Origin: an uncultured Erysipelotrichaceae bacterium
GTDB taxonomy: Bacteria > Bacillota_I > Bacilli_A > Erysipelotrichales > Erysipelotrichaceae
Length of the DNA: 59,397 bases
Reading direction: 5' to 3'
NCBI GenBank assembly: GCA_902795865.1
Contig: CADBMV010000064.1
Coordinates: forward strand, 1 to 59,397
Shown here: piece after piece, positions 1 to 59,397 of the stretch
Numbering within the stretch: position 1 is the first letter of the stretch
Layout of the letters: the number at the start of each line of letters is the position of its first letter
The notes under the pieces: generated by a model
Database searches by the model: none
What the model was told of the DNA's origin: nothing
What the model saw: the letters and a program-made list of their open reading frames with translations, nothing else
Translations under genes and position numbers: made by a program

Positions 1-971
1 CTTGTAACATCATCCATCCATACTTGATTATCCATATACCATTTAATAGTTTCTTTAATACCAGATTCAAAATTATATTTAGGTTTCCAACCTAATTCAG
101 ATTCAATCTTACTAGGATCAATCGCATATCTTAAATCATGGCCTTTTCTATCAGTTACATAAGTGATTAATGATTCGTCTTTTCCAAGTTCTTTTAAGAT
201 AGTCTTAACTACTTCAATATTTTTTCTTTCATTATGACCACCGATATTATAAACTTCACCATTCTTACCATTTCTCATAACTAAATCAATACCAGAACAA
301 TGATCATATACATGTAGCCAATCTCTTACATTTAATCCTTCACCATATACAGGTAATGATTTATTGTGTCTAGCATTATTTATCATTAAAGGTATTAGTT
401 TTTCAGGAAATTGATATGGTCCATAATTATTTGAACATCTAGTTATAGTTGTGTTTAATCCAAAAGTTCTGTGATATGCATTTACAAGCAAGTCTGCGCT
501 TGCTTTAGATGCAGAATATGGAGAGCTTGTATGAAGTGGTGTAGACTCTGTAAAGAATAAATCAGGTCTATCTAGTGGTAAATCACCATATACTTCATCA
601 GTTGATACTTGATGATATCTTTTTACACCATATTTTAATGAAGCATCCATTAATACTTGTGTACCTAAGATATTAGTCTTTAAGAATACTTCAGGTTCTT
701 CAATTGATCTATCAACATGAGATTCTGCTGCAAAATTAACAACTATATCAAACTTTTCATCTTCAAATAGCTTATTAATAGCTTCTCTATCTCTTATATC
801 CATCTTTACAAACTTAAAGTTTTTATTATCTTTACAGCCATCTAAGTTTTTTAAGTTTCCTGCATAAGTTAATAAATCTAAAGCAACTATTTCATCATCA
901 TAGTTTTCTAATTCATAATAAACAAAATTACTTCCTATAAATCCTGCAGCGCCTGTAACTAAAATCTTCAT
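1..971 (-). CDS. rfbB: dTDP-glucose 4,6-dehydratase; C-terminal end cut by the window edge
   Basis: Not in the ORF track because there is no stop in the window. My own translation from the ATG at 971-969 gives MKILVTGAAGFIGSNFV (Rossmann GxxGxxG), SSPYSASKASADLL (YxxxK) and RCSNNYGPYQFPEKLIP. AGGAG lies 8 nt upstream of the ATG. Confidence 0.93.
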   Translation of the reverse strand, partial: MKILVTGAAGFIGSNFVYYELENYDDEIVALDLLTYAGNLKNLDGCKDNKNFKFVKMDIRDREAINKLFEDEKFDIVVNFAAESHVDRSIEEPEVFLKTNILGTQVLMDASLKYGVKRYHQVSTDEVYGDLPLDRPDLFFTESTPLHTSSPYSASKASADLLVNAYHRTFGLNTTITRCSNNYGPYQFPEKLIPLMINNARHNKSLPVYGEGLNVRDWLHVYDHCSGIDLVMRNGKNGEVYNIGGHNERKNIEVVKTILKELGKDESLITYVTDRKGHDLRYAIDPSKIESELGWKPKYNFESGIKETIKWYMDNQVWMDDVT

Positions 972-1007
972 AACAAAAACTCCTTCTATTAAGATATATT
1001 AATTCTA

Positions 1008-1034
1008 CCAAATAAAAAGGGATATCTCTATCCC
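1008..1034 (-). terminator. Candidate weak intrinsic terminator after the LtaS-family gene
   Basis: On the minus strand, 12 nt after the TAG stop, there is a GGGATA-gaga-TATCCC hairpin (plus coordinates 1019-1034) followed by TTTTTATTT. The stem is only 6 bp and AT-rich. Confidence 0.4.
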
Positions 1035-1046
1035 ATATGTTTATCA

Positions 1047-2534
1047 CTAGTCTACATAGAGTATGTATTTATCATAGTAGAAAGAATGCTCACCAGCCAT
1101 ATAATTAAATTCATCATGTCCATACTTTTCTACTAAAGTCTGCTCATTAGAGAATAAATTGGTTCCTAAACCTAGTCTATTGCCATTCCACTTTATTCCT
1201 AAAGATGCGACTGTAGTTGGATAAAAATCTGCAGTGTTAAACGTTCTATTTGAAGATGGAGTTAGACCTTCTGCAGGGTTTATAAATACATAATAAGCTT
1301 TTCTAAAATAATCTGCAGGCATTAATTTTGCCCAATCTGTATCCATACTAGGATGATCTCCTACTATTACAATAGTTGTATTCTCATAGAAATCTTGTTG
1401 CTTAATCCATTCAATGAATTCATATGTGTGTCTGCTTGAACAAGCATATACATTAGCAAGGTTCTCATCATAATCGTCTTTACAATATTCACACTTATAA
1501 CCTGCTGCATGGTGCGAATCAACTGTAAGCATTGTGAAGTTAAATGGTTCATCTTTGCTTGAAAGTTCTAACAACTCTTCTTTTGCAAACTCAAATAATT
1601 TATGATCTTCATAACCCCACCATACATAATAATCTTCTGGGATTTTACCTTCTTGTTTTGCCCATAAATAATCATGTATTAAATAATTGCCATGTTGTGT
1701 AAAATAGTCTCTTCTTCCACCAAAAGAAGCATCAGAGCCTATTAATAACTCATTGGTATAACCTTCTTTTTCCAAGATTTCACCAATACTATAAGCACCT
1801 TTTAAAAACTTAGTCTCAGACATATATGAATTTCCATCAATTGGAATTAATAAGGCAATTCCACTAGTTTGCGCAATCATTGAAGATGCAGTCCAAGAAG
1901 CATTAGACATAATGTTATATCCTTTATTGTCATTAAAAGTAATGTTTTCTTCAGCTAGTTGATAAAGTTCTGGAACATAATTGTCAGGGAATGCTCCACC
2001 TTCATCAAAAGAATAATCAGCAATTTCTACAGATTCTAAAAAGATATATATTAGATTTCTTTTCTTCTCAGGAAATTCAAATTCTATTTGTCTAGGATCA
2101 ACATATTCATCTTCATATAATGTTGTACTAGTATTTAAATCATGAATGTATTGTCTCAAACCCATTCTTTTAGAAAAATATAAAAAGCTTATTGCAGTAA
2201 ATATGACACATATCAATATAATATTCTTTCTAATAAATAAATATGGTCTAAATTTATATTTATCAAAAAAACTAAATTCAAAATATGAATGCTTATTATA
2301 TAAGACATATGTAACAAATATACTTGCGAATAATGGCATTAAAATACACTGTATTAAAATACCTTTCACAAATTCAGAACCTGTACCTTTTGCAGGAACT
2401 AAAACATGAAAGATAATCTGTCCTATAGGATTTTCATCAAAAACAAAATTACTAAAAGTATAAATTGTACTAGTAATTAAAGCAAAACCAAAAAACAATA
2501 ATATGAATATTAAAAAAGCTTTACTTTTTTTCAT
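1047..2534 (-). CDS. LTA synthase / phosphoglycerol transferase family protein (sulfatase-fold ectodomain)
   Basis: 495 aa. About 4-5 N-terminal TM helices are followed by alkaline-phosphatase-superfamily motifs: IYIFLESVE, NASWTASSMIAQTSG, TVDSHH and VIVGDHPS. This is the LtaS/MdoB/GacH type. Confidence 0.8.
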   Translation of the reverse strand: MKKSKAFLIFILLFFGFALITSTIYTFSNFVFDENPIGQIIFHVLVPAKGTGSEFVKGILIQCILMPLFASIFVTYVLYNKHSYFEFSFFDKYKFRPYLFIRKNIILICVIFTAISFLYFSKRMGLRQYIHDLNTSTTLYEDEYVDPRQIEFEFPEKKRNLIYIFLESVEIADYSFDEGGAFPDNYVPELYQLAEENITFNDNKGYNIMSNASWTASSMIAQTSGIALLIPIDGNSYMSETKFLKGAYSIGEILEKEGYTNELLIGSDASFGGRRDYFTQHGNYLIHDYLWAKQEGKIPEDYYVWWGYEDHKLFEFAKEELLELSSKDEPFNFTMLTVDSHHAAGYKCEYCKDDYDENLANVYACSSRHTYEFIEWIKQQDFYENTTIVIVGDHPSMDTDWAKLMPADYFRKAYYVFINPAEGLTPSSNRTFNTADFYPTTVASLGIKWNGNRLGLGTNLFSNEQTLVEKYGHDEFNYMAGEHSFYYDKYILYVD

Positions 2535-2835
2535 CTTTTAATTCAACCTTCAGTTTTGTTTTTTTCTTAAATATAACAAACAAATATGTAGGAAGTATTG
2601 CGATTGCTAAAGCAAAAGCAAAATATTTAATATATGTCATAATATCTAATTCACTAAGATTTAATATAAACTCATTTCCTCTCATAGCTAATAAGAAGAA
2701 TATAAAAACAAGATTATTTATTAAACAGAATATTCCATAATAAAAGAAATAAACTATAGATTTTTTAGAATCATCAAAATGATAATATATGAATACAGAA
2801 ATTATACTAGGTATAAATAATATTAGAAATTCCAT
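2521..2835 (-). CDS. Small integral membrane protein, family unknown
   Basis: 104 aa with three hydrophobic helices and a Lys-rich C-terminus. AAGGAG lies 6 nt upstream of the ATG. It overlaps the downstream gene by 14 nt. Confidence 0.55.
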   Translation of the reverse strand: MEFLILFIPSIISVFIYYHFDDSKKSIVYFFYYGIFCLINNLVFIFFLLAMRGNEFILNLSELDIMTYIKYFAFALAIAILPTYLFVIFKKKTKLKVELKDEKK

Positions 2836-2881
2836 ATCTAACTCCTTTTAATACCTGTAAATTATAACATAATTAGCATTA

Positions 2882-4756
2882 TCAGTTAATTAGAGTATAA
2901 TCAATTCTAATTCTTTGGAATTTGCATGGCCATCTTCCCCAAGTAGAACCAAAGGCATAGCCTACAATTAATTCTTCATCGTCTACTATATGGCCAATAT
3001 TACTTTTAGAGATACCACAATTATGTGCATATCTTTCTATTTTAGTAGTTGTCCAATCTTTTTGTGTGAAATTTAAACCATCAGTAGAACTTAAAATAAT
3101 GAGTTGTGAGGATGCATCCATTCTATATTTAATCGCAAAAGCAACAAATCTATCTTTGTCTTCTATGTATGCTACATCAAAAGAATCATTTGAATTTCTT
3201 TGATACACAACTCCTTTATCTTCCATAGTTAATGGCCAATTCTCACTTAAATCGGAAATCATTAACTTAGTAGATGCAACTTTTGCATCATCATATGTGT
3301 AATAAATATATAATTGCTCGTCTTTAACCACAAAACTGATTTCACCTATTCCCCATGCACTTTTATCTTCATTAAAGGCAATGATTGGCTCAGGATTACC
3401 ACCCCATCCTTCACCATTCCATTTTTCAAAAGGACCATTAGGATTCTTACTTCTTGCAACAAAGGCAGAATTATAAGAACCATTTCCTGCATAATAATCA
3501 GTTGAGGTATAACCCATATAATAATAACCATTAAAGAATACTAATCCTGGATCACATACTGAACATTGATCTTTTGAACCAGCAGTAGGAGTTAAAACTA
3601 CTTGTTGCTTACTCCAAGAATAACCATCATTAGAATGAGAATATGTTATATAGTCCCATTGGCTTGAGTTATTACCAGGAGAAGAAATCCAAGCATCATA
3701 AGAACCATCTTCATTTTTCATAATGGATGGTCCATATCTATAAGATGAACCATTATAAAAAAGATAACCATCATCTATGTTGATTATCTTATATGTTTCA
3801 TTAGGTTCTTCATTTACTACTACAGGTTTTTTATCTGGTAGTAGATAATTTGTATATATTTGATCGACACCTATATTAAATAATTCATCTGCCCTTTGTT
3901 TATCATCAACAGAATGTGTTCCTACTTTAATTCCAAATCTATTAAATTGCTTAACAATATCTTCATTAACTAATTTTTCAGATATTGTCACATAACCCAC
4001 ACCACTTCTTGAACAAAAATTCGCAATATCTTCTATTTCAATTTCAGGTAGTTGATACATAGTATAAATAACAGATTTAAACTCATGTATGCTCATTAAA
4101 TAATCCAACATTCTTTCTGAATAAATCTGTGGGATGATTCTATTTAATACTTCTGCATTAACTTGTTTTGCATAGTTAACTAGTTGTGAAAACTGCATTC
4201 TAACTTTATATTCATCAGAATATTTAGAATCAGTAATCACATACATGTCTTTATGCTCATTTAATAAATTAACTATATCTTTATAATCTAATGTTGTTAG
4301 ACCATTACATATTTTAGATTCTTTAAAGTTTTTCAAACTATATTCAAATTCATCATCTTCAATCTTAGCTTGTTGTCTCCATAAATCTTCATCATGAGAA
4401 GCTATCATATAATAATCACTAGTTAAATCAAAGTCTACTTCAAATATTCTATGACCTTGTTCATAATTATGGTTAAATGCTTCTAATGAATTAGAATATG
4501 TATATTCATTTAATCCACCCATCGCATGAGCTACATATTTATTATCATTAACCCATGAATAATCAAAGTTATATTTTTTAGTATTTCTTTTATAATCGTA
4601 ATCAACTAGTTCTTCTATGTTATCAATGTGTTCTCTTAAATAATGATATTTCTCTTTAGCAAAAGAAATAACCTTATATCCTAATAAGGCACTTATTAAT
4701 AATGCGACTGCAATAACTACTACAATTGGTCTTAAAGTTCTGTTACCTATTTTCAT
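2882..4756 (-). CDS. Membrane-anchored glycerophosphodiester phosphodiesterase (GDPD) fused to a GH43/GH32-like beta-propeller domain
   Basis: 624 aa. Signal anchor IVVVIAVALLISALLGY. GDPD-like block HAMGG..NSLEAF..GHRIFEVDFDLT..ASHD. The C-terminal ~300 aa contain CDPGLVFFNGYYYMGYTS and a repeated aromatic-rich strand pattern typical of 5-bladed propeller hydrolases. Confidence 0.72.
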   Translation of the reverse strand: MKIGNRTLRPIVVVIAVALLISALLGYKVISFAKEKYHYLREHIDNIEELVDYDYKRNTKKYNFDYSWVNDNKYVAHAMGGLNEYTYSNSLEAFNHNYEQGHRIFEVDFDLTSDYYMIASHDEDLWRQQAKIEDDEFEYSLKNFKESKICNGLTTLDYKDIVNLLNEHKDMYVITDSKYSDEYKVRMQFSQLVNYAKQVNAEVLNRIIPQIYSERMLDYLMSIHEFKSVIYTMYQLPEIEIEDIANFCSRSGVGYVTISEKLVNEDIVKQFNRFGIKVGTHSVDDKQRADELFNIGVDQIYTNYLLPDKKPVVVNEEPNETYKIINIDDGYLFYNGSSYRYGPSIMKNEDGSYDAWISSPGNNSSQWDYITYSHSNDGYSWSKQQVVLTPTAGSKDQCSVCDPGLVFFNGYYYMGYTSTDYYAGNGSYNSAFVARSKNPNGPFEKWNGEGWGGNPEPIIAFNEDKSAWGIGEISFVVKDEQLYIYYTYDDAKVASTKLMISDLSENWPLTMEDKGVVYQRNSNDSFDVAYIEDKDRFVAFAIKYRMDASSQLIILSSTDGLNFTQKDWTTTKIERYAHNCGISKSNIGHIVDDEELIVGYAFGSTWGRWPCKFQRIRIDYTLIN

Positions 4757-5315
4757 ATATAAAGTTTGCGTTACAATCTTTCAATTCGGGTGCGTTTTTA
4801 TCTTTATCAGATAGTATTGGTTCCTCACCATTTAATAATTGCTTCCAATCTATATTAATAGTTGGATCATCATATCTAATACCACCCTCTGATTCTTTAT
4901 TATACAGGTTATCACACTTATATTGAAATAATACTTCTTCACTTAGTGTTAAAAAACCATGTGCCATACCTCTTGGCATAAAAAACATTCTTTTATTATC
5001 TTCACTTAGTTCACATGTGACATACTCACCATACGTAGGTGAACCTTTTCTTATATCTACTACAATATCTAAAATTTTGCCCTTAATGCATCTAACTAAT
5101 TTAGCTTGAGAATAAGGATCTTTTTGATAGTGTAATCCTCTAAAAGTATTTTTCTGTGTACTATATGAAAGATTGTCTTGTACAAATACATTTTCAATTC
5201 CTAATTCATGAAATTTTTCTTCATTATATGTTTCCATGAACCATCCTCTATTGTCTCCAAAACAATCAGATTCAATAATATATACACCCTCTATTTTTGT
5301 ATCAATACGTTTCAT
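4743..5315 (-). CDS. rfbC: dTDP-4-dehydrorhamnose 3,5-epimerase
   Basis: 190 aa with GDNRGWFMETY, FRGLHYQ, KLVRCIKGKILDIVVDIR and PRGMAHGF, the RmlC cupin signature. Confidence 0.93.
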   Translation of the reverse strand: MKRIDTKIEGVYIIESDCFGDNRGWFMETYNEEKFHELGIENVFVQDNLSYSTQKNTFRGLHYQKDPYSQAKLVRCIKGKILDIVVDIRKGSPTYGEYVTCELSEDNKRMFFMPRGMAHGFLTLSEEVLFQYKCDNLYNKESEGGIRYDDPTINIDWKQLLNGEEPILSDKDKNAPELKDCNANFIYENR

Positions 5316-6196
5316 TATTCTTTTCCTTCAGCTACAGCTTTTAAATGTTCTCCATATTGAGACTTTCCATATCTTTTGGCTGATTCTAATAATCTCTTTT
5401 TATTAATCCATTTTTGTTTAAAAGCAATCTCTTCTGGTGCAGATATTACGTAGTTTTGTCTTTTAGACATTATTTGTACAAAATTTGAAGCTTCAATTAA
5501 AGAATCCATAGTTCCTGTATCTAACCATGCATAACCTCTACCTAATAGTTGAACATCTAATTTCTTTTTCTTTAAATACATATCATTTAATGTAGTAATT
5601 TCAAGTTCACCTCTAGCACTAGGTTTAACATTGTTAGCCATTTTAGATACTCCAGATGGATAGAAGTATAAACCAGTTATACAATAATCAGATTTAGGAT
5701 GTTTAGGTTTTTCTTCAACAGAAATAACTCTACCCTTTTTATCAAATTCAACAATTCCAAATCTTTCTGGATCATTCACATGATAGCCAAAGATAGTTGC
5801 TCTATTATTTTTCTCGGCATCTTCTTTAGCTTTTAGTAATAAATGAGAAAAACCTTCACCAAAGAAAATATTGTCTCCTAAAACCATAGCACAAGCATCT
5901 TTTCCAATAAATTTTTCACCTAATATAAAAGCTTGAGCTAAACCATCAGGAGAAGGTTGAACACAATATGACAACTTAACGCCAAACTGACTTCCATCAC
6001 CTAGTAGTTCTTCAAATCTTGATGTATCTGTAGGTGTTGAAATAATTAAAATATCTTTAATGCCCGCAAGCATTAAAGTAGATAATGGATAATAAATCAT
6101 TGGTTTATCATAAACAGGTAATAATTGTTTAGATGTAACCATTGTAAGTGGATAAAGTCTTGTGCCAGCTCCACCAGCTAAAATAATACCTTTCAT
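5315..6196 (-). CDS. rfbA: Glucose-1-phosphate thymidylyltransferase
   Basis: 293 aa with [44 protein letters not shown] upstream; 1-nt ATGA overlap with rfbC. Confidence 0.95.
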
Positions 6197-6198
6197 AG

Positions 6199-7014
6199 TT
6201 ATTCTCCTTCGCTAGTTGGAATATTATCTATACCAACATAATAGAAAATATGATAATCTCCTATATTATTAATTAAAGCATATCCATGATTATTCGCAAC
6301 TTCTTCAGGATAAAATCTTCCATCATTTATTAAAAATTGATACCCATGAGAATGTGCATAATCAAAAAAATAATCATATTCTCCTGCAACCATTCTGTCA
6401 TAAACTTCTTTAACTTCACCATCAAAATGCGAAATATGCCCCATAATGTTTCTGCCATACATCTGTTTTATTTTTCCAGAACACTGTCTTAAGTAAACAT
6501 TTAATTGATAGTCGACAATTGCTTTTGGTTCTTCTTCAAGTTCAAGCATAACTTCTGCAACCTCTACTACTCCAGGAGGTAGTTTTTCTAGAGAAACAGT
6601 CTCAGTAAAACCTCCTGTTTCATATACTGTGGTTTTCCCATAGCTAATAATTGCGAAGCATGCAACAGCAAAAAGCAATATCCTTAATATATCGTTTTTC
6701 AATCTATTAGAAATACTAATAAATGTTGTCGCAAAAATAATATGTAATGAAAATACCCAAAATAATCTCCAATACATATATGTACGAATGTATACTTTGT
6801 CATATAAGATAGGATTTATTATAACTAGAGCTAAAGTTATTAAAGGAATAATATATTTTTTTCTTACTTCCTTTTCAAAAATCAACATATATACAACACA
6901 AATGATGGCCGGAATTAAAAACAGCTCATTGCCACGATGATAATACTTATTTATATGTTCTAGAATAATTTGAAACATATATTCCAAACGCTGAATGTAT
7001 TCTTCGCTAAACAT
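6199..7014 (-). CDS. Membrane protein with soluble C-terminal domain (possible C-terminal half of a bipartite GT-C-like enzyme)
   Basis: 271 aa: four TM helices, then a ~140-aa soluble domain. Its ATG lies 1 nt after the stop of the preceding membrane-protein gene (TAGTATG). Confidence 0.55.
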
Positions 7015-7015
7015 A

Positions 7016-8113
7016 CTATCTTAACCCCATCAAATAAAAATACAATTTATACAAATAATAATTTGGAATAGTAAATAATAATATTAATAATGTATGCCAT
7101 TTAAATTGTAATAAGCTATATATCACTGCAAAAACACCTATCATAATTGGCGCAATTACAATACCATTAGCACTCATAAAACACATTGCAAGATTAGTAA
7201 CAAAAATAGGAATCGCATTATAGATACTATTCTTTTTATAATAATCAAACATGCTTATATACATTATTGGTATTCCTGCAGATGCTAGCACAGCTTTACC
7301 TTGCCATAAACGATATAAAAATTTCATGAACACAGTATTAATCAAACCATCACCACGATCATTACCATACATCGCCATCAACAATATTAAAACTAAAAAA
7401 GAGCCTTGCATTATTGCGTTTTCTTTCTTTAACATTCTTCCAGCTAATAGCCACCAAGCACACATTACATAAATATATAAAGCTAAATCCATAATGCTAT
7501 GTGCCATCGTGACAACTTTTATTCCTGTAAATTTAGAAAGAGCAGCAATATAAACCCCCCAAGGAGAAACAACATCTTTATGATCTTCAGTCAAAATAAA
7601 ATTAGGTATGTCTTCTCCCGTTGCAGGATTGTTTAAATACATCTTATCGTATTCAAGCATATCTACAGACACAACCACAAATCTAGAATCATCATCATTG
7701 ACGTTTTGATATATGATAGTCAGTCTTAGAAAATACATGCAAAAAATTACTACACCAATAGTAAAAATAACTCTTAGATATTTTATGTCTTCTAAATCAG
7801 GAAAATCAAAATCAAAATCTTTTCTTATAATTCTTATAACTACTCCAATTAAAGAAAAAATTATAATAAACCAGAATAAAAAATAATAAACAAATGTAAA
7901 TGATTTAAAATTCATGATTGCTGGAACACATATAACTTCCATGACAGCAAACAAAAAAGTTAAACCAAAAACATAGTATTCTGGAATACTTTTCTTTCTT
8001 TTTAATAATATAGAAAAACTATGTCCTACAAACAGTGGCATAATTAACAAAACAAAAATACTTTTTAAAACTTGTCCTTGCGTTAAAACGCTAAAAAGTT
8101 CTTTTACGCTCAT
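7016..8113 (-). CDS. Polytopic membrane protein (possible N-terminal half of a bipartite GT-C-like enzyme)
   Basis: 365 aa with about 10 TM helices and an acidic loop NVNDDDSRF. No family recognised. Confidence 0.55.
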   Translation of the reverse strand: MSVKELFSVLTQGQVLKSIFVLLIMPLFVGHSFSILLKRKKSIPEYYVFGLTFLFAVMEVICVPAIMNFKSFTFVYYFLFWFIIIFSLIGVVIRIIRKDFDFDFPDLEDIKYLRVIFTIGVVIFCMYFLRLTIIYQNVNDDDSRFVVVSVDMLEYDKMYLNNPATGEDIPNFILTEDHKDVVSPWGVYIAALSKFTGIKVVTMAHSIMDLALYIYVMCAWWLLAGRMLKKENAIMQGSFLVLILLMAMYGNDRGDGLINTVFMKFLYRLWQGKAVLASAGIPIMYISMFDYYKKNSIYNAIPIFVTNLAMCFMSANGIVIAPIMIGVFAVIYSLLQFKWHTLLILLFTIPNYYLYKLYFYLMGLR

Positions 8114-8137
8114 AACAAAACAATTTTAACACATATA

Positions 8138-9463
8138 CTATATTTTATTTATTAAGTTCTTAGTCGCATTATATAAACTATCAACACTAACTTCTTCAGC
8201 TATTTCAGCTAATTCATATTTTTCTTTTTTAATTCTACTAGCTGGGGCACCACATTCAAATACAACAATTGGTACATTTAATACCATTAATTCTTGTACA
8301 GTATAACTAAATGTTTCATTAGAATATGAAGGCATTATTACTAAATCTATTTTATTTTCAGTTAGTAAATATCCCAAATCATCTCTGTTGTATTTTCCTG
8401 TTATTTTATAGTCTAATTTATATTCATCATCAGCATAGCCAATAATAACACTTTTTACTTTGTATTCCTTCTTTAGTCTATCAATTAATTCAATATATAA
8501 ATCAGCACCTTTTGTTTTACCAAAATGTCCTACAAAACAAACGTTTAAATAACCTTGTTTTCTTACTGGTCTTTGATATAAAGAATGATTCTCACTTAAT
8601 AAACATTTATGTTCCTTAACAATGCACCTATTAGAAATATTAGGATATATATTTAAAACAATGTTTTTTGTGTATTCAGAGAAAAACATAAATTCATCTA
8701 CAACATCGAATAGTTCTTTATATTTATCTCTCCATCTATCTACATCATTTCTATTAACTACTTTATATGGATTATTATTTAAGCACTTCTTACAAACTCC
8801 ATTTTTATTAACTTCACATGGAAAACCAGTTTCATCTAATAAGAAATAACTAGGACAAATGCTTAAATAATCATGAAATGCATAATTGATCTTATACTTA
8901 TCTTTATATTTGATTAAAAGATCAATTATATCTTCTGGTTCAGGATAGAAAGCTAAATTATTTATAAAAACTAGATCAAACTTTATTAATTCAAATAGTT
9001 TTTCTAATTCCTTACTATCATTAAACTTTAATACTAGATTGTTTAAATTAAGGTACCATTCTTTTTTATCTATTTTATATACCAATAAAACTACATCATA
9101 AGTATTGTTTAGTTCTTTTATTTTTTCTTTTCCATAATCAGAAGCACCTGATCTATTGTCTTCGTTAAGAATTAAATCTATAAATAATGCTTTATTATCT
9201 GTGTTTAGTAAATCATATATATCATCAAAAGATAATTCTTTATTATCTTTTATTTCTTCAACTTGTTTCTTTTCAATAACTGGAGTATATTCTTTTTTAC
9301 CTAAAACCAATTTAACAAGTTTAATAAGATACTTTCCTATTAACCATAAGATATTAATAAAAATGTTTGTGATCCAGGATAAGGGATTGTTAGAACTTAA
9401 AAATCTTTTTAGGGCATCCCAAACTCTGTCATTTAATTTATATATAGGTGTCTTCTTATTCAT
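8138..9463 (-). CDS. GT-B fold (GT4-like) glycosyltransferase with N-terminal TM helix
   Basis: 441 aa. The C-terminal region has VCFVGHFGKTKGADL and MPSYSNETFSYTVQELMVLNVPIVVFECGAPASRI, typical of GT4 C-terminal domains. It carries a four-Cys insert (C203, C216, C224, C227). Confidence 0.68.
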   Translation of the reverse strand: MNKKTPIYKLNDRVWDALKRFLSSNNPLSWITNIFINILWLIGKYLIKLVKLVLGKKEYTPVIEKKQVEEIKDNKELSFDDIYDLLNTDNKALFIDLILNEDNRSGASDYGKEKIKELNNTYDVVLLVYKIDKKEWYLNLNNLVLKFNDSKELEKLFELIKFDLVFINNLAFYPEPEDIIDLLIKYKDKYKINYAFHDYLSICPSYFLLDETGFPCEVNKNGVCKKCLNNNPYKVVNRNDVDRWRDKYKELFDVVDEFMFFSEYTKNIVLNIYPNISNRCIVKEHKCLLSENHSLYQRPVRKQGYLNVCFVGHFGKTKGADLYIELIDRLKKEYKVKSVIIGYADDEYKLDYKITGKYNRDDLGYLLTENKIDLVIMPSYSNETFSYTVQELMVLNVPIVVFECGAPASRIKKEKYELAEIAEEVSVDSLYNATKNLINKI

Positions 9464-9470
9464 AATTAAA

Positions 9471-11228
9471 TTATATTATTTCCTTAAGTTTATTCTTATC
9501 GTTTATATTGTTTAGTACAATATATTTCATGTCTCTATTATTATATTTGTTTTTAAAATGAGTGATTAGTTCATCATTTTCACATATTAAAACATCACTA
9601 TTATTATAGAAGTATTCTTCTAATTGATTAGTAATCATTGCTGTATATTTGTTTGCTTGCTTTTCATATTCTTCTGGAATTCTACCATGTGTATCCCATA
9701 ATACAGTTACATCATCTAATTCAAATAGCTTAAGCATATCACTAGATATCTTTTCTCTCATGAATCTAATTACTGAATGTATTAAACAATGCTTAGCTTT
9801 ACTGATAATATTTAATACTTCATTAGTTTGATTTATATCATAGCTGTTATAAACAATACTACAATGGTCTTCATCAATAAAATCAATTTGAAGTAATTCA
9901 CAAAGTCTATCTTCACCACTTAAATAAATTTTGTATGAATCTTTTAATACTTCATCTAAAACATTAACTCTTTTAATATATTCACTATCATCTGTATTTG
10001 GTAAAGGAGAAATTATACAGATACATTTTTTATTATTTAGTAATTCATATAATCTATTTAAATTATTTAAATTTCTTTTCTTATCTGAATATTCTTTATA
10101 TTTCTTTTCTAATTTATCTTTTAACCATTTAGGAAAACTAAGGCCTTGTTCTTTAACTTTACGATATACCCTTTTAAAAAAGATAATAGATTTCACAAAA
10201 GATAAATCAGGAATACTTGATTTATTCTTTGTTTCTTTATATCCATATGTAATCTTATTTAAATAATCATTAGCTATAATATCCAAAGAATATTTTTCTT
10301 TAGCTTCTTTTAGACAATTATTAGATATATTTCTTCTTAATTGTTCATCATCAATTAATCTTGAGATTGCTTCTACCCATGAATTTGTATCATTATTTAC
10401 TAGTAATCCATTATATTCATCCTTAATTGCGAATGTATATGGTTTTAAATTAGAATAAATACCCGCAATACCAAATGATGCATATTCTATGTATTTATTA
10501 AAATATTTACACTCATGAAATTTACTATCAGGCATTGGTGCTAAACCTATATCCCAATTACATCTAGACATAAAAGCTGTATAAGCATCATATCCGTCTT
10601 GATATGGTAAATGAGTTAAACCTAGTTTATCCACAAAAGTTGGTTTTGCGCCCATAATTTCTATTTCAATACTGTTTCCATATTTTTCATAAATAGTAGT
10701 TATTGCATCTTCTAGTATTTCATTTAAATCTTGAGCTCTATCTATTGATCCTGCAAAACCAATCTTAATCTTTTCATTTTTTTCTTTTTTACTAATAGAA
10801 TTTAATGATGCTTCATCTATTAAAAAACTATTCTTAAAATCTTTACCATATTTTTCTAATAAAACTGGTGAAGATGTTAAAAACGTATCACAATTAGACA
10901 TTATTGTTTTTATATTATTTTGTGTTGAAGGTAATAAATAATATGGTGCACTACTTATATAACTAGGCACATTTAATATATCGTCATCTAAAACATAAAC
11001 TAGATGCTTACCATTTCTTTTTGCTATCTTAGATACGTACGCATCAATATCGGAATCACTTCTTAAAAAAACAATGATATCTGCCCATTCAACATTCTTT
11101 TTATTCACAAAGTGCGATATCACAAATTGATAATTTAATTTACCTTGTTTCTCCAAATAATCAAGTTGAGAATGACCACACAAGATTACCGAAGGAATAA
11201 AAGTTGTAGAAATAATTAAGACGTTCAT
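9471..11228 (-). CDS. Putative two-domain glycosyltransferase
   Basis: 585 aa. The central FAGSIDRAQDL..GLAPMPDSKFHECKYFNKYIEYASFGIAGIYSN..NGLLVNND resembles a GT-B C-terminal Rossmann domain. Its size and its position directly after the ABC ATPase recall RgpF/GacG-type rhamnosyltransferases; this is not verified. Confidence 0.5.
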   Translation of the reverse strand: MNVLIISTTFIPSVILCGHSQLDYLEKQGKLNYQFVISHFVNKKNVEWADIIVFLRSDSDIDAYVSKIAKRNGKHLVYVLDDDILNVPSYISSAPYYLLPSTQNNIKTIMSNCDTFLTSSPVLLEKYGKDFKNSFLIDEASLNSISKKEKNEKIKIGFAGSIDRAQDLNEILEDAITTIYEKYGNSIEIEIMGAKPTFVDKLGLTHLPYQDGYDAYTAFMSRCNWDIGLAPMPDSKFHECKYFNKYIEYASFGIAGIYSNLKPYTFAIKDEYNGLLVNNDTNSWVEAISRLIDDEQLRRNISNNCLKEAKEKYSLDIIANDYLNKITYGYKETKNKSSIPDLSFVKSIIFFKRVYRKVKEQGLSFPKWLKDKLEKKYKEYSDKKRNLNNLNRLYELLNNKKCICIISPLPNTDDSEYIKRVNVLDEVLKDSYKIYLSGEDRLCELLQIDFIDEDHCSIVYNSYDINQTNEVLNIISKAKHCLIHSVIRFMREKISSDMLKLFELDDVTVLWDTHGRIPEEYEKQANKYTAMITNQLEEYFYNNSDVLICENDELITHFKNKYNNRDMKYIVLNNINDKNKLKEII

Positions 11229-11974
11229 TGTTTACTTTCTAATTGTTTTTTACTATATTCTTCACATAATTCTTTAGCAGGACCAATCTTAACAACTTTT
11301 CCTCTTTCAAGCCATACTACTTCATCACACATTTCAGCTATTTTATCCAAATCGTGTGAAACAAATAATACTGTTGCTCCACCAGACATTAATTCTTGCA
11401 TACGCTTATAACTTTTTTCTTTAAAATATGCATCACCAACCGATAGTATTTCATCAACAATTAATATTTCTGGTTGAACTACAGAAGCTATAGAAAAAGC
11501 TAGTCTAGCCATCATACCAGAAGAATAATTTCTTATTGGCATATCTATAAAATCACTGATTTCGGCAAAATCTACTATCTCTTGATATTTTGATTCTAAA
11601 TATTCTTTTGAATAACCAAGTATTGCGCCATTTAAATAAATATTTTCTCTTCCAGTTAACTCTAAATCAAAACCAGCACCAAGTTCTAGCATTGGCACAA
11701 TATTACCTCTAGTAATAATTTGGCCACTAGTAGGTTTTAAGATGCCAGATATGAGTTTTAAAGTAGTTGATTTACCAGCACCGTTTCTGCCAATTAAACC
11801 TAAGGTTTTTCCTTTTTCTAAATCGAAAGATATATTATCTAGTGCTAAAAACTCATTAAATTTTAATTTACCTGAAACTGCAGTAGTAAAAACTTCTTTT
11901 AAAGAGTTAATTGGTTCATCAGACATTCTAAACTTCATTGATACATTTTTTACTTCAATCATTTTTTCAGCCAT
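11225..11974 (-). CDS. Polysaccharide/teichoic-acid-type ABC exporter, ATP-binding subunit (Wzt/TagH/RgpD-like)
   Basis: 249 aa. Walker A GRNGAGKST, signature YSSGMMARLAFS, Walker B ILIVDEILSVGD, H-loop SHD. There is no C-terminal carbohydrate-binding extension. Confidence 0.92.
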   Translation of the reverse strand: MAEKMIEVKNVSMKFRMSDEPINSLKEVFTTAVSGKLKFNEFLALDNISFDLEKGKTLGLIGRNGAGKSTTLKLISGILKPTSGQIITRGNIVPMLELGAGFDLELTGRENIYLNGAILGYSKEYLESKYQEIVDFAEISDFIDMPIRNYSSGMMARLAFSIASVVQPEILIVDEILSVGDAYFKEKSYKRMQELMSGGATVLFVSHDLDKIAEMCDEVVWLERGKVVKIGPAKELCEEYSKKQLESKQ

Positions 11975-11986
11975 AGATACTACCTC

Positions 11987-13402
11987 TTATAGATATAAAG
12001 TAAACTTATCTTGATGTTTCTTAAACACATAAGTTCCAATAAATAGCATTGCGAGTGCAAATATTAAACAATAGATATATGAAATAGGTTCAGGTGAAAC
12101 ACCATCTATTAAACACTTTCTTAAATTACCAATGAAATGATATAAAGGATTAAATCTAACTACAAATTTATACTTATCAGGAATAATTTCTGCAGGATAA
12201 AAGATTGGTGTAGCATATTGCCAAATCTGAACCATCACTCCCCATAAGAATTGTGTATCTCTAAAAAATACCATCAATGTTGCAAGAAGCATCCCTGCAC
12301 CTAATGAGAAAGCTATTAAACATAACAAGAAATATAGAATCAACAATGTTGAAGCATGTAGCTTCAAACCCATTATTAAAGTGATTAATAATAGTGGTAC
12401 AAGTGAAATAGCTAAATTCACAGATGAAGATATAGTTCTTGAAAGCGGGAATATATATCTAGGAATATAAACCTTATTTATTAGATTTGAATTACCTGAT
12501 ATAGAAGTTAAACACATATCAGTTGTTTCTTTAAAGAAATTAAAACAAATAACACCGCTTAATAAGTACACAGGATAATTTTGTGTATCTGCTTTAAAGA
12601 AAGTAGAGAAAACCAAAAACTGTACTATCATCGTAAGAAGCGGATTCAAGAAACTCCACAACAAGCCAAATACAGATCTCTTATATTTTGATTTAAAATC
12701 TCTAGTAACTAATTGACTAATTAAGAATTTATATTTATCTATAGCTAATAAAGCTCTAACCAAATAATCGTGTTTATTATGACAATAGTTTCTATATGAT
12801 CTATATAAATATAAAGCAAATAGTAAACCAACACCTAACGCAAAATACCAATAGTATTGAGCAGCATATATCTCATCAACACCACTTACAGAAAAACATA
12901 GTGTTCCTTTCATGCCTCTACTATTAATGACAAGTATAGAATCATCTACATTCTTTCTCATCATAACTGCAACACCTTCATTAGGGTTACAATCAGATCT
13001 GATTTTTAATGTTAATAATCTATCTTTAACTTCTAAAGGTTTTTCAAAATTTATAAAAACACGATGCTGTTCTGGAATGTCTTTAACATTAAAACTCTTA
13101 CTATAAAGAATACTATTTCCATCTAATAAATCTATATATACTGTTCCACTACCTTCACGATAAAACTTTGTAAAGACAATAGCCATTGATTGGATTCTAT
13201 CAATTGATGGTCTAAAAAATTGCTTAACTTCAACACCTTTAACTATTTCATCAGTTACAGCATCAGCTTCAACCATCACTATATTGTTAATTGAATCTTT
13301 ATATTTTAATTGATCACCTAGTAAAAAATAAAAAGATGCAGCTAATAGTACATATAGCGCCATAAAGATTAAATATATTTTTCTAATCTTTTCTTTATTC
13401 AT
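11987..13402 (-). CDS. ABC-2 type permease (Wzm/TagG/RgpC-like) with an unusual ~200-aa N-terminal TM-ectodomain-TM extension
   Basis: 471 aa. The C-terminal ~270 aa form a six-TM ABC-2 permease (LISQLVTRDFKSKYKRSVFGLLWSFLNPLL...). The N-terminal extension is paralogous to the ORF at 13405..13941. Confidence 0.85.
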   Translation of the reverse strand: MNKEKIRKIYLIFMALYVLLAASFYFLLGDQLKYKDSINNIVMVEADAVTDEIVKGVEVKQFFRPSIDRIQSMAIVFTKFYREGSGTVYIDLLDGNSILYSKSFNVKDIPEQHRVFINFEKPLEVKDRLLTLKIRSDCNPNEGVAVMMRKNVDDSILVINSRGMKGTLCFSVSGVDEIYAAQYYWYFALGVGLLFALYLYRSYRNYCHNKHDYLVRALLAIDKYKFLISQLVTRDFKSKYKRSVFGLLWSFLNPLLTMIVQFLVFSTFFKADTQNYPVYLLSGVICFNFFKETTDMCLTSISGNSNLINKVYIPRYIFPLSRTISSSVNLAISLVPLLLITLIMGLKLHASTLLILYFLLCLIAFSLGAGMLLATLMVFFRDTQFLWGVMVQIWQYATPIFYPAEIIPDKYKFVVRFNPLYHFIGNLRKCLIDGVSPEPISYIYCLIFALAMLFIGTYVFKKHQDKFTLYL

Positions 13403-13404
13403 AT

Positions 13405-13941
13405 TTACTCAACTACAGAAAAACAAATAGATCCTTTCTGCTTTCTATTATTAAACCAATAATTTGTATCAACATTTTCACTAACCATCAAAGCTAAACC
13501 AGTATTTTCTCCATTTTCAGAATATATCTTTATAGTTAATTTAGCATCTTTAACATCTCTTAATATTCCATTTGGTTCAATAAAAACACGATGTTGATCT
13601 TCAACTTGTGTTACTGGAATGATAGTTCTTGCTAATGAATTGTTGCCATTTAGTAATTCTAATACTAGATTTACTCCCTCAACATATTGAAGTCTTGTAA
13701 AGACAATTCCAATATTATTTATTGTATCTGTTGTACAAATAAAATCCTGTCTAACACTAACTCCTTTAGAAATCATATCTGTGGCTTTAGTTGCATCTGG
13801 CATTGTTGTAACATCAATTTCTGTAATCACTTGCCCACCATTAGCAGGTGTTGAATTTCTTCCAAACATAAACCAAAATCCCAACAAGACAAATACAGCT
13901 GCTAAAACAACAATAAAAGTCAATAACTTCTTATTTCCCAT
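13405..13941 (-). CDS. Signal-anchored ectodomain protein, paralog of the permease N-terminal extension
   Basis: 178 aa with one N-terminal TM helix. Matched blocks against the permease extension are KGVSVRQDF/KGVEVKQFF, IGIVFTR/MAIVFTK, EDQHRVFIE/PEQHRVFIN, LTIKIYS/LTLKIRS and KGSICFSV/KGTLCFSV. Confidence 0.65.
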   Translation of the reverse strand: MGNKKLLTFIVVLAAVFVLLGFWFMFGRNSTPANGGQVITEIDVTTMPDATKATDMISKGVSVRQDFICTTDTINNIGIVFTRLQYVEGVNLVLELLNGNNSLARTIIPVTQVEDQHRVFIEPNGILRDVKDAKLTIKIYSENGENTGLALMVSENVDTNYWFNNRKQKGSICFSVVE

Positions 13942-13974
13942 AACTATTATATTTTATCATTATTAAATATTTTC

Positions 13975-14886
13975 TTAAATATAGCCCAAATAAACTAATA
14001 CTCTAAAAAATAGATCATTGATTGTATTAGTTTTAAAACCATCATATTTTAATAGCTTCTTTTTTAAATTAGAATCACTTCTATAATTAGCTACAAGATT
14101 CAATAATTCTTTCTTGTCATCATCTATTTCGTCTTTATATACATTCAATAACGACTTAGCAGTATTGCTTCTATAATTCTTAATATTCCCATTAACAAAT
14201 CTATTTACTCTTCCAGCAAATTCTTTAAACTTATTAGAAGTCATACCTATTTCATTAGAACCATGTTGACGATAGTACATATGAGAACTATTATCTAGTA
14301 TCATCTTTCCAAACATACATATCACTTTATGTATTATTGCATCATGAATCAAAAAATATTCTTTATTTAAATCATATTTAACTATTTTCTTTCTTGCTTC
14401 ATTATTAAACACAAATGTACAACCTGGAGCTGTATGATATATCAAAGAATGTGCAAAATCAGAATAATTATATAAACTTGATACATTAGAATCTATAGGA
14501 TTTAAATCTTTATCAGTTAATGTGTATTTACTGCAATATAGTAATGGAATGTTGTTGTCTTCTTTTTCTAATGAACTTATTGCGGTAGATAATTTATCTT
14601 TAAACCACACATCATCTTGATCACACAACGCATAATAATCAGCTTGCTCACAATTATTTATTAATTCAAAGAATGATTTTGCAGGTCCTAAATTATTACC
14701 ACAATAATATTTAATAAAATTATGTTCAGAAGCATATTCTTCTAAAATATTAACAGTGTCATCTTTAGATCCATCATCTCTTATATAAATTTGATCAGGA
14801 ACTAATTCTTGATTTAATAAAGAATCTAATTGTGCTCTTAGATATTTCTCTCCATTATATGTAGACATTAAAACAATTAGTTTCAT
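13975..14886 (-). CDS. GT2 family glycosyltransferase
   Basis: 303 aa with MSTYNGEKYLRAQLDSLLNQ, IRDDGSKDDT and CDQDDVW (DxD region). Confidence 0.85.
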   Translation of the reverse strand: MKLIVLMSTYNGEKYLRAQLDSLLNQELVPDQIYIRDDGSKDDTVNILEEYASEHNFIKYYCGNNLGPAKSFFELINNCEQADYYALCDQDDVWFKDKLSTAISSLEKEDNNIPLLYCSKYTLTDKDLNPIDSNVSSLYNYSDFAHSLIYHTAPGCTFVFNNEARKKIVKYDLNKEYFLIHDAIIHKVICMFGKMILDNSSHMYYRQHGSNEIGMTSNKFKEFAGRVNRFVNGNIKNYRSNTAKSLLNVYKDEIDDDKKELLNLVANYRSDSNLKKKLLKYDGFKTNTINDLFFRVLVYLGYI

Positions 14887-15983
14887 TTTAAAACCTCACT
14901 AATAATTTCATCACAATTCTTCATAAATACTTCTTTAGAGAAATTATTATTGTATAAATCATATATATTTGAATTATTATTTCTCATATTTATTATTTCA
15001 CTACTATTTAATGTTGTGTTTTCATTAACATTAATACCAACTTTATAATCATTCACAAAATTCCAAGTGTCTGCTTTTATATTATTAATAATTGGTAAGC
15101 CGTATTTAAAATAATCGATACACTTCATAGTAAGGCCAATATATAAGCCATCTTTATACATATTAATTCCTGCATGACACTTACTCATTAATTCGCTTTT
15201 TTGTTTTTCTTCATTGACAACTCCATGATCTATTACATAACAAATTCTAGAAAGTTTTTCTATCATTTCTTTTTTCTTTTCACCGCTTCCTATAATATGT
15301 AAATCTGCAGGACTATCACATGTGGAAATGATTCTATATATGGCATCAATATCAATAATATTGTTTATAGATCCTAAATAGCATAAAGATAGTCTATTAT
15401 TATCTATTTCATTATTATTGACTACTTTGATATTATCTTTTGACCAATATAGTGTCTTAATATTACCTTTATATTCTTTAGATAATATTTCCTGATACAT
15501 ATCACATTCAGTGGTTAAACAATCAGCACAATCTATATTATAAGTTCTGTAGTTTCTCCAAATACTAAGCGGTGGTATGTTCTTACTAAGTTTAATAGGT
15601 AAAGATTCAGGCCACATGTCTATTACATCAACAATAATCTTTACATTTTTATTCTCTTTTTTATATTTTTTAGCTTCCTTCAATAAAGAGTTTGCTGGTA
15701 TCATTAACCAAATTAAATCAGGTTTTTGTTTTCTAATTAAATCAAAAGCATCTTTAGAAAACTGTATATGAGAATTAATTCTATCTAATGATAAATTTTT
15801 CATATATTCTTTTGTTTTGATAAGTGTGTAATTGTTTTTGTTTTCTTTTCTTTTGGTTTTATTCGCATGAGAAAAATCAGTGCTTATAACACTGACATCA
15901 TAGTTTCTTTTTGTACATGTTTCATAAACAAAATTAACTCTTTGATCATTTGATTCGAAGCATGTAACGATTGTAACTTTCAT
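14883..15983 (-). CDS. Putative GT-B (GT4-like) glycosyltransferase
   Basis: 366 aa. The C-terminal half (LCYLGSINN..HIIGSGEKK..KYGLPIINN) resembles a GT4 nucleotide-sugar-binding domain. It overlaps the downstream GT2 by 4 nt. Confidence 0.58.
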   Translation of the reverse strand: MKVTIVTCFESNDQRVNFVYETCTKRNYDVSVISTDFSHANKTKRKENKNNYTLIKTKEYMKNLSLDRINSHIQFSKDAFDLIRKQKPDLIWLMIPANSLLKEAKKYKKENKNVKIIVDVIDMWPESLPIKLSKNIPPLSIWRNYRTYNIDCADCLTTECDMYQEILSKEYKGNIKTLYWSKDNIKVVNNNEIDNNRLSLCYLGSINNIIDIDAIYRIISTCDSPADLHIIGSGEKKKEMIEKLSRICYVIDHGVVNEEKQKSELMSKCHAGINMYKDGLYIGLTMKCIDYFKYGLPIINNIKADTWNFVNDYKVGINVNENTTLNSSEIINMRNNNSNIYDLYNNNFSKEVFMKNCDEIISEVLK

Positions 15984-16007
15984 AACTATATTTTACATTC
16001 GTAATTA

Positions 16008-17993
16008 TTAATTAACAAACGTATAAGACAAGATATAAACTATTACTTCAAACATTAATAATATTTGTGCAAATATTAAATATTTATCAAACTTCTTTGG
16101 TAAAGATATTTTAGAATTATTAAATATTGCAAAGAAGTATGGAAGAAGTGGTGAGAAGTATCTTCCTTGAATACCTTCTATCATTTGCGAGTCAGTATTT
16201 GTCCATCCTACTAGCATTCCAAATAATGTCATTAATCCTGCACAAGCAGAAAGGAAGATGAATGATGCTTTTAAAGGAATAGATTCTACATAATCTTCTT
16301 TTCTAAATGAAGTAACAAATAGTAATAATGGTAATGCTTGAACTATTGGTAGAGGAAGTATTAAATTTAATGCACACATTGTTCTACCAATTGAACTATA
16401 GAACCATAATTTCAAAGAATATCTAATTGTATATATAAATAGATTAAGTGTTTCTAAAGGATGTTGTAAAACATACGTAAAAGTATATGGATCATTATTT
16501 GGAGTTGGCAAAGTATTGCTGATGATATTTGTTTCAGCACTTGCTACCCAACCAAGTTTTCTCCAAATATGAATTGCAATTCTATGATATATAGCATTAT
16601 ATATTTCTCTTATTCCCATCATATTTATTATCAAGAAGGCAAATATCTTATTTCTTCTTGAGCCAAATCTTTCACTTGGAACAAATATATATAACAGAGC
16701 AAATACACTATAAACTATCTTTGCAGGAGCAAGAATCCATGAGCCAATTGTCACTACTAACATTTCAGGAATTGTCACTCTTTCTTCAACGAATATCCAT
16801 TTTAATAAATATGAGATAGTTATAAATGTTAAAGCAAATATAAAGCCATCATATGAATATGATGCTGCCTGTTGAATAAACATAGGCATACATGCAAGCA
16901 TTCCAAATAATACTTTATGTATTGGAGTTTTCTTTATTGATAAATAGATACATAATGCGTAAAAACATAGTGCAGTAAATCTACCTAAATAAAACTCTAA
17001 TAATACATTAAGACCTAATACTCTACCTATTGTTGCACCAATTGCTTGAGGAACATAACAAATTTTATACATGTTATATGGATCATGAATGTCAATTTGT
17101 GTTTTATTCACATCAGCTGGCCCAAATAATTCTTCTACAACTCTTCTATATGCATCTTGTGAATTTTTATAACCCATAAACGAATCATAACTAACATATG
17201 TTTCATCTACTGTAGTTGCATTAGAAAACATCATTTTGTTAGATACTAATAAAGTTCTGTGATAATGTCCCATTTCATCTGGAACAGATAACGGTGTAAT
17301 AATAAACATAAATATCATTCCTAATACCATTACCATTACTACAAAGAAGTTTTCATATTTAGGTTCAAATAATAACAACCAAATAAATAAGAAACTTAAT
17401 AATGAAATAACAAATACTAAAGTTGTATTAGAAAAGAATTCTAATTTATTATCATCCATTAAATATCTAATACATAATGCATTTTCATTAACTTTATTAT
17501 TAATAGTTAGTTTTGCATTATTTAATTCACTATCGATTGTTAAATATACACCAACAGCTTTACCTTTAACACAATTAGAACTTAATGTAACTTTAATTGT
17601 TTGTGCACTTAATCTTTGATTTAATGCAACTGTATAAAAAGATCTATCTTGAATATTAGATACATTGATATCTTCATTAGCATAAATGGTGTTGTTATTT
17701 GCGCTACTTATAGTTATGTTTAAAGTTCCTGTATTTTTTCTAGCATAAGTAACTAAACAAACAGAAACTGCATTTGTACCATCTTTTACAAACATTGTTT
17801 GACTAATGGTAGTCTTATCATCAATTTCTACAGTTTCATCTTTATCAAAATTACCATATGATCTTTTACCTAATGTTGGATTATAGTTTATCAATGTTAA
17901 AACAACAGTCACAATCCACAATAAAGAAAATACTAATAATAGTATTTTGTTTTTCTTGAAGTTTGTTTTTGCTTTTTCTATTAATCTATTCAT
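16008..17993 (-). CDS. GT-C-like polytopic glycosyltransferase (DUF2142/GacL-like) with N-terminal anchored ectodomain
   Basis: 661 aa: signal anchor, a ~150-aa ectodomain, then about 12 TM helices with the acidic loop motif PDEMGHYH. It lies downstream of a GT2 plus small-membrane-protein pair. Confidence 0.6.
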   Translation of the reverse strand: MNRLIEKAKTNFKKNKILLLVFSLLWIVTVVLTLINYNPTLGKRSYGNFDKDETVEIDDKTTISQTMFVKDGTNAVSVCLVTYARKNTGTLNITISSANNNTIYANEDINVSNIQDRSFYTVALNQRLSAQTIKVTLSSNCVKGKAVGVYLTIDSELNNAKLTINNKVNENALCIRYLMDDNKLEFFSNTTLVFVISLLSFLFIWLLLFEPKYENFFVVMVMVLGMIFMFIITPLSVPDEMGHYHRTLLVSNKMMFSNATTVDETYVSYDSFMGYKNSQDAYRRVVEELFGPADVNKTQIDIHDPYNMYKICYVPQAIGATIGRVLGLNVLLEFYLGRFTALCFYALCIYLSIKKTPIHKVLFGMLACMPMFIQQAASYSYDGFIFALTFITISYLLKWIFVEERVTIPEMLVVTIGSWILAPAKIVYSVFALLYIFVPSERFGSRRNKIFAFLIINMMGIREIYNAIYHRIAIHIWRKLGWVASAETNIISNTLPTPNNDPYTFTYVLQHPLETLNLFIYTIRYSLKLWFYSSIGRTMCALNLILPLPIVQALPLLLFVTSFRKEDYVESIPLKASFIFLSACAGLMTLFGMLVGWTNTDSQMIEGIQGRYFSPLLPYFFAIFNNSKISLPKKFDKYLIFAQILLMFEVIVYILSYTFVN

Positions 17994-18333
17994 CCTTTTT
18001 GTCTTCTAATAGTTTCTTTAAAGATGCAATCTCATAATTTAAAATTGTTATTTCCTCATTATTCTTACTAATTCTAAGATACAAATAGAAAGTCAAAATA
18101 TATAGTAAGAATATTGTAATTAAGAATACTGCATTAGATTGAGTTTGAATTCCTAAAATATTTGTTACCCACAACATAATAGATGGAAACAAAGAAATCA
18201 CAACCATACCAATAGCCCATAATATCCAAATTATGGCATATCTGATATTCATCTGATTCTTAATGATATTCCATAATACAAATACAAGAACCAAAACTGA
18301 AACAACTAATAATAAAGTTTGTAAATTGTTCAT
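17986..18333 (-). CDS. Small membrane protein, DUF2304/GacJ-like partner of the adjacent GT2
   Basis: I moved the start to the second ATG (18333), which has AGGAG 5 nt upstream, directly after the TAG stop of the GT2. About 115 aa: three TM helices plus a charged C-terminal helix (LKKLLEDKKDE). Confidence 0.55.
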   Translation of the reverse strand: MNNLQTLLLVVSVLVLVFVLWNIIKNQMNIRYAIIWILWAIGMVVISLFPSIMLWVTNILGIQTQSNAVFLITIFLLYILTFYLYLRISKNNEEITILNYEIASLKKLLEDKKDE

Positions 18334-18341
18334 AATTTCTC

Positions 18342-19010
18342 CTACCATTGCACAAATAGAATACTTAATATTTCTGCAACCATATATTTGACTGTTTTAA
18401 ATGGACTAGCAAAATAACTAACTCCACCTTGTCTTTCTAACATTTCAACTTGCACTTCTTTAACTTTATAGCCTTTTTTTAAAATGTGACATAACGCATC
18501 AGGCTCAGCATAGTAGTTCATTCCTTTAGAAAACTCTTCAATTACTTTTCTTCCTAATGCTCTCATGCCACTAGTTGGATCATAAACTGTTTTACCTGTT
18601 TTTAGCTTAATAAGTCCACATATTAATCTAGAACCTATCATCCTTAAACTAAAAGGCTTTTTATCAGTTACAAATCTACTACCAACCACATAATCATAGC
18701 CCTTTTCTATTTCTTCAACAAGCAAATTCACCTTATCAACAGGATGTTGGCCATCACCATCAACATTGATAATACAATCATAGTCATTGTCATATCCATA
18801 CATAAAACCAATTCTAGTAACTCCAGCTAGTCCAACATTAACACTTAAATCTAAATGATTGTATTTATTCTTTTTTAAAATATTAGCAGTGTTATCACTA
18901 CTACAATCATTAATAACAAGATAGTCATATCCATATGACTTTATCTTTTCAACAACTTTTTCAATGTTTTCTTCTTCATTAAAAGCTGGAATAATCACTA
19001 GTGATTTCAT
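18342..19010 (-). CDS. GT2 polyprenyl-phosphate glycosyltransferase (DPM1/GacI/CsbB-like catalytic domain, no TM)
   Basis: 222 aa with IIPAFNEEENI, VINDCSSDNT and NVDGDGQHP. Confidence 0.8.
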   Translation of the reverse strand: MKSLVIIPAFNEEENIEKVVEKIKSYGYDYLVINDCSSDNTANILKKNKYNHLDLSVNVGLAGVTRIGFMYGYDNDYDCIINVDGDGQHPVDKVNLLVEEIEKGYDYVVGSRFVTDKKPFSLRMIGSRLICGLIKLKTGKTVYDPTSGMRALGRKVIEEFSKGMNYYAEPDALCHILKKGYKVKEVQVEMLERQGGVSYFASPFKTVKYMVAEILSILFVQW

Positions 19011-19081
19011 CCATATAATTGTAACATGTATAAAAATATTTGTTTATTAAATAAAAATAGAATGTTATTATATGTTTTGTA

Positions 19082-20233
19082 ATGAACAACACTATTACAA
19101 AACAAAGAAATTCTGCAGTTGAACTATTAAAAATAATAGGAATGTTTCTAATTGTTTTATCACATGTTGCACATACTCTTGGACATACTCCAGATTATCT
19201 ATCAGAGTATAACAATGTCGTCTATAACCTAAGTCTAGCTACTGCTGATTTTAAAGCAGTAATATTAAGGATTTTTCTATATTTTGGCAATCTAGGTAAT
19301 GCAATTTTCTTTGTTTGTTCATCATGGTTTTTATGTGAATTGAACAAAGCAAAAAAAGAAAAAGTTGCTCAGATCATAGTTGATGCCTGGTTAATTTCAA
19401 TGATAATAGTTTCATGTTATCTATTATCACCTGAAAAAATATCTACTGTTTTAATAATTAAATCTTTTTTTCCAACTATATTTCAAAATAATTGGTATAT
19501 ATCTTGTTATATATTGTTTTATTTAGTAGTACCTTTTTTAAACCAAATACTAGATAGTTTAGAAAGAAAAAGATATTTAAAAATCAATATTGTTTTATTA
19601 GGAATCTATTTCATAATTGGTTTTGTTTTACCAGATTCTTTCCAAGCAAATAATCTTATTGAATTTTTTGTAATTCATACATATATCTTTTATATGAAAA
19701 AATATATGAGGAATCTTTTCAAACATAGAAAAACAAATCTTTTTATCTTATTAACTTCTCTATTAATTCTTCTAACAATTATAATCTCTTTAAATTATAT
19801 TGGATTACATATGCCTATGATTCAAGATAAAATGATGAAATTTTCAAATATGCAAAACCCATTTATTATCTTAATCGCTTTTTCATCATTGATGATTGCT
19901 TTAAATAATGAGTTCTATAATTCTTTTATTAATAAGATATCTAGTTTATCTTTGTTAATATATATACTTCATGAAAACATTATCTTTAGTGCGTATACTA
20001 GACTTCGTATTGAAGCATATTTAGTTAAAAGTTATGGTAAAGAAAACATTCTATTAATTGTGTTATTGTTTGCGATAGTGTTGTTTGTTGTATCTGCTTT
20101 AATATCATATATTTATCAAAATACAATTCAAAAACTTACAAAAAAAGCATCAAGCTTTTTACTTGATCGCTTTATTTTTATCACAAACTCTTTTGTTGAA
20201 TTCTTAATTAAATTTGCAAAAAGATTTAATTAA
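19082..20233 (+). CDS. Acyltransferase family 3 membrane protein (putative glycan O-acetyltransferase)
   Basis: 383 aa. NSAVELLKIIGMFLIVLSHV at the N-terminus and about 10 TM helices. Confidence 0.8.
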   Translation: MNNTITKQRNSAVELLKIIGMFLIVLSHVAHTLGHTPDYLSEYNNVVYNLSLATADFKAVILRIFLYFGNLGNAIFFVCSSWFLCELNKAKKEKVAQIIVDAWLISMIIVSCYLLSPEKISTVLIIKSFFPTIFQNNWYISCYILFYLVVPFLNQILDSLERKRYLKINIVLLGIYFIIGFVLPDSFQANNLIEFFVIHTYIFYMKKYMRNLFKHRKTNLFILLTSLLILLTIIISLNYIGLHMPMIQDKMMKFSNMQNPFIILIAFSSLMIALNNEFYNSFINKISSLSLLIYILHENIIFSAYTRLRIEAYLVKSYGKENILLIVLLFAIVLFVVSALISYIYQNTIQKLTKKASSFLLDRFIFITNSFVEFLIKFAKRFN

Positions 20234-21908
20234 ATAAATTTTTTAGTACTTTTAATAGCTCTTCATTTTTTATTTCAGAATCTTTTTTATTAATTCCTAC
20301 TGTAGAAATATAAACCTTTAATTTAGGTTCTGTACCACTAGGTCTTATAATAACCGAACTATTATCAGATAAGTAATAATGTAATACATCAGATTTAGGT
20401 AAGTTATCCACTTCATTTAAGTAATCTAATTGTTTTACTATTTTATTGTTATTTATTTGTTTAATTGGATTATCTCTTAATTCTTTCATGATTCTTTGCA
20501 TCTTATTAAAACCTTCAACGCCTTCAAATTCATAAGAATGTAAAGTGTTTTGATAATATCCATATTCTTCATATAGTTTGTTTAATTTATCAATTAAGGA
20601 AATATCATGTGTCTTATAATATGCATACATTTCACACACTAAACATGCACCATTAACACCATCTTTATCTCTTACATAAGTTCCTGACAAATAACCATCA
20701 GATTCTTCAAAACTAAAGATAAAATCCTCTAGTCTATCTTCTTTTTCTAATAATCCTATTTGTTCGCCAATATATTTATATCCAGTTAGTACGTTAATTG
20801 TTTTAACATTGTACTTATCTGCAATTCTTTTAGCCATATTGGTAGATACAATAGTTTTAATTAGAATTGGATTATTAGGTAATTTTTTGTGTTTAGTTTT
20901 TCTTTCTAGAATATAATTAAACAACAAAACACCAACTTGATTACCATTTAAAATTATAAAATCATTATCATCTTTTACAGCTACACCCACTCTATCACAA
21001 TCTGGATCAGTCGCAATCAATATATCCGCATTATTATCTTTTGCAGTTTCTATGCCTAAAGACATTGCCTCTAATATTTCTGGATTGGGATATGGACAAG
21101 TAGGAAAATTGCCATCAGGATCTTCTTGTTTTTTAACAGTAATAATATTTTTATAATTTAATTCTTTTAAAACTCTTGTAACTGGTTTAAAACCGGTTCC
21201 ATTTAATGGAGTGTATATGATTTTAATGTCTTTATTTATGTTTTCTTCATATAGAAATGATTGTTTTTTTACTTCTTCAATGTAAGAATCATAAACTTCA
21301 TTATCTATATATTTTATTAATTCTTTATTTGAATCATTTATATCTACATTAAATTCATTTATTTCATCAATTTCTTTTAATATTTGTTTTGAAGCTTCTG
21401 TAGTGATTTGACAACCATCTTCTCCATATACTTTATAACCATTATATTTAGCTGGATTATGACTAGCTGTAATCATCACTCCTGCACTACATTTTAAATA
21501 TCTTGTTGCATATGAAAGCATAGGCACAGGAAAAGCTTGTGAGTATAAATAAACTTTAATTCCATTGTTTGAAAAAACACATGATGCAATTTTAGAAAAC
21601 AAATCAGAATTGGTTCTAGTGTCATACCCTATTGCAACACTAGGGTTATCGTAATGTTTATTAATATAATTAGCTAATCCTTGAGAAGCTTTAGCTACTA
21701 CGTAAATATTCATTCTATTTGTGCCAGCGCCTAAAACTCCTCTCAAGCCACCTGTACCAAAAGACAAGTTTTTATAAAAAGCATCTTCAATATCTTTATT
21801 ATTCATAGAAGAAAGCTCTTCTAATAGAACTTCATCTTTAACGTTTTGTTTCCATAAATCATATTTCTCTAAACTATTCATAATCAAATCTTTCAATATC
21901 TTCTTCAT
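20226..21908 (-). CDS. Phospho-sugar mutase (phosphoglucomutase/phosphomannomutase family)
   Basis: 560 aa. TASHNPAKYNGYKVY phosphoserine loop and ATDPDCDRVGV metal site. GGTGAGGT SD lies 6 nt upstream of the first ATG. Confidence 0.9.
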   Translation of the reverse strand: MKKILKDLIMNSLEKYDLWKQNVKDEVLLEELSSMNNKDIEDAFYKNLSFGTGGLRGVLGAGTNRMNIYVVAKASQGLANYINKHYDNPSVAIGYDTRTNSDLFSKIASCVFSNNGIKVYLYSQAFPVPMLSYATRYLKCSAGVMITASHNPAKYNGYKVYGEDGCQITTEASKQILKEIDEINEFNVDINDSNKELIKYIDNEVYDSYIEEVKKQSFLYEENINKDIKIIYTPLNGTGFKPVTRVLKELNYKNIITVKKQEDPDGNFPTCPYPNPEILEAMSLGIETAKDNNADILIATDPDCDRVGVAVKDDNDFIILNGNQVGVLLFNYILERKTKHKKLPNNPILIKTIVSTNMAKRIADKYNVKTINVLTGYKYIGEQIGLLEKEDRLEDFIFSFEESDGYLSGTYVRDKDGVNGACLVCEMYAYYKTHDISLIDKLNKLYEEYGYYQNTLHSYEFEGVEGFNKMQRIMKELRDNPIKQINNNKIVKQLDYLNEVDNLPKSDVLHYYLSDNSSVIIRPSGTEPKLKVYISTVGINKKDSEIKNEELLKVLKNLFN

Positions 21909-23199
21909 CTAATACCTCACCAATTTGAGTTTCTATGATATGAAGATCTTTGATTGCGCTAACTTTATATTTTGTTTCTTTCTTAATACTTACAACATCA
22001 CCAACTTTAATTGTTTTTGTTTGATCATTTAGTATTAATTCACCTTCTCCTTCGATTATTGTCCATACTACATCTTTATGATGATGTAATTGTAAAGAGA
22101 TGGATTTGTCTTTTTCAATAGTGAGATGTTTTGTGAGTGTCTTAATACCACTATGTTCAGATGTTTCTAATACTCTATATTCACCCCATCTTCTTTTTTC
22201 GTATAATGGTCTATCATTTAAGTTTTCTACATAAGGTTTTAAATAAGAACTCTTATTTTTGTCTGAAACTAATACCCCTTCTGCACTTGACACTATCACA
22301 GCATCTTTCATCCCAAGCACTACAACTGGTCTATCAGTTACATTTATTACAGATACATTTTCATTTCCTTCACCAGTTATTACATTGCCATGACTATCAG
22401 GCATTTCTTCTGTCAAAGTATTCCATGTACCTAAGTCTTTCCATTCGCCTTTATACGGAACGACACCTATTGAACTTGCTTTTTCTACAACTTCATAATC
22501 AAAACTATTTTTATTTAATTCAGAAAATCTATCACATAGCTCCTCAAACGAATTAATACTAATATTCTTATATAGAATATTCATTATATATTTCAATTTA
22601 AAACCAAAAACACTTGCATTCCAATAAGCACCTTCTTTTAATAATTTTTGTGCAGTCTCTAAATCAGGTTTTTCTTGGAACTTAATGACTCTTTTTACTT
22701 CATCGTCTGTTTTATCGCAAATAATATAACCATATTTTTCAGATGGGTATGTTGGTTCTATGCCCATTAATACAATTTCATAATTACTTTCATTAATTGC
22801 TTTATCTATTTTGTGTAAGTTTTCGAAATATATGTTTTCAACATATGGATCTACAGGAATAAAAATAACTGATTCATCATCTGAAACTTTTTTTATGTAT
22901 TTTAAATACGCACTAGCTAATAGTATTGCAGGAAAAGTATTTCTTCTTTCTGGTTCGATTACTAAATCAATCTCATCACCAAGTTGAGATTTAATTGCTT
23001 CTGTTTGTGATTTACTTGTTGCAATTAAAACATTATCACCAATTCCTGTTTCTTTTAATTGTCTAAAGACTCTTTGAACCATTGATTCTTTTTCGCCTTT
23101 CTCATTAACTAAAAGTTTCAAAAATTGTTTTGACATTGTTTCATTTGATAAAGGCCAAAGTCTTGTGCCTGATCCACCTGATAATAATACAATATTCAT
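21874..23199 (-). CDS. manC: Mannose-1-phosphate guanylyltransferase with C-terminal cupin domain
   Basis: 441 aa with MNIVLLSGGSGTRLWPLS. The C-terminal cupin has SLQLHHHKDVVWTIIEGEG. Confidence 0.9.
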   Translation of the reverse strand: MNIVLLSGGSGTRLWPLSNETMSKQFLKLLVNEKGEKESMVQRVFRQLKETGIGDNVLIATSKSQTEAIKSQLGDEIDLVIEPERRNTFPAILLASAYLKYIKKVSDDESVIFIPVDPYVENIYFENLHKIDKAINESNYEIVLMGIEPTYPSEKYGYIICDKTDDEVKRVIKFQEKPDLETAQKLLKEGAYWNASVFGFKLKYIMNILYKNISINSFEELCDRFSELNKNSFDYEVVEKASSIGVVPYKGEWKDLGTWNTLTEEMPDSHGNVITGEGNENVSVINVTDRPVVVLGMKDAVIVSSAEGVLVSDKNKSSYLKPYVENLNDRPLYEKRRWGEYRVLETSEHSGIKTLTKHLTIEKDKSISLQLHHHKDVVWTIIEGEGELILNDQTKTIKVGDVVSIKKETKYKVSAIKDLHIIETQIGEVLDEEDIERFDYE

Positions 23200-23200
23200 A

Positions 23201-24142
23201 CTATCTCTCCGCTCTCATAGGGTTATTTAAGAAATCTTCATAAGCTAGTTTTATACCATCTTTTAATTCTGTTTTATATGTCCAACCTAATGAAGTTGCT
23301 TTTGATACATCTAGTAGTTTTCTAGGAGTTCCGTTTGGTTTAGAAGTATCCCATTTGATTTCTCCTTTATAACCTATAACTTCAGCTACTAATTCAGTTA
23401 ATTGCTTAATAGTTAATTCTTTACCTGTTCCTGCATTAACTGTTTCATTGCCTGAATAATTATTCATTAAAAAGACACATAATTCAGCTAAATCATCAAC
23501 ATATAAAAATTCTCTTAAAGGTGAACCATCACCCCAACAAGTTACACTTTCTAAATTATTCTCTTTTGCTTCATGAAATCTTCTTATTAAAGCTGGTAAG
23601 ACATGAGAGTGTTCTGGATGATAGTTATCATTAGGGCCATACAAATTAGTAGGCATTACAGATATATAATCTGTTCCATATTGTCTATTTAAATATTCGC
23701 AATACTTTAAACCACTTATTTTAGCTAAAGCATAAGCTTCATTTGTTTCTTCTAATGATCCTGTAAGTAAATACTCTTCTTTTAAAGGTTGAGGTGCTAA
23801 CTTAGGATAGATGCAACTAGATCCTAAAAACTCTAATTTCTTACAACCATTTTTCCAAGCTGCATTAATCACATTCATTTCTAGAATCATATTTTCATAC
23901 ATAAAATCTGCTAAGTGATTATTATTTGCAATAATACCACCAACTTTAGCTGCAGCTAAAAATACATATTCAGGTTTTTCTTCTTCGAAGAATTTTTCAA
24001 CTTCTTCTTGTCTAGTTAAATCTAGCTCAGAATGTGTTCTAATAATTATATTTGTATAACCTTGTTTATTTAGTTGTCTTAATATTGCTGAACCAACCAT
24101 ACCTCTGTGTCCTGCAACATAAATCTTACTGTCTTTATTCAT
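23201..24142 (-). CDS. fcl: GDP-L-fucose synthase
   Basis: 313 aa with [21 protein letters not shown] and YALAK (YxxxK). It lies directly downstream of gmd. Confidence 0.93.
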
Positions 24143-25231
24143 TTACTTATTAACTCCTTTTTCTAGATATTCAGCTAAATTTCTAATGATTTGTTCATCA
24201 CTTCTTTCAACTGCTACTTTTTTCATATCGCTTTCAACCATGAGTTTTACTAACTCTTCGAATGATGTTTTTGTTGGATTCCAACCCAACTTTTCTTTAG
24301 CTTTACTAGGATCTCCTAATAAATTAACTACATCAGTTGGTCGATAGAAATCCTTTGATACTTCCACAATTATTTTTCCAGTTTTCTTATCATATCCTTT
24401 TTCATCAATTCCTTCACCTTTAAATACAAGTTCTATACCAGCATATTTAAAAGCTAGTTCACAAAACTCTCTAACACTATGTTGTTTACCTGTAGCTATT
24501 ACATAATCATCTGGTTCTTCTTGCTGAAGAATTAACCACATACATTCAACATAATCTTTTGCATAACCCCAATCTCTTAAAGAATCCATATTCCCTAAAT
24601 AGAGTTTTTCTTGTTTTCCTTGAGCAATTCTAGAAGCTGCTAGGGTAATCTTTCTAGTTACAAAAGTTTCTCCTCTTCTTTCTGATTCGTGATTAAATAA
24701 AATTCCATTTGCAGCAAACATACCATAAGCATCTCTATATTCTTTAATAATCCAATATGCATATTGTTTAGCTACAGCATAAGGAGAGTATGGATGAAAT
24801 GGTGTGGTTTCCGATTGAGGAACTTCTTTAACCTTTCCATATAATTCAGATGTTGAAGCTTGATATATTCTACATGTTTTTTCTAATCCGCATATTCTTA
24901 CAGCTTCTAATATTCTCAAAACTCCAATCGCATCAATATCAGCTGTTGATTCTGGCACATCAAAACTTACTTGCACATGTGATTGTGCTGCAAGATTATA
25001 TATCTCATCAGGTCTAACACTATTAATAACTTTAACTAAACCAATAGAGTCAGCCAAATCTCCATAATGAAGATGGAAATTATCTTTGTTTTCTAAATGA
25101 ACGATTCTTTCTCTAAAATCCACAGAACTTCTTCTAATAATTCCATGTACTTCATAACCTTTTTCTAATAAAAACTCACTTAAATATGATCCATCTTGTC
25201 CTGTAATACCAGTAATTAATGCTTTTTTCAT
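24143..25231 (-). CDS. gmd: GDP-mannose 4,6-dehydratase
   Basis: [33 protein letters not shown] and [13 protein letters not shown] moved the start from the track's 25255 to the ATG at 25231 (MKKAL), which has GAGGT 8 nt upstream. Confidence 0.95.
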
Positions 25232-25283
25232 AATATTTACCTCATTTCTATTCAATATTAATCCTATTTTTACTTATTTTTAA

Positions 25284-25312
25284 TAGACATAATTGACTTT
25301 TTATAGCATAAT
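25284..25312 (+). promoter_or_regulatory. Candidate sigma-A promoter of the AraC gene, -10 only 6 nt from the ATG
   Basis: TAGACA (25284-89), 17 nt spacer, CATAAT (25307-12), 6 nt, ATG (25319). There is no SD upstream of the ATG. Confidence 0.35.
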
Positions 25313-25318
25313 ATTGAC

Positions 25319-26152
25319 ATGACACAAATAGTAGAAAGTAAAAGAACACAATACACTGCAAGTAGTTTTGGGAAGAATTCTTTAATTTATCTTCAAGAAG
25401 TAGGCTTTTCTAAAGCCTTGAAGCAACATATCTCTTCAAGAGACTATATGGCATCATATTTATTTTTTATTGTTCTAGAAGGCTCAGGAAGCCTTACATA
25501 CAATAACGAAATAATAAAGCTTAAACAAAACGATTGTGTATTTATAGATTGTCACAAACCATATAAACACTCTTCTGATAATTGGAATATAGCTTTTATA
25601 CACTTTTATGGAGGCAATATAAAAGATATATACAATAAATATCTTGATAGAAATGGTAAGAATGTTTTTAATACAAAATCTTCTATAGAATACAATCAAT
25701 TAATAAATGATATCTTTCTTATTGCTCAATCAAATGATTATATAAAGGATATGACTATCTACAACAAACTAATAAATATCTTACATATGATTATGTCTGA
25801 AACTATATATCCAGAAGATAATAAAAGAAATAATAAGTATGATTTAAATGAAATAAAAAAATATCTTGATGATAATTACACTCAAGATATTTCCTTAGAC
25901 TTATTATCAAACAAATTCTATATAAACAAATATTACTTAACTAGAGCATTTAAAGATAATTATGGTCAAACTATAAATAATTATTTAGTATCTAAAAAAA
26001 TAACCAAAGCAAAAGAACTATTAAGATTCTCAGATTTAGATATCAATCAAATTGGAATTAATTGCGGAATTAAAGATCCTAATTACTTTTCTAGATTATT
26101 TAAAAAAGTGGAAGGTATTACTCCTAAAGAATATGCAAGACTATGGAAATAA
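25319..26152 (+). CDS. AraC family transcriptional regulator (cupin sensor + HTH)
   Basis: 277 aa. The C-terminal double HTH reads LSNKFYINKYYLTRAFKDNYGQTINNYL..AKELLRFSDLDINQIGINCGIKDPNYFSRLFKKVEGITPKEY. It is divergent from gmd. Confidence 0.88.
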   Translation: MTQIVESKRTQYTASSFGKNSLIYLQEVGFSKALKQHISSRDYMASYLFFIVLEGSGSLTYNNEIIKLKQNDCVFIDCHKPYKHSSDNWNIAFIHFYGGNIKDIYNKYLDRNGKNVFNTKSSIEYNQLINDIFLIAQSNDYIKDMTIYNKLINILHMIMSETIYPEDNKRNNKYDLNEIKKYLDDNYTQDISLDLLSNKFYINKYYLTRAFKDNYGQTINNYLVSKKITKAKELLRFSDLDINQIGINCGIKDPNYFSRLFKKVEGITPKEYARLWK

Positions 26153-26167
26153 ACTATAATAAACAAT

Positions 26168-26896
26168 ATGAAGATAAGTATAATTACAGTTTGTTTTAAC
26201 TCTGAAAAAACAATTGAAGATACTATTAAATCAGTATTAAATCAAACATATGATAATTTTGAATATCTTATAATTGATGGTCTTTCAAAAGACAACACTT
26301 TAAATATCATCAATAAATACACTAATGATCCTAGAATAAAACTTATATCTGAAAAAGATAAAGGTTTATATGATGCGATGAACAAAGGTATTAAAAATGC
26401 AAGTGGAGATATAATCGCAACTATTAACTCAGATGATGTTTTATATGACAACAATGTATTTCAAACAGTAATAGATAATTATGATAATGATACAGATATT
26501 TTATATGCAGATATATTATATTGTGATGATAACTTAGATAAAACTATTAGAAATTATATATCTGGTGATAATAATTCAGATTATTGGTGTCCTGCTCATC
26601 CAAGTATGTATGTTAGAAAAGAAGTTTTTGATGAATTAGGTTTATATAACATCAACTATAGAATAAGTGCTGATTATGATTTTATGGTTAGATGCAATAA
26701 AAACAAAAAGAATTTTAAATATATTCATCAATATTTTGTAAAGATGAGATATGGTGGAGCATCAAATGGATTAAAAGGATATTTAAACAATTTTAAAGAG
26801 AGTTACACAGTCCTAAAAACAAACAATGTTTCTTTACCTTTTATAAAAACAGTATTAAGATCTTTACATACTATTAAACAATTAATTCTTAAATAA
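26168..26896 (+). CDS. GT2 family glycosyltransferase
   Basis: 242 aa with ISIITVCFNSEKTIEDTIKSVLNQTY, YLIIDGLSKDNT and NSDDV. Confidence 0.85.
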   Translation: MKISIITVCFNSEKTIEDTIKSVLNQTYDNFEYLIIDGLSKDNTLNIINKYTNDPRIKLISEKDKGLYDAMNKGIKNASGDIIATINSDDVLYDNNVFQTVIDNYDNDTDILYADILYCDDNLDKTIRNYISGDNNSDYWCPAHPSMYVRKEVFDELGLYNINYRISADYDFMVRCNKNKKNFKYIHQYFVKMRYGGASNGLKGYLNNFKESYTVLKTNNVSLPFIKTVLRSLHTIKQLILK

Positions 26897-27880
26897 TTTA
26901 TTCACCAATAAATCAGACAGTACTGCTGTAAACATGGTTAACAGCAGTATTATTATGAATGTTACATAATTATTAATTATTAAACCATTGTGTACAAAAT
27001 AATTCATAAATATCATATGAAAGACAAACATACCATATGAGTAATCTTTTTTAATTTTTATAAAACTAAACTTATATGCAAAAGCAAACCAAAATATCAA
27101 ATTAGCTATTACATAAAAAGGCTGAGAAGTATTAGATGTATATGGAATTACATAATTAAATATTGAACTATTTATACAATACAAAACATATACAGCTAAT
27201 ACTATATAAAAATATTTTGTAAGATAATAAACTAGTTTATCAAAATACTTATAAAATACTATTCCCATATAAAACATATAAGTGTATGGCAATATAGTTT
27301 GCCATATTAATTTATAAACTATTTCTGGACAATATATTTCTGTAAAAGAAATTAAAGAATTTAATAATACTCCACATATTATTAAGACTATATCTAACCA
27401 CACTGGTAATTCCTTTATTTTTTTATGTAAGAAATAAATAATCACATAAAACTGTATAGTTACAATGATTGTCCATAAAGCACCATTAGGAGTTCCATTA
27501 CCATAGAATCTTAATAAATCTGGAGTCCAAAACTGGAAAAATGTAGATTGGCCAAATAACCAAATATAATACCAAATACTTTTAAAGACATTAGGATATT
27601 GTATTCCTATAACTAAACCACATAATATTACTGATATCCATAATTCTGGATAGATTCTTTTAAATCTTCTTTTTATGTAATCAATAAAGCCTATCTCTTT
27701 TTTATCTAAGGAATACATTGCTAAAAAAGCACTAATAAAAAAGAAAACAGGAACACAAGTAAATTTATTAAAGAAAAAATCATTTATTCCTAAATCTCTT
27801 CTTCCATGCCAAAAAATAACAGTTAAAGCCATAATATATCTTACTAATGTAAAACAGTTATCCTTAATATCTTTTCTCAT
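26882..27880 (-). CDS. Acyltransferase family 3 membrane protein
   Basis: 332 aa. FTLVRYIMALTVIFWHG at the N-terminus and about 10 TM helices. It converges on, and overlaps by 15 nt, the GT2 at 26168..26896. Confidence 0.68.
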   Translation of the reverse strand: MRKDIKDNCFTLVRYIMALTVIFWHGRRDLGINDFFFNKFTCVPVFFFISAFLAMYSLDKKEIGFIDYIKRRFKRIYPELWISVILCGLVIGIQYPNVFKSIWYYIWLFGQSTFFQFWTPDLLRFYGNGTPNGALWTIIVTIQFYVIIYFLHKKIKELPVWLDIVLIICGVLLNSLISFTEIYCPEIVYKLIWQTILPYTYMFYMGIVFYKYFDKLVYYLTKYFYIVLAVYVLYCINSSIFNYVIPYTSNTSQPFYVIANLIFWFAFAYKFSFIKIKKDYSYGMFVFHMIFMNYFVHNGLIINNYVTFIIILLLTMFTAVLSDLLVNKLFKN

Positions 27881-27907
27881 TACTTAATAATTCTAACATA
27901 TTAATGA

Positions 27908-27916
27908 TGATATAAT
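27908..27916 (+). promoter_or_regulatory. Extended -10 element (TGaTATAAT) 6 nt upstream of the GT4 ATG
   Basis: TGATATAAT at 27908-27916, then ttgatt, then ATG at 27923. No SD is present. Confidence 0.4.
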
Positions 27917-27922
27917 TTGATT

Positions 27923-29059
27923 ATGAAAATAGTAAATTTAGCACTAGGTAATACCTATAATGAAGGTTGGGGTTATCAAGAAAACTTATTAACTAAATGG
28001 CAAAAACTAAATGGTCATGATGTTACAATAATCACTTCAAGAATGGTAAACAATAAAAATGATGATGGATATCATTTAACTGATGCTTGTGAATATACAA
28101 ATGACTTAGGTATTAAAGTAATAAGATTAGATTATCCTATAAACAACTGGGCAATTAGAACTTTAAGAGTTTTTAAAAATTTATATAATACACTACAAGA
28201 AGTAGATCCTGATTTCATATTTATACATAATGGGCAATTTTTAGATTCTTTAAAAGTATGTAAATATTTAAAAAAACATCCTAAGTGTAAAGCTGCTTGT
28301 GATAATCATGCAGATGAAACAAATTCAGCTAAATCATTTTTTCCAAAAGTATTACACTATACTATTTGGAGATATTGCATGCAACAACTAAACAAATATG
28401 TAAACAAGTTTTATGGAGTTTTACCAATTAGATGTGACTTCTTAAAAAAATACTACAAATTACCTGACAATAAAGTTGACTTGTTAGTTATGGGAGTTGA
28501 TGATGAATTAATTGATAAAGCTAATAAAGATTCTATTGAATTCAAAAAAATACACAATATTACATCTAACACACTAAATATTATTACTGGTGGCAAAATA
28601 GATAATTATAAAACTGAAACATTAAATTTAATGGAAGCAGTAAAAGATAATAAAGACATTAGACTATTTATCTTTGGTTCTATTGGTGATGATATAAAAA
28701 TGAGATTTAATAATCTACTATCAGATAATATGACTTATTTAGGATGGCTATCACAAGAAGAAACATACGCAGCATTAAAGGCATGTGATATCGCAATCTT
28801 CCCAGGAAGGCATTCAGTTATTTGGGAACAATGTGTAGGTCTTGGTGTTCCTATTGTTGTAAGAAGTTGGCCGGGTACAAAACATGTTGATATTGGCGGA
28901 AATTGCATATTCTTAGAAAATGGATCACTTCAAGAAATAAAACAAATTATAAACAAACTACTAGATAAAGAATATTTAAAACAATTAACTACTAACGCTA
29001 ACTCAAACAATAAAACACAATTCTCATATAAGAACATTGCAGAAAAAAGTATTCAATAA
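27923..29059 (+). CDS. GT4 family glycosyltransferase
   Basis: The track starts at TTG 27917; I prefer the ATG at 27923 (MKIVNLA). The C-terminal block YLGWLSQEETYAALKACDIAIFPGRHSVIWEQCVGLGVPIVV is typical of GT4. Confidence 0.8.
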   Translation: MKIVNLALGNTYNEGWGYQENLLTKWQKLNGHDVTIITSRMVNNKNDDGYHLTDACEYTNDLGIKVIRLDYPINNWAIRTLRVFKNLYNTLQEVDPDFIFIHNGQFLDSLKVCKYLKKHPKCKAACDNHADETNSAKSFFPKVLHYTIWRYCMQQLNKYVNKFYGVLPIRCDFLKKYYKLPDNKVDLLVMGVDDELIDKANKDSIEFKKIHNITSNTLNIITGGKIDNYKTETLNLMEAVKDNKDIRLFIFGSIGDDIKMRFNNLLSDNMTYLGWLSQEETYAALKACDIAIFPGRHSVIWEQCVGLGVPIVVRSWPGTKHVDIGGNCIFLENGSLQEIKQIINKLLDKEYLKQLTTNANSNNKTQFSYKNIAEKSIQ

Positions 29060-29104
29060 TGAATGCTTCTCTTTCTGAATAATTATTGCAAGATCAATAC
29101 TAGT

Positions 29105-30562
29105 CTATTTAAATACTTCATATAAACAATAGTTCTCGTGTTCTATTGTATCAATGTCTTGATTTGAATAGACTAGTTTCATGTCGTCTCCAGTTAATTC
29201 TTGTTTACTCAAGTAATAGACATTTTTACCTTCAAAATACTTATGAGCAATCTCAACTATTTCACTGCCAACATGTTCATAATATGGTTGTCTCCACTTA
29301 TGATAAGTGAATTCGATCTCATTATTCATGTCATAGAAGAAAATATCATCTCTTTTTGATTCTACTATTGAATACACTAAAGGATTTCTATCGCTATATG
29401 GAAGAAGAATAACACTATTTTCTTCTATGTTATTGATTATATATTCACCCGTCATTTTTCCACATGAGTACACTCTATTAACATCATCAAACATGTTTGC
29501 TATGTTTGTAGGAATTGTAAGTGCACAATAAAGAATCACCATTATTTTAGATAATTGCTTTATCTTTAGGTTTTCTATGTATTGTAACAACCATGAACTA
29601 GAGATAAATACCATACATAAGATTGACGACATTTGATGATGGGAACCATGTACAAATGAAGTTATTAAATAATATCCTCCAAAACCACAAAAGCCCGCAA
29701 ACAACAAACCTAAGTAATTATTATAATTCTTATCTTTTAAACAAATTATTATTTGATAAATAAACAACGATATAAAAACAATAAATAGAATATATGAAAC
29801 AACAGCATTACTAATACCAAACGAACTTAAACCAATTCTTTCTATGCCACCAATTAATAATTGCCAGAAATTTGAAAATACTACTTTTGAATCAAAAGCT
29901 GAATATGGTTCATACGAACCAATAGGTATTAACTCTACAATTAAAAACAGCAAACTGAATAGTGGTAATAACAAGTATTTATTATATTCTTTCAATTTTT
30001 TATTAATTAATAATGAATAAACAAATTCTAAACTTAATCCTATCGCAAAGCCAGAGTATTTAATGTGTGTTTGAAACAATAATGACAACAACACAACATA
30101 CAATAAAGGTTTATCGTATCTCTTCTTATATGTTGTACATATTAGAATTAGAATCAATATAGGTAAGCAATATAGTCTAAATATTATTGGATTGAAGTAT
30201 AAAAAAGAAGTGCTCAATAACACAATGATATTTATTAATAAATGAAATGGCGAATATAAAACAAATAAGAATACACATAAACTCATTACTAATAAACTGA
30301 TATAGTTTACATAATAAAAAGACAATCCTAATTTCGCAAAAGGCATTATAAAGACGAACCATAAAAAAGGATGTCCTTCAGTTCTTAATAATTTAAATAT
30401 TTCTATAAGATTTAAATTTTTTGCGATTACCCAAGCTTGAGCTTCATCTCTCCAAGGTTCATGTTTACCCAAAACAAATAGATGTACTAAAAAATATATA
30501 GCTGTAATTATAATAGCTATATATTTTTGTTTCTTATCAGTTTTGAATAAACTTTTACTCAT
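29105..30562 (-). CDS. GT-C-like polytopic membrane protein with C-terminal soluble domain
   Basis: 485 aa. The acidic motif HEPWRDEAQAW follows TM1 directly. About 11 TM helices precede a ~130-aa C-terminal domain. It overlaps the upstream polyprenyl-P GT2 by 4 nt. Confidence 0.55.
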   Translation of the reverse strand: MSKSLFKTDKKQKYIAIIITAIYFLVHLFVLGKHEPWRDEAQAWVIAKNLNLIEIFKLLRTEGHPFLWFVFIMPFAKLGLSFYYVNYISLLVMSLCVFLFVLYSPFHLLINIIVLLSTSFLYFNPIIFRLYCLPILILILICTTYKKRYDKPLLYVVLLSLLFQTHIKYSGFAIGLSLEFVYSLLINKKLKEYNKYLLLPLFSLLFLIVELIPIGSYEPYSAFDSKVVFSNFWQLLIGGIERIGLSSFGISNAVVSYILFIVFISLFIYQIIICLKDKNYNNYLGLLFAGFCGFGGYYLITSFVHGSHHQMSSILCMVFISSSWLLQYIENLKIKQLSKIMVILYCALTIPTNIANMFDDVNRVYSCGKMTGEYIINNIEENSVILLPYSDRNPLVYSIVESKRDDIFFYDMNNEIEFTYHKWRQPYYEHVGSEIVEIAHKYFEGKNVYYLSKQELTGDDMKLVYSNQDIDTIEHENYCLYEVFK

Positions 30563-31494
30563 TTTATATTTGTTTCTTTAATTGTATATAAAGGTCTATC
30601 CTTAACTTCAGTAACTATTAACGAAATATATAATGACATAATTCCAAGCATTAATGATATTGCGCCTGTCGCAAGACCTGCAGGAATAAATGACATTAAA
30701 TATGATCCAACATTATTCTGATTAATTGAAACAATTAATCCTACTACAAATAAAATTAAGAATAATACAGTCATAAATATACCAAAGAACAATACAAATG
30801 TAAGTGGGAAAGATGAATAATTCATTATTCCACCTATTGCATACTTAATCATTCTTGCATATGGGAATTTAGTTTGACCTGCTACTCTTTCAACGTTTTC
30901 ATATTCAATCCATTTTTTATTAAATCCAACATCAACAATAATTCCCTTATTAAATAGTTTATGTTCTTTATCTTGCAATATTGCCTCAACTACTTGTCTA
31001 GTCATTAAAGCATATTCTCTTTGACCATTAACCATTTTTATAGTAGAAATCTTGGCAGTTAAACTATAAAAAGCATTTATACAAAATTGATGGAATTTAG
31101 AATAACCATGTCTAGACATCGCTTTAGCTTGAGCAATATCATAACCTTCGTTATTTAAAGCATTATACATATCAATTAATAACTCTGGTGGATCTTGTAG
31201 ATCAATATCCATCTGTGTAACATAATCTCCACTTGATAATTTAAAACCAGCCATAGCACAAGCTTCTCTACCAAAGTTTCTAGCCATAGATATGTATTTA
31301 ACTCTTTTATCTTTTGAAGCAAAATCTTTAATAATACTCAAAGAACTATCTTTAGAAGCATCATCAATAAAAATCAATTCAAAATCAGCATAGTCCATTT
31401 TTTCCATCAAATCTTTCATTGCTGAATAATATTGAGGTAAAACTACTTCTTCATTAAAACATTGAGCTATTATACTTATTCTCTTTTTAGGCAT
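30559..31494 (-). CDS. GT2 polyprenyl-phosphate glycosyltransferase (GtrB/ArnC/CsbB-like, two C-terminal TM helices)
   Basis: 311 aa with ISIIAQCFNEE, FIDDASKDSS, ARNFGREACAMAGFKLSSGDYVTQMDIDLQDPPELL, and two C-terminal TM helices. Confidence 0.85.
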   Translation of the reverse strand: MPKKRISIIAQCFNEEVVLPQYYSAMKDLMEKMDYADFELIFIDDASKDSSLSIIKDFASKDKRVKYISMARNFGREACAMAGFKLSSGDYVTQMDIDLQDPPELLIDMYNALNNEGYDIAQAKAMSRHGYSKFHQFCINAFYSLTAKISTIKMVNGQREYALMTRQVVEAILQDKEHKLFNKGIIVDVGFNKKWIEYENVERVAGQTKFPYARMIKYAIGGIMNYSSFPLTFVLFFGIFMTVLFLILFVVGLIVSINQNNVGSYLMSFIPAGLATGAISLMLGIMSLYISLIVTEVKDRPLYTIKETNIK

Positions 31495-31495
31495 A

Positions 31496-32086
31496 TTATT
31501 TCCTCAAGTGATCAATATTACACATTGTTTTATATAGAACAGACATCATTAAATGATCAAACACCATATGAATGTCTTCTGTTACTTGCATAGAATTAAC
31601 TGGTACATGTAAACAATAATCTGATAATTGTTTTAATTTGCCACCATCATATCCAGTTAAACCTACAATAGTATTGCCTTTTTCTTTAGCATATTCTACA
31701 GCTTTAATAACATTTTTAGAATTACCACTACCTGATAACGCCAATACTACATCACCATCTTTAAGATGTCCTTTTAATTGAAATATAAAAATATCTTCAT
31801 AACTAATATCATTAGCTATTGCCATCATAGTTGAAACATTATCATTTAAACAAATAAAGTTAAATTTCTTTTCTAAATGTTCAGATAAACCTTTATTAAA
31901 ATCATTAACCATATGTGAAGCAGTAGAAGCACTTCCACCATTACCAAATACATAAACAGTATTACCATTTTCTTGAGTATTGACTAATATATTTAAAACT
32001 TTACTTATTTCTTCTACATCAAGTAAATCTAAAACACTTTTTTCTAATTCTATATAATCTTTTACTGCTTGAGTATAATCAGTCAT
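31496..32086 (-). CDS. gmhA: Sedoheptulose-7-phosphate isomerase (SIS domain)
   Basis: 196 aa with VYVFGNGGSASTASHMVNDF and LSGSGNSKNV. It sits in an operon with a heptose kinase, phosphatase and nucleotidyltransferase. Confidence 0.88.
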   Translation of the reverse strand: MTDYTQAVKDYIELEKSVLDLLDVEEISKVLNILVNTQENGNTVYVFGNGGSASTASHMVNDFNKGLSEHLEKKFNFICLNDNVSTMMAIANDISYEDIFIFQLKGHLKDGDVVLALSGSGNSKNVIKAVEYAKEKGNTIVGLTGYDGGKLKQLSDYCLHVPVNSMQVTEDIHMVFDHLMMSVLYKTMCNIDHLRK

Positions 32087-33389
32087 TATTTTCTCCTGTT
32101 ATAAGCTTTACAGCTTCTAGTAAATTATCGCATATATAATCTGGTTTTGCATCATATTTATTATCACTACCAGCTACGCCAGTTTTAACTAATATTGTCT
32201 TAGTATTAGCGTTTTTTCCTGTTTGAATATCCACAGTTGAATCACCTATAAACCATGATTTATTTAAATCTATGTTATATTTATCAACACATCTTTCAAT
32301 TAATTCAATTCCTGGTTTTCTACAGTTACATTTAATCTTGTATAGTTTATTTTCTTCAGGATATCCTGAATCTGGATGATGTGGGCAAAACAATACATCA
32401 TCTAAATAGACTCCTTGTTTACCCAATAATGTTTCCATCTTATTATGTATATTTTCTACATCTTCTATTTCACACATCCCTCTAGCAACAACCGGTTGAT
32501 TTGTAATGACGATAGCTAAATAACCTGAATCATTAATTCTTTTTATTGCTTCAATTGCACTATCTTCAAGCTCAAATTGATCTGTGCTATATATTAAACC
32601 ATTTTCTTTATTAATAGTTCCATCTCTATCTAAAAAGATGGCTTTTTGTTTATTCTTTAAACATCTAGAAGCAATTAAACCATTACTTAATTCTTTTGTT
32701 GCTACTTCAATTCTTTCAATAGTTCCTACATCTTTAATATATTCACTAGACCTATATACATAAACATCATTATTGTCCTTAATAACTGCTGGTATTAAAT
32801 CTTTTTCTAAATCTGTTTTAGTATCCTTTAAAACATATTCACAAACTTTACTATTAACTATATAAAAACCTGCATTTACTAGATTCTTATAATAGTAATC
32901 TCTGATATTATTTTTAGAATCCATCTTTATTAATTTATTATTTCTATCAGTAATTAATAAATCAGAATCGAAAGGATGTGTATTAGGATGGCCAAATAAA
33001 GTTAATACAGAATTATTATCCTGATGATATTTATACATTCTATCAATATCAATATCAAATAATACATCACCAAACACTAATAAAAAATCTTCATTATTTA
33101 AATATTGTTTCAATAAATATAAAGAACCTGCAGAACCTAAAGGTTTATCTTCTTCAATATACTTAATATCTACATTAAATTCCTTACCATCTTTAAAATA
33201 TTCAATAATCTTTTCTTTTAAATGACCTACAACTAAAATAATCTCATTTATACCATTTTCTTTTAATCTTTCAATTTGCCATTCAAGAATTGGTTTGTCT
33301 AAAACTTCTACCATTGGTTTTGGTATTTCGTTGTTTGTTAAAGATAAAAGACGAGTGCCTTTTCCACCCGCCATTATTACTGCTTTCAT
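32079..33389 (-). CDS. Bifunctional heptose-1-phosphate nucleotidyltransferase (HddC-like) / D,D-heptose 1,7-bisphosphate phosphatase (GmhB-like)
   Basis: 436 aa. The N-terminus has MKAVIMAGGKGTRL. The C-terminus has HAD motif IFLDRDGTIN and the GmhB zinc motif CPHHPD..C.CRKPG. Confidence 0.85.
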   Translation of the reverse strand: MKAVIMAGGKGTRLLSLTNNEIPKPMVEVLDKPILEWQIERLKENGINEIILVVGHLKEKIIEYFKDGKEFNVDIKYIEEDKPLGSAGSLYLLKQYLNNEDFLLVFGDVLFDIDIDRMYKYHQDNNSVLTLFGHPNTHPFDSDLLITDRNNKLIKMDSKNNIRDYYYKNLVNAGFYIVNSKVCEYVLKDTKTDLEKDLIPAVIKDNNDVYVYRSSEYIKDVGTIERIEVATKELSNGLIASRCLKNKQKAIFLDRDGTINKENGLIYSTDQFELEDSAIEAIKRINDSGYLAIVITNQPVVARGMCEIEDVENIHNKMETLLGKQGVYLDDVLFCPHHPDSGYPEENKLYKIKCNCRKPGIELIERCVDKYNIDLNKSWFIGDSTVDIQTGKNANTKTILVKTGVAGSDNKYDAKPDYICDNLLEAVKLITGENND

Positions 33390-34321
33390 TAAATTACACT
33401 CTCTACAGTTTTTTCTACTGCCTCATCAGAAGACATACTCGCATGCCAACCCGCATTATGAATTTTACTTAAATCATATTCAAATGTAGGCACATCGCCT
33501 TTCCAGCCACCTATTCCACCTGTATATTCAAATGGTATATCTTTTAAATTCATTTTTTCACATACAATTTCAGCGATTCTAGTTACAGTTGATTTAGAAT
33601 CAACACCTGCATTATATAAAGTTACTCCTTTTTCTACATCTTTAAATTTCATAATCGCATCAACTAAATCATATACGTGAAGATATGGTTTTTCTTGTTT
33701 GCCATCACCTAATATTCTTAAATGGCTTGGATCTTCTTTTAATCTTTTCACAAAATCAAAAATTACTCCATGAGTAAGTCTAGGTCCTATTACATTAGGA
33801 AACCTAAATATTAATGTAGACATATCATTCATATATGTATAAGCATTTATTATCGCTTCTGAGCCAAGTTTTGCAGCGCCATAATAAGATATTGGTTTTA
33901 AATCAATTCCCTCTTCAGATAGCTTTATCCCTGTTTTATCACCATATACTGCACTAGTAGAAGAAAAGAATAATTTTTTCACATTATGTTTTCTCATACA
34001 TTCTAAAATGCAAGCAGTAGTTGAATAAGTATTCTTATATTCAATCATTGGATCGTTTGCGCTAGCTTGAATATCTGAGTTAGCAGCTAAATGAAATACA
34101 TACTCAATGTTTTCTTTTTCAAATACTTCATCTAATTTTTCTATATCAGTTAAATCTAATTCATAAAATTTAAAATTATCATTGTCTTTTAAATGTTCAA
34201 TATTAGCTTTAGTTCCAATAAAAAAATTATCAACACATACAACTTGATTATTATCTTTTAATAATGCATCTATTAAGTGTGAACCAATAAAGCCAGCTCC
34301 ACCCGCAACTAATACTTTCAT
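33389..34321 (-). CDS. NAD-dependent epimerase/dehydratase (extended SDR), probable GDP-heptose-modifying enzyme
   Basis: 310 aa with MKVLVAGGAGFIGSHL and YYGAAK (YxxxK). Confidence 0.82.
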   Translation of the reverse strand: MKVLVAGGAGFIGSHLIDALLKDNNQVVCVDNFFIGTKANIEHLKDNDNFKFYELDLTDIEKLDEVFEKENIEYVFHLAANSDIQASANDPMIEYKNTYSTTACILECMRKHNVKKLFFSSTSAVYGDKTGIKLSEEGIDLKPISYYGAAKLGSEAIINAYTYMNDMSTLIFRFPNVIGPRLTHGVIFDFVKRLKEDPSHLRILGDGKQEKPYLHVYDLVDAIMKFKDVEKGVTLYNAGVDSKSTVTRIAEIVCEKMNLKDIPFEYTGGIGGWKGDVPTFEYDLSKIHNAGWHASMSSDEAVEKTVESVI

Positions 34322-34322
34322 T

Positions 34323-35315
34323 TTAATCCCAATCCTTACTACCTACATAAATCACTTTAGTTCCACTATTCTCTAAATCAAAAGGAAGTTCTACTAAATC
34401 AGACATAGCTTTTCTTAATTGTTCTTGCTTATCTTGTTCACAATAGAATAGTAAGAAGCCTCCTCCACCTGCACCAAGTAATTTACCACCTAAAGCACCA
34501 GAATTAATGGCTTTATCATAATATTTATTAATAGTACTATTAGAGATACTAGAAGCTAACTCTTGTTTTAATATCCAGTTTTCATTTAAGATTTCACCAA
34601 AATTATGTAAATTACCATCAGTTAATGCTTGTTTCATATCATAAGCTAAACCAGTCATCTTTTTTAAGTTTTCAAACTTTGCATCTTCACTAATGATATT
34701 CTTGTTTTGTTCTTGAAGTATTTCTGAAGCAGAATGAGTTAAGCCAGTATAAAACAATAATAAATTGTTAGCTAATTGTTTTTTTACTTTTTCACTTATA
34801 ATTAATGGCTCAACATCAACTGATCCATCTGACATAAATCTAATAAACTTTAAACCACCAATAGCTGTACCATACTGATCTTGTTTACCAATTGGTTCAT
34901 TTAGTTTATTTATTTCTAAATCACAAGCTTCAGAAGCAATTCTTTCTTGTGAACAATATTTACCTTTATATGCATATAAAGCATGTATTAAACCTACTGT
35001 ATAAGCACTAGAAGTAGATAGTCCTGTACCTGAAGGAATATCTGCAGTAGAAACAATCTCTATACCACTTAAATTGTGATCTAATAATAATTGTCTAGCG
35101 ATAGGATGTTGGATATCTTTTACGTCCTTAGCTATCTCTGTTTTACTATATTTCACAATAGTATCTTCTCTATTAAAAGTAGGATGTATAGACACATACA
35201 TGTATTTATTAATAGTAGTAGAAACTACACAACCTTCATGTTTTTCATAAAAAGATGGTAAATCACTACCACCACCTGCAAAACTAATTCTAAAAGGCGT
35301 TCTTGTTATAATCAT
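34323..35315 (-). CDS. hddA: GHMP-family sugar kinase, probable D-glycero-alpha-D-manno-heptose 7-phosphate kinase
   Basis: 330 aa with MIITRTPFRISFAGGGSD, PSGTGLSTSSAY and GAGGGGFL. Confidence 0.82.
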   Translation of the reverse strand: MIITRTPFRISFAGGGSDLPSFYEKHEGCVVSTTINKYMYVSIHPTFNREDTIVKYSKTEIAKDVKDIQHPIARQLLLDHNLSGIEIVSTADIPSGTGLSTSSAYTVGLIHALYAYKGKYCSQERIASEACDLEINKLNEPIGKQDQYGTAIGGLKFIRFMSDGSVDVEPLIISEKVKKQLANNLLLFYTGLTHSASEILQEQNKNIISEDAKFENLKKMTGLAYDMKQALTDGNLHNFGEILNENWILKQELASSISNSTINKYYDKAINSGALGGKLLGAGGGGFLLFYCEQDKQEQLRKAMSDLVELPFDLENSGTKVIYVGSKDWD

Positions 35316-35358
35316 GTACCTTAATATTATACTAAATAATCATATATATTAGAAAATT

Positions 35359-36570
35359 TTAAGAATCTTGTAGAATCCAAATATCATAATAAGATATTAT
35401 GCTTAGTAAATAAATTGGGGAATAAATGAATAAATCAACCACAGATACATCTATAAAATATGCCAACACTGGTATAGAAAAAATCATACAAAATAGTAAC
35501 ATATATAAATAATAAATAGTTCTTTTATTCTCTTCCTTAATTAAATAAATAAATGGAATTAGCATATAGATTGCTGTATATCTATAACTATCTGGAACAC
35601 ATGCACTCATTAAACTAAACAACATTACTAAAGACGCAATGCTATTACTGCCTTTAAAAAATGAAATAATATTTATTAATGCATACAAACTTGTAGCAAC
35701 GGTAATAACGTTTATCAATACATTGCTACTAACATTAATTTTTAACGCATCACAAATGGCAAGTATCATAGGAGCGATAGATGTCCATCTAGGAATAACA
35801 CTATTCTTAATAGATAGTAATACATTTACATATTGTTTTATTCCATTAAAACCACCGGTAAATATAAACGGAATAAAGAAAAAAGCCATTCCATAGATAA
35901 TTAATCTTATAGCTTCTTTATATCTTTTTTCTTTAATATAAAATAAACCAACAATAGCTGGATAAACCTTAATAGCTGCACTAATCGCAATAAGAATCAT
36001 TGCAATTTCTTTAGCTATTTTATTCTCTGATTCTTTTAAATATAGTGCGAACAACAATAAACAATCAACAAGTATAATAACGTTTCCTCTATCAATTGCA
36101 CCAAATAAAAAAGGCAAGGATAATATCACTAAAGTTGAAAAAATATATATTATACTTGTCTCATATTTATCCTTAAGATGACACTCAATAGCCTTATATA
36201 ATAAAGCAATTTTTATAGACATCAGCGCAACATAAATAACGCTATTCATTCCATGTTGCTTAGCAATGATGAAAGAATTTAATTCAATTGGCGCTTGAAA
36301 GGGATCAATCAAATACAACAAATGATAAAATAAATAAGCAAACGGAGGAAAAGGAGCATCACCAGTGTTATAGTAAATATTATTTATATCCGATGCATAT
36401 ACTATTTGCCTATAATAGTCAGATTCTATCTGATTTCCAAAAGACATTAATCTAAGAATTTCGCCTTTACCAAGAATAGATGTTATTAAAAAAATAAGCA
36501 ACGAAAGTAAAGCTATGTATATGTACACATATGCAGGCTTAAAAAGCCTTATACTAAATATTCTTTTCAT
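35359..36570 (-). CDS. Polytopic membrane protein, possible GT87/DUF2029-like GT-C or polymerase
   Basis: 403 aa with about 11 TM helices. The loops IESDYYRQ and GDAPFPPFAYLFYHLL are reminiscent of the DUF2029 YPP region. This is a weak call. Confidence 0.45.
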   Translation of the reverse strand: MKRIFSIRLFKPAYVYIYIALLSLLIFLITSILGKGEILRLMSFGNQIESDYYRQIVYASDINNIYYNTGDAPFPPFAYLFYHLLYLIDPFQAPIELNSFIIAKQHGMNSVIYVALMSIKIALLYKAIECHLKDKYETSIIYIFSTLVILSLPFLFGAIDRGNVIILVDCLLLFALYLKESENKIAKEIAMILIAISAAIKVYPAIVGLFYIKEKRYKEAIRLIIYGMAFFFIPFIFTGGFNGIKQYVNVLLSIKNSVIPRWTSIAPMILAICDALKINVSSNVLINVITVATSLYALINIISFFKGSNSIASLVMLFSLMSACVPDSYRYTAIYMLIPFIYLIKEENKRTIYYLYMLLFCMIFSIPVLAYFIDVSVVDLFIYSPIYLLSIISYYDIWILQDS

Positions 36571-36620
36571 AACTTAACATGTATATTATATCTTCAAGTT
36601 TTTAATTTGTTTATTATTTT

Positions 36621-38186
36621 TTGATAGATTATAATTTTAATGTGAAATTATTGGATTTTTTTAGACTAAATTATAGTTATAAAGCTGCTAAATCAAGTTT
36701 AATTGCTGTCATGATTACAGGCTTTATTTCTTATTGTTTAATCATAGCTTATAGAGTTGCCGATCCAGATACAATTATTGAAGGTGTAACCCATTATATG
36801 AATGCCACATGGGCAATTGTGGGATGTGGAAGATGGTTTTTACCAATTATTAATATACTATCAGGTAATATTATAATGCCTGGATTTATAATAGCTTTCT
36901 ACTGTTTAATGATGTGGTTATCTGCATTTATGATATGCAAGCTATGGAAAATAGAAAACACACTATTAGTAGTGGTTATTTCTATGGTGATGTGTGTTAC
37001 TCCTGCAACAATTTCTCAACTTGTTGCAACATACATGGGTATGGCCTTTTCACTTGCTTGCTTATTATCAGTGCTATTTGTTTATTTCTGTTTTAAACAA
37101 AAAAGTGTAATTAACTGGTTTATCGCCATAACATGTATGATATTATCATTAGCTTTATATCAAAGCTATATCGGTTTAGCTGCGTGTTTAGTATTGATGA
37201 CTTTAGCTATAAACTTAATCATAAATAAAAATTACGATATATTGGCTGAAGCTTTAAAAGCAATAATTCTAGCAGCTATTAGTTCAATCTTATACTTTAT
37301 TAGTAATAAAGTTATTTTGCTTATTCTTGGTTTACAAAGCTCTTCTAGATTAGCTGAATTTTCTATTACAAAAATATTCACTAGTCTATTTACTAAACTA
37401 ATTGAAATGTATACAACATACTTTTTATATTTTGCTGATTTAACACTATTAAGAGCTATATTCTATTTGTTTATATTTGTATCTATTGTTATTAATACAA
37501 TATTCTTCTTATTAAACAAAAAGAAAAGTATCTCTAATAAAATATTCTTTGTTTTATGTATATTATTAGTACCTCTTGCATCTAATGTTGTAGGTATTAT
37601 TACGCCAGATAATCCTATCACTGTATTAATGACATATCAGAATATAATGATTGTACCTTTTGCACTTGCGTTAATGCATTGCATTACTAAAGAAGAAAGA
37701 ATAATAAATATTGAAAAGATTATCTTAGTAAGTATTTCTTTATTAATATGTTGGACACATGTAATTAGTGCAAACGCAACTTATCAAGCATATAAGTTAT
37801 CTCATGATTATGTATACAATCAATATAGTCAAGTAGTTTATGATGTACAACACTTTGAAGGATATCGCAAAGATAAAACACCAGTTTTAATTGCTGGTTT
37901 CTTTGATGATTCAACTTTAAGAAAGAATATTAAAACTTATAATTACGCAGTTGATTTATTTGAAGATTTAGTTTTCTGGAATACTTTAGGTGGAGCTACA
38001 TATAACAGACATAGATATGTTATGCAATATTTTGGATTAGACTTTATCGATTTTTCAATTGATGAATATAACAAGATTATTAATTCTCAAGAGTTTAAAG
38101 AAATGGGCTTATGGCCTAGTGAAAACAGTATGAGATTTATTAATGAATATCTTGTAGTAAAAATAAATAACAATATAGCAAAATAA
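36621..38186 (+). CDS. Polytopic membrane protein with C-terminal ectodomain (GtrII/GT-C-like)
   Basis: 521 aa from TTG 36621; the start is uncertain, with an alternative GTG at 36642. About 12 TM helices are followed by a ~130-aa C-terminal domain. Loops RVADPDTIIEG and GCGRWFLP. Confidence 0.45.
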   Translation: MIDYNFNVKLLDFFRLNYSYKAAKSSLIAVMITGFISYCLIIAYRVADPDTIIEGVTHYMNATWAIVGCGRWFLPIINILSGNIIMPGFIIAFYCLMMWLSAFMICKLWKIENTLLVVVISMVMCVTPATISQLVATYMGMAFSLACLLSVLFVYFCFKQKSVINWFIAITCMILSLALYQSYIGLAACLVLMTLAINLIINKNYDILAEALKAIILAAISSILYFISNKVILLILGLQSSSRLAEFSITKIFTSLFTKLIEMYTTYFLYFADLTLLRAIFYLFIFVSIVINTIFFLLNKKKSISNKIFFVLCILLVPLASNVVGIITPDNPITVLMTYQNIMIVPFALALMHCITKEERIINIEKIILVSISLLICWTHVISANATYQAYKLSHDYVYNQYSQVVYDVQHFEGYRKDKTPVLIAGFFDDSTLRKNIKTYNYAVDLFEDLVFWNTLGGATYNRHRYVMQYFGLDFIDFSIDEYNKIINSQEFKEMGLWPSENSMRFINEYLVVKINNNIAK

Positions 38187-38208
38187 CAGATCCATTTGGA
38201 TCTGTTAT
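38183..38208. terminator. Bidirectional intrinsic terminator between convergent genes
   Basis: Perfect 11-bp inverted repeat ATAACAGATCC-attt-GGATCTGTTAT. It overlaps both stop codons (38184-86 and 38205-07). It is flanked by an A-run on one side and a T-rich stretch on the other. Confidence 0.7.
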
Positions 38209-39542
38209 TCTTTAATATGTTGTATTACTATTTTTGTTTTTCCTCTTGTTGTTCTAGTTATTTCATTTACATAATCAAAACTTAAATCAACTTTGCCTTT
38301 TTCTTTAAAGAATGTTTTGATTTCATTTTCATCATCATCAGTATAGTCTTTTGTCTTAATCACACGTACTACAGCTTTGCCTTTTTCAAATTGTTCAAAT
38401 TGCCACTTATCAATCTTTCCTATGGCTTTCATATGGTGTTCACCTAAAAAAGCAGTAAAGTTAATTTTTGTATTATCTTCATTTACTAAATAATCATAAG
38501 ATCTTCCTAATACTTTATTAAGAATCATATATTTACCATCATAGCCACCAAATTCTGCCATATCACCAGTTCTATATCTTATAAATGGCATTATAAAGTT
38601 GTGTAAAGATGTAACTACGACCTCACCAGTCTCATTTTCCTTAACGTGATTACCATCTTCATCTAACACTTCAACATACCCATATAAAGGTTCTACTCTT
38701 AATTTATATGTATCATCATAACTATAAGCAAACACACATGTTTCTGTATGGCCATATTGGAAGAATAAATTATTTGTTTTAAATGCTTTTTTAATTCTAT
38801 CCCATTGATATTCATAACTTGTTTCTGATGTTAATTCTATTCCTTTAATCTTAAAATCTATATCAATATTGTTATCTAAGATGTATGTTGCTACATCATA
38901 TATGTAAGATGGGAAGCCTCTTATAAAATCAGGTTTTAAAGCTAATATATAATCAACATATACATTCATGTTTTCGTTTGTTAAATATAAGCTAGATAAA
39001 TGATATTGACCATGAGATGATTTATACTCAGGAATTTCTTTCCAATATATTCCCTTTTCAACATCTTGTTCATCTATTGCTGGACCCATCATAGACAAAA
39101 TCTTATCGCCGTCTTCATAACCATGTTTCTTCCAAACATTATATTGGAAAAAATCATCTAATCCATTAGCATTATAAAATTCTAGAGGTGAACCAGTAGA
39201 ACCACTAGTTCTTGCGATATTATAAATCATTTTATCTTTATCTTTAGATACAAAAGAATCAAAATTACTTTTAATCATATCTTTATCAATAAATGGATAT
39301 TGTTTAATATCTTCAATATTGTTTAATGTTTTAGAAACTTCTTGATAGTGTTTTACATGACTACAAGCATATCTAAGCATCTTCTTTAGCATCTTTTCTT
39401 GTATTTGTAGTTCATTGTCTTTTCCATAATTTCTATAGACATTAAGCATATCAAAAGCATGATTAAAACAATCTTTTAATTTTCCCTCTGAAACAAACTG
39501 TAATCCTCTTTTAATTACACTTACATAGTAATCTAATGCCAT
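38205..39542 (-). CDS. Adenylate-forming enzyme of the phenylacetate-CoA ligase / F390 synthetase family (often annotated CapK in capsule loci)
   Basis: 445 aa. The AMP-binding P-loop is TSGSTGSPLEFY and there is an IRYRTGDMAEF motif. Confidence 0.78.
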   Translation of the reverse strand: MALDYYVSVIKRGLQFVSEGKLKDCFNHAFDMLNVYRNYGKDNELQIQEKMLKKMLRYACSHVKHYQEVSKTLNNIEDIKQYPFIDKDMIKSNFDSFVSKDKDKMIYNIARTSGSTGSPLEFYNANGLDDFFQYNVWKKHGYEDGDKILSMMGPAIDEQDVEKGIYWKEIPEYKSSHGQYHLSSLYLTNENMNVYVDYILALKPDFIRGFPSYIYDVATYILDNNIDIDFKIKGIELTSETSYEYQWDRIKKAFKTNNLFFQYGHTETCVFAYSYDDTYKLRVEPLYGYVEVLDEDGNHVKENETGEVVVTSLHNFIMPFIRYRTGDMAEFGGYDGKYMILNKVLGRSYDYLVNEDNTKINFTAFLGEHHMKAIGKIDKWQFEQFEKGKAVVRVIKTKDYTDDDENEIKTFFKEKGKVDLSFDYVNEITRTTRGKTKIVIQHIKE

Positions 39543-39551
39543 TTAAACCTC

Positions 39552-40484
39552 CTAGATCGAAATCTTTCCAATCATGTTTAATTTAGTTAGTAATATAAAT
39601 GGATAAAATATCAACCTAGCGTTTCTAAATCCATTTTTCTTTACAACTTCTTTTATTTCTTTAATAGCTATCTCATTTTTAGATACTTTATCTTTATTCT
39701 TATTAGTCTTCATAATGAAATAGAATATAATACCTAAATACTTATTATATGCAAGATTCTCGTATTCAGTATTTTTATAATAATTTAATATTTCTAAACC
39801 AGCTTCAACTTTATCATAGTTATCATCAGAATAGGTATTTCTTGTGAGTGAATTATCTCTCATTCTAATCTTATAAGCATAGTAATTGATGTGTGCAACA
39901 TTATCGAATGTCTCTAATAGTTTATAAGTAATGAATGTATCTTCAAAATGTTTACCATCAGGAAATCTTAATGTTTCAAATGTTTTTTTTCTAAATAATT
40001 TACAAACAGGTGATTCTCTAAAGATTTCATCTTTAAAGTATTCATATAATACTTCTTGTCTAGTATATAATCTAGTAGATTTATCTCCTATTTCAGGATC
40101 ATCTAATTCGTTCATATCTAAACAAGAAACATCTGCATCATATTTATTCAAAAGATTATATAAAGTTTCAATATAATCATCTTTCACAACATCATCACTA
40201 TCAATAAAAGCTAATAGATTAGTTCTATCATCTTTATAAAATATATCTATTCCATAATTTCTTGCGCTAGCTGCACCACCATTTTCTTTATAGTAGTAAG
40301 AAACTCTATTATCTTTCTTAATGATTTCATTTATTACTTGTCTACTATTATCACTACTACCATCATCTACACATATTATTTGAATATTAGAGTATGTCTG
40401 ACACAATAAAGATTCAATACATTCTTTTACATATTGTTCAGTATTATAAACAGGAATCACAACACTAATTAATTCATTATTCAT
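39552..40484 (-). CDS. GT2 family glycosyltransferase
   Basis: 310 aa with ISVVIPVYNTEQYVKECIESLLCQTY, CVDDGSSDNS and IDSDDV. Confidence 0.88.
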   Translation of the reverse strand: MNNELISVVIPVYNTEQYVKECIESLLCQTYSNIQIICVDDGSSDNSRQVINEIIKKDNRVSYYYKENGGAASARNYGIDIFYKDDRTNLLAFIDSDDVVKDDYIETLYNLLNKYDADVSCLDMNELDDPEIGDKSTRLYTRQEVLYEYFKDEIFRESPVCKLFRKKTFETLRFPDGKHFEDTFITYKLLETFDNVAHINYYAYKIRMRDNSLTRNTYSDDNYDKVEAGLEILNYYKNTEYENLAYNKYLGIIFYFIMKTNKNKDKVSKNEIAIKEIKEVVKKNGFRNARLIFYPFILLTKLNMIGKISI

Positions 40485-41422
40485 TATGATTTATATAACC
40501 TCATAGCTTTATTTAAGATAGACCCTAACATTGTATCATTTTCTAAAGCAATTGCTTCATATATTCTAGAGTATATACATGATTTTAATGATTCATAGTC
40601 TTCATTGCGTTTATTAGTATTTTTTAAGTAATTATTTAAAATATTAAAGATTCTAATACAATCAAAAATGTTTTTCTTTTCTTTTCTTTCGATTTTTAAA
40701 GACTTCAATATTTCTGATTGATTATTTTCATTGCATACCAACTCTCTTACATTTAGATATTCTTGTAGTCTTTTAAATGGATTGGCAGCAGTTAAACTGT
40801 TACTGTCACCAACACGATAATAAGTTAATACTTCTGGTAAATTACAGCCTTTTGAATATTTCAATATTTCATTCCATAATTTATATTCAACCGCAACTCT
40901 AATATTTAAATCATAATTCAAATTATTATCTTTTAATACAGAATTTCTAATCATAACTGCAGGATGATAAAAAGGGCTTTGAATATTTAAATATTTTCTT
41001 ATTCCTTCATCTGTAGTACATAGTTTATTAATTTCATATAGATTGTTATTAGTATCAATATGTCTTGTCCAAGAACCTACTATTCCATATTCAGGATTAT
41101 TTTCTAAGAATCTAACTTGTTTTTCTAATCTGTTTTCTAGCATTAAATCATCAGCATCTATTCTTGCGATATATTTAGTATTTATTAAATTAACGCCTTT
41201 ATTCAAAGAACCTGTTGGACCTATATTTTCTTCATTAATAACTAATTTAATCCTAGGATCATCATAGCTTTTGATAACTTCTACAGTATTATCTGTAGAT
41301 GCATTATCAATTATTAATAATTCAAAATCTTTATAAGACTGTTTTAAAACACTATCAATACAAAGATTGATATTAGGGTTGTTGTAAACAGGTAGTAAAA
41401 CTGTAACTAATACCTTTTCCAC
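40484..41422 (-). CDS. GT2 family glycosyltransferase
   Basis: 312 aa with TVLLPVYNN, LLIIDNASTDNT and RIDADDL. Confidence 0.88.
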   Translation of the reverse strand: MEKVLVTVLLPVYNNPNINLCIDSVLKQSYKDFELLIIDNASTDNTVEVIKSYDDPRIKLVINEENIGPTGSLNKGVNLINTKYIARIDADDLMLENRLEKQVRFLENNPEYGIVGSWTRHIDTNNNLYEINKLCTTDEGIRKYLNIQSPFYHPAVMIRNSVLKDNNLNYDLNIRVAVEYKLWNEILKYSKGCNLPEVLTYYRVGDSNSLTAANPFKRLQEYLNVRELVCNENNQSEILKSLKIERKEKKNIFDCIRIFNILNNYLKNTNKRNEDYESLKSCIYSRIYEAIALENDTMLGSILNKAMRLYKS

Positions 41423-41426
41423 TCTA

Positions 41427-43193
41427 TTAATTATAATATAACTTTAAAAATATATATGTATCATAGACATCATCAAAGTCTATAGTCTTTACATTACAAT
41501 TTAAGATAGCCTCATCATTACCACCTTTTAACTCATTGCCTAAATAGATGATTCTATCTCTATCTAAATTCTCTTTTTTAATAATTAATTCAAAAGTTTT
41601 CTCCTTAGAAAAATCCTTCTTCATAATATCAATAGATGTATGTCCAGCTATTTCAGCCTTATATTCATCATTATATTTTTTAATAATATCTTGTATCACC
41701 AATAGTTTTTCTTCTCTATTAGTAAGAGGCTTAATTGTTAAGATAGCTCCTCCTCTTACACTAATCTTACCTTTATATTCTTCATGAGATTCTAATTCTT
41801 TAATTAACTCATCACTTATTAAAAACTCTTGAGATAATAATTTTCCACCATCATCATTATTCAAATTAAAATATGTATTGCCATAGTTACAATAAATATC
41901 TTCCCCAGTATACTTCTTATAATAATCTTTAACAATATCATAGACATGTCTATAGTTATTACCTGATAAAATAACTCCCTTAAACAGTTCCATATTCTTT
42001 ATGCAGATAGTTTTATCCTTCATATGTTCATCCCATAAAGTTCCATCTAAATCAGATACTAATTGATAATCAATATCTTTTAAATCATAATAATCCTTCA
42101 TAATTAAAGAAACTACTGACTCAGGATTGTGTTTAGAATTATTCTTATCTGATAATATTCCATGAATATATTTAAAATCAGCATCTATATGATTCATTGA
42201 TTCATCAGCATTATCATTAATCACAACAGTTACATCTTTTAAATCTAAATAATTATTAATTAGCTTCAATAATTCATCTGCCCCAACACCTTTACAATCT
42301 TGATCTTGTGCATTATTCATTACTAAATACTTTTTAGCTTTACTATTTTTAATTAATTCATTAAAACCGATATGCATATAACTAGGTATTAATGACGACC
42401 ATTGTGTTCCTGAACTAAAAATAATAATATCCGCATCATTTACTATCTCTATAATATCTTTATCGTTGTTTTCATTTATTGTAGGTAAGTATTCCTTACC
42501 ATTCTTATCTTTTAAGATAGCTTTAACTACTTTATCATTTGGATTATTCCAAATAACTAAATCACCTTCATCTGATATTACATGTCCAGATTGTGTTTCG
42601 TTATATAAGAATAGATTCACATCAGATATCAAATGTACTCTATCTTCAATATTTAATATTTCTGCCATTCTTGAGCCAGCCTTCTCAAGTGAATTATTAT
42701 TTAATGCTGCACAAGAGGCATAGAAAATATTAGATAAAGAGAAATCTTTAAAACTTACTTCTTCAATACCATTTCTTAAATTGCCACCTAGATAAAAGAA
42801 ATGATTTAAATATTTAATAAATAATTCTTTTGTCTTTAAATCTAAATAATCGATGTTTTTAATTATATTTAAAGCCTTTTTATAATAATCGTTATAGTCA
42901 TCAGCATCTAGTCTTAATTCGAATAGATTATATAATTTAGATTCTTTAGAATTATTATTTTTTAATTCATTTTTATATTTTAATTTAAACTGTGTTAACT
43001 GATTCTTTCTTAAGTCGCTTGGTCCTAAAATATCACTATTGAATATTTTTCTACATACACCTGTTGACTTACCATTATCATATGCATTTATGATTGCGTG
43101 AAGTTCATAGTTTCCATAATCAAAAAGAGAGTCAAATCCTCCCTGTAAAGCTTTACCACCTGATCCTCCACAAAATAGTACAATCTTTAACAT
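41427..43193 (-). CDS. CofD/YvcK-family (UPF0052, 2-phospho-L-lactate-transferase-like) domain fused to a HAD phosphatase domain
   Basis: 588 aa. The N-terminus has KIVLFCGGSGGKALQGG, HAIINAYDNGKSTGVCRK and GPSDLRKN. The C-terminal ~210 aa have SDLDGTLWD (HAD motif I) and GNELKGGNDE. GGGAGA SD upstream. Confidence 0.68.
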   Translation of the reverse strand: MLKIVLFCGGSGGKALQGGFDSLFDYGNYELHAIINAYDNGKSTGVCRKIFNSDILGPSDLRKNQLTQFKLKYKNELKNNNSKESKLYNLFELRLDADDYNDYYKKALNIIKNIDYLDLKTKELFIKYLNHFFYLGGNLRNGIEEVSFKDFSLSNIFYASCAALNNNSLEKAGSRMAEILNIEDRVHLISDVNLFLYNETQSGHVISDEGDLVIWNNPNDKVVKAILKDKNGKEYLPTINENNDKDIIEIVNDADIIIFSSGTQWSSLIPSYMHIGFNELIKNSKAKKYLVMNNAQDQDCKGVGADELLKLINNYLDLKDVTVVINDNADESMNHIDADFKYIHGILSDKNNSKHNPESVVSLIMKDYYDLKDIDYQLVSDLDGTLWDEHMKDKTICIKNMELFKGVILSGNNYRHVYDIVKDYYKKYTGEDIYCNYGNTYFNLNNDDGGKLLSQEFLISDELIKELESHEEYKGKISVRGGAILTIKPLTNREEKLLVIQDIIKKYNDEYKAEIAGHTSIDIMKKDFSKEKTFELIIKKENLDRDRIIYLGNELKGGNDEAILNCNVKTIDFDDVYDTYIFLKLYYN

Positions 43194-43209
43194 TTAGTCT
43201 CCCAAGTAT

Positions 43210-43941
43210 CTAACAATACTCTTCTACTATTTTATCAAGTTCTTCCTTAGTATTAAATGATAAAATCTTATTTGCATCTATTATTATAGCTTTTACTGGT
43301 TTATTTAACTCATAATGATAATTAAATATATCTAATAATCTTACTTCTTTAGTTTCATTAGGATCATAGTCTTCTGAGTTTAATCCTAAATAATCTTTAT
43401 AATCCATTAAGTATTCTTCTAGTGTATTTAAATCAAAACAGAATAAAGATTGATCATGTATACCCTTATCTATTTCTCCATCAGTCTTTTTAAAATGTGA
43501 CTTAATAATATAATTATTAGAATCTACATCAAACCATGCATATGGTTTTTCATCTATTGAACATGCTACGTTCCAATCATCATTTTCAATCTTTTCTTTA
43601 AATTCAATAAATGGTGTTTCATCTACAAAGAAAGCATCTCCCCAACACACAAATAATCTTTGCAAATTAGGGTTGTCTTTTTTAACTAATCTAGTTAGTT
43701 TTAATAAAGACATTGCATCACCTTGACCAGTAGTAATACTTAAAATCTTAGCATCTACATTCAAATCAAAACTATTTACAGTTTCAATATTCAATCCTAA
43801 ATAAATCTCATCAAATACTTTTCTTGCATACTTAATGGTGTTATCTACATTCATTTCATCTTTAAGCATACATAAAGCTTTTGGATAACCTCCAAATCTT
43901 GATGATTTACCAGCTGCAACTATTAATAATGCACTATTCAT
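43210..43941 (-). CDS. MobA-like nucleotidyltransferase (NTP_transf_3-type)
   Basis: 243 aa with LIVAAGKSSRFGGYPKALCML at the N-terminus. It overlaps the upstream gene by 8 nt. Confidence 0.68.
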   Translation of the reverse strand: MNSALLIVAAGKSSRFGGYPKALCMLKDEMNVDNTIKYARKVFDEIYLGLNIETVNSFDLNVDAKILSITTGQGDAMSLLKLTRLVKKDNPNLQRLFVCWGDAFFVDETPFIEFKEKIENDDWNVACSIDEKPYAWFDVDSNNYIIKSHFKKTDGEIDKGIHDQSLFCFDLNTLEEYLMDYKDYLGLNSEDYDPNETKEVRLLDIFNYHYELNKPVKAIIIDANKILSFNTKEELDKIVEEYC

Positions 43942-45010
43942 TTTTTAATCTTTCTATAATGTCTTTTAATTCTTCTATATTTTCAGGTACAAATATTTTA
44001 CTAGAATCAGAATATTTTTCTTTTAATTGATCTATCATTTCATTGAACCATGGTATTTCATTACCATCTAATCTATTAAGTAATAATTTATAAATAAATA
44101 TTACGTAAGGTTCTTTGTTTCCTAACATCTTGGCAGAAAATTGCACTGTAGAAAAAAATGACAACAGTATATGTTTATCAGTTATATTCTCTATACATTC
44201 TATTTCCCACATATTATTGATATTATCCATATCAATATCTTCATATACCAAATCTTTTTGTCTAGGATGTAATCTAACTAAAGGATTAAATGATTTAATA
44301 TCTAATTGTTTAATAATATCAATAAACTTTACACCATTGTAGTTTTCTCTTGATTCTAGAGGCTGCTCAAGAATGATTAGTTTATGATCTTTTAATAAAG
44401 AATCACTATTATAACTAAATACTTTTTTAATAATATCTATTGCTTTATTATCTTTATTCAATACTGGTAATTGTTCAATATTCTTAGAGATTGTAGACTT
44501 ACAAAATTCTTTGTTATTCACATATAATTTTTGTATATCAAATGCATATACATCACTTTTTAACAATTTATTAATAAAAGGATATTTATATGTTCTTTCA
44601 TCAATTATGCAATTTCCACTATAAGTAATAATTCCATCATCATAGATGTATACCTTTGGTTTATTTTTATAATTTAAAGCTACACCTAATAATCCTCTAT
44701 CACCTACAAACAATTGATCATAATCTTCATGTAAGAAACTATTATCAGAAAAATTATATCCACATAATATCTTTGAATAACTTAAAGTATCAAATAATCT
44801 ATCTAATTTAACATTTTCATTTCTATAACATCTATATACTTTATTAAATAATTTTGTTTCTTCTAACTTATTACATAATTCTTCAGCATTCTTAAACCAC
44901 ATCTCCACAAAAACATCAGTATTAGCTGCTGTGTTTTCTACATTATTAACTACCATGTTAATGGTATTTAATATCTTTAAAGGTGAATTTGATACAAATG
45001 CAGTTTTCAT
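43934..45010 (-). CDS. GT52-like (bacterial sialyltransferase-motif) glycosyltransferase, candidate ulosonic-acid (Kdo) transferase
   Basis: 358 aa. The N-terminus has FVSNSPLKILNTINMV. D/E-D/E-G motif in KVYIYDDGIITY, HP motif in VRLHPRQKD, and a late LSFFSTVQFS block. Confidence 0.6.
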   Translation of the reverse strand: MKTAFVSNSPLKILNTINMVVNNVENTAANTDVFVEMWFKNAEELCNKLEETKLFNKVYRCYRNENVKLDRLFDTLSYSKILCGYNFSDNSFLHEDYDQLFVGDRGLLGVALNYKNKPKVYIYDDGIITYSGNCIIDERTYKYPFINKLLKSDVYAFDIQKLYVNNKEFCKSTISKNIEQLPVLNKDNKAIDIIKKVFSYNSDSLLKDHKLIILEQPLESRENYNGVKFIDIIKQLDIKSFNPLVRLHPRQKDLVYEDIDMDNINNMWEIECIENITDKHILLSFFSTVQFSAKMLGNKEPYVIFIYKLLLNRLDGNEIPWFNEMIDQLKEKYSDSSKIFVPENIEELKDIIERLKNE

Positions 45011-46417
45011 CTATCCTCCATTAAATAATCTAATAAGTTCATTTCTATTCTTATAAAGCATATAAAGCATCATTAAACCATTAATTATAAATAATGCTAA
45101 TCTGATTAATACATTATTCACAAATACCGTAGATATTATATCAATAATTAATAAAGCAATAATAGTTCCTATTAAAACTTTAATGTCATAAAACTCATTT
45201 TTATCTAGTTTTCTAGCAAAATATGAATGAATGACTAATAAGACAAGCCTACTTATTAATAAGGCATATGGAGCTCCAAATAAGCCATATTTATTAATTA
45301 ATAAATACAATAATACAACTTCAATACTAGAGCTGATTATTGATGCCAACATAACATTCTTAGTGTTTTTATAGAAGTATTGAGTATTTAAAGGAGTATA
45401 GTATAAAAAACTAATATAAACATCAATTGATAGTGGTATTAAACAATATATTGCATCCCAATAATTCTTATTAATAAATAAATGAAAGAAATCTGGAACT
45501 ATTAATATGAATTCTGCTATTAAACTAGCAAATATTACATAACAAATACTATTAAATCTTTTAATCAAAACATAGTCCTTTTTATTCGTTGCATCAAAAA
45601 ACCAAGGATTCCATGCGTTTTCAAAAGTAGCTAATAATACTTGTGGAATATTTAATAAAGTAATAGCCATACCATATATACCTACATTAGAAAAATCAGT
45701 TAAATATTGAATTGATAGTGTTGCAAGTTGAGCAAACAAAGATATCAAAAAGGTATGTACTATTAATGGTGAACCCCATTTTAAAGCTTTAGAGATATAA
45801 GAGGTATTATATTTTTTTACACCTACTACTAAATACATATAAATAAAACTAATAATATTAGCTAATAATATTCCATATATCTTAGCTTTATGAACTTCAT
45901 GATCTTTAAATATAGTAAATATCAATAATAAAGATACACCTAAATTAATTACTGTATTAATTACTAAATAAACAAAATAGGCTTTATATCTGCCATCTAA
46001 TGTTAATCTTCCACCTAGTAAAATACACCCTGCAGAAAAAGCTACATCTATGATTAATATATTCCAAAGAAGTCTATTAAACGACAAGAAATTAGGATTA
46101 ATAAATAATACTATATTTACACCAATTAGTAACAATAAAGCCACAGAAAAACATATCAATAACACTGTAGCTGTATAAGAATCATAATCTGTTTCTTCAT
46201 CATATTTAGATATTCTGATTGTTGCAGATAAGCCTAATAAGACAATTGATTCAATAATAGTCGCATATGTAACAAAAGAAGTAAATATACCATTTTCATA
46301 TGTTGAAAGTAAATCAGAAAATAATGGTAATACAAAAATCGCAACACCCTTTACAAGAATGTTACCAATCGCATACCAAGACATAGCTTTTATAATACTG
46401 AATTTTTTCTTTTCCAT
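45011..46417 (-). CDS. wzx: Wzx-type (MOP superfamily) polysaccharide flippase
   Basis: About 468 aa with 12-14 TM helices. The track starts at TTG 46426; I prefer the ATG at 46417 (MEKKKF), which overlaps the upstream stop as TAATG. Confidence 0.78.
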   Translation of the reverse strand: MEKKKFSIIKAMSWYAIGNILVKGVAIFVLPLFSDLLSTYENGIFTSFVTYATIIESIVLLGLSATIRISKYDEETDYDSYTATVLLICFSVALLLLIGVNIVLFINPNFLSFNRLLWNILIIDVAFSAGCILLGGRLTLDGRYKAYFVYLVINTVINLGVSLLLIFTIFKDHEVHKAKIYGILLANIISFIYMYLVVGVKKYNTSYISKALKWGSPLIVHTFLISLFAQLATLSIQYLTDFSNVGIYGMAITLLNIPQVLLATFENAWNPWFFDATNKKDYVLIKRFNSICYVIFASLIAEFILIVPDFFHLFINKNYWDAIYCLIPLSIDVYISFLYYTPLNTQYFYKNTKNVMLASIISSSIEVVLLYLLINKYGLFGAPYALLISRLVLLVIHSYFARKLDKNEFYDIKVLIGTIIALLIIDIISTVFVNNVLIRLALFIINGLMMLYMLYKNRNELIRLFNGG

Positions 46418-47436
46418 TAGCTGCAAATTAAATTAAGATATTTGTTGTTTATTTTAAATAAAACATAACCTATTATAGTACAAATCACTACTACAACAAA
46501 ACTCATCATAAGCATACTTATTTCCATATTAAATACTCTCATTAATAAACTCGCAAGAATCGTTCTAAACAAAGGATGAGAATAATACATAAATGTTGAA
46601 GTATACTTACATATTTTTCCTAAATGACTATATTCATTTAAAGGGTGTTTAAGAAGAAATATCAAAAATACAAATGTGAATAAATACATTGATATTGCAG
46701 ATATATTTGATGGCACAACAATAACCTTGCTCATAAAATATGTCTCTATAAATATCAATATCAATAAAACAATTAAACTAATAATCAGTTTATTATCATT
46801 AATCTTCATTAATCTATCGTTGTTGTTAGCTATGTACATACCCATCATAAATAATGGAAAACCATGTAAGAAGATACGACAATATGTAGTGAAATATTTA
46901 TAATTAAAGAAATTCACTAATATTGGAATATTCTTACCAACAAAATAATAATATGTCCCAAGTAATCCTATTACATACAAAACAATAGCTATTTTATAAA
47001 ATACTTTTTCCAAGTTATATTTATGTATTAAATATCCAAATAATACATACAAAACAAGTGAAGCCATAAACCATAAATGAAAACCTGTTCCATTAATAAA
47101 TAAACTAACTAATTGAAGTTTAATGAAATCATAAATAGCCATCTTGCCACTTAATATTTCATTATAGATATTTATTAGAGTATATATTATTATCCAGAAA
47201 CAAATAGGAATTATTAATCTTTTAATATTCTTCTTAACAGAATCAAAACCATCTTTATTTAAACTAATAGTAAAGTAATATGCAAAAGCTACATGAAAGA
47301 AATATAATGCATATCTAAATAGATCAAATAGAAAAGACTTGTCAATATTGATAAGTCTTACATGTGAATCAACGATCATTATTGCGCAAAAATATTTAAA
47401 AATATCTATTGACGCATTATACTGTTTCTTTACCAT
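46417..47436 (-). CDS. Acyltransferase family 3 membrane protein
   Basis: 339 aa. NASIDIFKYFCAIMIVDSHV at the N-terminus and about 10 TM helices. Confidence 0.7.
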   Translation of the reverse strand: MVKKQYNASIDIFKYFCAIMIVDSHVRLINIDKSFLFDLFRYALYFFHVAFAYYFTISLNKDGFDSVKKNIKRLIIPICFWIIIYTLINIYNEILSGKMAIYDFIKLQLVSLFINGTGFHLWFMASLVLYVLFGYLIHKYNLEKVFYKIAIVLYVIGLLGTYYYFVGKNIPILVNFFNYKYFTTYCRIFLHGFPLFMMGMYIANNNDRLMKINDNKLIISLIVLLILIFIETYFMSKVIVVPSNISAISMYLFTFVFLIFLLKHPLNEYSHLGKICKYTSTFMYYSHPLFRTILASLLMRVFNMEISMLMMSFVVVVICTIIGYVLFKINNKYLNLICS

Positions 47437-48349
47437 TTGCTATCCAGTCAATAACTTGCCTTACTGCACCACATCCACCATCTAAAGTAGATATAAAATT
47501 TGATTCTTTCTTTACTTTATCAGATGCATTTCTTACACAAGCACTAATACCACCATTTGAATTAACTAATCTGATACAATCTAAATCATTATCATCGTCA
47601 CCAATATAGACAACTTGATTTAGATTAATTTCTAATCTACTACATATTTCTTCTAATTTAGTTTTCTTATCTTTAACACCTTGATATAGATGTCTAATTT
47701 TTAGTTCTTTACATCTTCTTTTTAAATATTCTGATTTTCTTGCGGTTAATACAACAGGTATTATTCCTAAGCTTGGAAGAATATTACCTAAACCATAACC
47801 ATCTTTTATATTGAATGATTTAAATAATTCACTATCTTCACCCATATAAATAGTTCCATCAGTTAAAGTACCATCTGTATCCATTACAACTGCTTTAATA
47901 TCTTTAGTATTAATATATGGGACTTTAAAGACTATCTTTTTTACTTTTTGATGAACACCATCTTGTACATCAACACAAGGCATATGTGCTTGATCAGGAT
48001 AAAAAATCATGAAGCTTTTTTCTTTTAATTCGTATTTTTTACCTTGTTTATTATCATAGTAAAAACAGATATCTTTTTCTTCATCATATGGTTCACATAT
48101 TTCTAGATTGCTTATTTCATCCACAATCATTTTTTCTGAACCAGAAATCATTAATTGAATATCAATATATTTTCTATGTGACTCATATTTTCTTTCAGAT
48201 CTTGATTTAGTGAGATATTCTTCTACATTGGCATATATTCCATTTTTAAAATATCTTTTCCCTACAGGAAGAGCTTTTAAATCTGTAGTCTTTAAAAAAT
48301 CAAATACAACACTACTTAATTCTTTGATATCGTTTTTTCTTTCACTCAT
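47417..48349 (-). CDS. kdsC: Fusion: YhcH/YjgK/YiaL (NanQ-family cupin) domain + Kdo-8-phosphate phosphatase (KdsC, HAD)
   Basis: 310 aa. The N-terminal ~146 aa have GKRYFKNGIYANVEEYLTK, ESHRKYIDIQLMISGSEKM, FMIFYPDQAHMP and VKKIVFKV, the YhcH family pattern. The C-terminus has VVMDTDGTLTDGTIYMG, FNIKDGYG, IGDDDNDL and GGCGAVRQVIDWI, matching KdsC. Confidence 0.85.
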   Translation of the reverse strand: MSERKNDIKELSSVVFDFLKTTDLKALPVGKRYFKNGIYANVEEYLTKSRSERKYESHRKYIDIQLMISGSEKMIVDEISNLEICEPYDEEKDICFYYDNKQGKKYELKEKSFMIFYPDQAHMPCVDVQDGVHQKVKKIVFKVPYINTKDIKAVVMDTDGTLTDGTIYMGEDSELFKSFNIKDGYGLGNILPSLGIIPVVLTARKSEYLKRRCKELKIRHLYQGVKDKKTKLEEICSRLEINLNQVVYIGDDDNDLDCIRLVNSNGGISACVRNASDKVKKESNFISTLDGGCGAVRQVIDWIANGKETV

Positions 48350-49311
48350 ACTATTACTCCAGCTTTAACTATTTGTCTCCAGTCAACAACACCAATTAAC
48401 TTATCATTTTCATCTACTACTGGTAAGTTATTGATGTTTTTACTTCTGATAAATTTTAAAGCTTCAATAGCTAATTTATCTGAACTAATTCTTTTAGGAT
48501 TATTAGTCATAACATTCTTAACTTTTTCTGAATAAATATCTACTCTTTTTTCAATTACTCTTCTAAGATCTCCATCAGTTAAAATACCTTCAAGTTTATT
48601 ATTATCGTCCACCATACAGACAACACCTAATCCTTTATTAGTCATTTCTTTAATTGCGTCAACTAATAAAGAATTTGTATTTACACTTGGTAACTCTTTT
48701 CCATAAGCCATACAATCTTTAACTTTTAGAATTAATTTTTTACCTAAAGCTCCTGCAGGATGAAGCTTACCAAAATCTACATCTTTAAAATCATACATTT
48801 CTGAAGCTACTACTGCTAAGGCATCTCCATATACTAACTCTACTGTTGTAGAAGATGTAGGAGCCAAACCTAAATGACATGCTTCTTCAAATTCAGGTAA
48901 TACTTGAACTATATCAACATTTTTAGCTAAAGTAGATTCACTCTTGCCTGTAATCGCAATTATTTTGCAGCCAATCATTTTTATTGCAGGTAATATTTCT
49001 AGTATTTCACTAGACTCACCAGAATAAGAAATAATAATTACGACATCATTTTTAGAAACCATTCCTAAATCTCCATGCATAGCCTCTGCAGGATGAAGAT
49101 AGAATGATGGTGTTCCTAAACTTGAAAATGTTGCGGCAATCTTTTGAGCAATATGACCAGGTTTACCCATACCTGTCACAATAACTTTGCCTTCGCAATT
49201 AGATATTTCATCTAAAATATTCAAAAATGTTTCATTTAAAATATCTCTTGTCTTTTTAAGAGCTTCAATCTCAATATCAAATACTTTCTTAGCTTCATTT
49301 AATCTATCCAT
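48346..49311 (-). CDS. kdsD: Arabinose-5-phosphate isomerase (SIS + tandem CBS)
   Basis: 321 aa with VTGMGKPGHIAQKIAATFSSLGTPSFYLHPAEAMHGDLGM and two C-terminal CBS repeats. ATGA overlap with the kdsC fusion. Confidence 0.92.
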   Translation of the reverse strand: MDRLNEAKKVFDIEIEALKKTRDILNETFLNILDEISNCEGKVIVTGMGKPGHIAQKIAATFSSLGTPSFYLHPAEAMHGDLGMVSKNDVVIIISYSGESSEILEILPAIKMIGCKIIAITGKSESTLAKNVDIVQVLPEFEEACHLGLAPTSSTTVELVYGDALAVVASEMYDFKDVDFGKLHPAGALGKKLILKVKDCMAYGKELPSVNTNSLLVDAIKEMTNKGLGVVCMVDDNNKLEGILTDGDLRRVIEKRVDIYSEKVKNVMTNNPKRISSDKLAIEALKFIRSKNINNLPVVDENDKLIGVVDWRQIVKAGVIV

Positions 49312-49319
49312 ATTAACTC

Positions 49320-50096
49320 CTAATGAACTGCATCATATACTTTTATTACTCTTTCAAGTAATGCCTCAAATTCATCTAATTTAACCATATTAGGACCATC
49401 AGATAAAGCATTATCTGGGTCTGGATGTACCTCAAAAAATAATGCATCAGCTCCTGCAGCAACTGCAGCTTTAGCTAAAGGTTCCACATATTCTCTATTA
49501 CCACCAGTTACAGTTCCCTTACCACCTGGTTTTTGTACAGAATGGGTTGCATCAAACACTACAGGATAGCCTAGTTTCTTCATTTCATAAATGCCTGTCA
49601 TATCCACAACTAAAGTATTATAGCCAAAGCTATTTCCTCTTTCACAAAGCATTATATTTTTATTACCAGTTTCTTCTAACTTAGTAACTACATTCTTCAT
49701 ATCCCAAGGAGCTAAAAATTGTCCCTTTTTCACATTAATTAACTTACCAGTTTTACCAGCTGCTTCTAATAAATCTGTTTGTCTACATAAAAACGCAGGT
49801 ATTTGAAGCATATCACAGACTTCAGCTGCCTTTGATGCATGCCAAGGCTCATGTATATCAGTTACAATCTTTACACCAACTTCATCTTTAACTTTCTTTA
49901 GTATTTTTAAACCTTCTTCAATACCAGGCCCTCTAAAAGAAGTAATAGAAGTTCTATTAGCTTTATCAAAAGATGATTTAAAATATAAATCTAAATCTAA
50001 CTTATCAGCTATTTCTTTTAATCTTTTAGCTTCTTTTAATACTAACTGTTCAGATTCTATTACACATGGTCCTGCAATAAGTATAAACTTAGCCAT
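49320..50096 (-). CDS. kdsA: 3-deoxy-D-manno-octulosonate 8-phosphate synthase, metal-dependent type
   Basis: 258 aa with [10 protein letters not shown] (Cys at the metal-ligand position), [18 protein letters not shown] and [22 protein letters not shown] upstream. Confidence 0.95.
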
Positions 50097-50832
50097 AAAT
50101 GACCTCCATTAATTCTTCCACTTCTTTAACTTGTTCAGGAGTATCAACTCCTACAGTATGATATTTAGTTTCTTTAACTTTAATTTTATATCCATTTTCT
50201 ATAGCACGTAATTGTTCTAAGGATTCAGATAACTCAAGTTCAGATTTATCCATCTTAGAATATTTCATCAAAAACCACTTCTTATAACCATAAGCACCTA
50301 TATGCTTATAATGATTGGTTTTTCTATTTTCGTCTCTTTCATAAGGAATAGTAAATCTAGAAAAATATATAGCATCATGATTAATATCATCTATTACTTT
50401 TACTACATTAGGATTATCTAATTCTTCCTTCTTATCAATTAATACTTTTAAAGTTCCAAAATAAACATCTTTATCTTCAAAAACTGAAACTAGATCTTCA
50501 ATCATTTCTTTTCTAAAAGTAGGCTCATCCCCTTGAATATTCAAAATGATATCTTCATCATCTAATTTCAATATTTCAGCACATTCCGCAAGTCTATCTG
50601 TTCCACAGGTATGCTTATCAGAAGTCATCAATGCTTTACCATTAAATGATTCAACACAATCATATATTCTAGAATCATCTGTAGCTACATAAACTTCATC
50701 AACTTTATCGCACTTCAAAGCATTTTCATAAACCCATTCAATCATAGGTTTTCCTGAAATAATAGCTAAAGGCTTACCAGGAAACCTAGTAGAACCATAT
50801 CTAGCAGGTATAATTACAATAGTTTTCATCAT
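50089..50832 (-). CDS. kdsB: CMP-Kdo synthetase (3-deoxy-manno-octulosonate cytidylyltransferase)
   Basis: 247 aa with [17 protein letters not shown] and NIQGDEP. Confidence 0.93.
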
Positions 50833-50837
50833 TAATA

Positions 50838-50866
50838 ATTATAAAATATATATATTAAATAGACAA
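50838..50866 (-). promoter_or_regulatory. Candidate promoter of the kds operon, -10 only 5 nt from the ATG
   Basis: On the minus strand: TTGTCT (50866-61), 17 nt spacer, TATAAT (50843-38), tatta, ATGATG. No SD is present. It sits immediately downstream of the terminator hairpin. Confidence 0.4.
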
Positions 50867-50887
50867 AAATCACCATTTAGGTGATTT
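50867..50887 (-). terminator. Intrinsic terminator after the 529-aa membrane-protein gene
   Basis: On the minus strand: AAATCACC-taaat-GGTGATTT, followed by TTGTCTATTT. The left arm overlaps the TAA stop. Confidence 0.55.
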
Positions 50888-52475
50888 ATGATGTTAAGGA
50901 TTTTAATTGTTCATAGCTATCGAAGATATATAAAGTTCTATAGCCATCATTATACTTAATAAATCTGCTTACATCTTGCTTAAACTTAACTTCTTCATAA
51001 TCTTCTTTAATTAAGAATAAATATACTTTGCCTGTTGCATGTCTAGTTCTGTGTTCTTTAGATTGCAACCACACTGCAATATCATCAATATTACCATTTC
51101 TAAATACCCAAGTTTCAATTTCGCCATTAGATAATTCTGTAAGTATATTATTACCAGACCAGTGATCTTGAGAGTATCCATTATAACAATTATTCTTAAT
51201 CAAAATATCTCTTATTTCTGGCATTATTGCATATGGATTATTATCAGCTCTATAACGTATTTGAAATCTTGTATTTATAGCTAAAAACATCACCACAAGC
51301 ATAAGCATTATACATTTTTGCCAATCAATTTTAAATCTACTTAAAAAGATTCCTACAATAAATGCACTATATACTGATACAGGTAATAAATATCTATCTC
51401 GATACCAAGTATCAGTAAATGTGAATAATAAACTTATTATTAATGCTGCAACAATAAAATACATTAATATAAACTTTTCATATTTCTCATATTCTTTATA
51501 TTTCATAATCATATGAATTAAAGCAAAATTAAATATCACAAAGAATAAAGCAAATAATGGTTTAATAATTATTTGAATTGGAATAAACGCAAATAAGTGA
51601 TCAGCTTGATAACCTAAAGCATATAACCAACCATTTATTACTGTAGCTAGTTGTTCAAAAGTAAATGGTGCATAGAATACTTCTAATCCTCCAGATTGGA
51701 AAGAATATCCCAAGTTTCTTAATACCTTGCCATTAATTAAAGCACCTATAAATCCTGCAGCAAAAGTTAAAATTGCAATTACTATTAATTCAACATATTC
51801 TTTCTTAAATTCAAATTTACCTTCTTTTAAATTATCTAATTGATTAAAGAAGTAATACATAACAGCTGCAACTACCACAGGCATATAAGTCAAGAATACT
51901 AGTCTTGCTCCTTCTAAACCTGCTCCTAATGCCAATAACATCAATACAACACTTTTAATTATCTTTTTATTTCTGTTTAATTCTGAATGAATAGATATTA
52001 ATAAACCCATAGACAAAAAAGATATAACAATATGCGGTATATAACATGAATCCAAAGTTACTACCTTGTAATAATCTTTAGATATTGTTCCTACAATCAT
52101 AAAGCCAATCCAAGGAATGTGTTTCATATTTAATTGTCTTGCAAGATAGTAATAACTTAAAAACAAGATAATAATTAATATACCCATACCTACCATTCTT
52201 ACTGTTAGCCAATTATCAGTAATTAAAAATAAAGGCATGAATATTAAATTAGTATTTAATACTCTAATTTCTGTTGAATAATACCAGTTTTTAGAAATAA
52301 TTGCTTTTTCACTAGCCAATAATTTAGCTAATACAAGTTCACTAGACATATCAGATTCCATTGAATAATATAATCTAGGATAGATCTGAAACATCATATA
52401 TACAAAAAACAAAGCCAATACAATATAGCCTATTAAATCAGAGTGTTTCTTAAAATAATCAAAGTATTTTTTCAT
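50886..52475 (-). CDS. GT-C-like polytopic membrane protein with C-terminal soluble domain
   Basis: 529 aa. Acidic loop MESDMSSELV after TM1, about 12 TM helices, and a ~130-aa C-terminal domain. No specific family recognised. Confidence 0.5.
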   Translation of the reverse strand: MKKYFDYFKKHSDLIGYIVLALFFVYMMFQIYPRLYYSMESDMSSELVLAKLLASEKAIISKNWYYSTEIRVLNTNLIFMPLFLITDNWLTVRMVGMGILIIILFLSYYYLARQLNMKHIPWIGFMIVGTISKDYYKVVTLDSCYIPHIVISFLSMGLLISIHSELNRNKKIIKSVVLMLLALGAGLEGARLVFLTYMPVVVAAVMYYFFNQLDNLKEGKFEFKKEYVELIVIAILTFAAGFIGALINGKVLRNLGYSFQSGGLEVFYAPFTFEQLATVINGWLYALGYQADHLFAFIPIQIIIKPLFALFFVIFNFALIHMIMKYKEYEKYEKFILMYFIVAALIISLLFTFTDTWYRDRYLLPVSVYSAFIVGIFLSRFKIDWQKCIMLMLVVMFLAINTRFQIRYRADNNPYAIMPEIRDILIKNNCYNGYSQDHWSGNNILTELSNGEIETWVFRNGNIDDIAVWLQSKEHRTRHATGKVYLFLIKEDYEEVKFKQDVSRFIKYNDGYRTLYIFDSYEQLKSLTS

Positions 52476-52476
52476 C

Positions 52477-54306
52477 TTAATTAAACTCCTTTAAAGCTAT
52501 ATTTCCACTAGTATTAATAACTTTATATATAGTTTCATCTTTATAATTATTTCCATCATTTAATGATGAAAAATAATTATTAAAAGTATCACTGGATTCA
52601 ACCACATAAATATAATCATATTGACTTAATTCTTTAATTGCTTCATTTACTTCGTTATTATTTTTATACTCATTCTTATAAAAATCAGTATTTACTTTAC
52701 ACAAATAAATATCATCTAAATAATATGAAACAAATGCTGGATATGAATCAGCAATATCATGATTATAAAGAATATATACATATGATCCTTTTTCTAATTT
52801 ATCTTCAAATTTTTGTGCTAATTGTTCATACTTAGTAAATCTGTTTCCTAAAATAACTTGTGGGACAAAATTAAGTAGTTTATTTGAATCAAATAGTACT
52901 AATACTAGTAATACTCCTATAAAAGCTTTCTTTAAATCAAAACTATTTAATCTATCTTTAAATGTAAGTATGTACATAAATAAAATACTAATGAATAGAC
53001 CTGTAGTCATACTAGATAAATAACGATGATATGAAATTAAGATTAAAGCTTCTCTTTCTGGATAACAGAATACATATAATATCATCATCATAAAAGCATA
53101 ACCAGCTGTACCTAAAATACAAACTAATTCAAATTTACTAATATTAATATCATCATTAAATCTCTTTAATACTTCTAATAATAATAATTCAACTAATAAT
53201 GATGATAAGAATGTCATAGGTATTGGATAGTTATATAAGTTTTCTTTAAATAATGCATTTATATATAACTTTAAAGCTTCAAATTGATATGAATCAGGAT
53301 TATTTAATACATTAATAAAACCATTAATACTAACTTTAGATAAGTCAAATTGTTTAACTATATCATATGGTTTTATTAATTGATTCCACAATAAATAAAA
53401 ACCTAATGGTAATAATATACTCAACACAAAACCAATTAATACATTTTTATTATTAAGTCTTTTAATATTTACAATTAAATAATAAAAGATTCCTAGTAAT
53501 ACAAAAGCTATACCAACTTGTTTAGTCATGATTATTGATACAAGTCCTAAACATAAACCTAACAAACCTAGAATGTTGTCAGATTCATAGGTATAGATAA
53601 GATAGATACAATAGACAAATTCTAGACCAATTAATGTATCAGTATAAATAGTATTGAATACATTAGCACTATCTAGATACATTACTATTCCAATAAAAGC
53701 TATAGCTATTAAAAAGTTGATTAAAACTTTTTCTAATTTTTTCTTATCATTAAATAAATCATCTATAAACAAAGGTAATAATAAGCCAAATTCATACATA
53801 TGAAGTCCAACAGTACAACTTGCTTCATTAAAACCTAACGCTAATTTACACCATAATAGTTCAAATAAAGGTATAAAAGGTGGATAATCATTGTGACCTC
53901 TTAAACTTGATTCATTTAAATAATAAAACTTATCAAGTCTAAACATTTCTTTAACCATCTTTCCCCAAAAACCAAGTTCATCATCCCAGAAGAAGTGTCT
54001 GCCAAAATTAATAAACATAAATATAATAGCTAAACATATAAATACATATAAACCGTTAGTTAATACATATTCTTTTCTATCTTTATGTTTATATAAACAA
54101 TAAGCACTAAATATACATAAAACTAATAACAAATAAAACCCAATATTAAACGTCCTAAATAATAATTGGCTTATAAACATTATTAAAATAGACATTAAAA
54201 AACTAATTGGTAACATAAAACCAAATTTTCTCTTAAATAGAGTAGAAAAGCCTCCATTTAAGATGATAAAGAATATAACAGGTAATAAGTTTAATAATAC
54301 TTTCAT
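52477..54306 (-). CDS. GT-C-like polytopic membrane protein with C-terminal soluble domain
   Basis: 609 aa. Acidic loop FFWDDELGFWGK, about 14 TM helices, and a ~130-aa C-terminal domain. Its stop is 1 nt before the next gene. Confidence 0.5.
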   Translation of the reverse strand: MKVLLNLLPVIFFIILNGGFSTLFKRKFGFMLPISFLMSILIMFISQLLFRTFNIGFYLLLVLCIFSAYCLYKHKDRKEYVLTNGLYVFICLAIIFMFINFGRHFFWDDELGFWGKMVKEMFRLDKFYYLNESSLRGHNDYPPFIPLFELLWCKLALGFNEASCTVGLHMYEFGLLLPLFIDDLFNDKKKLEKVLINFLIAIAFIGIVMYLDSANVFNTIYTDTLIGLEFVYCIYLIYTYESDNILGLLGLCLGLVSIIMTKQVGIAFVLLGIFYYLIVNIKRLNNKNVLIGFVLSILLPLGFYLLWNQLIKPYDIVKQFDLSKVSINGFINVLNNPDSYQFEALKLYINALFKENLYNYPIPMTFLSSLLVELLLLEVLKRFNDDINISKFELVCILGTAGYAFMMMILYVFCYPEREALILISYHRYLSSMTTGLFISILFMYILTFKDRLNSFDLKKAFIGVLLVLVLFDSNKLLNFVPQVILGNRFTKYEQLAQKFEDKLEKGSYVYILYNHDIADSYPAFVSYYLDDIYLCKVNTDFYKNEYKNNNEVNEAIKELSQYDYIYVVESSDTFNNYFSSLNDGNNYKDETIYKVINTSGNIALKEFN

Positions 54307-54347
54307 GCGTATTAAATTATATAATAATAATCACAAATAATCATTTA

Positions 54348-55529
54348 TTATAGTTCGTCCATCAATAAAAAGTCTTTTAATTTATAGTGATAGATCGTAC
54401 TTGTTGAAAAATCAATATCATCATTAGTTATTATTATTTTCTTAACAGTATTATCAATATCCTTGAAAGCAGAAAATTCTCTTTTGTATGTTTTTTCATC
54501 TACAACACTATAAGCAACTTGAACCATATATATTTTTCCATCTTTTGAAGCTCTAAAGTCGATTTCATGATTTTTGTTTTGAAAAACTGTTACTTCATAG
54601 CCTCTATACAACAACTCATTATAAACAATGTTTTCCATATTATGAGTTAAATCATAACGATTATCAATGGTTCTTATACTATTAAAAGATACATCTTCGT
54701 TATACAACTTATAATAATAGTTCATTTTTGATTTTGTTTTATTAGAATACAAAGGAACATTTGATATTACGTAGGCTTCTTCTAGATATGCTAGGTATTT
54801 AATAACTGTAGGAACTGAAACTTTGACATTTTGACTTTTCATGTAATCACTTATTGATTTTGCGCTAACAATACGAGAATTTGAAACTAGTATGTAATCA
54901 ACAACTCTTTCAAATACATCTTTTTTACGGATGTTATATCTGTTTTCTAAATCATTATAAATAATAGTGTTGTTCAAATCGTTTAAATAAATCTTTAAGG
55001 ATTCTAATTCTTTTTGATTTAAAGATGCAGGAAAACCACCCCAAACAAGATAATCACTAACTTTATAGTCTTCTTGTATCTGTTTTGAATATTCAAGTGC
55101 TTCTTTATATACAAATGGTCTAATTCTAAAAGATACATATCTTCCAGATAATTCTTTTGTAAATTCACGAGATAGTAGTTTTGAATTGCTTCCACTAATA
55201 AATATTGAACAATTTAAGAGTCTTAAAGTTCTACAAGCATCATTCCATCCATCAATATTTTGAACTTCATCTAAAAAAAGATACAGCTTCTTAGAATTGA
55301 TATGTTTCTCAACAAACGCAATTAATTCATCTGCATTTGAAATAATAGTTCTGTTTGTTTTTAATTCAAAATCAATAAAAAGACATTCCTTATTATCAGT
55401 TTTAATTTCTTCCATAATCTGTTTTAAAATAACTGATTTTCCAGATCTTCTTATTCCTGTAATTATTTTTATTAAGTCACTATCATAAAATGGACGTATT
55501 TTAGATATATATTGTTCTCTTTTAATCAC
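54348..55529 (-). CDS. AAA-type ATPase with DUF4143-like C-terminal region (COG1373-type), function unknown
   Basis: 393 aa with a GTG start. Walker A is ITGIRRSGKSV and Walker B is LYLFLDEVQ. It is the only gene in the window with no envelope-glycan link. Confidence 0.78.
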   Translation of the reverse strand: MIKREQYISKIRPFYDSDLIKIITGIRRSGKSVILKQIMEEIKTDNKECLFIDFELKTNRTIISNADELIAFVEKHINSKKLYLFLDEVQNIDGWNDACRTLRLLNCSIFISGSNSKLLSREFTKELSGRYVSFRIRPFVYKEALEYSKQIQEDYKVSDYLVWGGFPASLNQKELESLKIYLNDLNNTIIYNDLENRYNIRKKDVFERVVDYILVSNSRIVSAKSISDYMKSQNVKVSVPTVIKYLAYLEEAYVISNVPLYSNKTKSKMNYYYKLYNEDVSFNSIRTIDNRYDLTHNMENIVYNELLYRGYEVTVFQNKNHEIDFRASKDGKIYMVQVAYSVVDEKTYKREFSAFKDIDNTVKKIIITNDDIDFSTSTIYHYKLKDFLLMDEL

Positions 55530-55536
55530 TATCGTT

Positions 55537-55565
55537 ATTATACTTTAAGAATTTAGATATTTCAA
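55537..55565 (-). promoter_or_regulatory. Candidate sigma-A promoter of the ATPase gene
   Basis: On the minus strand: TTGAAA (55565-60), exactly 17 nt spacer, TATAAT (55542-37), 7 nt, GTG (55529). No SD is present. Confidence 0.45.
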
Positions 55566-55582
55566 TATTTTCTTTAATTATT

Positions 55583-55620
55583 ACTTTAAGATTTTTTAAT
55601 TTTATGTAAAATCTTAAAGT
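55583..55620. repeat. Perfect 13-bp inverted repeat with 12-nt spacer, in the intergenic region
   Basis: ACTTTAAGATTTT (55583-95), ttaattttatgt, AAAATCTTAAAGT (55608-20). A third near-identical half-site, ACTTTAAGAATTT, lies at 55542-54 and overlaps the candidate promoter's -10 and spacer. No flanking T-tract is present. Confidence 0.6.
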
Positions 55621-55624
55621 AGCA

Positions 55625-57160
55625 TTATTTACTCACAAAGAAAGATCTTTCAGATATATATTCATAATTATTATATTGAGGAAGTAATTTCATTACTTCA
55701 TTCATATAAGAATCATCTATGCCGATTAAAGCTATCATTACATTATCTGTATCAATAAAACTACTTAAATCATATTTATCAATATTATCAATATTTATAA
55801 AAGTTAATCCCTTGTATTTAGTTAATTCTTGACTAGATACTTGAATACGCCATGGTTCTTCATCATCATATATACATATGCAATCATTTTCCTTATAAGG
55901 GTTTAATAAATCAAAACCTGGCTTTTTTCTTCTATATAGATATTGCCAACCATTACCAAAAAAGCTTATTAAAGTCATTATCACAATAAAACTAATACTG
56001 ATTATTTTAAACTTTTTATCATCTACTAATTTCTTAAGCATTAATAGTAATGGAGTTAATACTCCTGCATATACAATGGCATATATTGCACTCACATATC
56101 TTTCTTCATTATATGGAGCAGATTTAGCACTTACTAAGAAATAAATAATGCTAGGTATGAATATTATTCCATAATACAGAATATGTGTTCTATCAATATT
56201 TAATTTGTTTCTATTTTTAAGCATTATAAACATTACAATTAAACAAACAATAATTAATAATGTAATTCTTCCAAACATGAATCTATCAAAGAAGCCATAG
56301 AAGTCACTTATTCTTTGAATTAAATCAGATAAATTAAATAAATTACCTATAGATTCTCCACCTCTACCAGCACCAAAGACATGGACAATAATTCTTGGGA
56401 AAAAGCCTATTGCGCATGCTGCAGCAATAGCCATAGATACAATTAAATATAAAACATCTTTCCACTTTTTATGTATTAATAAATATACTCCATAAGTTGT
56501 ACATATAAGTGCAGAAAAGATTAATGTTCCATAATGAGTCATAGAAGAAAACCACACTACAAAACTAGCTAATGCATAGAATTTAATCCCTCTATCTTTC
56601 TTTAATTGCCACATAAATAAATATGTAAGTAAAGTAGTTAAGAATATACACATTACATACATTCTAAAGAAAGTAGTTTCTGATAGAATTGCGGCACAGA
56701 ATACAAATCCCCATGATAATAATCTAAAAATGAATTTATCATTTGTAAGAAGCTTTAAAATCATCCTAAACACAAACAAAGTAGCACATGCGAAAAAGAT
56801 ATTAACTATACCAGCTTGCCACCTAGAAAAAGATCTAGGAATTAATCCACAAATAATATGAATAATAAAATAATAAAAAGGTGGATGTGAATCATTTCTT
56901 TGATTGATATATGGAATAGATAAAGCTCTTAAATTACCAGGTTGTACAGATAAATAATCATAATAGAATTCCATAGGTTCTTTTTTAACACCTTCATCAG
57001 GAATCATAAAATATGGACCTGCATGATTACTAAGAGCGTATGTTAAAGTTTCATCTAAGTGATAAAACACTTTAAAAGAAATAAGCGTTACCATTAACGC
57101 TATAAATACTACATATAATAAACAATCTTCTAACTTAATATTCTTAATTAACTTTTTCAT
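55625..57160 (-). CDS. GT-C glycosyltransferase, ArnT/PMT-like (GT83/GT39-type)
   Basis: 511 aa. The DE motif in FYHLDETLTYAL follows TM1 directly. About 12 TM helices are followed by a ~110-aa C-terminal domain. AGGGA SD upstream; it overlaps the upstream gene by 17 nt. Confidence 0.68.
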   Translation of the reverse strand: MKKLIKNIKLEDCLLYVVFIALMVTLISFKVFYHLDETLTYALSNHAGPYFMIPDEGVKKEPMEFYYDYLSVQPGNLRALSIPYINQRNDSHPPFYYFIIHIICGLIPRSFSRWQAGIVNIFFACATLFVFRMILKLLTNDKFIFRLLSWGFVFCAAILSETTFFRMYVMCIFLTTLLTYLFMWQLKKDRGIKFYALASFVVWFSSMTHYGTLIFSALICTTYGVYLLIHKKWKDVLYLIVSMAIAAACAIGFFPRIIVHVFGAGRGGESIGNLFNLSDLIQRISDFYGFFDRFMFGRITLLIIVCLIVMFIMLKNRNKLNIDRTHILYYGIIFIPSIIYFLVSAKSAPYNEERYVSAIYAIVYAGVLTPLLLMLKKLVDDKKFKIISISFIVIMTLISFFGNGWQYLYRRKKPGFDLLNPYKENDCICIYDDEEPWRIQVSSQELTKYKGLTFINIDNIDKYDLSSFIDTDNVMIALIGIDDSYMNEVMKLLPQYNNYEYISERSFFVSK

Positions 57161-57563
57161 TCATTTCCCTTAAATATTCATCAAAATCTCTTATATATTC
57201 TTTACCATCATAATGTGTACTAGCTAATACAAGTAAAACTGAATCATAAGAAAAATCATACATATCTTTCCATACCATCTTAGGTATATAAACACCCATC
57301 ATTGGTTTATTTAATTCAACAATGAATTCTTCATTACCATCAGCAATTCTAACTTTACTAGTTCCTGCAACATTAATTAATACAAATTCAGATTCTCTAT
57401 TAGCATGTTGCCCTCTTATAACTTCGTTGTCGGAACCGTATATATAGAAAACTCTTTTAATTTCAAAAGGAATAGACTCATTACCTTCTATTACTACTAA
57501 CTTACCTCTTTCATCACCTAAATCATTAAATTCAAGTATTGTACATTTATCTTTTAAACTCAT
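57144..57563 (-). CDS. FdtA/WxcM-like sugar 3,4-ketoisomerase (cupin)
   Basis: The track starts at TTG 57575; I prefer the ATG at 57563 (MSLKDK), which has GAAGG 8 nt upstream. Motifs are FNDLGDERGKLVVIE, IKRVFYIYG and RGQHANRESEFVLINVAGT. Confidence 0.8.
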   Translation of the reverse strand: MSLKDKCTILEFNDLGDERGKLVVIEGNESIPFEIKRVFYIYGSDNEVIRGQHANRESEFVLINVAGTSKVRIADGNEEFIVELNKPMMGVYIPKMVWKDMYDFSYDSVLLVLASTHYDGKEYIRDFDEYLREMNEKVN

Positions 57564-57564
57564 A

Positions 57565-58665
57565 TTAACCTTCAAATTTATTTAGTTTATCTATTACATA
57601 ATCTAATTCTTCATCTGACATACCATTATACATAGGTAAACTTAATACCTCTTTAGCATATCTTTCAGCTATAGGAAAATCACCTTCTTTATAACCTAAG
57701 TATGCATATGCTTTTTGTAAGTGTGGTGGTATAGGATAATGAATAATTGTACCTACTTCATAACTATTTAAATATTCAATTAATTCATCTCTTTTCTCAC
57801 TGTGTATTACAAATTGATGATAAACATTATTGGAACCAGGTCTAGTTAATAAAGGTTTAATTAAATCATTATTAATACCACTTAAATATCTATTAGCTAT
57901 TCTATTTCTTTCTTCATTTAATTCATCTAAATGTTTTAATTTAACTCTTAATAAACCAGCTTGCAGTTCATCTAATCTAGAATTCATACCAATAATGTCA
58001 TTTTCATAATGAATTCTTTTAGAACCATAGTTTCTTATAACTTTTGCTTCATTATAATAATCTTCATTATTTGTAGTGATAGCTCCACCATCACCAAAGC
58101 CGCCTAAATTCTTAGTAGGATAAAATGACCAACAGCCAATGTCGCCAATTGATCCTACTTTTTTATTCTTCCACATTGTTCCATGTGCTTGAGCACAATC
58201 TTCTATAACTTTAAGATTATATTTTTTAGCTAAATCCATAATCTTATCCATATCACAAGATTGGCCATATAAATGTACAGCTAGAATAGCTTTAGTCTTA
58301 TCAGTTATTTTTTCTTCAATCTTATTAGCATCTAAATTATCATATTCATCAGGTTCTACTAGTATTGGAGTTCCATTATTCAATGTAACACCCATAACAC
58401 ATGCTATATAAGAGTTTGAACAAACTATTACTTCATCATTTTCCTTAATTCCAACCATTCTAAAAGCAATAGTTAAAGCATCCATTCCTGAAGCTACACC
58501 TACACAATATTTACTATCAGTATACAAAGCAAATTCTTTTTCAAATTCACTTACTTCATTACCCAATATATACCAACCACTATTTAAAACTTCTACAGCT
58601 TTATTATTGTATTCTTCTTTAAATAAATCGTGTTGTAACTTTAAATTATTTTGAAGTATTTTCAT
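57565..58665 (-). CDS. DegT/DnrJ/EryC1/StrS family PLP-dependent sugar aminotransferase
   Basis: 366 aa with SGWYILGNEVSEFEKEFA, SFYPTKNLGGFGDGG (PLP Lys) and NSRLDELQAGLLRVKL. Confidence 0.92.
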   Translation of the reverse strand: MKILQNNLKLQHDLFKEEYNNKAVEVLNSGWYILGNEVSEFEKEFALYTDSKYCVGVASGMDALTIAFRMVGIKENDEVIVCSNSYIACVMGVTLNNGTPILVEPDEYDNLDANKIEEKITDKTKAILAVHLYGQSCDMDKIMDLAKKYNLKVIEDCAQAHGTMWKNKKVGSIGDIGCWSFYPTKNLGGFGDGGAITTNNEDYYNEAKVIRNYGSKRIHYENDIIGMNSRLDELQAGLLRVKLKHLDELNEERNRIANRYLSGINNDLIKPLLTRPGSNNVYHQFVIHSEKRDELIEYLNSYEVGTIIHYPIPPHLQKAYAYLGYKEGDFPIAERYAKEVLSLPMYNGMSDEELDYVIDKLNKFEG

Positions 58666-59397
58666 CTTTATCTACTACCTCTTCAATCACATATAAAGGA
58701 CGCTTTCTAGTCTCATCTAGATTTCTCCACATATATTCACCAAGAATTCCCATCATAAGCATCATAATTCCTGAAACCATTAATATTAATACTGCTAGAG
58801 ATGTCCAACCTTCCATAACATTTCTAGTTAATTTATCAATTACAAAATAAACAGCTAGGCATGCACCTAATATACTAAAAATTAATCCTATAGAAATAAT
58901 AAATCTAATTAATGTATGAGAGAACACTACAAAAGTATCTATAAATAAATTGACTCTCTTACCAAAAGTCCACATTGACTTTCCTTTTTCTCTATCTCTT
59001 CTTGTATACTCTATAGTTTCAGGTTTATATCCTAACCAAATTAACTGTAAATATATAGAACTATTCTTTTCTTGCATATTTACTAATTGCTTAGAAACCT
59101 TTTTATCAATTAAAAAGAAATCAAAGCCTCTTTTAGGATAATCTTTAATAACCCATTTTCTAACTAATTTATAATATGTATCCGCAAAGAAATTCTTTAA
59201 AAAAGATTCTTGTCTATCTTTTCTAACAGCTAAATTAACTAAAGAACCATTTTCCCATAATTTAATTAAATCAGGAATTAATTCAGGAGGATCTTGTAGG
59301 TCTGCACTAATTACTGCAATAGCTTCACCTGTTGCAACACTTAGTCCTGCAACTATAGCTCTAAATTCACCAAAGTTCCTACTTAATTTAACAATTC
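58646..59397 (-). CDS. GT2 polyprenyl-phosphate glycosyltransferase (ArnC/GtrB-like); N-terminus outside the window
   Basis: The track lists only 58646..59077, from an internal Met. My own translation shows the frame stays open to the window edge: IVKLSRNFGEFRAIVAGLSVATGEAIAVISADLQDPPELIPDL...VNMQEKNSS. Two C-terminal TM helices. It is a paralog of 30559..31494. Confidence 0.88.
   Translation of the reverse strand, partial: IVKLSRNFGEFRAIVAGLSVATGEAIAVISADLQDPPELIPDLIKLWENGSLVNLAVRKDRQESFLKNFFADTYYKLVRKWVIKDYPKRGFDFFLIDKKVSKQLVNMQEKNSSIYLQLIWLGYKPETIEYTRRDREKGKSMWTFGKRVNLFIDTFVVFSHTLIRFIISIGLIFSILGACLAVYFVIDKLTRNVMEGWTSLAVLILMVSGIMMLMMGILGEYMWRNLDETRKRPLYVIEEVVDKDENTSK

Follow-up and report, generated by a model that had tools for sequence, protein, structure and literature searches.

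A single, previously unannotated domain family occurs three times within one cell-wall polysaccharide locus, where it was identified as a free protein carrying a type II membrane anchor, as an N-terminal part of a Wzm-type ABC exporter permease and as an N-terminal part of a DUF2142 GT-C glycosyltransferase. The locus resides in the window, i.e., the whole stretch of DNA that was analysed (59,397 nucleotides), and is an ABC-transporter-dependent cluster of an Erysipelotrichaceae-like Firmicute comprising rmlA/C, cytoplasmic glycosyltransferases (GTs), the Wzm/Wzt exporter and a decoration module made up of GT2, DUF2304 and GT-C proteins (Table 1). Structure prediction suggests the domain to be a membrane-anchored all-beta sandwich of roughly 130-140 residues; the exporter itself is of a known kind. 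In Gram-positive bacteria, wall polysaccharides exported by ABC transporters rank among the major structures of the cell surface and serve as phage receptors, and the wide distribution of the permease-fused domain in gut Firmicutes hints at a so far unstudied mode of polymer handling on leaving the cell.

Table 1. Features of the exporter and decoration genes in the window, given in ascending order of coordinates
Feature	Residues (aa)	Position (nt)	Strand	Basis
Minimal Wzt/TagH-type ATPase, 249 aa, directly downstream of the permease		11225-11974	-	Pfam, ABC_tran only
ABC-2 permease, 471 aa		11987-13402	-	ORF, adjoins the free ORF
Canonical ABC-2 (Wzm/TarG/KpsM-type) core	208-471	11987-12781	-	Pfam, Foldseek
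Permease TM-ectodomain-TM cassette	1-207	12782-13402	-	Homology to the free ORF, AF2, charge bias
Permease TM2	179-207	12782-12868	-	AF2
Permease ectodomain	34-177	12872-13303	-	AF2 strands
Permease TM1	3-33	13304-13396	-	AF2
Free anchored paralog, 178 aa		13405-13941	-	ORF
Free paralog, predicted beta-sandwich ectodomain	about 45-178	13408-13809	-	AF2
Free paralog, low-confidence linker between TM helix and ectodomain			-	AF2
Free paralog, TM helix	4-27	13861-13932	-	AF2
Cytoplasmic GTs: GT2 (303 aa) and GT4-like (366 aa)		13975-15983	-	Pfam
DUF2142 polytopic core, GT-C-like extracytoplasmic glycosyltransferase		16008-17363	-	Pfam
Divergent TM-ectodomain-TM cassette of the DUF2142 GT-C	1-210	17364-17993	-	hhalign, HMM
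GT2 (222 aa) and DUF2304 small membrane protein (120 aa)		17986-19010	-	Pfam

Homology between the small ORF and the N-terminus of the adjacent permease had been proposed by an earlier, sequence-only reading of this DNA and was borne out by BLASTP, which aligned the free paralog with permease residues 1-176 over 180 aa at 37% identity and 56% positives (E 7e-27), in colinear fashion from the first residue onwards and including all six of the matched blocks quoted in that reading. Profile-profile comparison of the free family with the permease N-termini yielded a probability of 100% (E 5.5e-53). The gap from the free ORF to the permease ORF amounts to 2 nt, and translation of the two genes is coupled. 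When the whole window was searched by tblastn, strong copies were found in the free ORF and the permease N-terminus only, and it was from these two that the domain had been described as duplicated. The duplication holds true, but the count of two does not, as the N-terminus of the 661-aa DUF2142 protein (16008-17993, minus strand; PF09913 at residues 223-618, 139 bits; multiple hydrophobic segments) carries a divergent copy, its ectodomain lying at about residues 40-185, and the locus therefore holds three. This third copy required profiles to become visible, the BLASTP comparison of the free ORF with the GT-C protein being not significant (E 0.31): hhalign related the GT-C N-terminal profile to the free profile with a probability of 97.3% (E 2.3e-11) and to the permease N-terminal profile with a probability of 98.3% (E 1.5e-14), and an HMM built from the free and permease copies identified within the window the permease (4e-69), the free protein (7e-65) and the GT-C protein (6e-06). 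By itself, the GT-C N-terminal HMM recovers 73 permeases. A further candidate family member, the 1545-aa protein P0072, is a repeat-rich SLH-like surface protein which was matched through a short repeated motif and was taken as spurious.

With regard to the surrounding genes, Glycos_transf_2 (222 aa), DUF2304 (120 aa) and DUF2142 proteins are encoded consecutively (Pfam). The GT2 and DUF2304 proteins would, by analogy, form a GacI/GacJ- or WpsA/WpsB-like pair that makes the polyprenyl-P-sugar donor for the GT-C enzyme, the roles of these homologs being reviewed in PMC9574508. The second pair of GTs, GT2 and GT4-like, is encoded between the GT-C enzyme and the free paralog, an order kept in the relatives L001 and L002, which likewise conserve the succession of a 177-aa gene, permease and ATPase.

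AF2 modelled the free paralog with a mean pLDDT of 92.4, whereby the N-terminal helix is followed by ten strands located at residues 62-177. The earlier reading had not recognised the domain and neither did the databases: no match was obtained in Pfam or NCBIfam apart from sub-threshold noise (DUF3098, due to the TM helix, HisKA_2 and the WD_0033 repeat), and a profile search of the PDB sequences with the domain gave nothing under E 0.1. Within current annotation the permeases are named 'ABC transporter permease' only and the free proteins not at all; the domain merits an entry in domain databases. The nearest folds identified by Foldseek, all of them weak, are CBM6/35/61/32, the BT0996-C CBM, the carbohydrate-binding domains of BcsB, the lectins LecB and BC2L-C, PHR domains and phage tail proteins, with CBM and lectin matches among the top ones scoring E 3.7e-3 to 3e-2 at TM-scores of 0.35-0.55. 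A comparison of the AlphaFold model with CBM folds, as had been advised, thus revealed a resemblance to CBMs and lectins, but a weak one, and a jelly-roll fold by itself does not imply sugar binding. An invariant Cys together with a QHR motif prompted the idea of a sortase- or L,D-transpeptidase-like enzyme, which was rejected, as no such fold was among the Foldseek matches, the Clostridia copies show no conservation of His and Arg, and some of the GT-C copies have no Cys.

The part of the permease that follows the cassette was assigned to ABC2_membrane (PF01061, residues 228-430), scoring 73.6 bits vs a Pfam gathering cutoff of 26.9, and Foldseek aligned it with A. aeolicus Wzm (7k2t_B; 29% identity, E 1.8e-10, target-normalised TM-score 0.79) as well as with TarG, M. 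abscessus Wzm and KpsM, the pLDDT of the core model being only moderate. Scores remained below the NCBIfam equivalogs, i.e., 65.1 vs 380 bits for galactan Wzm/RfbD and 54.2 vs 300 for KpsM, and the permease is placed within the ABC-2/Wzm superfamily and outside every named equivalog. The partner ATPase, previously described as minimal and devoid of a C-terminal carbohydrate-binding domain (CBD), is of this kind indeed: within its 249 residues Pfam identified ABC_tran only and no such C-terminal domain, and it matches, over the full length of both, the 244-position, NBD-only profile of galactan Wzt/RfbE, its best NCBIfam match (E 2.4e-61, under the equivalog cutoff).

The bracketing of the domain by two TM helices ahead of the ABC-2 core, already assumed from the sequence, is reproduced by the AF2 model, in which helix, beta domain and helix follow each other with a pLDDT of about 85-90; the last strand ends at residue 177 and TM2 starts at residue 179, leaving essentially no linker. 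The assumed outward orientation is likewise in line with the positive-inside rule, as across 70 permeases the K+R count was 0.46 in the 15 aa before TM2 vs 3.54 after it, a strong bias. The segment following TM2 continues into the region matched to the solved Wzm chains, and for the GT-C set the charge bias of the N-tail was 5.4 vs 2.4. Because of the charge bias, a location outside of the cell, between two TM helices, is supported as the predicted one for the domain in both fusions. The two-helix cassette preserves the N-in topology of whatever part follows and is therefore portable.

The exporter shares its core fold, the adjacent Wzt-type ATPase and the location within an ABC-dependent glycan locus with the WzmWzt O-antigen exporter of Aquifex aeolicus (PDB 7K2T/6M96/6OIH) and the related TarGH, mycobacterial Wzm-Wzt and KpsMT systems. 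However, the solved Wzm-type permeases comprise 248-270 aa and all lack an N-terminal TM-ectodomain-TM cassette, whereas the present permease has about 207 additional residues ahead of its core; the cassette architecture is absent from every solved exporter of the Wzm class. Unlike the Wzt proteins of A. aeolicus and E. coli O9a, the ATPase has no C-terminal CBD. The earlier reading had proposed an external module on the permease as a possible alternative to this CBD. The Wzt CBD of these two organisms is, like the domain described here, an accessory beta-sandwich belonging to a type V glycan exporter, but it is part of the ATPase at the cytoplasmic face of the membrane and serves to recognise the chain-terminal cap, whereas the present domain is found on the permease and is predicted to be outside; among the top 50 Foldseek matches of the domain the Wzt CBD is absent. 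As a predicted external all-beta sandwich on machinery handling nascent polysaccharide, the domain recalls CBM6/35/61 and the carbohydrate-binding domains of BcsB, which are among its best Foldseek neighbours, but it differs from the CBM families in having no sequence-family membership and weak structural scores (E of at least 3.7e-3). CBM-like domains are also carried by the GT-C enzymes EmbA/B/C.

At the pathway level, the locus resembles the Rgp/Gac/Cwps pathway of streptococci and lactococci (RgpC/D; GacI/J/L or WpsA/B/J) in its rmlA/C genes, several GTs, an ABC exporter and the GT2, DUF2304 and DUF2142 GT-C set; a match to RgpF was not found in the window and is present in relatives. The logic of this rhamnose-rich wall polysaccharide pathway is reviewed in PMC9574508 and PMC9746298, which, where searched, make no mention of an RgpC ectodomain or of a domain common to exporter and GT-C enzyme, and our literature search yielded no description of an ectodomain on Wzm, RgpC or TagG. 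The free protein is small, anchored in the membrane and predicted to expose its domain outside, and as an accessory protein encoded in such a locus beside a DUF2142 enzyme it recalls the WpsH/Wzz-type co-polymerases. In these, a pair of TM helices encloses a large external loop of mainly helical structure, whereas AF2 gave the free protein a single TM helix and ten beta strands, which is not a Wzz/PCP-type architecture, and it is a paralog of the N-terminus of the exporter; from WpsH it is set apart by description.

Relatives were found by scanning species genomes with the permease alignment, whereby 80 loci were kept; the same scan with the small alignment A1 returned no relatives. The fused permease of these loci occurs in Erysipelotrichaceae, Oscillospiraceae, Lachnospiraceae and Faecalibacterium, in loci of rhamnan type as well as galactan type, and is hence a widespread architecture of Bacillota, not one peculiar to this locus. 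Galactan-type examples are L046 and L061, with GT2, DUF4422, the extended Wzm, Wzt, a WbbM-like protein and glf. The survey of Wzm homologs for the N-terminal extension, suggested earlier, thus revealed it to be common and linked to diverse polymers, and its presence in loci for chemically different polymers argues against the recognition of one specific finished chain. All 82 loci with a Wzt match possess a short partner ATPase (median 246.5 aa). A polar motif set (E, QxF, RxNxG, E/D, GxxCF) is common to all carriers, the conserved residues in permease numbering being E52, Q61, F63, R82, E111, G166, C169 and F170, and the QHR motif is conserved in the Erysipelotrichaceae copies only. In one relative (L059) the ectodomain is precisely lost, with both TM helices kept and only about 11 residues in its place; given this natural deletion, the ectodomain is probably not essential for export, provided that the L059 transporter has remained functional.

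The free paralog forms one branch derived from the permease copy and is confined to Erysipelotrichaceae. Its family was represented by 44 sequences of 50%-identity clusters, among which F26, A50, F81, H117, R118, G148, G170, C173 and F174 are invariant, and 46 distinct free-form sequences (30-80% identity) form one clade with a length kept at about 170-180 aa. Residues conserved across the carriers and the many diverged free orthologs with invariant residues would point to selection acting on the domain. Natural forms also include free single-TM proteins and one free two-TM form.

As to function, the domain may act close to the membrane as a module for handling the exported lipid-linked polymer, thereby linking export to decoration, a proposal which we put forward tentatively. 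Located on the outer membrane face, directly beside the exporter exit, a CBM-like module would handle the exported undecaprenyl-PP-linked polymer, capturing or retaining either the chain as it emerges or the conserved reducing end that bears the lipid, close to the membrane, and the GT-C enzyme, which carries the same module, could thereupon add its decoration ahead of ligation to the wall, with the free paralog supplying additional copies of the putative binding module. Since one and the same fused permease is used in rhamnan- as well as galactan-type loci, and since all carriers have the polar motif set, we favour as ligand some feature that these pathways have in common over a specific repeat unit. 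According to PMC9574508, permease and GT-C families act on polyprenyl-linked glycans at the outer leaflet. A bolder version, which we regard as unlikely, would see in the cassette a new and widespread extracytoplasmic receptor or ratchet of CBD-less type V exporters of Gram-positives that grasps the lipid-linked polymer at the channel exit and hands the chain to decoration via the modules on GT-C and free paralog, with no counterpart in the studied Wzm/Wzt, TarGH and KpsMT systems; if true, it would amount to a substrate-channelling device.

Instead of touching the glycan, the domain might act in protein-protein docking, i.e., like domains would pair with each other or bind a common partner (e.g., an LCP ligase) and thus assemble exporter dimer, GT-C enzyme and free protein into an export-decoration complex, which appears somewhat unlikely to us. 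Its presence on three proteins of one pathway fits such a role, as do the translational coupling of free and permease genes, the GT-C copy that accompanies the free paralog wherever the contig reaches far enough, and the fact that the structural neighbours include PHR domains and jelly rolls from phage tails, which are largely protein-interaction modules. However, these co-occurrences all fall into one syntenic lineage and are therefore not independent, and most Clostridia loci have the domain on the permease only, with no second carrier within 7 kb, so that it must act there within the exporter itself; a homodimer of the domains above the channel would be compatible with the latter. Action within the exporter could also mean that the domain caps the channel or guards its lateral gate and controls reorientation or release of the undecaprenyl-PP head group, not holding the polymer at all. 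The two extra TM helices joined to the domain without linkers, which therefore pin it to the membrane surface, motifs conserved whatever the polymer type and the partner ATPases being always CBD-less would suit this external gate, yet it poorly explains a free single-TM paralog with a flexible linker or a GT-C copy, and the natural deletion in L059 suggests that the exporter can manage without; we consider the gate quite improbable.

The linker-free attachment also bears on the idea that the domain binds peptidoglycan or existing wall polymer and so positions exporter and GT-C enzyme where the wall is being synthesised. A CBM-like fold on the extracytoplasmic side of envelopes of Gram-positive type would be compatible with this, but both fusions hold the domain at the membrane surface, far from the wall, and no similarity to LysM, SH3b, SLH or PG_binding was found, making wall binding very improbable. 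That the free ORF is merely left over from a tandem duplication of part of the permease gene, decaying and having no function of its own, is scarcely credible: it does correspond to the first 176 permease residues, lies immediately upstream and has no strong Shine-Dalgarno motif ahead of it, but the 46 diverged free forms with their conserved length, common clade and invariant residues, the AF2 fold at a pLDDT of 92 and the synteny kept across species argue against decay.

The outward domain, as predicted for the exporters of numerous gut Clostridia and Erysipelotrichia, Faecalibacterium and Oscillibacter among them, provides a handle on the step between export and decoration or wall ligation; in Erysipelotrichaceae it is also borne by the GT-C enzyme that would decorate the chain, and natural controls are at hand with the ectodomain-deleted relative, the free single-TM forms and the free two-TM form.

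The 178-aa free ORF and the N-terminus of the adjacent permease were found to be 37% identical over 180 residues (BLASTP, E 7e-27), in an alignment that runs from the first residue of each protein and includes all blocks quoted in the sequence-only reading, whose proposal of homology is thereby confirmed. A tblastn search of the whole 59-kb window revealed no further strong ectodomain copy besides these two, and the shared region has no credible Pfam match, a result with which NCBIfam agrees. The 661-aa DUF2142 protein, a GT-C enzyme, starts with a charged tail and two TM helices that enclose a domain of ~150 aa, its Pfam domain beginning at residue 223. Direct BLASTP comparison of the free ORF with this protein was not significant (E 0.31); the profile of the free family matched its N-terminus as a single sequence with a probability of 78% (E 1.8e-5) and a profile of seven GT-C N-termini with 97.3% (E 2.3e-11), the permease N-terminal profile matching the latter with 98.3% (E 1.5e-14), and colinearity extends over some 157-159 columns in all three alignments. 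Furthermore, an HMM of free and permease sequences matches GT-C proteins at their N-termini, both in 18 loci and in the window (E from 1e-4 to 2e-12, with 6e-06 for the window), and an HMM derived from GT-C N-termini alone picks up 73 permeases. Judged by these profile comparisons, the DUF2142 GT-C N-terminus holds a third ectodomain copy.

Genes of the window that carry the ectodomain, and the partner ATPase
Feature	Position	Strand	Basis
Free ORF, 178 aa	13405-13941	-	ORF
Permease ORF, 471 aa	11987-13402	-	ORF; ABC2_membrane at residues 228-430 (Pfam)
ATPase ORF, 249 aa	11225-11974	-	ORF; ABC_tran sole Pfam domain
DUF2142 GT-C protein, 661 aa	16008-17993	-	

On the minus strand the free ORF is followed by the permease and the ATPase genes, and translational coupling of the first two is suggested by the permease ATG being located 2 nt past the TAA of the free ORF; the free-ORF ATG itself lacks a clear Shine-Dalgarno motif upstream (13941-13990, minus strand). 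The ATPase, with ABC_tran as its only Pfam domain, is indeed as minimal as had been noted. The window has a low G+C content (about 27%) and is packed with envelope-glycan genes, almost all on the same strand, the order near the free ORF being GT2, DUF2304 and DUF2142, then GT4-like and GT2, followed by free ORF, permease and ATPase, past which two large GT1/GT4 proteins and DUF6077 are encoded, with rmlA and rmlC farther on. In gene content, this set matches the logic of an ABC-transporter-dependent pathway for a rhamnose-rich wall polysaccharide, down to a pair of the GacI/GacJ or WpsA/WpsB type, which would make the donor, and a GT-C; PMC9574508 and PMC9746298 describe the GT-C of such a pathway as decorating the exported chain outside the membrane. 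The closest relatives are Erysipelotrichaceae and Solobacterium MAGs from ruminant guts, with identities of at most 63% among genome-collection loci, and the window would accordingly come from a member of the Erysipelotrichaceae.

The AlphaFold2 model of the free protein (32-sequence alignment, mean pLDDT 92.4) comprises a helix (4-27) joined by a linker of low confidence to roughly ten strands (residues 62-177), and that of the permease a helix (3-33), strands (34-177, pLDDT about 85-90), a second helix (179-207) and the helical core. Foldseek with the whole permease model identified the A. aeolicus Wzm (29% identity, TM-score 0.79 on target) and also S. aureus TarG, M. abscessus Wzm and KpsM; since the solved exporters matched all comprise 248-270 aa and align solely to the model's C-terminal half, the N-terminal cassette (TM helix, ectodomain, TM helix; residues 1-207) is absent from all solved exporters of this class. 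Compared with the PDB, the ectodomain has weak neighbours only (best E 3.7e-3, TM-scores 0.35-0.55), these being PHR domains, CBM6/35/61/32, the BT0996-C CBM, the carbohydrate-binding domains of BcsB, the lectins LecB and BC2L-C and phage tail proteins, while BFVD returned generic jelly rolls of phages and giant viruses; by its model, the ectodomain is a sandwich of jelly-roll type that belongs to no recognised family. Neither the exporter core, which fits within the Wzm/TarG/KpsM superfamily, nor the locus, an Rgp/Gac-like cluster, is out of the ordinary. The novelty lies in the cassette itself, found in neither Pfam nor NCBIfam nor any solved exporter, in its breadth across Bacillota, and in the domain being common to exporter, GT-C and free paralog; no description of the cassette on such exporters was found in the literature searched.

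Solved Wzm structures start with a cytoplasmic interface helix. The permease stretch past TM2 runs into the part that aligns with these chains, and the mean number of K and R across 70 permeases is 0.46 in the 15 residues before TM2 and 3.54 in the 15 after it, with N-tails outweighing the stretch after TM1 in permeases (3.2 vs 2.3) and in GT-Cs (5.4 vs 2.4). For these reasons the ectodomain is predicted to be extracytoplasmic, which upholds, as a prediction, the outward orientation proposed earlier. A cassette with two helices would leave the downstream topology unchanged, which explains its placement before two unrelated membrane proteins.

With a single free sequence as query, the free form was identified to be rare, with four close matches in the 90% clusters and 44 representatives in the 50% clusters, mostly of 170-180 aa, a few of the matches being permeases or fragments. 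The fused permease is common: a scan in which each species was represented by a single genome, with two peptide patterns from the core as query, gave 297 relatives, and among the best 80 of these almost all match residues 1-471 and all complete permeases but one (at locus L059) carry the domain at the N-terminus (hmmsearch, E 1e-16 to 1e-69). Hosts, as listed from the fetched loci, include Erysipelotrichaceae, Oscillospiraceae, Lachnospiraceae, Christensenellaceae, Sedimentibacter and Pseudoflavonifractor as well as Faecalibacterium hattorii, Oscillibacter valericigenes and Faecalispora sporosphaeroides DSM 1294. The partner ATPase is short in 82/82 loci with a Wzt match (median 246.5 aa), a single one of 337 aa being probably an artefact of taking the first possible start codon. 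The loci of Erysipelotrichaceae and some Clostridia hold rml, RgpF or WsaF genes; for many of those from Clostridia, a galactan-type polymer is indicated by genes for a WbbM-like DUF4422+GT8 protein, for a DUF4422 protein and for UDP-galactopyranose mutase, and on gene content fused-permease loci would differ in polymer chemistry.

Two loci, from Faecalibacterium hattorii (L046:2835-10139) and Faecalispora sporosphaeroides (L061:4718-11174), combine GT2, DUF4422, an extended Wzm, a short Wzt and the WbbM-like DUF4422+GT8 protein, the former also having UDP-galactopyranose mutase; in these Gram-positive gut anaerobes, the set resembles the D-galactan I pathway of Klebsiella. A Clostridia locus (L003:5243-11637) encodes an SLH protein, an 820-aa ligase-like Wzy_C protein, an extended permease without free paralog, a short ATPase, a WsaF-type rhamnosyltransferase and rml genes, and is suggestive of a pathway for an S-layer or secondary-wall glycan.

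A maximum-likelihood tree built from 139 domain sequences places the free forms within a group (SH-aLRT 98) whose other members are 18 permease domains only, among them that of the window, the nearest rows of which are all Erysipelotrichaceae; the free forms would need only one origin. The GT-C copies fall together in a single clade (support 100). A TYxRxNxG motif is common to GT-C and Clostridia permease copies and altered in Erysipelotrichaceae permease and free copies, QHR is specific to Erysipelotrichaceae copies, and broadly common positions (permease numbering) are E52, Q61-x-F63, L92, E111 and G166-x-x-C169-F170. The metagenomic protein P0066 (207 aa), also free, ends just after a second TM helix that it has kept; it resembles an intermediate between the cassette of the permease and the free protein with one TM helix. 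Taken at the sequence level, the free gene is a partial duplicate of the permease 5' end that has since been kept. The exceptional permease at L059:6908-7888 (plus strand; Erysipelotrichaceae, 326 aa, core 69% identical to that of the window) keeps both cassette helices with an 11-residue loop (ARKDLVFTNTY) in the ectodomain's place, and is read as a natural, precise ectodomain deletion, which would make the ectodomain an accessory that can be lost; its locus retains the GT-C with its domain copy and lacks the free paralog.

By homology, one domain family resides on, or is encoded beside, two machines of the pathway, and PMC9574508 describes characterised relatives of both, exporter and GT-C, as acting on polyprenyl-linked glycans at the outer leaflet. 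Tentatively, we favour the reading that the ectodomain handles the glycan or its lipid-linked end: as a membrane-proximal module for the exported chain it would bind the emerging polymer or its common lipid-linked reducing end, and in the window's lineage the GT-C and free copies may pass the chain on or hold it for decoration. Such binding is favoured because the fold class is that of CBMs and lectins, because sandwich domains of a comparable kind occur with other glycan machines of the membrane, e.g., BcsB, because the domain is fixed at the membrane surface in the fusions, and because one permease family with the same conserved polar positions serves chemically different polymers. The Emb GT-C enzymes are also accompanied by comparable sandwich domains. 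As main rival, pure protein docking, whereby the module would assemble an export-decoration complex, is considered rather unlikely; a role in gating or lipid release ranks below docking as distinctly unlikely, and so does wall binding by the ectodomain, which is improbable. That the free ORF is a dead remnant is hardly credible, given many diverged orthologs of the free form, their fixed length and invariant residues and the confident fold. The earlier suggestion that the module stands in for the Wzt carbohydrate-binding domain in recognising finished chains or setting their length is compatible with the short ATPases, but is weakened by the predicted location of the domain on the opposite side of the membrane and by its lack of a tie to polymer type.

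Elsewhere in the window, the DUF6077 membrane protein (365 aa) is followed after one base by a 271-aa ORF without Pfam match (6199-8113, minus strand). Next to the rml genes (1047-4756, minus strand) are encoded a protein of the Sulfatase/LtaS family (495 aa) and one of 624 aa that has a GDPD domain and, weakly, a GH130-like match; both could be enzymes for polyol-phosphate decoration or turnover of the wall polymer. Two large consecutive ORFs of the glycan region (529 and 609 aa; 50886-54306, minus strand) gave zero Pfam matches at E 1e-3. Neighbouring genes for DAHP_synth_1 (KdsA-like, 258 aa) and CTP_transf_3 (KdsB/NeuA-like cytidylyltransferase, 247 aa; 49320-50832, minus strand) suggest that a surface polymer of this Gram-positive-type organism includes an ulosonic acid sugar, Kdo-like or other.

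Follow-up and report, generated by a model that had tools for sequence, protein, structure and literature searches.

A CofD/YvcK-like–HAD fusion protein and its nucleotidyltransferase partner form a conserved module in a Wzx-type glycan operon

To our knowledge, the sole established transferase reaction in the protein family PF01933 is the phospho-transfer with release of GMP catalysed by CofD/FbiA, and we know of no precedent in this family for ring contraction or other remodelling of a sugar. The metal of FbiA is coordinated by Asp45, Asp57 and the beta-phosphate of GDP (PMC7253369). [quoted passage not shown] The literature searched did not reveal a characterised CofD-family enzyme that acts on polysaccharides, in agreement with an initial annotation of the locus described here.

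Homologous genes occur in Mycoplasma fermentans, whose glycan is an unbranched, unsubstituted beta-1,6-glucofuranan with a repeat free of phosphodiesters; glf is absent from the genome, no pathway to a Glcf donor is known, and pgm and GalU are reported (PMC11658790). The synthase of this polymer clusters with Glf-dependent galactofuranan synthases, and the island genes were only remarked on by the authors (PMC11658790).

The fusion protein, its partner and their operon

The window, i.e. the whole stretch of 59,397 nucleotides from an uncultured Erysipelotrichaceae bacterium that was analysed, contains both open reading frames exactly as the initial annotation had described them (Table 1), including all quoted peptides (KIVLFCGGSGGKALQGG, HAIINAYDNGKSTGVCRK, GPSDLRKN, SDLDGTLWD, GNELKGGNDE and LIVAAGKSSRFGGYPKAL). 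The domain calls were borne out by a Pfam search as well. The fusion protein matches PF01933 (CofD) over residues 4–334 with 69 bits against a cut-off of 30, and its partner matches PF12804 with 37 bits against a cut-off of 27. Hydrolase_3 scores just below its cut-off on the full-length fusion (20.5 against 20.9 bits), passes with the isolated C-terminal domain and is matched by 12 of 12 homologues. The fusion protein is predicted from its sequence to be soluble.

Table 1 Features of the window discussed in the text
Feature	Position	Strand	Remarks
588-aa fusion ORF	41427..43193	(-)	PF01933 (CofD/YvcK) domain and HAD-IIB domain
N-terminal domain of the fusion (PF01933)	42099..43193	(-)	residues 1-365; Pfam E 4.8e-19
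HAD-IIB domain of the fusion	41427..42098	(-)	residues 366-588 and stop codon; Hydrolase_3 29 bits (isolated domain)
243-aa nucleotidyltransferase, predicted sugar-1-phosphate type	43210..43941	(-)	PF12804 E 4.9e-9; AF2; Foldseek
GT2 glycosyltransferase	40484..41422	(-)	PF00535 E 5.5e-33; start 4 bp past fusion stop codon
Second GT2 glycosyltransferase	39552..40484	(-)	PF00535 E 1.5e-34; start overlaps stop of first GT2 by 1 bp
358-aa ORF, no family assigned	43934..45010	(-)	3' end overlaps nucleotidyltransferase start by 8 bp
Wzx-type flippase (Polysacc_synt)	45011..46426	(-)	PF01943 E 3e-13; 100 hydrophobic 19-residue windows
Classical PGM/PMM	20226..21908		

Both genes sit in a tightly packed operon with intergenic gaps of −20 to +16 bp, the nucleotidyltransferase gene ending 16 bp upstream of the start codon of the fusion. 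The flippase gene identifies the operon as a glycan locus of the Wzx/Wzy type, and this context, with Wzx (PF01943) and two downstream GT2 genes (PF00535), is confirmed. The first of these GT2 proteins is a candidate user of the module product. The 358-aa neighbour had been called GT52-like, a label that is not confirmed: the protein gave no match in Pfam, NCBIfam or PDB sequence searches. Its homologue was seen solely in the closest relative locus (L044, which together with the window makes up cluster c31). A GLF domain is absent from the window.

The N-terminal domain (N-domain) carries a Gly-rich loop (G9-G10-x-G12), D39 (NAYDNGKSTG), D60 (GPSDLRKN), SSGTQWSS (260–267) and N293/N294, with a helical insert of about 90 residues (~65–150) between D60 and the next block alignable to YvcK. 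Invariant among its homologues are D39, D60, the Gly-rich loop and Arg/Lys residues including R48, R62, K63, R94 and R140. With the AF2 model (pLDDT 91.6) the best Foldseek matches were 2o2z, 2hzb, 2ppv and 2q7x, whereas 3c3d and 6uw7 ranked behind (E 6e-15 and TMt 0.72 for YvcK/GlmR against 9e-7 and 0.62 for CofD/FbiA), and a PDB profile search returned YvcK-type chains only. By fold and profile search, the N-domain is thus closer to YvcK/GlmR than to CofD/FbiA, and the CofD-like label holds for the family PF01933 but not for the nearest relative. The NCBIfam models TIGR01826 (YvcK) and TIGR04357 both stayed under their cut-offs on the fusion, TIGR01826 with 63 bits against 196. D40, D41 and N198 of GlmR align with D39, N40 and N293/N294 of the N-domain.

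In the nucleotidyltransferase G11, K12, R15, K21, Q73-G-D75, W100-G-D102, H162-D-Q-S165, E199 and N230 are invariant. Its AF2 model (pLDDT 94.4) found the uridyltransferase domain of GlmU (TMq ~0.75), HddC and LicC as best matches, and by this fold the protein is a full-size enzyme of the sugar-1-phosphate type (GlmU, HddC, LicC, RmlA). The initial annotation had it MobA-like, which fits PF12804 but not the fold. Structures of CofC, FbiD or MobA were missing from the top 50 Foldseek matches; the parallel to CofC/CofD is therefore an analogy of logic and not a homology of the partners.

The C-terminal HAD domain has all four motifs intact, and they are invariant in 15 homologues: D381-x-D383-GTLW (I), S410-G-N (II), K530 (III) and G552-N-E..G558-N-[DE] (IV), the last with a PMM/alpha-PGM-type insert (GNELKGGNDE). 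Even very divergent triple fusions retain these motifs, and the cap has the conserved basic residues K476, R480 and R493. The top PDB sequence match is the alpha-phosphoglucomutase 4bnd (E 3.8e-10), which also leads the Foldseek ranking, followed by six PMMs and only then by generic HAD-IIB phosphatases. PF03332 (PMM) is not matched by the domain, and the cap region is not alignable to PMM. The HAD domain itself was thus called rightly, and the ranking by similarity, on which the choice between mutase and phosphatase is based, points to a phosphomutase-like protein with a role in substrate supply instead of the phosphate trimming assumed before. As a separate observation, the classical PGM/PMM encoded within the window (Table 1) speaks against donor supply by the module.

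Conservation of the module and the Mycoplasma fermentans island

The fusion is kept full-length in more than 120 clusters at 90 % identity among the matches listed and likewise in 117 of the best 150 clusters at 50 % identity, which is far beyond chance. The clade comprises at least 150 clusters at 50 % identity, none with a characterised member. In 18/18 genome loci, and in each of the metagenome loci inspected, a nucleotidyltransferase homologue adjoins the CofD-like gene; single-chain CofD-HAD-nucleotidyltransferase proteins of about 800 aa exist as well. Fusion and partner are a conserved, tightly coupled module, as had been supposed. In 16 of 22 loci the pair has a GT2 or GT8 gene as its direct neighbour. 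Moreover, a GT2-synthase::CofD::HAD chain of 1007 aa is found, and CofD::GT2 fusions occur in MAGs of Pyrinomonadaceae, Pseudobdellovibrionaceae and Magnetococcales. In three CofD::GT2 loci (Pseudobdellovibrionaceae, Magnetococcales and an unclassified proteobacterial MAG) the adjoining genes encode a GlmU-like nucleotidyltransferase and a HAD of the beta-phosphoglucomutase family, an unrelated subfamily that contains mutases and fills the same slot in Proteobacteria.

Synteny with yvcJ/whiA was not seen in about 30 loci, where the homologues lie in glycan loci as the initial annotation expected, and F420 genes were absent near the module in the loci examined. The hosts, gut Firmicutes MAGs and M. 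fermentans, are organisms that we take to lack F420. The module is unrelated to F420, and an Fo-binding role of the N-domain is implausible.

Just one relative can be connected with a glycan of defined chemistry. This is an IS-flanked three-gene island of M. fermentans with the order GT2 synthase, CofD-like gene and nucleotidyltransferase gene, and no other gene island is known to be linked with a bacterial glucofuranose polymer. The CofD-like protein (340 aa) stops exactly at the domain boundary and is without HAD. All six metagenomic synthases at least 50 % identical to that of M. fermentans have CofD(-HAD) and nucleotidyltransferase genes immediately downstream, while none of ~70 more distant synthases does; there an MGDG-synthase-like glycolipid GT occupies the slot beside the synthase. 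A Glf homologue was not found in the synthase loci. A processive synthase needs nothing but a nucleotide-sugar donor. The link between island and glucofuranan is correlative. The CofD gene is reported split in strain PG18, still a polymer producer (PMC11658790), which speaks against donor supply; it is intact in two other assemblies. Likewise, a phosphodiester-linked primer at the reducing end of the polymer would evade the NMR analysis of the glucofuranan.

Possible roles of the module

The probable role of the module is to supply or attach an unusual sugar, and we propose that it is self-contained and portable with three activities. With somewhat less than even confidence we favour a route from hexose-6-P over hexose-1-P to NDP-hexose and its remodelling, by which the neighbouring GT-A glycosyltransferase of the Wzx-type pathway would receive an activated hexose of an unusual kind. 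According to sequence and fold, the HAD-IIB domain would act as a PMM/alpha-PGM-type phosphomutase on hexose-6-phosphate, with D381 as proposed nucleophile, D383 as acid/base and S410, K530 and motif IV as the remaining motif residues. In line with a mutase, the domain is missing in M. fermentans, a host with its own pgm, and a HAD subfamily containing mutases takes its slot in Proteobacteria. The GlmU/HddC/LicC-like partner, by fold and motifs, would convert the sugar-1-phosphate and NTP to NDP-hexose. The gene association suggests that the YvcK/CofD-like N-domain could remodel the sugar phosphate or NDP-sugar into the donor form for the partner transferase; it retains the Gly-rich loop, D39 and D60 (proposed metal ligands) and N293/N294. 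By analogy to the M. fermentans island the product may be a hexofuranose donor, e.g. NDP-glucofuranose. The adjacent GT2 would then put the sugar on a lipid-linked repeat unit to be flipped by Wzx. The island, the 6/6 close synthases and the flanking GT2/GT8 genes argue for donor supply rather than decoration.

The main rival, which we consider possible but rather doubtful, is a CofD-type phospho-transfer from NDP-X to a hydroxyl of a glycan, lipid or primer with release of NMP, leaving a phosphodiester-linked substituent or bridge. Because of the partner enzymes X would most likely be a hexose (a hexose-1-phosphate side group, with the HAD domain as the mutase providing hexose-1-P). Nothing in the evidence favours the lactyl-, glyceryl- or enolpyruvyl-phosphate that had been suggested. 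Phospho-transfer is the only proven transferase chemistry of the family, with a metal site of two Asp and GDP (PMC7253369). The conserved D39, D60, Gly-rich loop and Arg/Lys residues, the obligatory partner making an activated donor and a soluble protein working at the cytoplasmic face all fit, and the MGDG-synthase-like GT of the distant loci suggests that CofD and nucleotidyltransferase could make a phospho-linked primer. However, the N-domain is much nearer to YvcK/GlmR, the nucleotidyltransferase is unlike CofC, and two loci (L040, L046) already have a separate pair of LicD and cytidylyltransferase for phospho-substituents. Furthermore, the furanose donor would be left unexplained, and the repeat of the M. 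fermentans relative, although not that of the present organism, lacks phosphate or any substituent (PMC11658790).

It is improbable that the N-domain serves as an accessory or regulatory unit in the manner of GlmR, binding the NDP-sugar end product to control flux or acting as a second low-level nucleotidyltransferase without new chemistry. In that case the module would amount to a PGM/PMM and a pyrophosphorylase dedicated to making an ordinary NDP-hexose. YvcK/GlmR are the closest structural relatives, GlmR binds NDP-sugars (PMC5482804) and its residues for UDP-GlcNAc synthesis align (PMC10128056), but TIGR01826 falls far short of its cut-off, yvcJ/whiA synteny is missing and no alignment is obtained for the region of Y265 and R301. 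It is also unlikely for a pure regulator to persist in a three-gene mobile island of a minimal genome or to be fused to GT2 synthases, and M. fermentans already has GalU (PMC11658790).

Equally unlikely is a transfer followed by trimming, in which the HAD domain as a true phosphatase strips phosphate from the transferred unit or a phosphorylated acceptor and the nucleotidyltransferase uses a bisphosphate or other phospho-metabolite. HAD-IIB phosphatases (MPGP, T6PP, SPP) do act after their synthases, as does the HAD phosphatase domain of PRPP-dependent ribofuranosyltransferases. Pfam and NCBIfam place the C-terminal domain solely among generic HAD-IIB/Cof-type hydrolases, S6PP is weakly matched in 4/12 homologues, the fold matches include the T6PP structure 6qj6 and both catalytic Asp fit a phosphatase; but mutases top both rankings, a beta-PGM-family HAD fills the proteobacterial slot, the domain is dispensable in M. 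fermentans with its own pgm, and no kinase able to make a bisphosphate is conserved beside the pair in the loci compared. As a whole, the earlier interpretation is partly supported and the observation itself confirmed.

Comparison with known systems

The module is widespread and unstudied, with three enzymes encoded by two genes in a cell-surface sugar-polymer locus. By fold and by sequence the N-domain matches YvcK/GlmR (UPF0052; PDB 2O2Z, 2HZB, 2PPV, 2Q7X) best (profile E ~1e-12). They share the Gly-rich N-terminus and the D-x-G-x-S-x-G, (P)xDxRN and GT/GS..SS blocks, equivalents of D40 and N198 are kept, and the handling of NDP-sugars is known or expected for both. Identity to YvcK is just 13–18 %, the helical insert is extra, and the C-terminal part of GlmR with the UDP-GlcNAc-binding residues Y265 and R301 has no alignable counterpart; besides, the fusion includes a HAD domain, is paired in every case with the nucleotidyltransferase and lies in glycan loci instead of a yvcJ-glmR-whiA operon. 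CofD/FbiA (2-phospho-L-lactate/PEP transferase of F420 biosynthesis; PDB 3C3D, 6UW7) also has PF01933 and a nucleotidyltransferase partner making an NDP-activated substrate, and two conserved Asp of the N-domain sit in sequence blocks equivalent to those of the FbiA metal ligands. However, the match is weaker (Foldseek E ~1e-6, TMt 0.62–0.64; no CofD match in profile and NCBIfam searches) and the partner is unlike CofC/FbiD.

The nucleotidyltransferase superposes as a whole on the GlmU uridyltransferase domain, HddC, LicC and RmlA (sugar-1-phosphate/phospho-alcohol; TMq 0.69–0.76) and shares AAGKxxRF, PKAL, QGD, WGD and a late Asn. Identity to these enzymes is 13–17 %, and the protein belongs to a family of its own whose members are always coupled with the CofD-like protein. 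The C-terminal domain resembles the atypical alpha-phosphoglucomutase of Lactococcus lactis (4BND) and eukaryote-type PMM1/PMM2 (HAD-IIB) in motif I (DxDGT), the motif IV insert G-x-x-x-x-(x)-G-G-N-D and a T-S-I-D block similar to I-S-F-D of PMM. It differs by an alignment limited to the C-terminal half, an Asn as first acidic residue of motif IV (GNE) and the fusion to PF01933; its mutase activity is a prediction from sequence and fold.

Under phospho-transfer, LicC/LicD, TarI/TagF-type and Stealth systems would be functional analogues, with transferases from families unrelated to the CofD-like protein: a nucleotidyltransferase makes NDP-X, and the transferase installs X-phosphate on a glycan and frees NMP. 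Under the furanose reading only, the UDP-galactopyranose mutase Glf would be a non-homologous analogue, in that it provides an adjacent or fused GT2 with a hexofuranose donor that is thermodynamically disfavoured; unlike for Glf, no evidence of a flavin cofactor was found in the module. True homologues of both proteins are encoded in the M. fermentans island (GT2 synthase BAH69904, CofD-family gene and NDP-nucleotidyltransferase; PMC11658790). The CofD-like proteins are 33 % identical across the whole N-domain (E 6e-52), so that substrate or reaction could differ, and the nucleotidyltransferases 26 % across their whole length (E 6e-17). The island lacks the HAD domain and its GT2 is a membrane-embedded processive synthase and not a member of a Wzx/Wzy pathway, but the pairing of CofD-like protein and nucleotidyltransferase beside a GT2 is the same.

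Domains of the fusion protein and its partner

The two open reading frames of the initial annotation, encoding 588 and 243 amino acids (aa), are present with all of the peptides quoted for them, and Pfam returned the families expected there, namely PF01933 and a HAD family for the fusion protein and PF12804 for the nucleotidyltransferase (NTase). The N-terminal domain of the fusion (N-domain, residues 1-365) matches PF01933 (CofD) at residues 4-334 with 69.1 bits (cut-off 30, E 4.8e-19). In the confident AF2 model of the fusion (pLDDT 91.6, pTM 0.90) its best fold matches in Foldseek are the YvcK/GlmR (UPF0052) structures 2O2Z, 2HZB, 2PPV and 2Q7X (E about 6e-15 to 1e-9, TMt ~0.72), and CofD (3C3D) and FbiA (6UW7) rank below them (E ~1e-6, TMt 0.62-0.64). 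YvcK-type chains are also its sole matches in a profile search of PDB sequences. Among the NCBIfam models, TIGR01826 (YvcK) reaches 63 bits against a cut-off of 196 in an alignment confined to residues 147-334, the 'GAK system CofD-like' model matches the fusion below its threshold, and the CofD equivalog gives no match. From the fold ranking, the YvcK-only PDB matches and the sub-threshold scores it follows that the N-domain is a member of the PF01933 superfamily, yet neither a CofD nor a YvcK.

In an alignment of 15 sequences (43-100% identity), G9, G10, G12, D39, D60 and N293/N294 of the N-domain are invariant. In the PDB profile alignment the glycine loop and D39/D60 fall on the YvcK blocks ADDGGSSG and PGDVRN, and the invariant residues align with the blocks holding D40, D41 and N198, all required for GlmR activity (PMC10128056). 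The catalytic metal ligands of FbiA are Asp45, Asp57 and the GDP beta-phosphate (PMC7253369). Comparison with FbiA/CofD sequences gave E values of 0.09-0.45 only, even from the closer domain of locus L021 (a CofD-like::GT2 fusion); since no direct alignment was obtained, D39/D60 can only indirectly be proposed as the equivalents of Asp45/Asp57. Bacillus subtilis GlmR binds UDP-GlcNAc through Y265 and R301 (PMC10128056), and in Pfam, NCBIfam and the PDB profile the alignments with the N-domain leave out the last ~50 residues of the YvcK models. Furthermore, the N-domain contains a clade-specific helical insert of ~90 residues (about 65-150).

Membership in CofD/FbiA is contradicted by the lack of a match to the specific model, by the structure ranking and by the lack of F420 genes nearby: cofC/fbiD, cofE and cofG/H were found neither in the 59-kb window nor in ~30 related loci. 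On these grounds, together with a partner that is not CofC-like and an N-domain nearer to YvcK, an F420-type role was ruled out. Against membership in YvcK/GlmR stand the score below the model cut-off, the unaligned Y265/R301 region and missing synteny, as yvcJ-glmR-whiA neighbours occur at none of the related loci examined. A housekeeping YvcK/GlmR role was likewise ruled out, the score being far under the cut-off and the genes lying always in glycan loci.

The C-terminal domain (residues 366-588) belongs to the HAD superfamily, subfamily IIB, whose hallmarks are four sequence motifs and a C2B cap located between the second and the third of them. Its motifs D381-x-D383, S410, K530 and G552-N-E..G558-N-D/E are invariant in the 15-sequence alignment, and its fold matches HAD-IIB structures across ~250 columns. 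Hydrolase_3 is borderline for the full-length fusion (20.5 bits, cut-off 20.9), reaches 29 bits with the isolated domain and matches all 12 homologues tested; TIGR01484 scores 27.5 bits (cut-off 41.8). The top PDB sequence match of the domain profile is 4BND (E 3.8e-10), the Lactococcus lactis 'atypical alpha-phosphoglucomutase similar to eukaryotic phosphomannomutases'. The Foldseek ranking is likewise headed by 4BND, followed by six phosphomannomutases (PMMs; Candida, Plasmodium, mouse, Trypanosoma, human, Leishmania), all above generic HAD-IIB phosphatases. Motif IV (GNELKGGNDE) carries an insert of the PMM/alpha-PGM type, whereas Cof-type phosphatases have GD-SGND. The Pfam PMM family (PF03332) does not match the domain, and hhalign to human PMM2 covers only the last 60 residues (motifs III-IV) at 15% probability, with the cap unaligned. 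From the 4BND/PMM ranking and the motif IV insert the domain would therefore, provisionally, be better termed phosphomutase-like than 'a phosphatase'.

The NTase matches PF12804 with 37 bits (cut-off 27, E 4.9e-9). Its model (pLDDT 94.4) superposes over the whole length on the uridyltransferase domain of GlmU, on HddC, LicC and RmlA (E ~1e-13, TMq ~0.75 for these four) and on ADP-glucose pyrophosphorylase; K12, R15, K21, Q73, D75, D102 and N230 are invariant. It is accordingly a member of the MobA-like NTP transferase family, of the sugar-1-phosphate nucleotidyltransferase type with a GlmU-like two-lobe fold. A CofC-like partner had been proposed, but CofC, FbiD and MobA structures are missing from the top 50 Foldseek matches, as are CofC/FbiD from the PDB profile and NCBIfam matches.

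Glycan genes of the window

The window has ~27% G+C and carries nearly all of its genes on the minus strand. The NTase gene and the fusion gene (hereafter the pair) are flanked by two GT2 genes, a Wzx flippase, an acyltransferase and Kdo pathway genes. Gene spacing is -20 to +16 bp, and GGGAG precedes the ATG of the fusion. The pair thus belongs to a Wzx/Wzy-type glycan operon, in which flippase and glycosyltransferases form one tightly packed unit; neither a polymerase of the Wzy type nor a priming transferase was recognised for it, and the window proteins scanned contain no GLF domain.

Coordinates of the features discussed, in the window unless a related locus (L number) is named
Feature	Locus	Coordinates	Remark
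CofD/YvcK-HAD fusion	window	41427..43193(-)	588 aa
NTase	window	43210..43941(-)	243 aa
Two GT2 genes	window	39552..41422	Pfam
Wzx	window	45011..46426	PF01943
358-aa ORF	window	43934..45010	no Pfam match
Further sizeable ORFs of the glycan locus	window	29105..30562; 50886..52475; 52477..54306; 55625..57160	no Pfam match
GDP-heptose-type set	window	31496..35315	GmhA-like SIS protein, HddC::GmhB fusion, epimerase, GHMP kinase
GtrII-like gene (+ strand) and GT87-like membrane glycosyltransferase	window	35359..38186	adjoin PaaK-like gene
PaaK/DVU1553-like adenylate-forming enzyme	window	38205..39542	directly after the two GT2 genes
Complete Kdo pathway	window	47417..50832	KdsB, KdsA, KdsD, YhcH::KdsC fusion
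AAA_14/DUF4143 ATPase	window	54348..55529	breaks up the glycan genes
FdtA-like isomerase and DegT aminotransferase	window	57144..58665	window end
Second glycan system	window	1047..25255	ABC-transporter type; also GT4 genes
LTA-synthase-like sulfatase-domain protein	window	1047..2534	second glycan system
GDPD protein	window	2882..4756	second glycan system
RmlA and RmlC	window	4743..6196	second glycan system
DUF6077	window	7016..8113	second glycan system
Wzm/Wzt-like genes	window	11225..13402	second glycan system
DUF2142 membrane protein	window	16008..17993	second glycan system
GDP-fucose set	window	20226..25255	Gmd, fucose synthase, ManC, classical PGM/PMM
CofD-like::GT2 fusion	L021	9965..12199	these fusions have 677-745 aa
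CofD-like::GT2 fusion	L037	7557..12722
CofD-like::GT2 fusion	L034	7409..12016
Phosphonate cassette followed by the pair	L042/L043	3941..8979	one Firmicute lineage
GDP-heptose-type set upstream of the pair	L040/L018	5393..9210
CofD-family gene of M. fermentans	L047/L048	9319..10341	340 aa
MGDG-synthase/GT28-like gene	L095	4818..5981	example

The 358-aa ORF overlaps the start of the NTase gene by 8 bp and has no sequence match in PDB. The label 'GT52-like' given to it found no support in Pfam, NCBIfam or PDB. Some of the five Pfam-less ORFs may be novel glycosyltransferases or the Wzy polymerase. The Kdo genes are embedded in an apparent surface-glycan locus of a low-GC Firmicute (Erysipelotrichaceae-like). 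Their arrangement is repeated in the closest relative locus, L044, whose fusion protein is a 69%-identity homologue listed under the name of an Erysipelotrichaceae bacterium. The PaaK-like and GtrII/GT87-like genes suggest that the same polymer is decorated with acyl or amide groups and glycosylated outside the cytoplasm, and the two genes at the window end indicate a dTDP-3-amino-3,6-dideoxyhexose pathway. The heptose-type set lies directly upstream of the pair in two related loci and partly in a third (L001). A link of the heptose genes to the pair was dropped with co-occurrence in just 2-3 of 22 loci; because the set is absent from most other loci, a functional connection is unproven. The second glycan system is similar to loci for rhamnan-type cell-wall polysaccharides that are modified with glycerol phosphate.

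Distribution of the clade and its gene neighbourhoods

Within PF01933, CofD/FbiA is the one enzyme that is well understood, and YvcK/GlmR is a protein under much debate. Relatives of the fusion number more than 725 in the database. The 120 listed are all full-length (~590-620 aa), derive from gut and rumen Firmicutes metagenomes and carry only the names 'YvcK family', 'CofD family' or 'gluconeogenesis factor'. With only the N-domain as query against 1.84 billion representative proteins, and with clustering at 50% identity, 873 clusters reached E<=1e-3, of which 159 had E<=1e-30. The best 150 clusters include 117 HAD fusions (520-700 aa), 13 stand-alone proteins and ~10 proteins of more than 700 aa. 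At least six of the latter are single chains of CofD, HAD and NTase, and one is a 1007-aa GT2-synthase::CofD::HAD protein (P0350). The CofD-HAD-NTase chains P0360, P0364, P0309, P0326, P0361 and P0335 have ~800 aa and the HAD motif I DYDYTLY. Such chains are Rosetta-stone evidence for all parts acting in one pathway.

The coupling of the two genes noted initially is confirmed by the related loci: an NTase homologue is the immediate neighbour in all 18 genome loci with a full-length fusion, and adjoins it in five further metagenome contexts. These are all of the capsule/EPS type (Wzx, Wzz/CpsB-D, Bac_transf, LicD, LytR, many glycosyltransferases), so that the glycan setting holds beyond the window as well. 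In 16 of 22 loci a GT2 or GT8 gene is a direct neighbour of the pair, and all else is variable. Loci of the window type employ small soluble GT2/GT8 enzymes, and a homologue of the M. fermentans synthase discussed below is missing from the first 46 loci.

Metagenome-assembled genomes (MAGs) of Pyrinomonadaceae, Pseudobdellovibrionaceae and Magnetococcales encode fusions of a related PF01933 domain with a GT2 that resembles AglJ/PpgS/Dpm1. A SAM-methyltransferase gene nearly always adjoins the CofD-like::GT2 gene. A conserved cassette of methyltransferase, beta-phosphoglucomutase-family HAD and GlmU-like NTase lies beside it in three loci (L037, Pseudobdellovibrionaceae; L034, Magnetococcales; L036, an unclassified proteobacterial MAG), and in Pyrinomonadaceae a weak HAD-IIB protein is encoded directly upstream of the fusion gene. 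From the conserved loci and these cassettes, the combination of a PF01933 domain, a mutase-type HAD, a sugar-1-phosphate NTase and a GT-A transferase therefore recurs across phyla, with differing HAD lineages.

A third large PF01933 clade can be delineated, with at least 150 clusters at E <1e-30 within the wider set. Its members are tied to the glycan biosynthesis of gut Firmicutes, Acidobacteria, Bdellovibrionota and Proteobacteria. The NTase is their constant partner, and fusions to a mutase-like HAD, to the NTase or to GT2 enzymes have arisen repeatedly. One Firmicute lineage has the pair immediately downstream of a phosphonate cassette, which consists of a cytidylyltransferase::PEP-mutase fusion, an Fe-ADH and a phosphonopyruvate decarboxylase; the part of these loci that was inspected shows no LicD. 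Donors of the phosphonate or phospho-alcohol type are therefore a possibility for some members of the family.

The Mycoplasma fermentans island and the possible pathway

According to a 2024 survey of mycoplasma capsules, the polymer of Mycoplasma fermentans PG18 is a beta-(1->6)-glucofuranan with neither branches nor substituents. The gene of its GT2 synthase shares a region bounded by IS elements, 'potentially originating from Clostridia', with a CofD-family gene and an NDP-nucleotidyltransferase, and the organism has neither glf nor a known pathway to a glucofuranose donor (PMC11658790). The module of CofD-family protein and NTase was recovered in M. fermentans from two assemblies (LR215003.1 and CP002458.1, genetic code 4). 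The CofD-family protein is 33% identical to the window N-domain over its whole length (E 6e-52) and stops exactly where the HAD domain would start, and the NTase is 26% identical to that of the window over the full length (E 6e-17). In PG18 the CofD-family gene was described as split into two pseudogene fragments (PMC11658790), whereas both assemblies contain one unbroken ORF of identical sequence, in which four in-frame TGA codons are read as Trp. The discrepancy could stem from differences between strains, from phase variation or from an artefact of assembly or annotation.

In a metagenome scan, CofD(-HAD) and NTase genes follow the synthase in all six cases where its identity to that of M. 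fermentans is 50% or higher, and in none of ~70 more distant ones. Many distant synthases are instead preceded by an MGDG-synthase/GT28-like gene; in the loci L055-L129 (synthase homologues of <=46% identity, CofD and NTase lacking) it encodes ~385-400 aa. This pairing suggests a glycolipid-primed glucan system. A Glf probe (validated by 62% identity to the annotated L. lactis glf) found no homologue in 81 synthase loci, which renders a mutual exclusivity of Glf and CofD plus NTase uninformative. The link between the M. fermentans island and the glucofuranan is correlative.

A processive synthase requires only a nucleotide-sugar donor. M. fermentans possesses pgm and GalU and no known furanose-forming enzyme. 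As nothing but the synthase, the PF01933 protein and the NTase came with the acquired island, the latter two are most simply read as the makers of a special donor. The HAD would be an add-on supplying hexose-1-phosphate where needed, which also accounts for the lack of this domain in M. fermentans. For the window we therefore tentatively favour, as a possible though not yet probable reading, a four-step route. Going by fold and motifs, the HAD domain would convert hexose-6-phosphate to hexose-1-phosphate and the NTase would form NDP-hexose from it. The PF01933 domain, going only by its associations, would remodel the NDP-hexose or a sugar phosphate, possibly from pyranose to furanose, and the adjacent GT2 would transfer the sugar. 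That the YvcK/CofD-family domain and the NTase, with the fused PMM-like mutase where present, are the missing bacterial maker of a hexofuranose donor such as NDP-glucofuranose is a more specific proposal, offered with low confidence.

The main rival, itself rather doubtful, is a CofD-type transfer of an X-phosphate, probably hexose-1-phosphate, onto the glycan or a primer. It invokes the only transferase chemistry proven in PF01933, and the M. fermentans data are compatible with it because a reducing-end primer is invisible to NMR, but it leaves the furanose of M. fermentans unexplained. The initial interpretation was of this type and would, if true, define a new class of glycan phospho-transferase. 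Its domains, gene coupling, glycan context and lack of precedent have stood, but its phospho-acid substituent, CofC-like partner and HAD trimming have not; for a specific phospho-acid we found no support. A sequence of transfer and trimming, with the HAD domain as phosphatase, is improbable, its top sequence and fold matches being mutases; a GlmR-like regulatory or accessory role of the N-domain, which shares the blocks essential in GlmR and lies below the YvcK cut-off, is equally hard to credit.

A literature search revealed no characterised CofD/YvcK-family enzyme in polysaccharide synthesis, in line with the initial annotation; the sole mention is a passing remark (PMC11658790). Solving the clade would provide a function for hundreds of genes annotated 'gluconeogenesis factor', 'YvcK family' or 'CofD family' and inform the dispute on what YvcK/GlmR proteins catalyse. 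In addition, the question of how bacteria synthesise a glucofuranose donor, for which no pathway is known (PMC11658790), becomes directly testable, with the three-gene M. fermentans/Clostridia cassette as a minimal system for reconstitution. If the hexofuranose proposal were true, bacteria would have a furanose route that is not related to the flavoenzyme Glf, and PF01933 would gain a third chemistry not known before. Through the window copy, the surface glycan of a gut Firmicute would then contain a rare furanose (or some other remodelled hexose).

Among known systems, the module under the favoured route most resembles a dedicated nucleotide-sugar pathway, and under X-phosphate transfer a phospho-substituent system of the LicC/LicD type. 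From the Glf-type supply of furanoses it differs in having neither Glf homology nor a GLF domain.

Follow-up and report, generated by a model that had tools for sequence, protein, structure and literature searches.

Known anomerases and the CMP-Kdo pathway

YhcH (NanQ) is a Zn-dependent Neu5Ac anomerase or 'openase' that also speeds the use of KDN (PMC8141875), so the N-acetyl group of the substrate is not needed. This ring-opening and anomerising activity is known only for YhcH of E. coli and H. influenzae, and yhcH mutants display a dispensable-but-advantageous phenotype (PMC8141875). Both substrates, Neu5Ac and KDN, are 2-keto-3-deoxy ulosonic acids and chemically near Kdo. In the reference operon examined, E. 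coli nanQ (yhcH, b3221) is the last gene, located after nanA-nanT-nanE-nanK. It has been known since 1985 that the CMP-Kdo synthetase KdsB is restricted to Kdo in its minor beta-pyranose form. The form that KdsB takes accounts for only ~2% of the sugar, and the build-up of CMP-Kdo in vitro is held back by slow mutarotation (PMC3149649, PMC9587256). The premises of an earlier note on this DNA, i.e. the terminal position of yhcH in the nan operon, the chemistry of YhcH on Neu5Ac-type acids and the use of the minor anomer by KdsB, agree with these data. In one study, addition of the mutarotase NanM 'was not required' when an aldolase was assayed with Kdo (PMC13220900), a hint that the opening of the Kdo ring is perhaps not limiting in every case.

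NanM (a periplasmic Neu5Ac mutarotase) and the classical sugar mutarotases GalM, RhaM/RhaU and FucU share with the role proposed below an accessory character, speeding a spontaneous anomerisation for the next enzyme, but they have unrelated folds, contain no metal and occur mostly in catabolic or uptake contexts. A Kdo counterpart among them is not known, nor is any of them fused to an enzyme producing the free sugar. Literature searches on a DUF386-KdsC fusion and on a Kdo mutarotase retrieved no description of either.

The kds gene block and its fusion gene

The window (the whole stretch of 59,397 nucleotides analysed here) is a 59-kb surface-polysaccharide region, in which a tightly coupled block, kdsB-kdsA-kdsD-fusion, was identified. 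The features of the block and of its surroundings are:

43934..45010, minus strand: 358-aa protein without a Pfam match (ORF)
45011..46426, minus strand: Polysacc_synt flippase (Pfam)
46417..47436, minus strand: Acyl_transf_3 O-acyltransferase, overlapping or abutting the fusion downstream (Pfam)
47417..48349, minus strand: whole fusion gene, DUF386(YhcH-like)-KdsC, 310 aa (ORF, domain profiles, model and fold matches)
47435..47897, minus strand: KdsC-type HAD phosphatase domain, aa 151-305 (TIGR01670 above cut-off)
47921..48311, minus strand: DUF386/YhcH-like metal-binding beta-sandwich domain, aa 13-143 (PF04074, E 3.3e-37)
48346..49311, minus strand: kdsD, arabinose-5-phosphate isomerase with SIS and two CBS domains (TIGR00393, 327.9 vs 203.7 bits; Pfam SIS, CBS)
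49320..50096, minus strand: kdsA, Kdo-8-phosphate synthase (TIGR01362, 412.3 vs 314; NF003543, 422.9 vs 242)
50089..50832, minus strand: kdsB, CMP-Kdo synthetase, first in the block (TIGR00466, 237.5 vs 155.2; NF003952, 314.5 vs 193)
50866..50838, minus strand: promoter-like TTGTCT-17-TATAAT just 5' of kdsB (consensus scan; weak)
50887..50867, minus strand: terminator-like hairpin; with the promoter-like site it fills the block's sole intergenic gap, 50838..50887 (consensus scan; weak)

The fusion gene starts with ATG. Transcription on the minus strand runs through kdsB (50832..50089), kdsA (50096..49320) and kdsD (49311..48346) to the fusion, which is hence the last of four kds genes and does not stand at the head of the CMP-Kdo pathway, where the earlier note had placed it. 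The kdsD stop codon overlaps the ATG of the fusion (ATGA), the two genes are translationally coupled, and a GGAG motif is located 9 nt 5' of this ATG.

Profile searches confirmed that both domain assignments, a YhcH-family N-terminus and a KdsC C-terminus, are correct. The N-terminal part (aa 13-143) matches PF04074 (DUF386, YhcH/YjgK/YiaL) with 128.2 bits against a Pfam cut-off of 26.5, and the fusion passes the NCBIfam model TIGR00022 (114.6 bits, cut-off 45.5). The C-terminal part (aa 151-305) passes TIGR01670, the model of the KdsC/YrbI phosphatase subfamily (127.6 bits, cut-off 106.95). All motifs quoted previously are present in the translation: ESHRKYIDIQLMISGSEKM (aa 56-74), FMIFYPDQAHMP (aa 113-124) and VKKIVFKV (aa 136-143) in the first domain, and DTDGTLTDG (aa 157-165), IGDDDNDL (aa 249-256) and GGCGAVRQV (aa 291-299) in the phosphatase. 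The domains meet at aa 146-149 with almost no linker. A frameshift or assembly artefact is excluded, because 62 other 90%-identity clusters share the fusion architecture.

The label 'NanQ-family' goes too far. On the NanQ equivalog model NF040884 the fusion scores 84.6 bits, below the cut-off of 160, which none of the tested fusion homologs reaches (64.6-102.3 bits). Furthermore, Y45, K60 and Y88, conserved among the fusions, are F, Q and F in E. coli NanQ. These three residues were rejected as markers of Kdo as the substrate, being common to ~80-90% of free-standing relatives in unrelated contexts; the position of K60 is K or R in ~90% of the free-standing relatives, and also in TabA, YiaL and EbgC.

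Compared with the KdsC/YrbI phosphatase (E. coli; 3HYC, 3I6B), the fusion likewise passes TIGR01670, contains all HAD motifs and is encoded with kdsA, kdsB and kdsD. It differs in having an extra 148-aa N-terminal domain, in that it would serve not the LPS core but a surface polysaccharide, in a genome of the monoderm type, and in scoring below the cut-off of NF007019, the proteobacterial KdsC equivalog (137.5 vs 208 bits). Since two free-standing KdsC proteins encoded in the split kds operons described below also fall under this cut-off (145 and 152 bits), the model seems too narrow for KdsC of Bacillota. The KDN-9-P phosphatase equivalog NF058599 was not reached either (107.7 vs 180). As kdsA, kdsB and kdsD are adjacent, point in the same direction and each exceed their own cut-offs, the phosphatase substrate is probably Kdo-8-P rather than KDN-9-P.

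Catalytic residues and predicted structure

The predicted metal site of the DUF386 domain comprises E56, H58, D63 and H122, plus Q65 and K142. In a sequence alignment the first four correspond to the metal ligands E63/H65/D70/H130 reported for HI0227 (1JOP/1S4C) (PMC12517248). They are unchanged across 121 fusion sequences, and the second-shell residues Q65, E72, D93, K138 and K142 are invariant as well, in both domain orders (see below). The same 121 sequences retain all residues of the HAD motifs of the KdsC domain: I (D157-x-D159), II (T202), III (K228) and IV (G250-D251-D252..D255).

The AlphaFold2 model of the fusion (pLDDT 87.9, pTM 0.83) has a single low-confidence part in the monomer, the flap hairpin at aa 166-181. 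Foldseek searches matched its C-terminal half to the KdsC/YrbI crystals 3HYC, 4UM7, 3I6B and 2R8X (E 1.7e-15 to 1e-14, 33-39% identity), which agrees with the cap-less C0 HAD fold that YrbI has, and its N-terminal half to H. influenzae YhcH (1S4C_B; 37% identity over 136 columns, E 1.3e-12, rmsd 2.2 A), which supports a jelly-roll beta-sandwich fold of the predicted DUF386 domain. None of the Foldseek matches was a solved structure covering both halves.

The DUF386 half thus resembles YhcH/NanQ (E. coli b3221; HI0227) in its PF04074 match, its fold and its four metal ligands with the accompanying Gln and Lys, and the gene is similarly last in a pathway block and seemingly dispensable. Apart from its lower equivalog score and the F/Q/F replacements, it is distinguished from NanQ by being covalently joined to a phosphatase and encoded in a biosynthetic instead of a catabolic operon. 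Its proposed partner is a cytidylyltransferase needing a specific anomer, whereas that of NanQ is an aldolase needing the open chain.

Distribution of the DUF386/KdsC pairing

The survey suggested in the earlier note, of the frequency of the fusion and of free-standing YhcH homologs near kds genes, revealed both domain orders as well as a split version in kds operons. Among the best 120 homolog clusters (counted at 90% identity), 62 have the order DUF386-KdsC and 58 the order KdsC-DUF386, i.e. at least 120 clusters carry the pair. The best match to the fusion among species-representative genomes, from Solobacterium sp. UBA1761, is only 39% identical, and the gene order of the block is conserved in distant homologs, namely in a Lachnospiraceae MAG (P0047, 42% identity), in P0006 (55%) and in Solobacterium (L016).

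The closest free-standing DUF386 proteins, WP_163195535.1 of Clostridium thermarum (L011) and MBP5551479.1 of a Bacilli MAG (L013), share 43-48% identity with the domain of the window and are annotated in the database merely as 'YhcH/YjgK/YiaL family protein'. In both loci the DUF386 gene lies between kdsD and a free kdsC whose product passes the TIGR01670 cut-off. The resulting order, kdsB-kdsA-kdsD-DUF386-kdsC, is that of the block in the window, with two separate genes in place of one. Fused and free KdsC domains interleave by similarity: the fused domain of L001 is 71% identical to the free one of L065, and the KdsC domain of the window has its nearest relatives in L006, where the pair is fused, in L013, where it is split, and in L017, which has DUF386 nearby. 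Such interleaving implies repeated fusion or fission. Neighbour-joining trees were built for both domains (100 bootstraps), but their deep nodes had <50% support. The number of fusion events was therefore judged from the order of the domains and the identities between nearest neighbours, without a supported phylogeny as its basis.

DUF386 genes were detected in loci with profile HMMs, as single-sequence phmmer missed known domains. They were present in 2 of the 23 sampled kds operons; the 21 without DUF386 include many Bacillota operons and every diderm LPS-type locus of the sample. Kdo activation therefore works without DUF386, which is not an obligatory step of the pathway, and such an optional association would suit an enzyme whose reaction also proceeds spontaneously. 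More distant free-standing members of the same DUF386 subfamily occur in unrelated carbohydrate-degradation contexts, so that family membership alone leaves the substrate unfixed.

The reversed fusion and a second CMP-sugar cassette

The reversed fusion, KdsC-DUF386 (e.g. P0093, P0071 and P0119), carries both domains, with their invariant residues unchanged, in the opposite order. It too is located in a polysaccharide locus and adjoins a cytidylyltransferase gene (CTP_transf_3), but in place of the kdsA and kdsD of the window's block its neighbours are an HMGL-like gene (resembling 4-hydroxy-2-oxovalerate aldolase) and a split TPP enzyme of the acetolactate-synthase-like (ALS-like) kind. The reversed fusion is enriched in this ALS-like cassette (4/6 vs 0/31, p = 2e-4). 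The cassette is a different, undescribed CMP-sugar one; literature searches on the HMGL/ALS cassette found no description. As the reversed fusion stands beside a CMP-sugar synthetase other than KdsB, and in another cassette, the pairing follows a 'phosphatase then cytidylyltransferase' logic and not a single lineage. Together, the clusters fused in both orders, the split loci and the interleaved KdsC domains argue strongly that DUF386 and KdsC are functionally linked.

Proposed role and alternative explanations

The best explanation, which we hold with moderate confidence, is that the fusion is a bifunctional enzyme of CMP-Kdo synthesis whose DUF386 domain anomerises Kdo for KdsB. KdsD and KdsA would make Kdo-8-phosphate, and the C-terminal KdsC domain would hydrolyse it to free Kdo. 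A divalent metal held by the N-terminal domain (Zn-type E/H/D/H site) would most likely serve as the Lewis acid for Kdo, at its C1 carboxylate and C2 hydroxyl, opening the hemiketal ring and accelerating the interconversion of ring forms, as YhcH/NanQ does with Neu5Ac and KDN. The scarce beta-pyranose anomer would thereby be replenished for KdsB, its proposed consumer, as the only form turned into CMP-beta-Kdo. The DUF386 step would speed up what also happens spontaneously, and would be useful at high flux and otherwise dispensable; high flux may be expected where Kdo is part of a polymer repeat unit, rather than present as two Kdo per LPS molecule. The patchy spread among kds operons matches the dispensable-but-advantageous phenotype of yhcH mutants. 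We infer that the domain acts on Kdo, and between KdsC and KdsB; the interpretation offered by the earlier note is partly supported. More generally, there is about an even chance that this type of DUF386 domain is a dedicated biosynthetic ulosonic-acid mutarotase, serving as an optional fifth CMP-Kdo enzyme and as a module of at least one other CMP-sugar-acid pathway, the HMGL/ALS-like one.

The fusion to KdsC, and not to KdsB, would be compatible with a role of the DUF386 domain on either side of the phosphatase.

It is conceivable, though unlikely, that the domain works upstream, opening or anomerising Kdo-8-phosphate (the KdsA product) to the ring form preferred by KdsC. In the loci seen, DUF386 is fused or adjacent to KdsC and never to KdsB, the DUF386-KdsC order has almost no linker, and the basic K60 (Q in E. 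coli NanQ) could in principle bind phosphate. However, the frequency of K/R at this position in the free-standing relatives, TabA, YiaL and EbgC means that K60 is no phosphate-binding mark. Moreover, a kinetic bottleneck is documented at KdsB and none at KdsC, for which we know of no anomer preference. KdsC is a tetramer, with a neighbouring subunit capping the active site, and the DUF386 domain might be a non-catalytic module binding a sugar acid or metal, either sensing Kdo or CMP-Kdo and regulating KdsC, or providing a dimer interface that organises the tetramer. The low confidence of the flap hairpin in the monomer model would be in line with this, and relatives with non-enzymatic functions or with phenotypes are known, as EbgC is a subunit of the Ebg beta-galactosidase, TabA/YjgK has biofilm phenotypes and YjgK crystallises as a dimer (PMC12517248). 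Such a role seems likewise improbable, as the complete metal site and second shell, invariant in 121 sequences, are more typical of a catalytic site and the separately translated split form in kds operons indicates that covalent scaffolding is not required.

Another chemistry on Kdo or one of its intermediates, such as epimerisation, keto-enol isomerisation or lactone opening, would yield a modified octulosonic acid and not plain CMP-Kdo. The jelly-roll has distant cupin similarity, enzymes with cupin-like metal sites carry out many sugar isomerisations (PMC12517248), and the enrichment of the reversed fusion in the ALS-like cassette could tie the domain to a non-standard sugar acid. KdsA, KdsB and KdsD of the window nevertheless pass equivalog or subfamily cut-offs, which argues for standard Kdo, and ring opening with anomerisation is the only activity demonstrated in the DUF386 family; this alternative too is improbable. 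Finally, a sialic-acid-type (NanQ-like) anomerase could have been fused or co-located with KdsC through operon shuffling, with no functional coupling at all. NanQ is indeed the best specific model after the family model, and polysaccharide loci are mosaic and frequently rearranged. Coincidence of this kind is nonetheless highly improbable in view of the two domain orders, the split-adjacent form, the retained position after kdsD and the number of clusters with the pair. In addition, nanA, nanE, nanK and nanT were found neither in the annotated regions of the window nor in any of the fusion loci examined.

If anomerisation of Kdo for KdsB is the role of the domain, an accessory step would be added to the textbook CMP-Kdo pathway, and the DUF386 family (~5,800 representative clusters, one characterised member) would gain a second function and its first biosynthetic role. 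This would also explain how producers of Kdo-rich polymers cope with the dependence of KdsB on a ~2% anomer, and the database names 'YhcH/YjgK/YiaL family protein' could be corrected. Makers of CMP-Kdo in vitro report that slow mutarotation limits them. The recurrent DUF386-KdsC pairing provides a concrete, cheaply testable candidate for this step and, if the proposal is true, a practical additive for the enzymatic synthesis of CMP-Kdo and Kdo-glycans. The pairing also brings into view surface polymers of gut Bacillota that contain Kdo, as well as a widespread, undescribed CMP-sugar cassette.

Surrounding region

The low GC content of the window (27%), genes for an LtaS-like protein and a TagGH-like exporter, and the occurrence of homologs in Lachnospiraceae and Erysipelotrichales point to a low-GC monoderm host of the Bacillota type, and the product would be destined for a Kdo-containing surface polysaccharide of such a bacterium. 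No tRNA genes were found in the window. Promoter-like sites show no enrichment in this AT-rich DNA (86 found vs 113 expected from shuffles). The ORF at 43934..45010 was considered as a candidate gene for a Kdo- or sialyl-transferase-like enzyme; its 358-aa product had no match in Pfam or among PDB sequences. The genes at 43934..47436 are presumed to use CMP-Kdo in polysaccharide assembly; the order of the acyltransferase, flippase and 358-aa protein genes is kept in L006, with 57-75% identity.

A DUF386 domain joined to KdsC

The 310-aa ORF located at 47417..48349 (minus strand, ATG start) encodes a protein composed of two domains. Residues 13-143 match the Pfam family DUF386 (YhcH/YjgK/YiaL; E 3.3e-37), and the NCBIfam model of the YhcH family, TIGR00022, scores 114.6 bits (cut-off 45.5), with residues 151-305 matching TIGR01670, the KdsC/YrbI phosphatase subfamily (127.6 bits; cut-off 106.95). 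The pairing of a YhcH-type domain with KdsC, which had been claimed in an earlier note on this DNA, is confirmed far beyond chance by these Pfam and NCBIfam searches, both domains scoring above the curated cut-offs, and all six peptide motifs quoted there were found in the translation. The fold was predicted with confidence by AlphaFold2 (pLDDT 87.9, pTM 0.83; 13 homologs as input). The C-terminal half of the model resembles KdsC crystal structures 3HYC, 4UM7 and 3I6B (E about 2e-15) and the N-terminal half H. influenzae YhcH (HI0227, 1S4C; E 1.3e-12, rmsd 2.2 Å); none of the structural matches was a solved structure spanning both halves. By profile, motif and fold the protein belongs to both the DUF386 family and the KdsC/YrbI subfamily. 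The narrower "NanQ-family" label held at the level of the YhcH family (TIGR00022) and failed beyond it: the NanQ equivalog model scores 84.6 (cut-off 160) and the genomic context does not correspond either, so the protein is not a NanQ equivalog. Nor is it an equivalog of the proteobacterial-type KdsC, whose model scores 137.5 (cut-off 208).

Operon organization

The fusion gene lies within a block of Kdo pathway (kds) genes.

Genes of the kds block and the two genes after it, in order of transcription
50832..50089, minus strand, kdsB (passes curated cut-off)
50096..49320, minus strand, kdsA (passes curated cut-off)
49311..48346, minus strand, kdsD (passes curated cut-off)
48349..47417, minus strand, DUF386-KdsC fusion
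47436..46417, minus strand, Acyl_transf_3 acyltransferase
46426..45011, minus strand, Polysacc_synt flippase

The fusion had been placed at the head of the pathway, which has to be corrected, as these genes are transcribed from the minus strand in the order kdsB-kdsA-kdsD-fusion. Between adjacent genes there is either an overlap of 4-20 nt or a spacer of 8 nt; the kdsD stop codon overlaps the ATG of the fusion (ATGA), which is preceded by GGAG 9 nt upstream. The sole real gap (53 bp) is found upstream of kdsB and contains, at 50838-50887, a terminator-like hairpin (AAATCACCTAAATGGTGATTT and then a T-rich tail) followed by a promoter-like site, TTGTCT-17-TATAAT. Such signals are weak evidence in AT-rich DNA, and they suggest that a separate transcript begins at the kds block, within the long co-directional array.

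Recurrence of the pairing

A protein search with the fusion gave 570 matches. The 120 top-ranking clusters (at 90% identity) are all two-domain proteins of about 300 aa, ordered DUF386-KdsC, as in the window, in 62 clusters and KdsC-DUF386 in 58. The kdsB-kdsA-kdsD-fusion order is kept in a Lachnospiraceae MAG (P0047; 42% identity), in Solobacterium sp. UBA1761 (L016) and in a metagenome contig (L006), whose synteny with window positions 39552-54306 extends across 13 genes. A search with the DUF386 domain alone identified the nearest free-standing proteins, Clostridium thermarum WP_163195535.1 and Bacilli MAG MBP5551479.1. Each is encoded between kdsD and a separate small KdsC gene (138 and 143 bits, above the cut-off), and the kds operon therefore occurs in both fused and split forms. 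The survey that the earlier note had called for thus revealed a recurring fusion whose nearest free DUF386 relatives adjoin kds genes. More distant free-standing relatives have glycoside hydrolase genes as neighbours or occur in other, unrelated settings. Family-wide, with 5,835 representative clusters (E<=1e-3), two-domain proteins make up only about 9 of the 150 closest representatives. In one representative, P0289 (451 aa), DUF386 (aa 307-447) comes after a YdjC-like carbohydrate deacetylase domain (aa 23-270), which shows that DUF386 is joined to other sugar-processing enzymes too.

Fused and free KdsC domains are interleaved when compared by pairwise identity. The fused KdsC of locus L001 shares 71% identity with the free one of L065, and the window domain is nearest to those of L006, where the two domains are fused, of L013, where they are split, and of L017, a Roseburia kds locus in which DUF386 lies 3 kb away. 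The two domain orders, the split form and this interleaving point to repeated fusion or fission, classic Rosetta-stone evidence that both activities belong together. In bootstrapped distance trees of the domains the deep nodes lack resolution, and no specific number of fusion events is claimed.

Optional association and a second cassette

Species-representative genomes were scanned with a KdsC-motif seed, which makes the scan unbiased as to DUF386, and the 80 KdsC loci obtained were classified by profiles.

Presence of DUF386 at KdsC loci
kdsA+kdsD operons: 2/23
HMGL-only cassettes: 0/31
HMGL+ALS cassettes: 4/6 (Fisher p = 2.3e-4 vs HMGL-only)
Other or no recognisable context, including diderm LPS-type loci (Acidobacteriota, Burkholderiaceae, Fusobacterium, Bacteroidales): 0/20

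The association of DUF386 with KdsC is optional. The reversed fusion, KdsC-DUF386, is situated outside kds operons, in a separate conserved cassette (e.g. L003:4599-8957; also L007, L009, L010, L048, L055, L056 and about 30 other loci within L016-L095). It comprises (i) a CTP_transf_3 cytidylyltransferase of roughly 220 aa with weak PseF/KdsB similarity, (ii) an aldolase-like HMGL protein (best match 4-hydroxy-2-oxovalerate aldolase, below cut-off), (iii) a split acetolactate-synthase-like (ALS) TPP enzyme, usual with the reversed fusion and present only sometimes across cassette loci, and (iv), last, a KdsC-like phosphatase, with DUF386 in some loci only; an MptE-like gene is often close by. 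Counting versions that have the TPP enzyme and versions that lack it, the cassette makes up 37 of the 80 loci, and no description of it was found in the literature. By analogy, we can only infer that a 2-keto-3-deoxy sugar-acid phosphate would be formed from pyruvate and an aldehyde, then dephosphorylated and CMP-activated; the cassette may represent an undescribed pathway to a CMP-activated 2-keto-3-deoxy sugar acid. Here, DUF386 is again paired with the phosphatase preceding a cytidylyltransferase. In a Thermoplasmata archaeon MAG (SUSU01000005.1; L072:2212-6589), a free DUF386 gene precedes the cytidylyltransferase/HMGL/ALS/KdsC cassette. The family is stated to be absent from archaea (PMC8141875), and this gene could be the result of horizontal transfer or a binning error.

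Proposed function

YhcH/NanQ is a Zn-containing enzyme that makes Neu5Ac open its ring and anomerise faster and is also active on KDN; free transition-metal ions have the same effect, Lewis-acid catalysis via the carboxylate and C2 hydroxyl has been proposed, and yhcH mutants grow but are outcompeted (PMC8141875). The metal ligands of HI0227, E63, H65, D70 and H130 (PMC12517248), align with E56, H58, D63 and H122 of the fusion. These residues, together with Q65, E72, D93, K138 and K142, are invariant in the DUF386 half across the window protein and its homologs from 120 clusters, as are HAD motifs I-IV in the phosphatase half (D157-x-D159, T202, K228, G250-D-D..D255). KdsB uses β-pyranose Kdo, a minor solution form (about 2%); slow mutarotation restricts CMP-Kdo build-up in vitro, and the KdsB step has been called rate-limiting (PMC3149649, PMC9587256).

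The reading best supported by the literature and genomic evidence, and one that we regard as somewhat probable, is a bifunctional Kdo-8-P phosphatase/Kdo anomerase: the KdsC half would dephosphorylate Kdo-8-P and the DUF386 half would anomerise the released Kdo, feeding KdsB. Counting against a Kdo anomerase are the missed NanQ equivalog cut-off, the lack of DUF386 in most kds operons and one study reporting that, in aldolase assays with Kdo, addition of NanM, the periplasmic Neu5Ac mutarotase, "was not required" (PMC13220900). The patchy distribution of the domain is as expected of an enzyme that accelerates a spontaneous reaction and is worth having only when flux is high. It is unlikely that the domain acts one step earlier, on Kdo-8-P, upstream of KdsC, and equally unlikely that it serves for binding, regulation or scaffolding; different chemistry, giving a modified sugar, seems slightly less likely still. 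A fortuitous co-location, with DUF386 being a sialic-acid-type enzyme, is highly improbable.

Such proteins are already present in databases, where NCBI names them just "YhcH/YjgK/YiaL family protein". Full-text literature searches found no Kdo mutarotase, and no paper in which DUF386 or YhcH is connected to KdsC or to the biosynthesis of Kdo. What is new is the apparent recruitment of a known anomerase-type domain to a biosynthetic nucleotide-sugar pathway, with a function that we infer and that is directly testable.

Gene content of the window

The entire 59-kb window (GC about 27%) is a surface-glycopolymer region, with an LtaS-like sulfatase-family gene, a GDPD gene, rmlA/rmlC, a TagGH-like ABC exporter, aminosugar genes and many glycosyltransferases.

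Further features
31496-35315, minus strand, glycero-manno-heptose-type cassette (GmhA-like SIS protein, NTP_transferase-HAD fusion, epimerase/dehydratase, GHMP kinase)
41427-43941, minus strand, CofD-like (2-phospho-L-lactate transferase family) domain fused to a HAD-like region (588 aa), adjoining a MobA-like nucleotidyltransferase (243 aa)
43934-45010, minus strand, 358-aa protein directly after the flippase (73% identity to its L006 counterpart)
50886-52475 and 52477-54306, minus strand, two large hydrophobic proteins (529 and 609 aa) directly upstream of kdsB, no Pfam match
54348-55529, minus strand, AAA_14/DUF4143 ATPase (GTG start)

This content fits a monoderm Bacillota-type organism placing Kdo in a polymer of the wall or capsule; islands of Kdo genes in Gram-positive bacteria were termed "unexpected" (Bacillus coahuilensis, PMC4744853). 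The 529-aa and 609-aa proteins, found at the same position in L006 (62% and 56% identity) and not conserved in L001, are candidates for a polymerase, transferase or export component of the Kdo-containing polymer. The 358-aa protein was suspected to be Kdo- or sialyl-transferase-like ("RLHPRQ" is present), for which Pfam and PDB sequence searches, both without a match, gave no support. The ATPase gene breaks the run of polysaccharide genes; AAA_14/DUF4143 ATPase genes are often found at mobile or variable junctions between cassettes. Both the CofD-like/HAD and the MobA-like proteins are kept in L006, and the pair points to a non-sugar substituent attached to the polymer through a phospho-linkage. 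The NTP_transferase-HAD fusion of the heptose cassette (436 aa) is HddC-GmhB-like, and a similar gene is present in locus L010.
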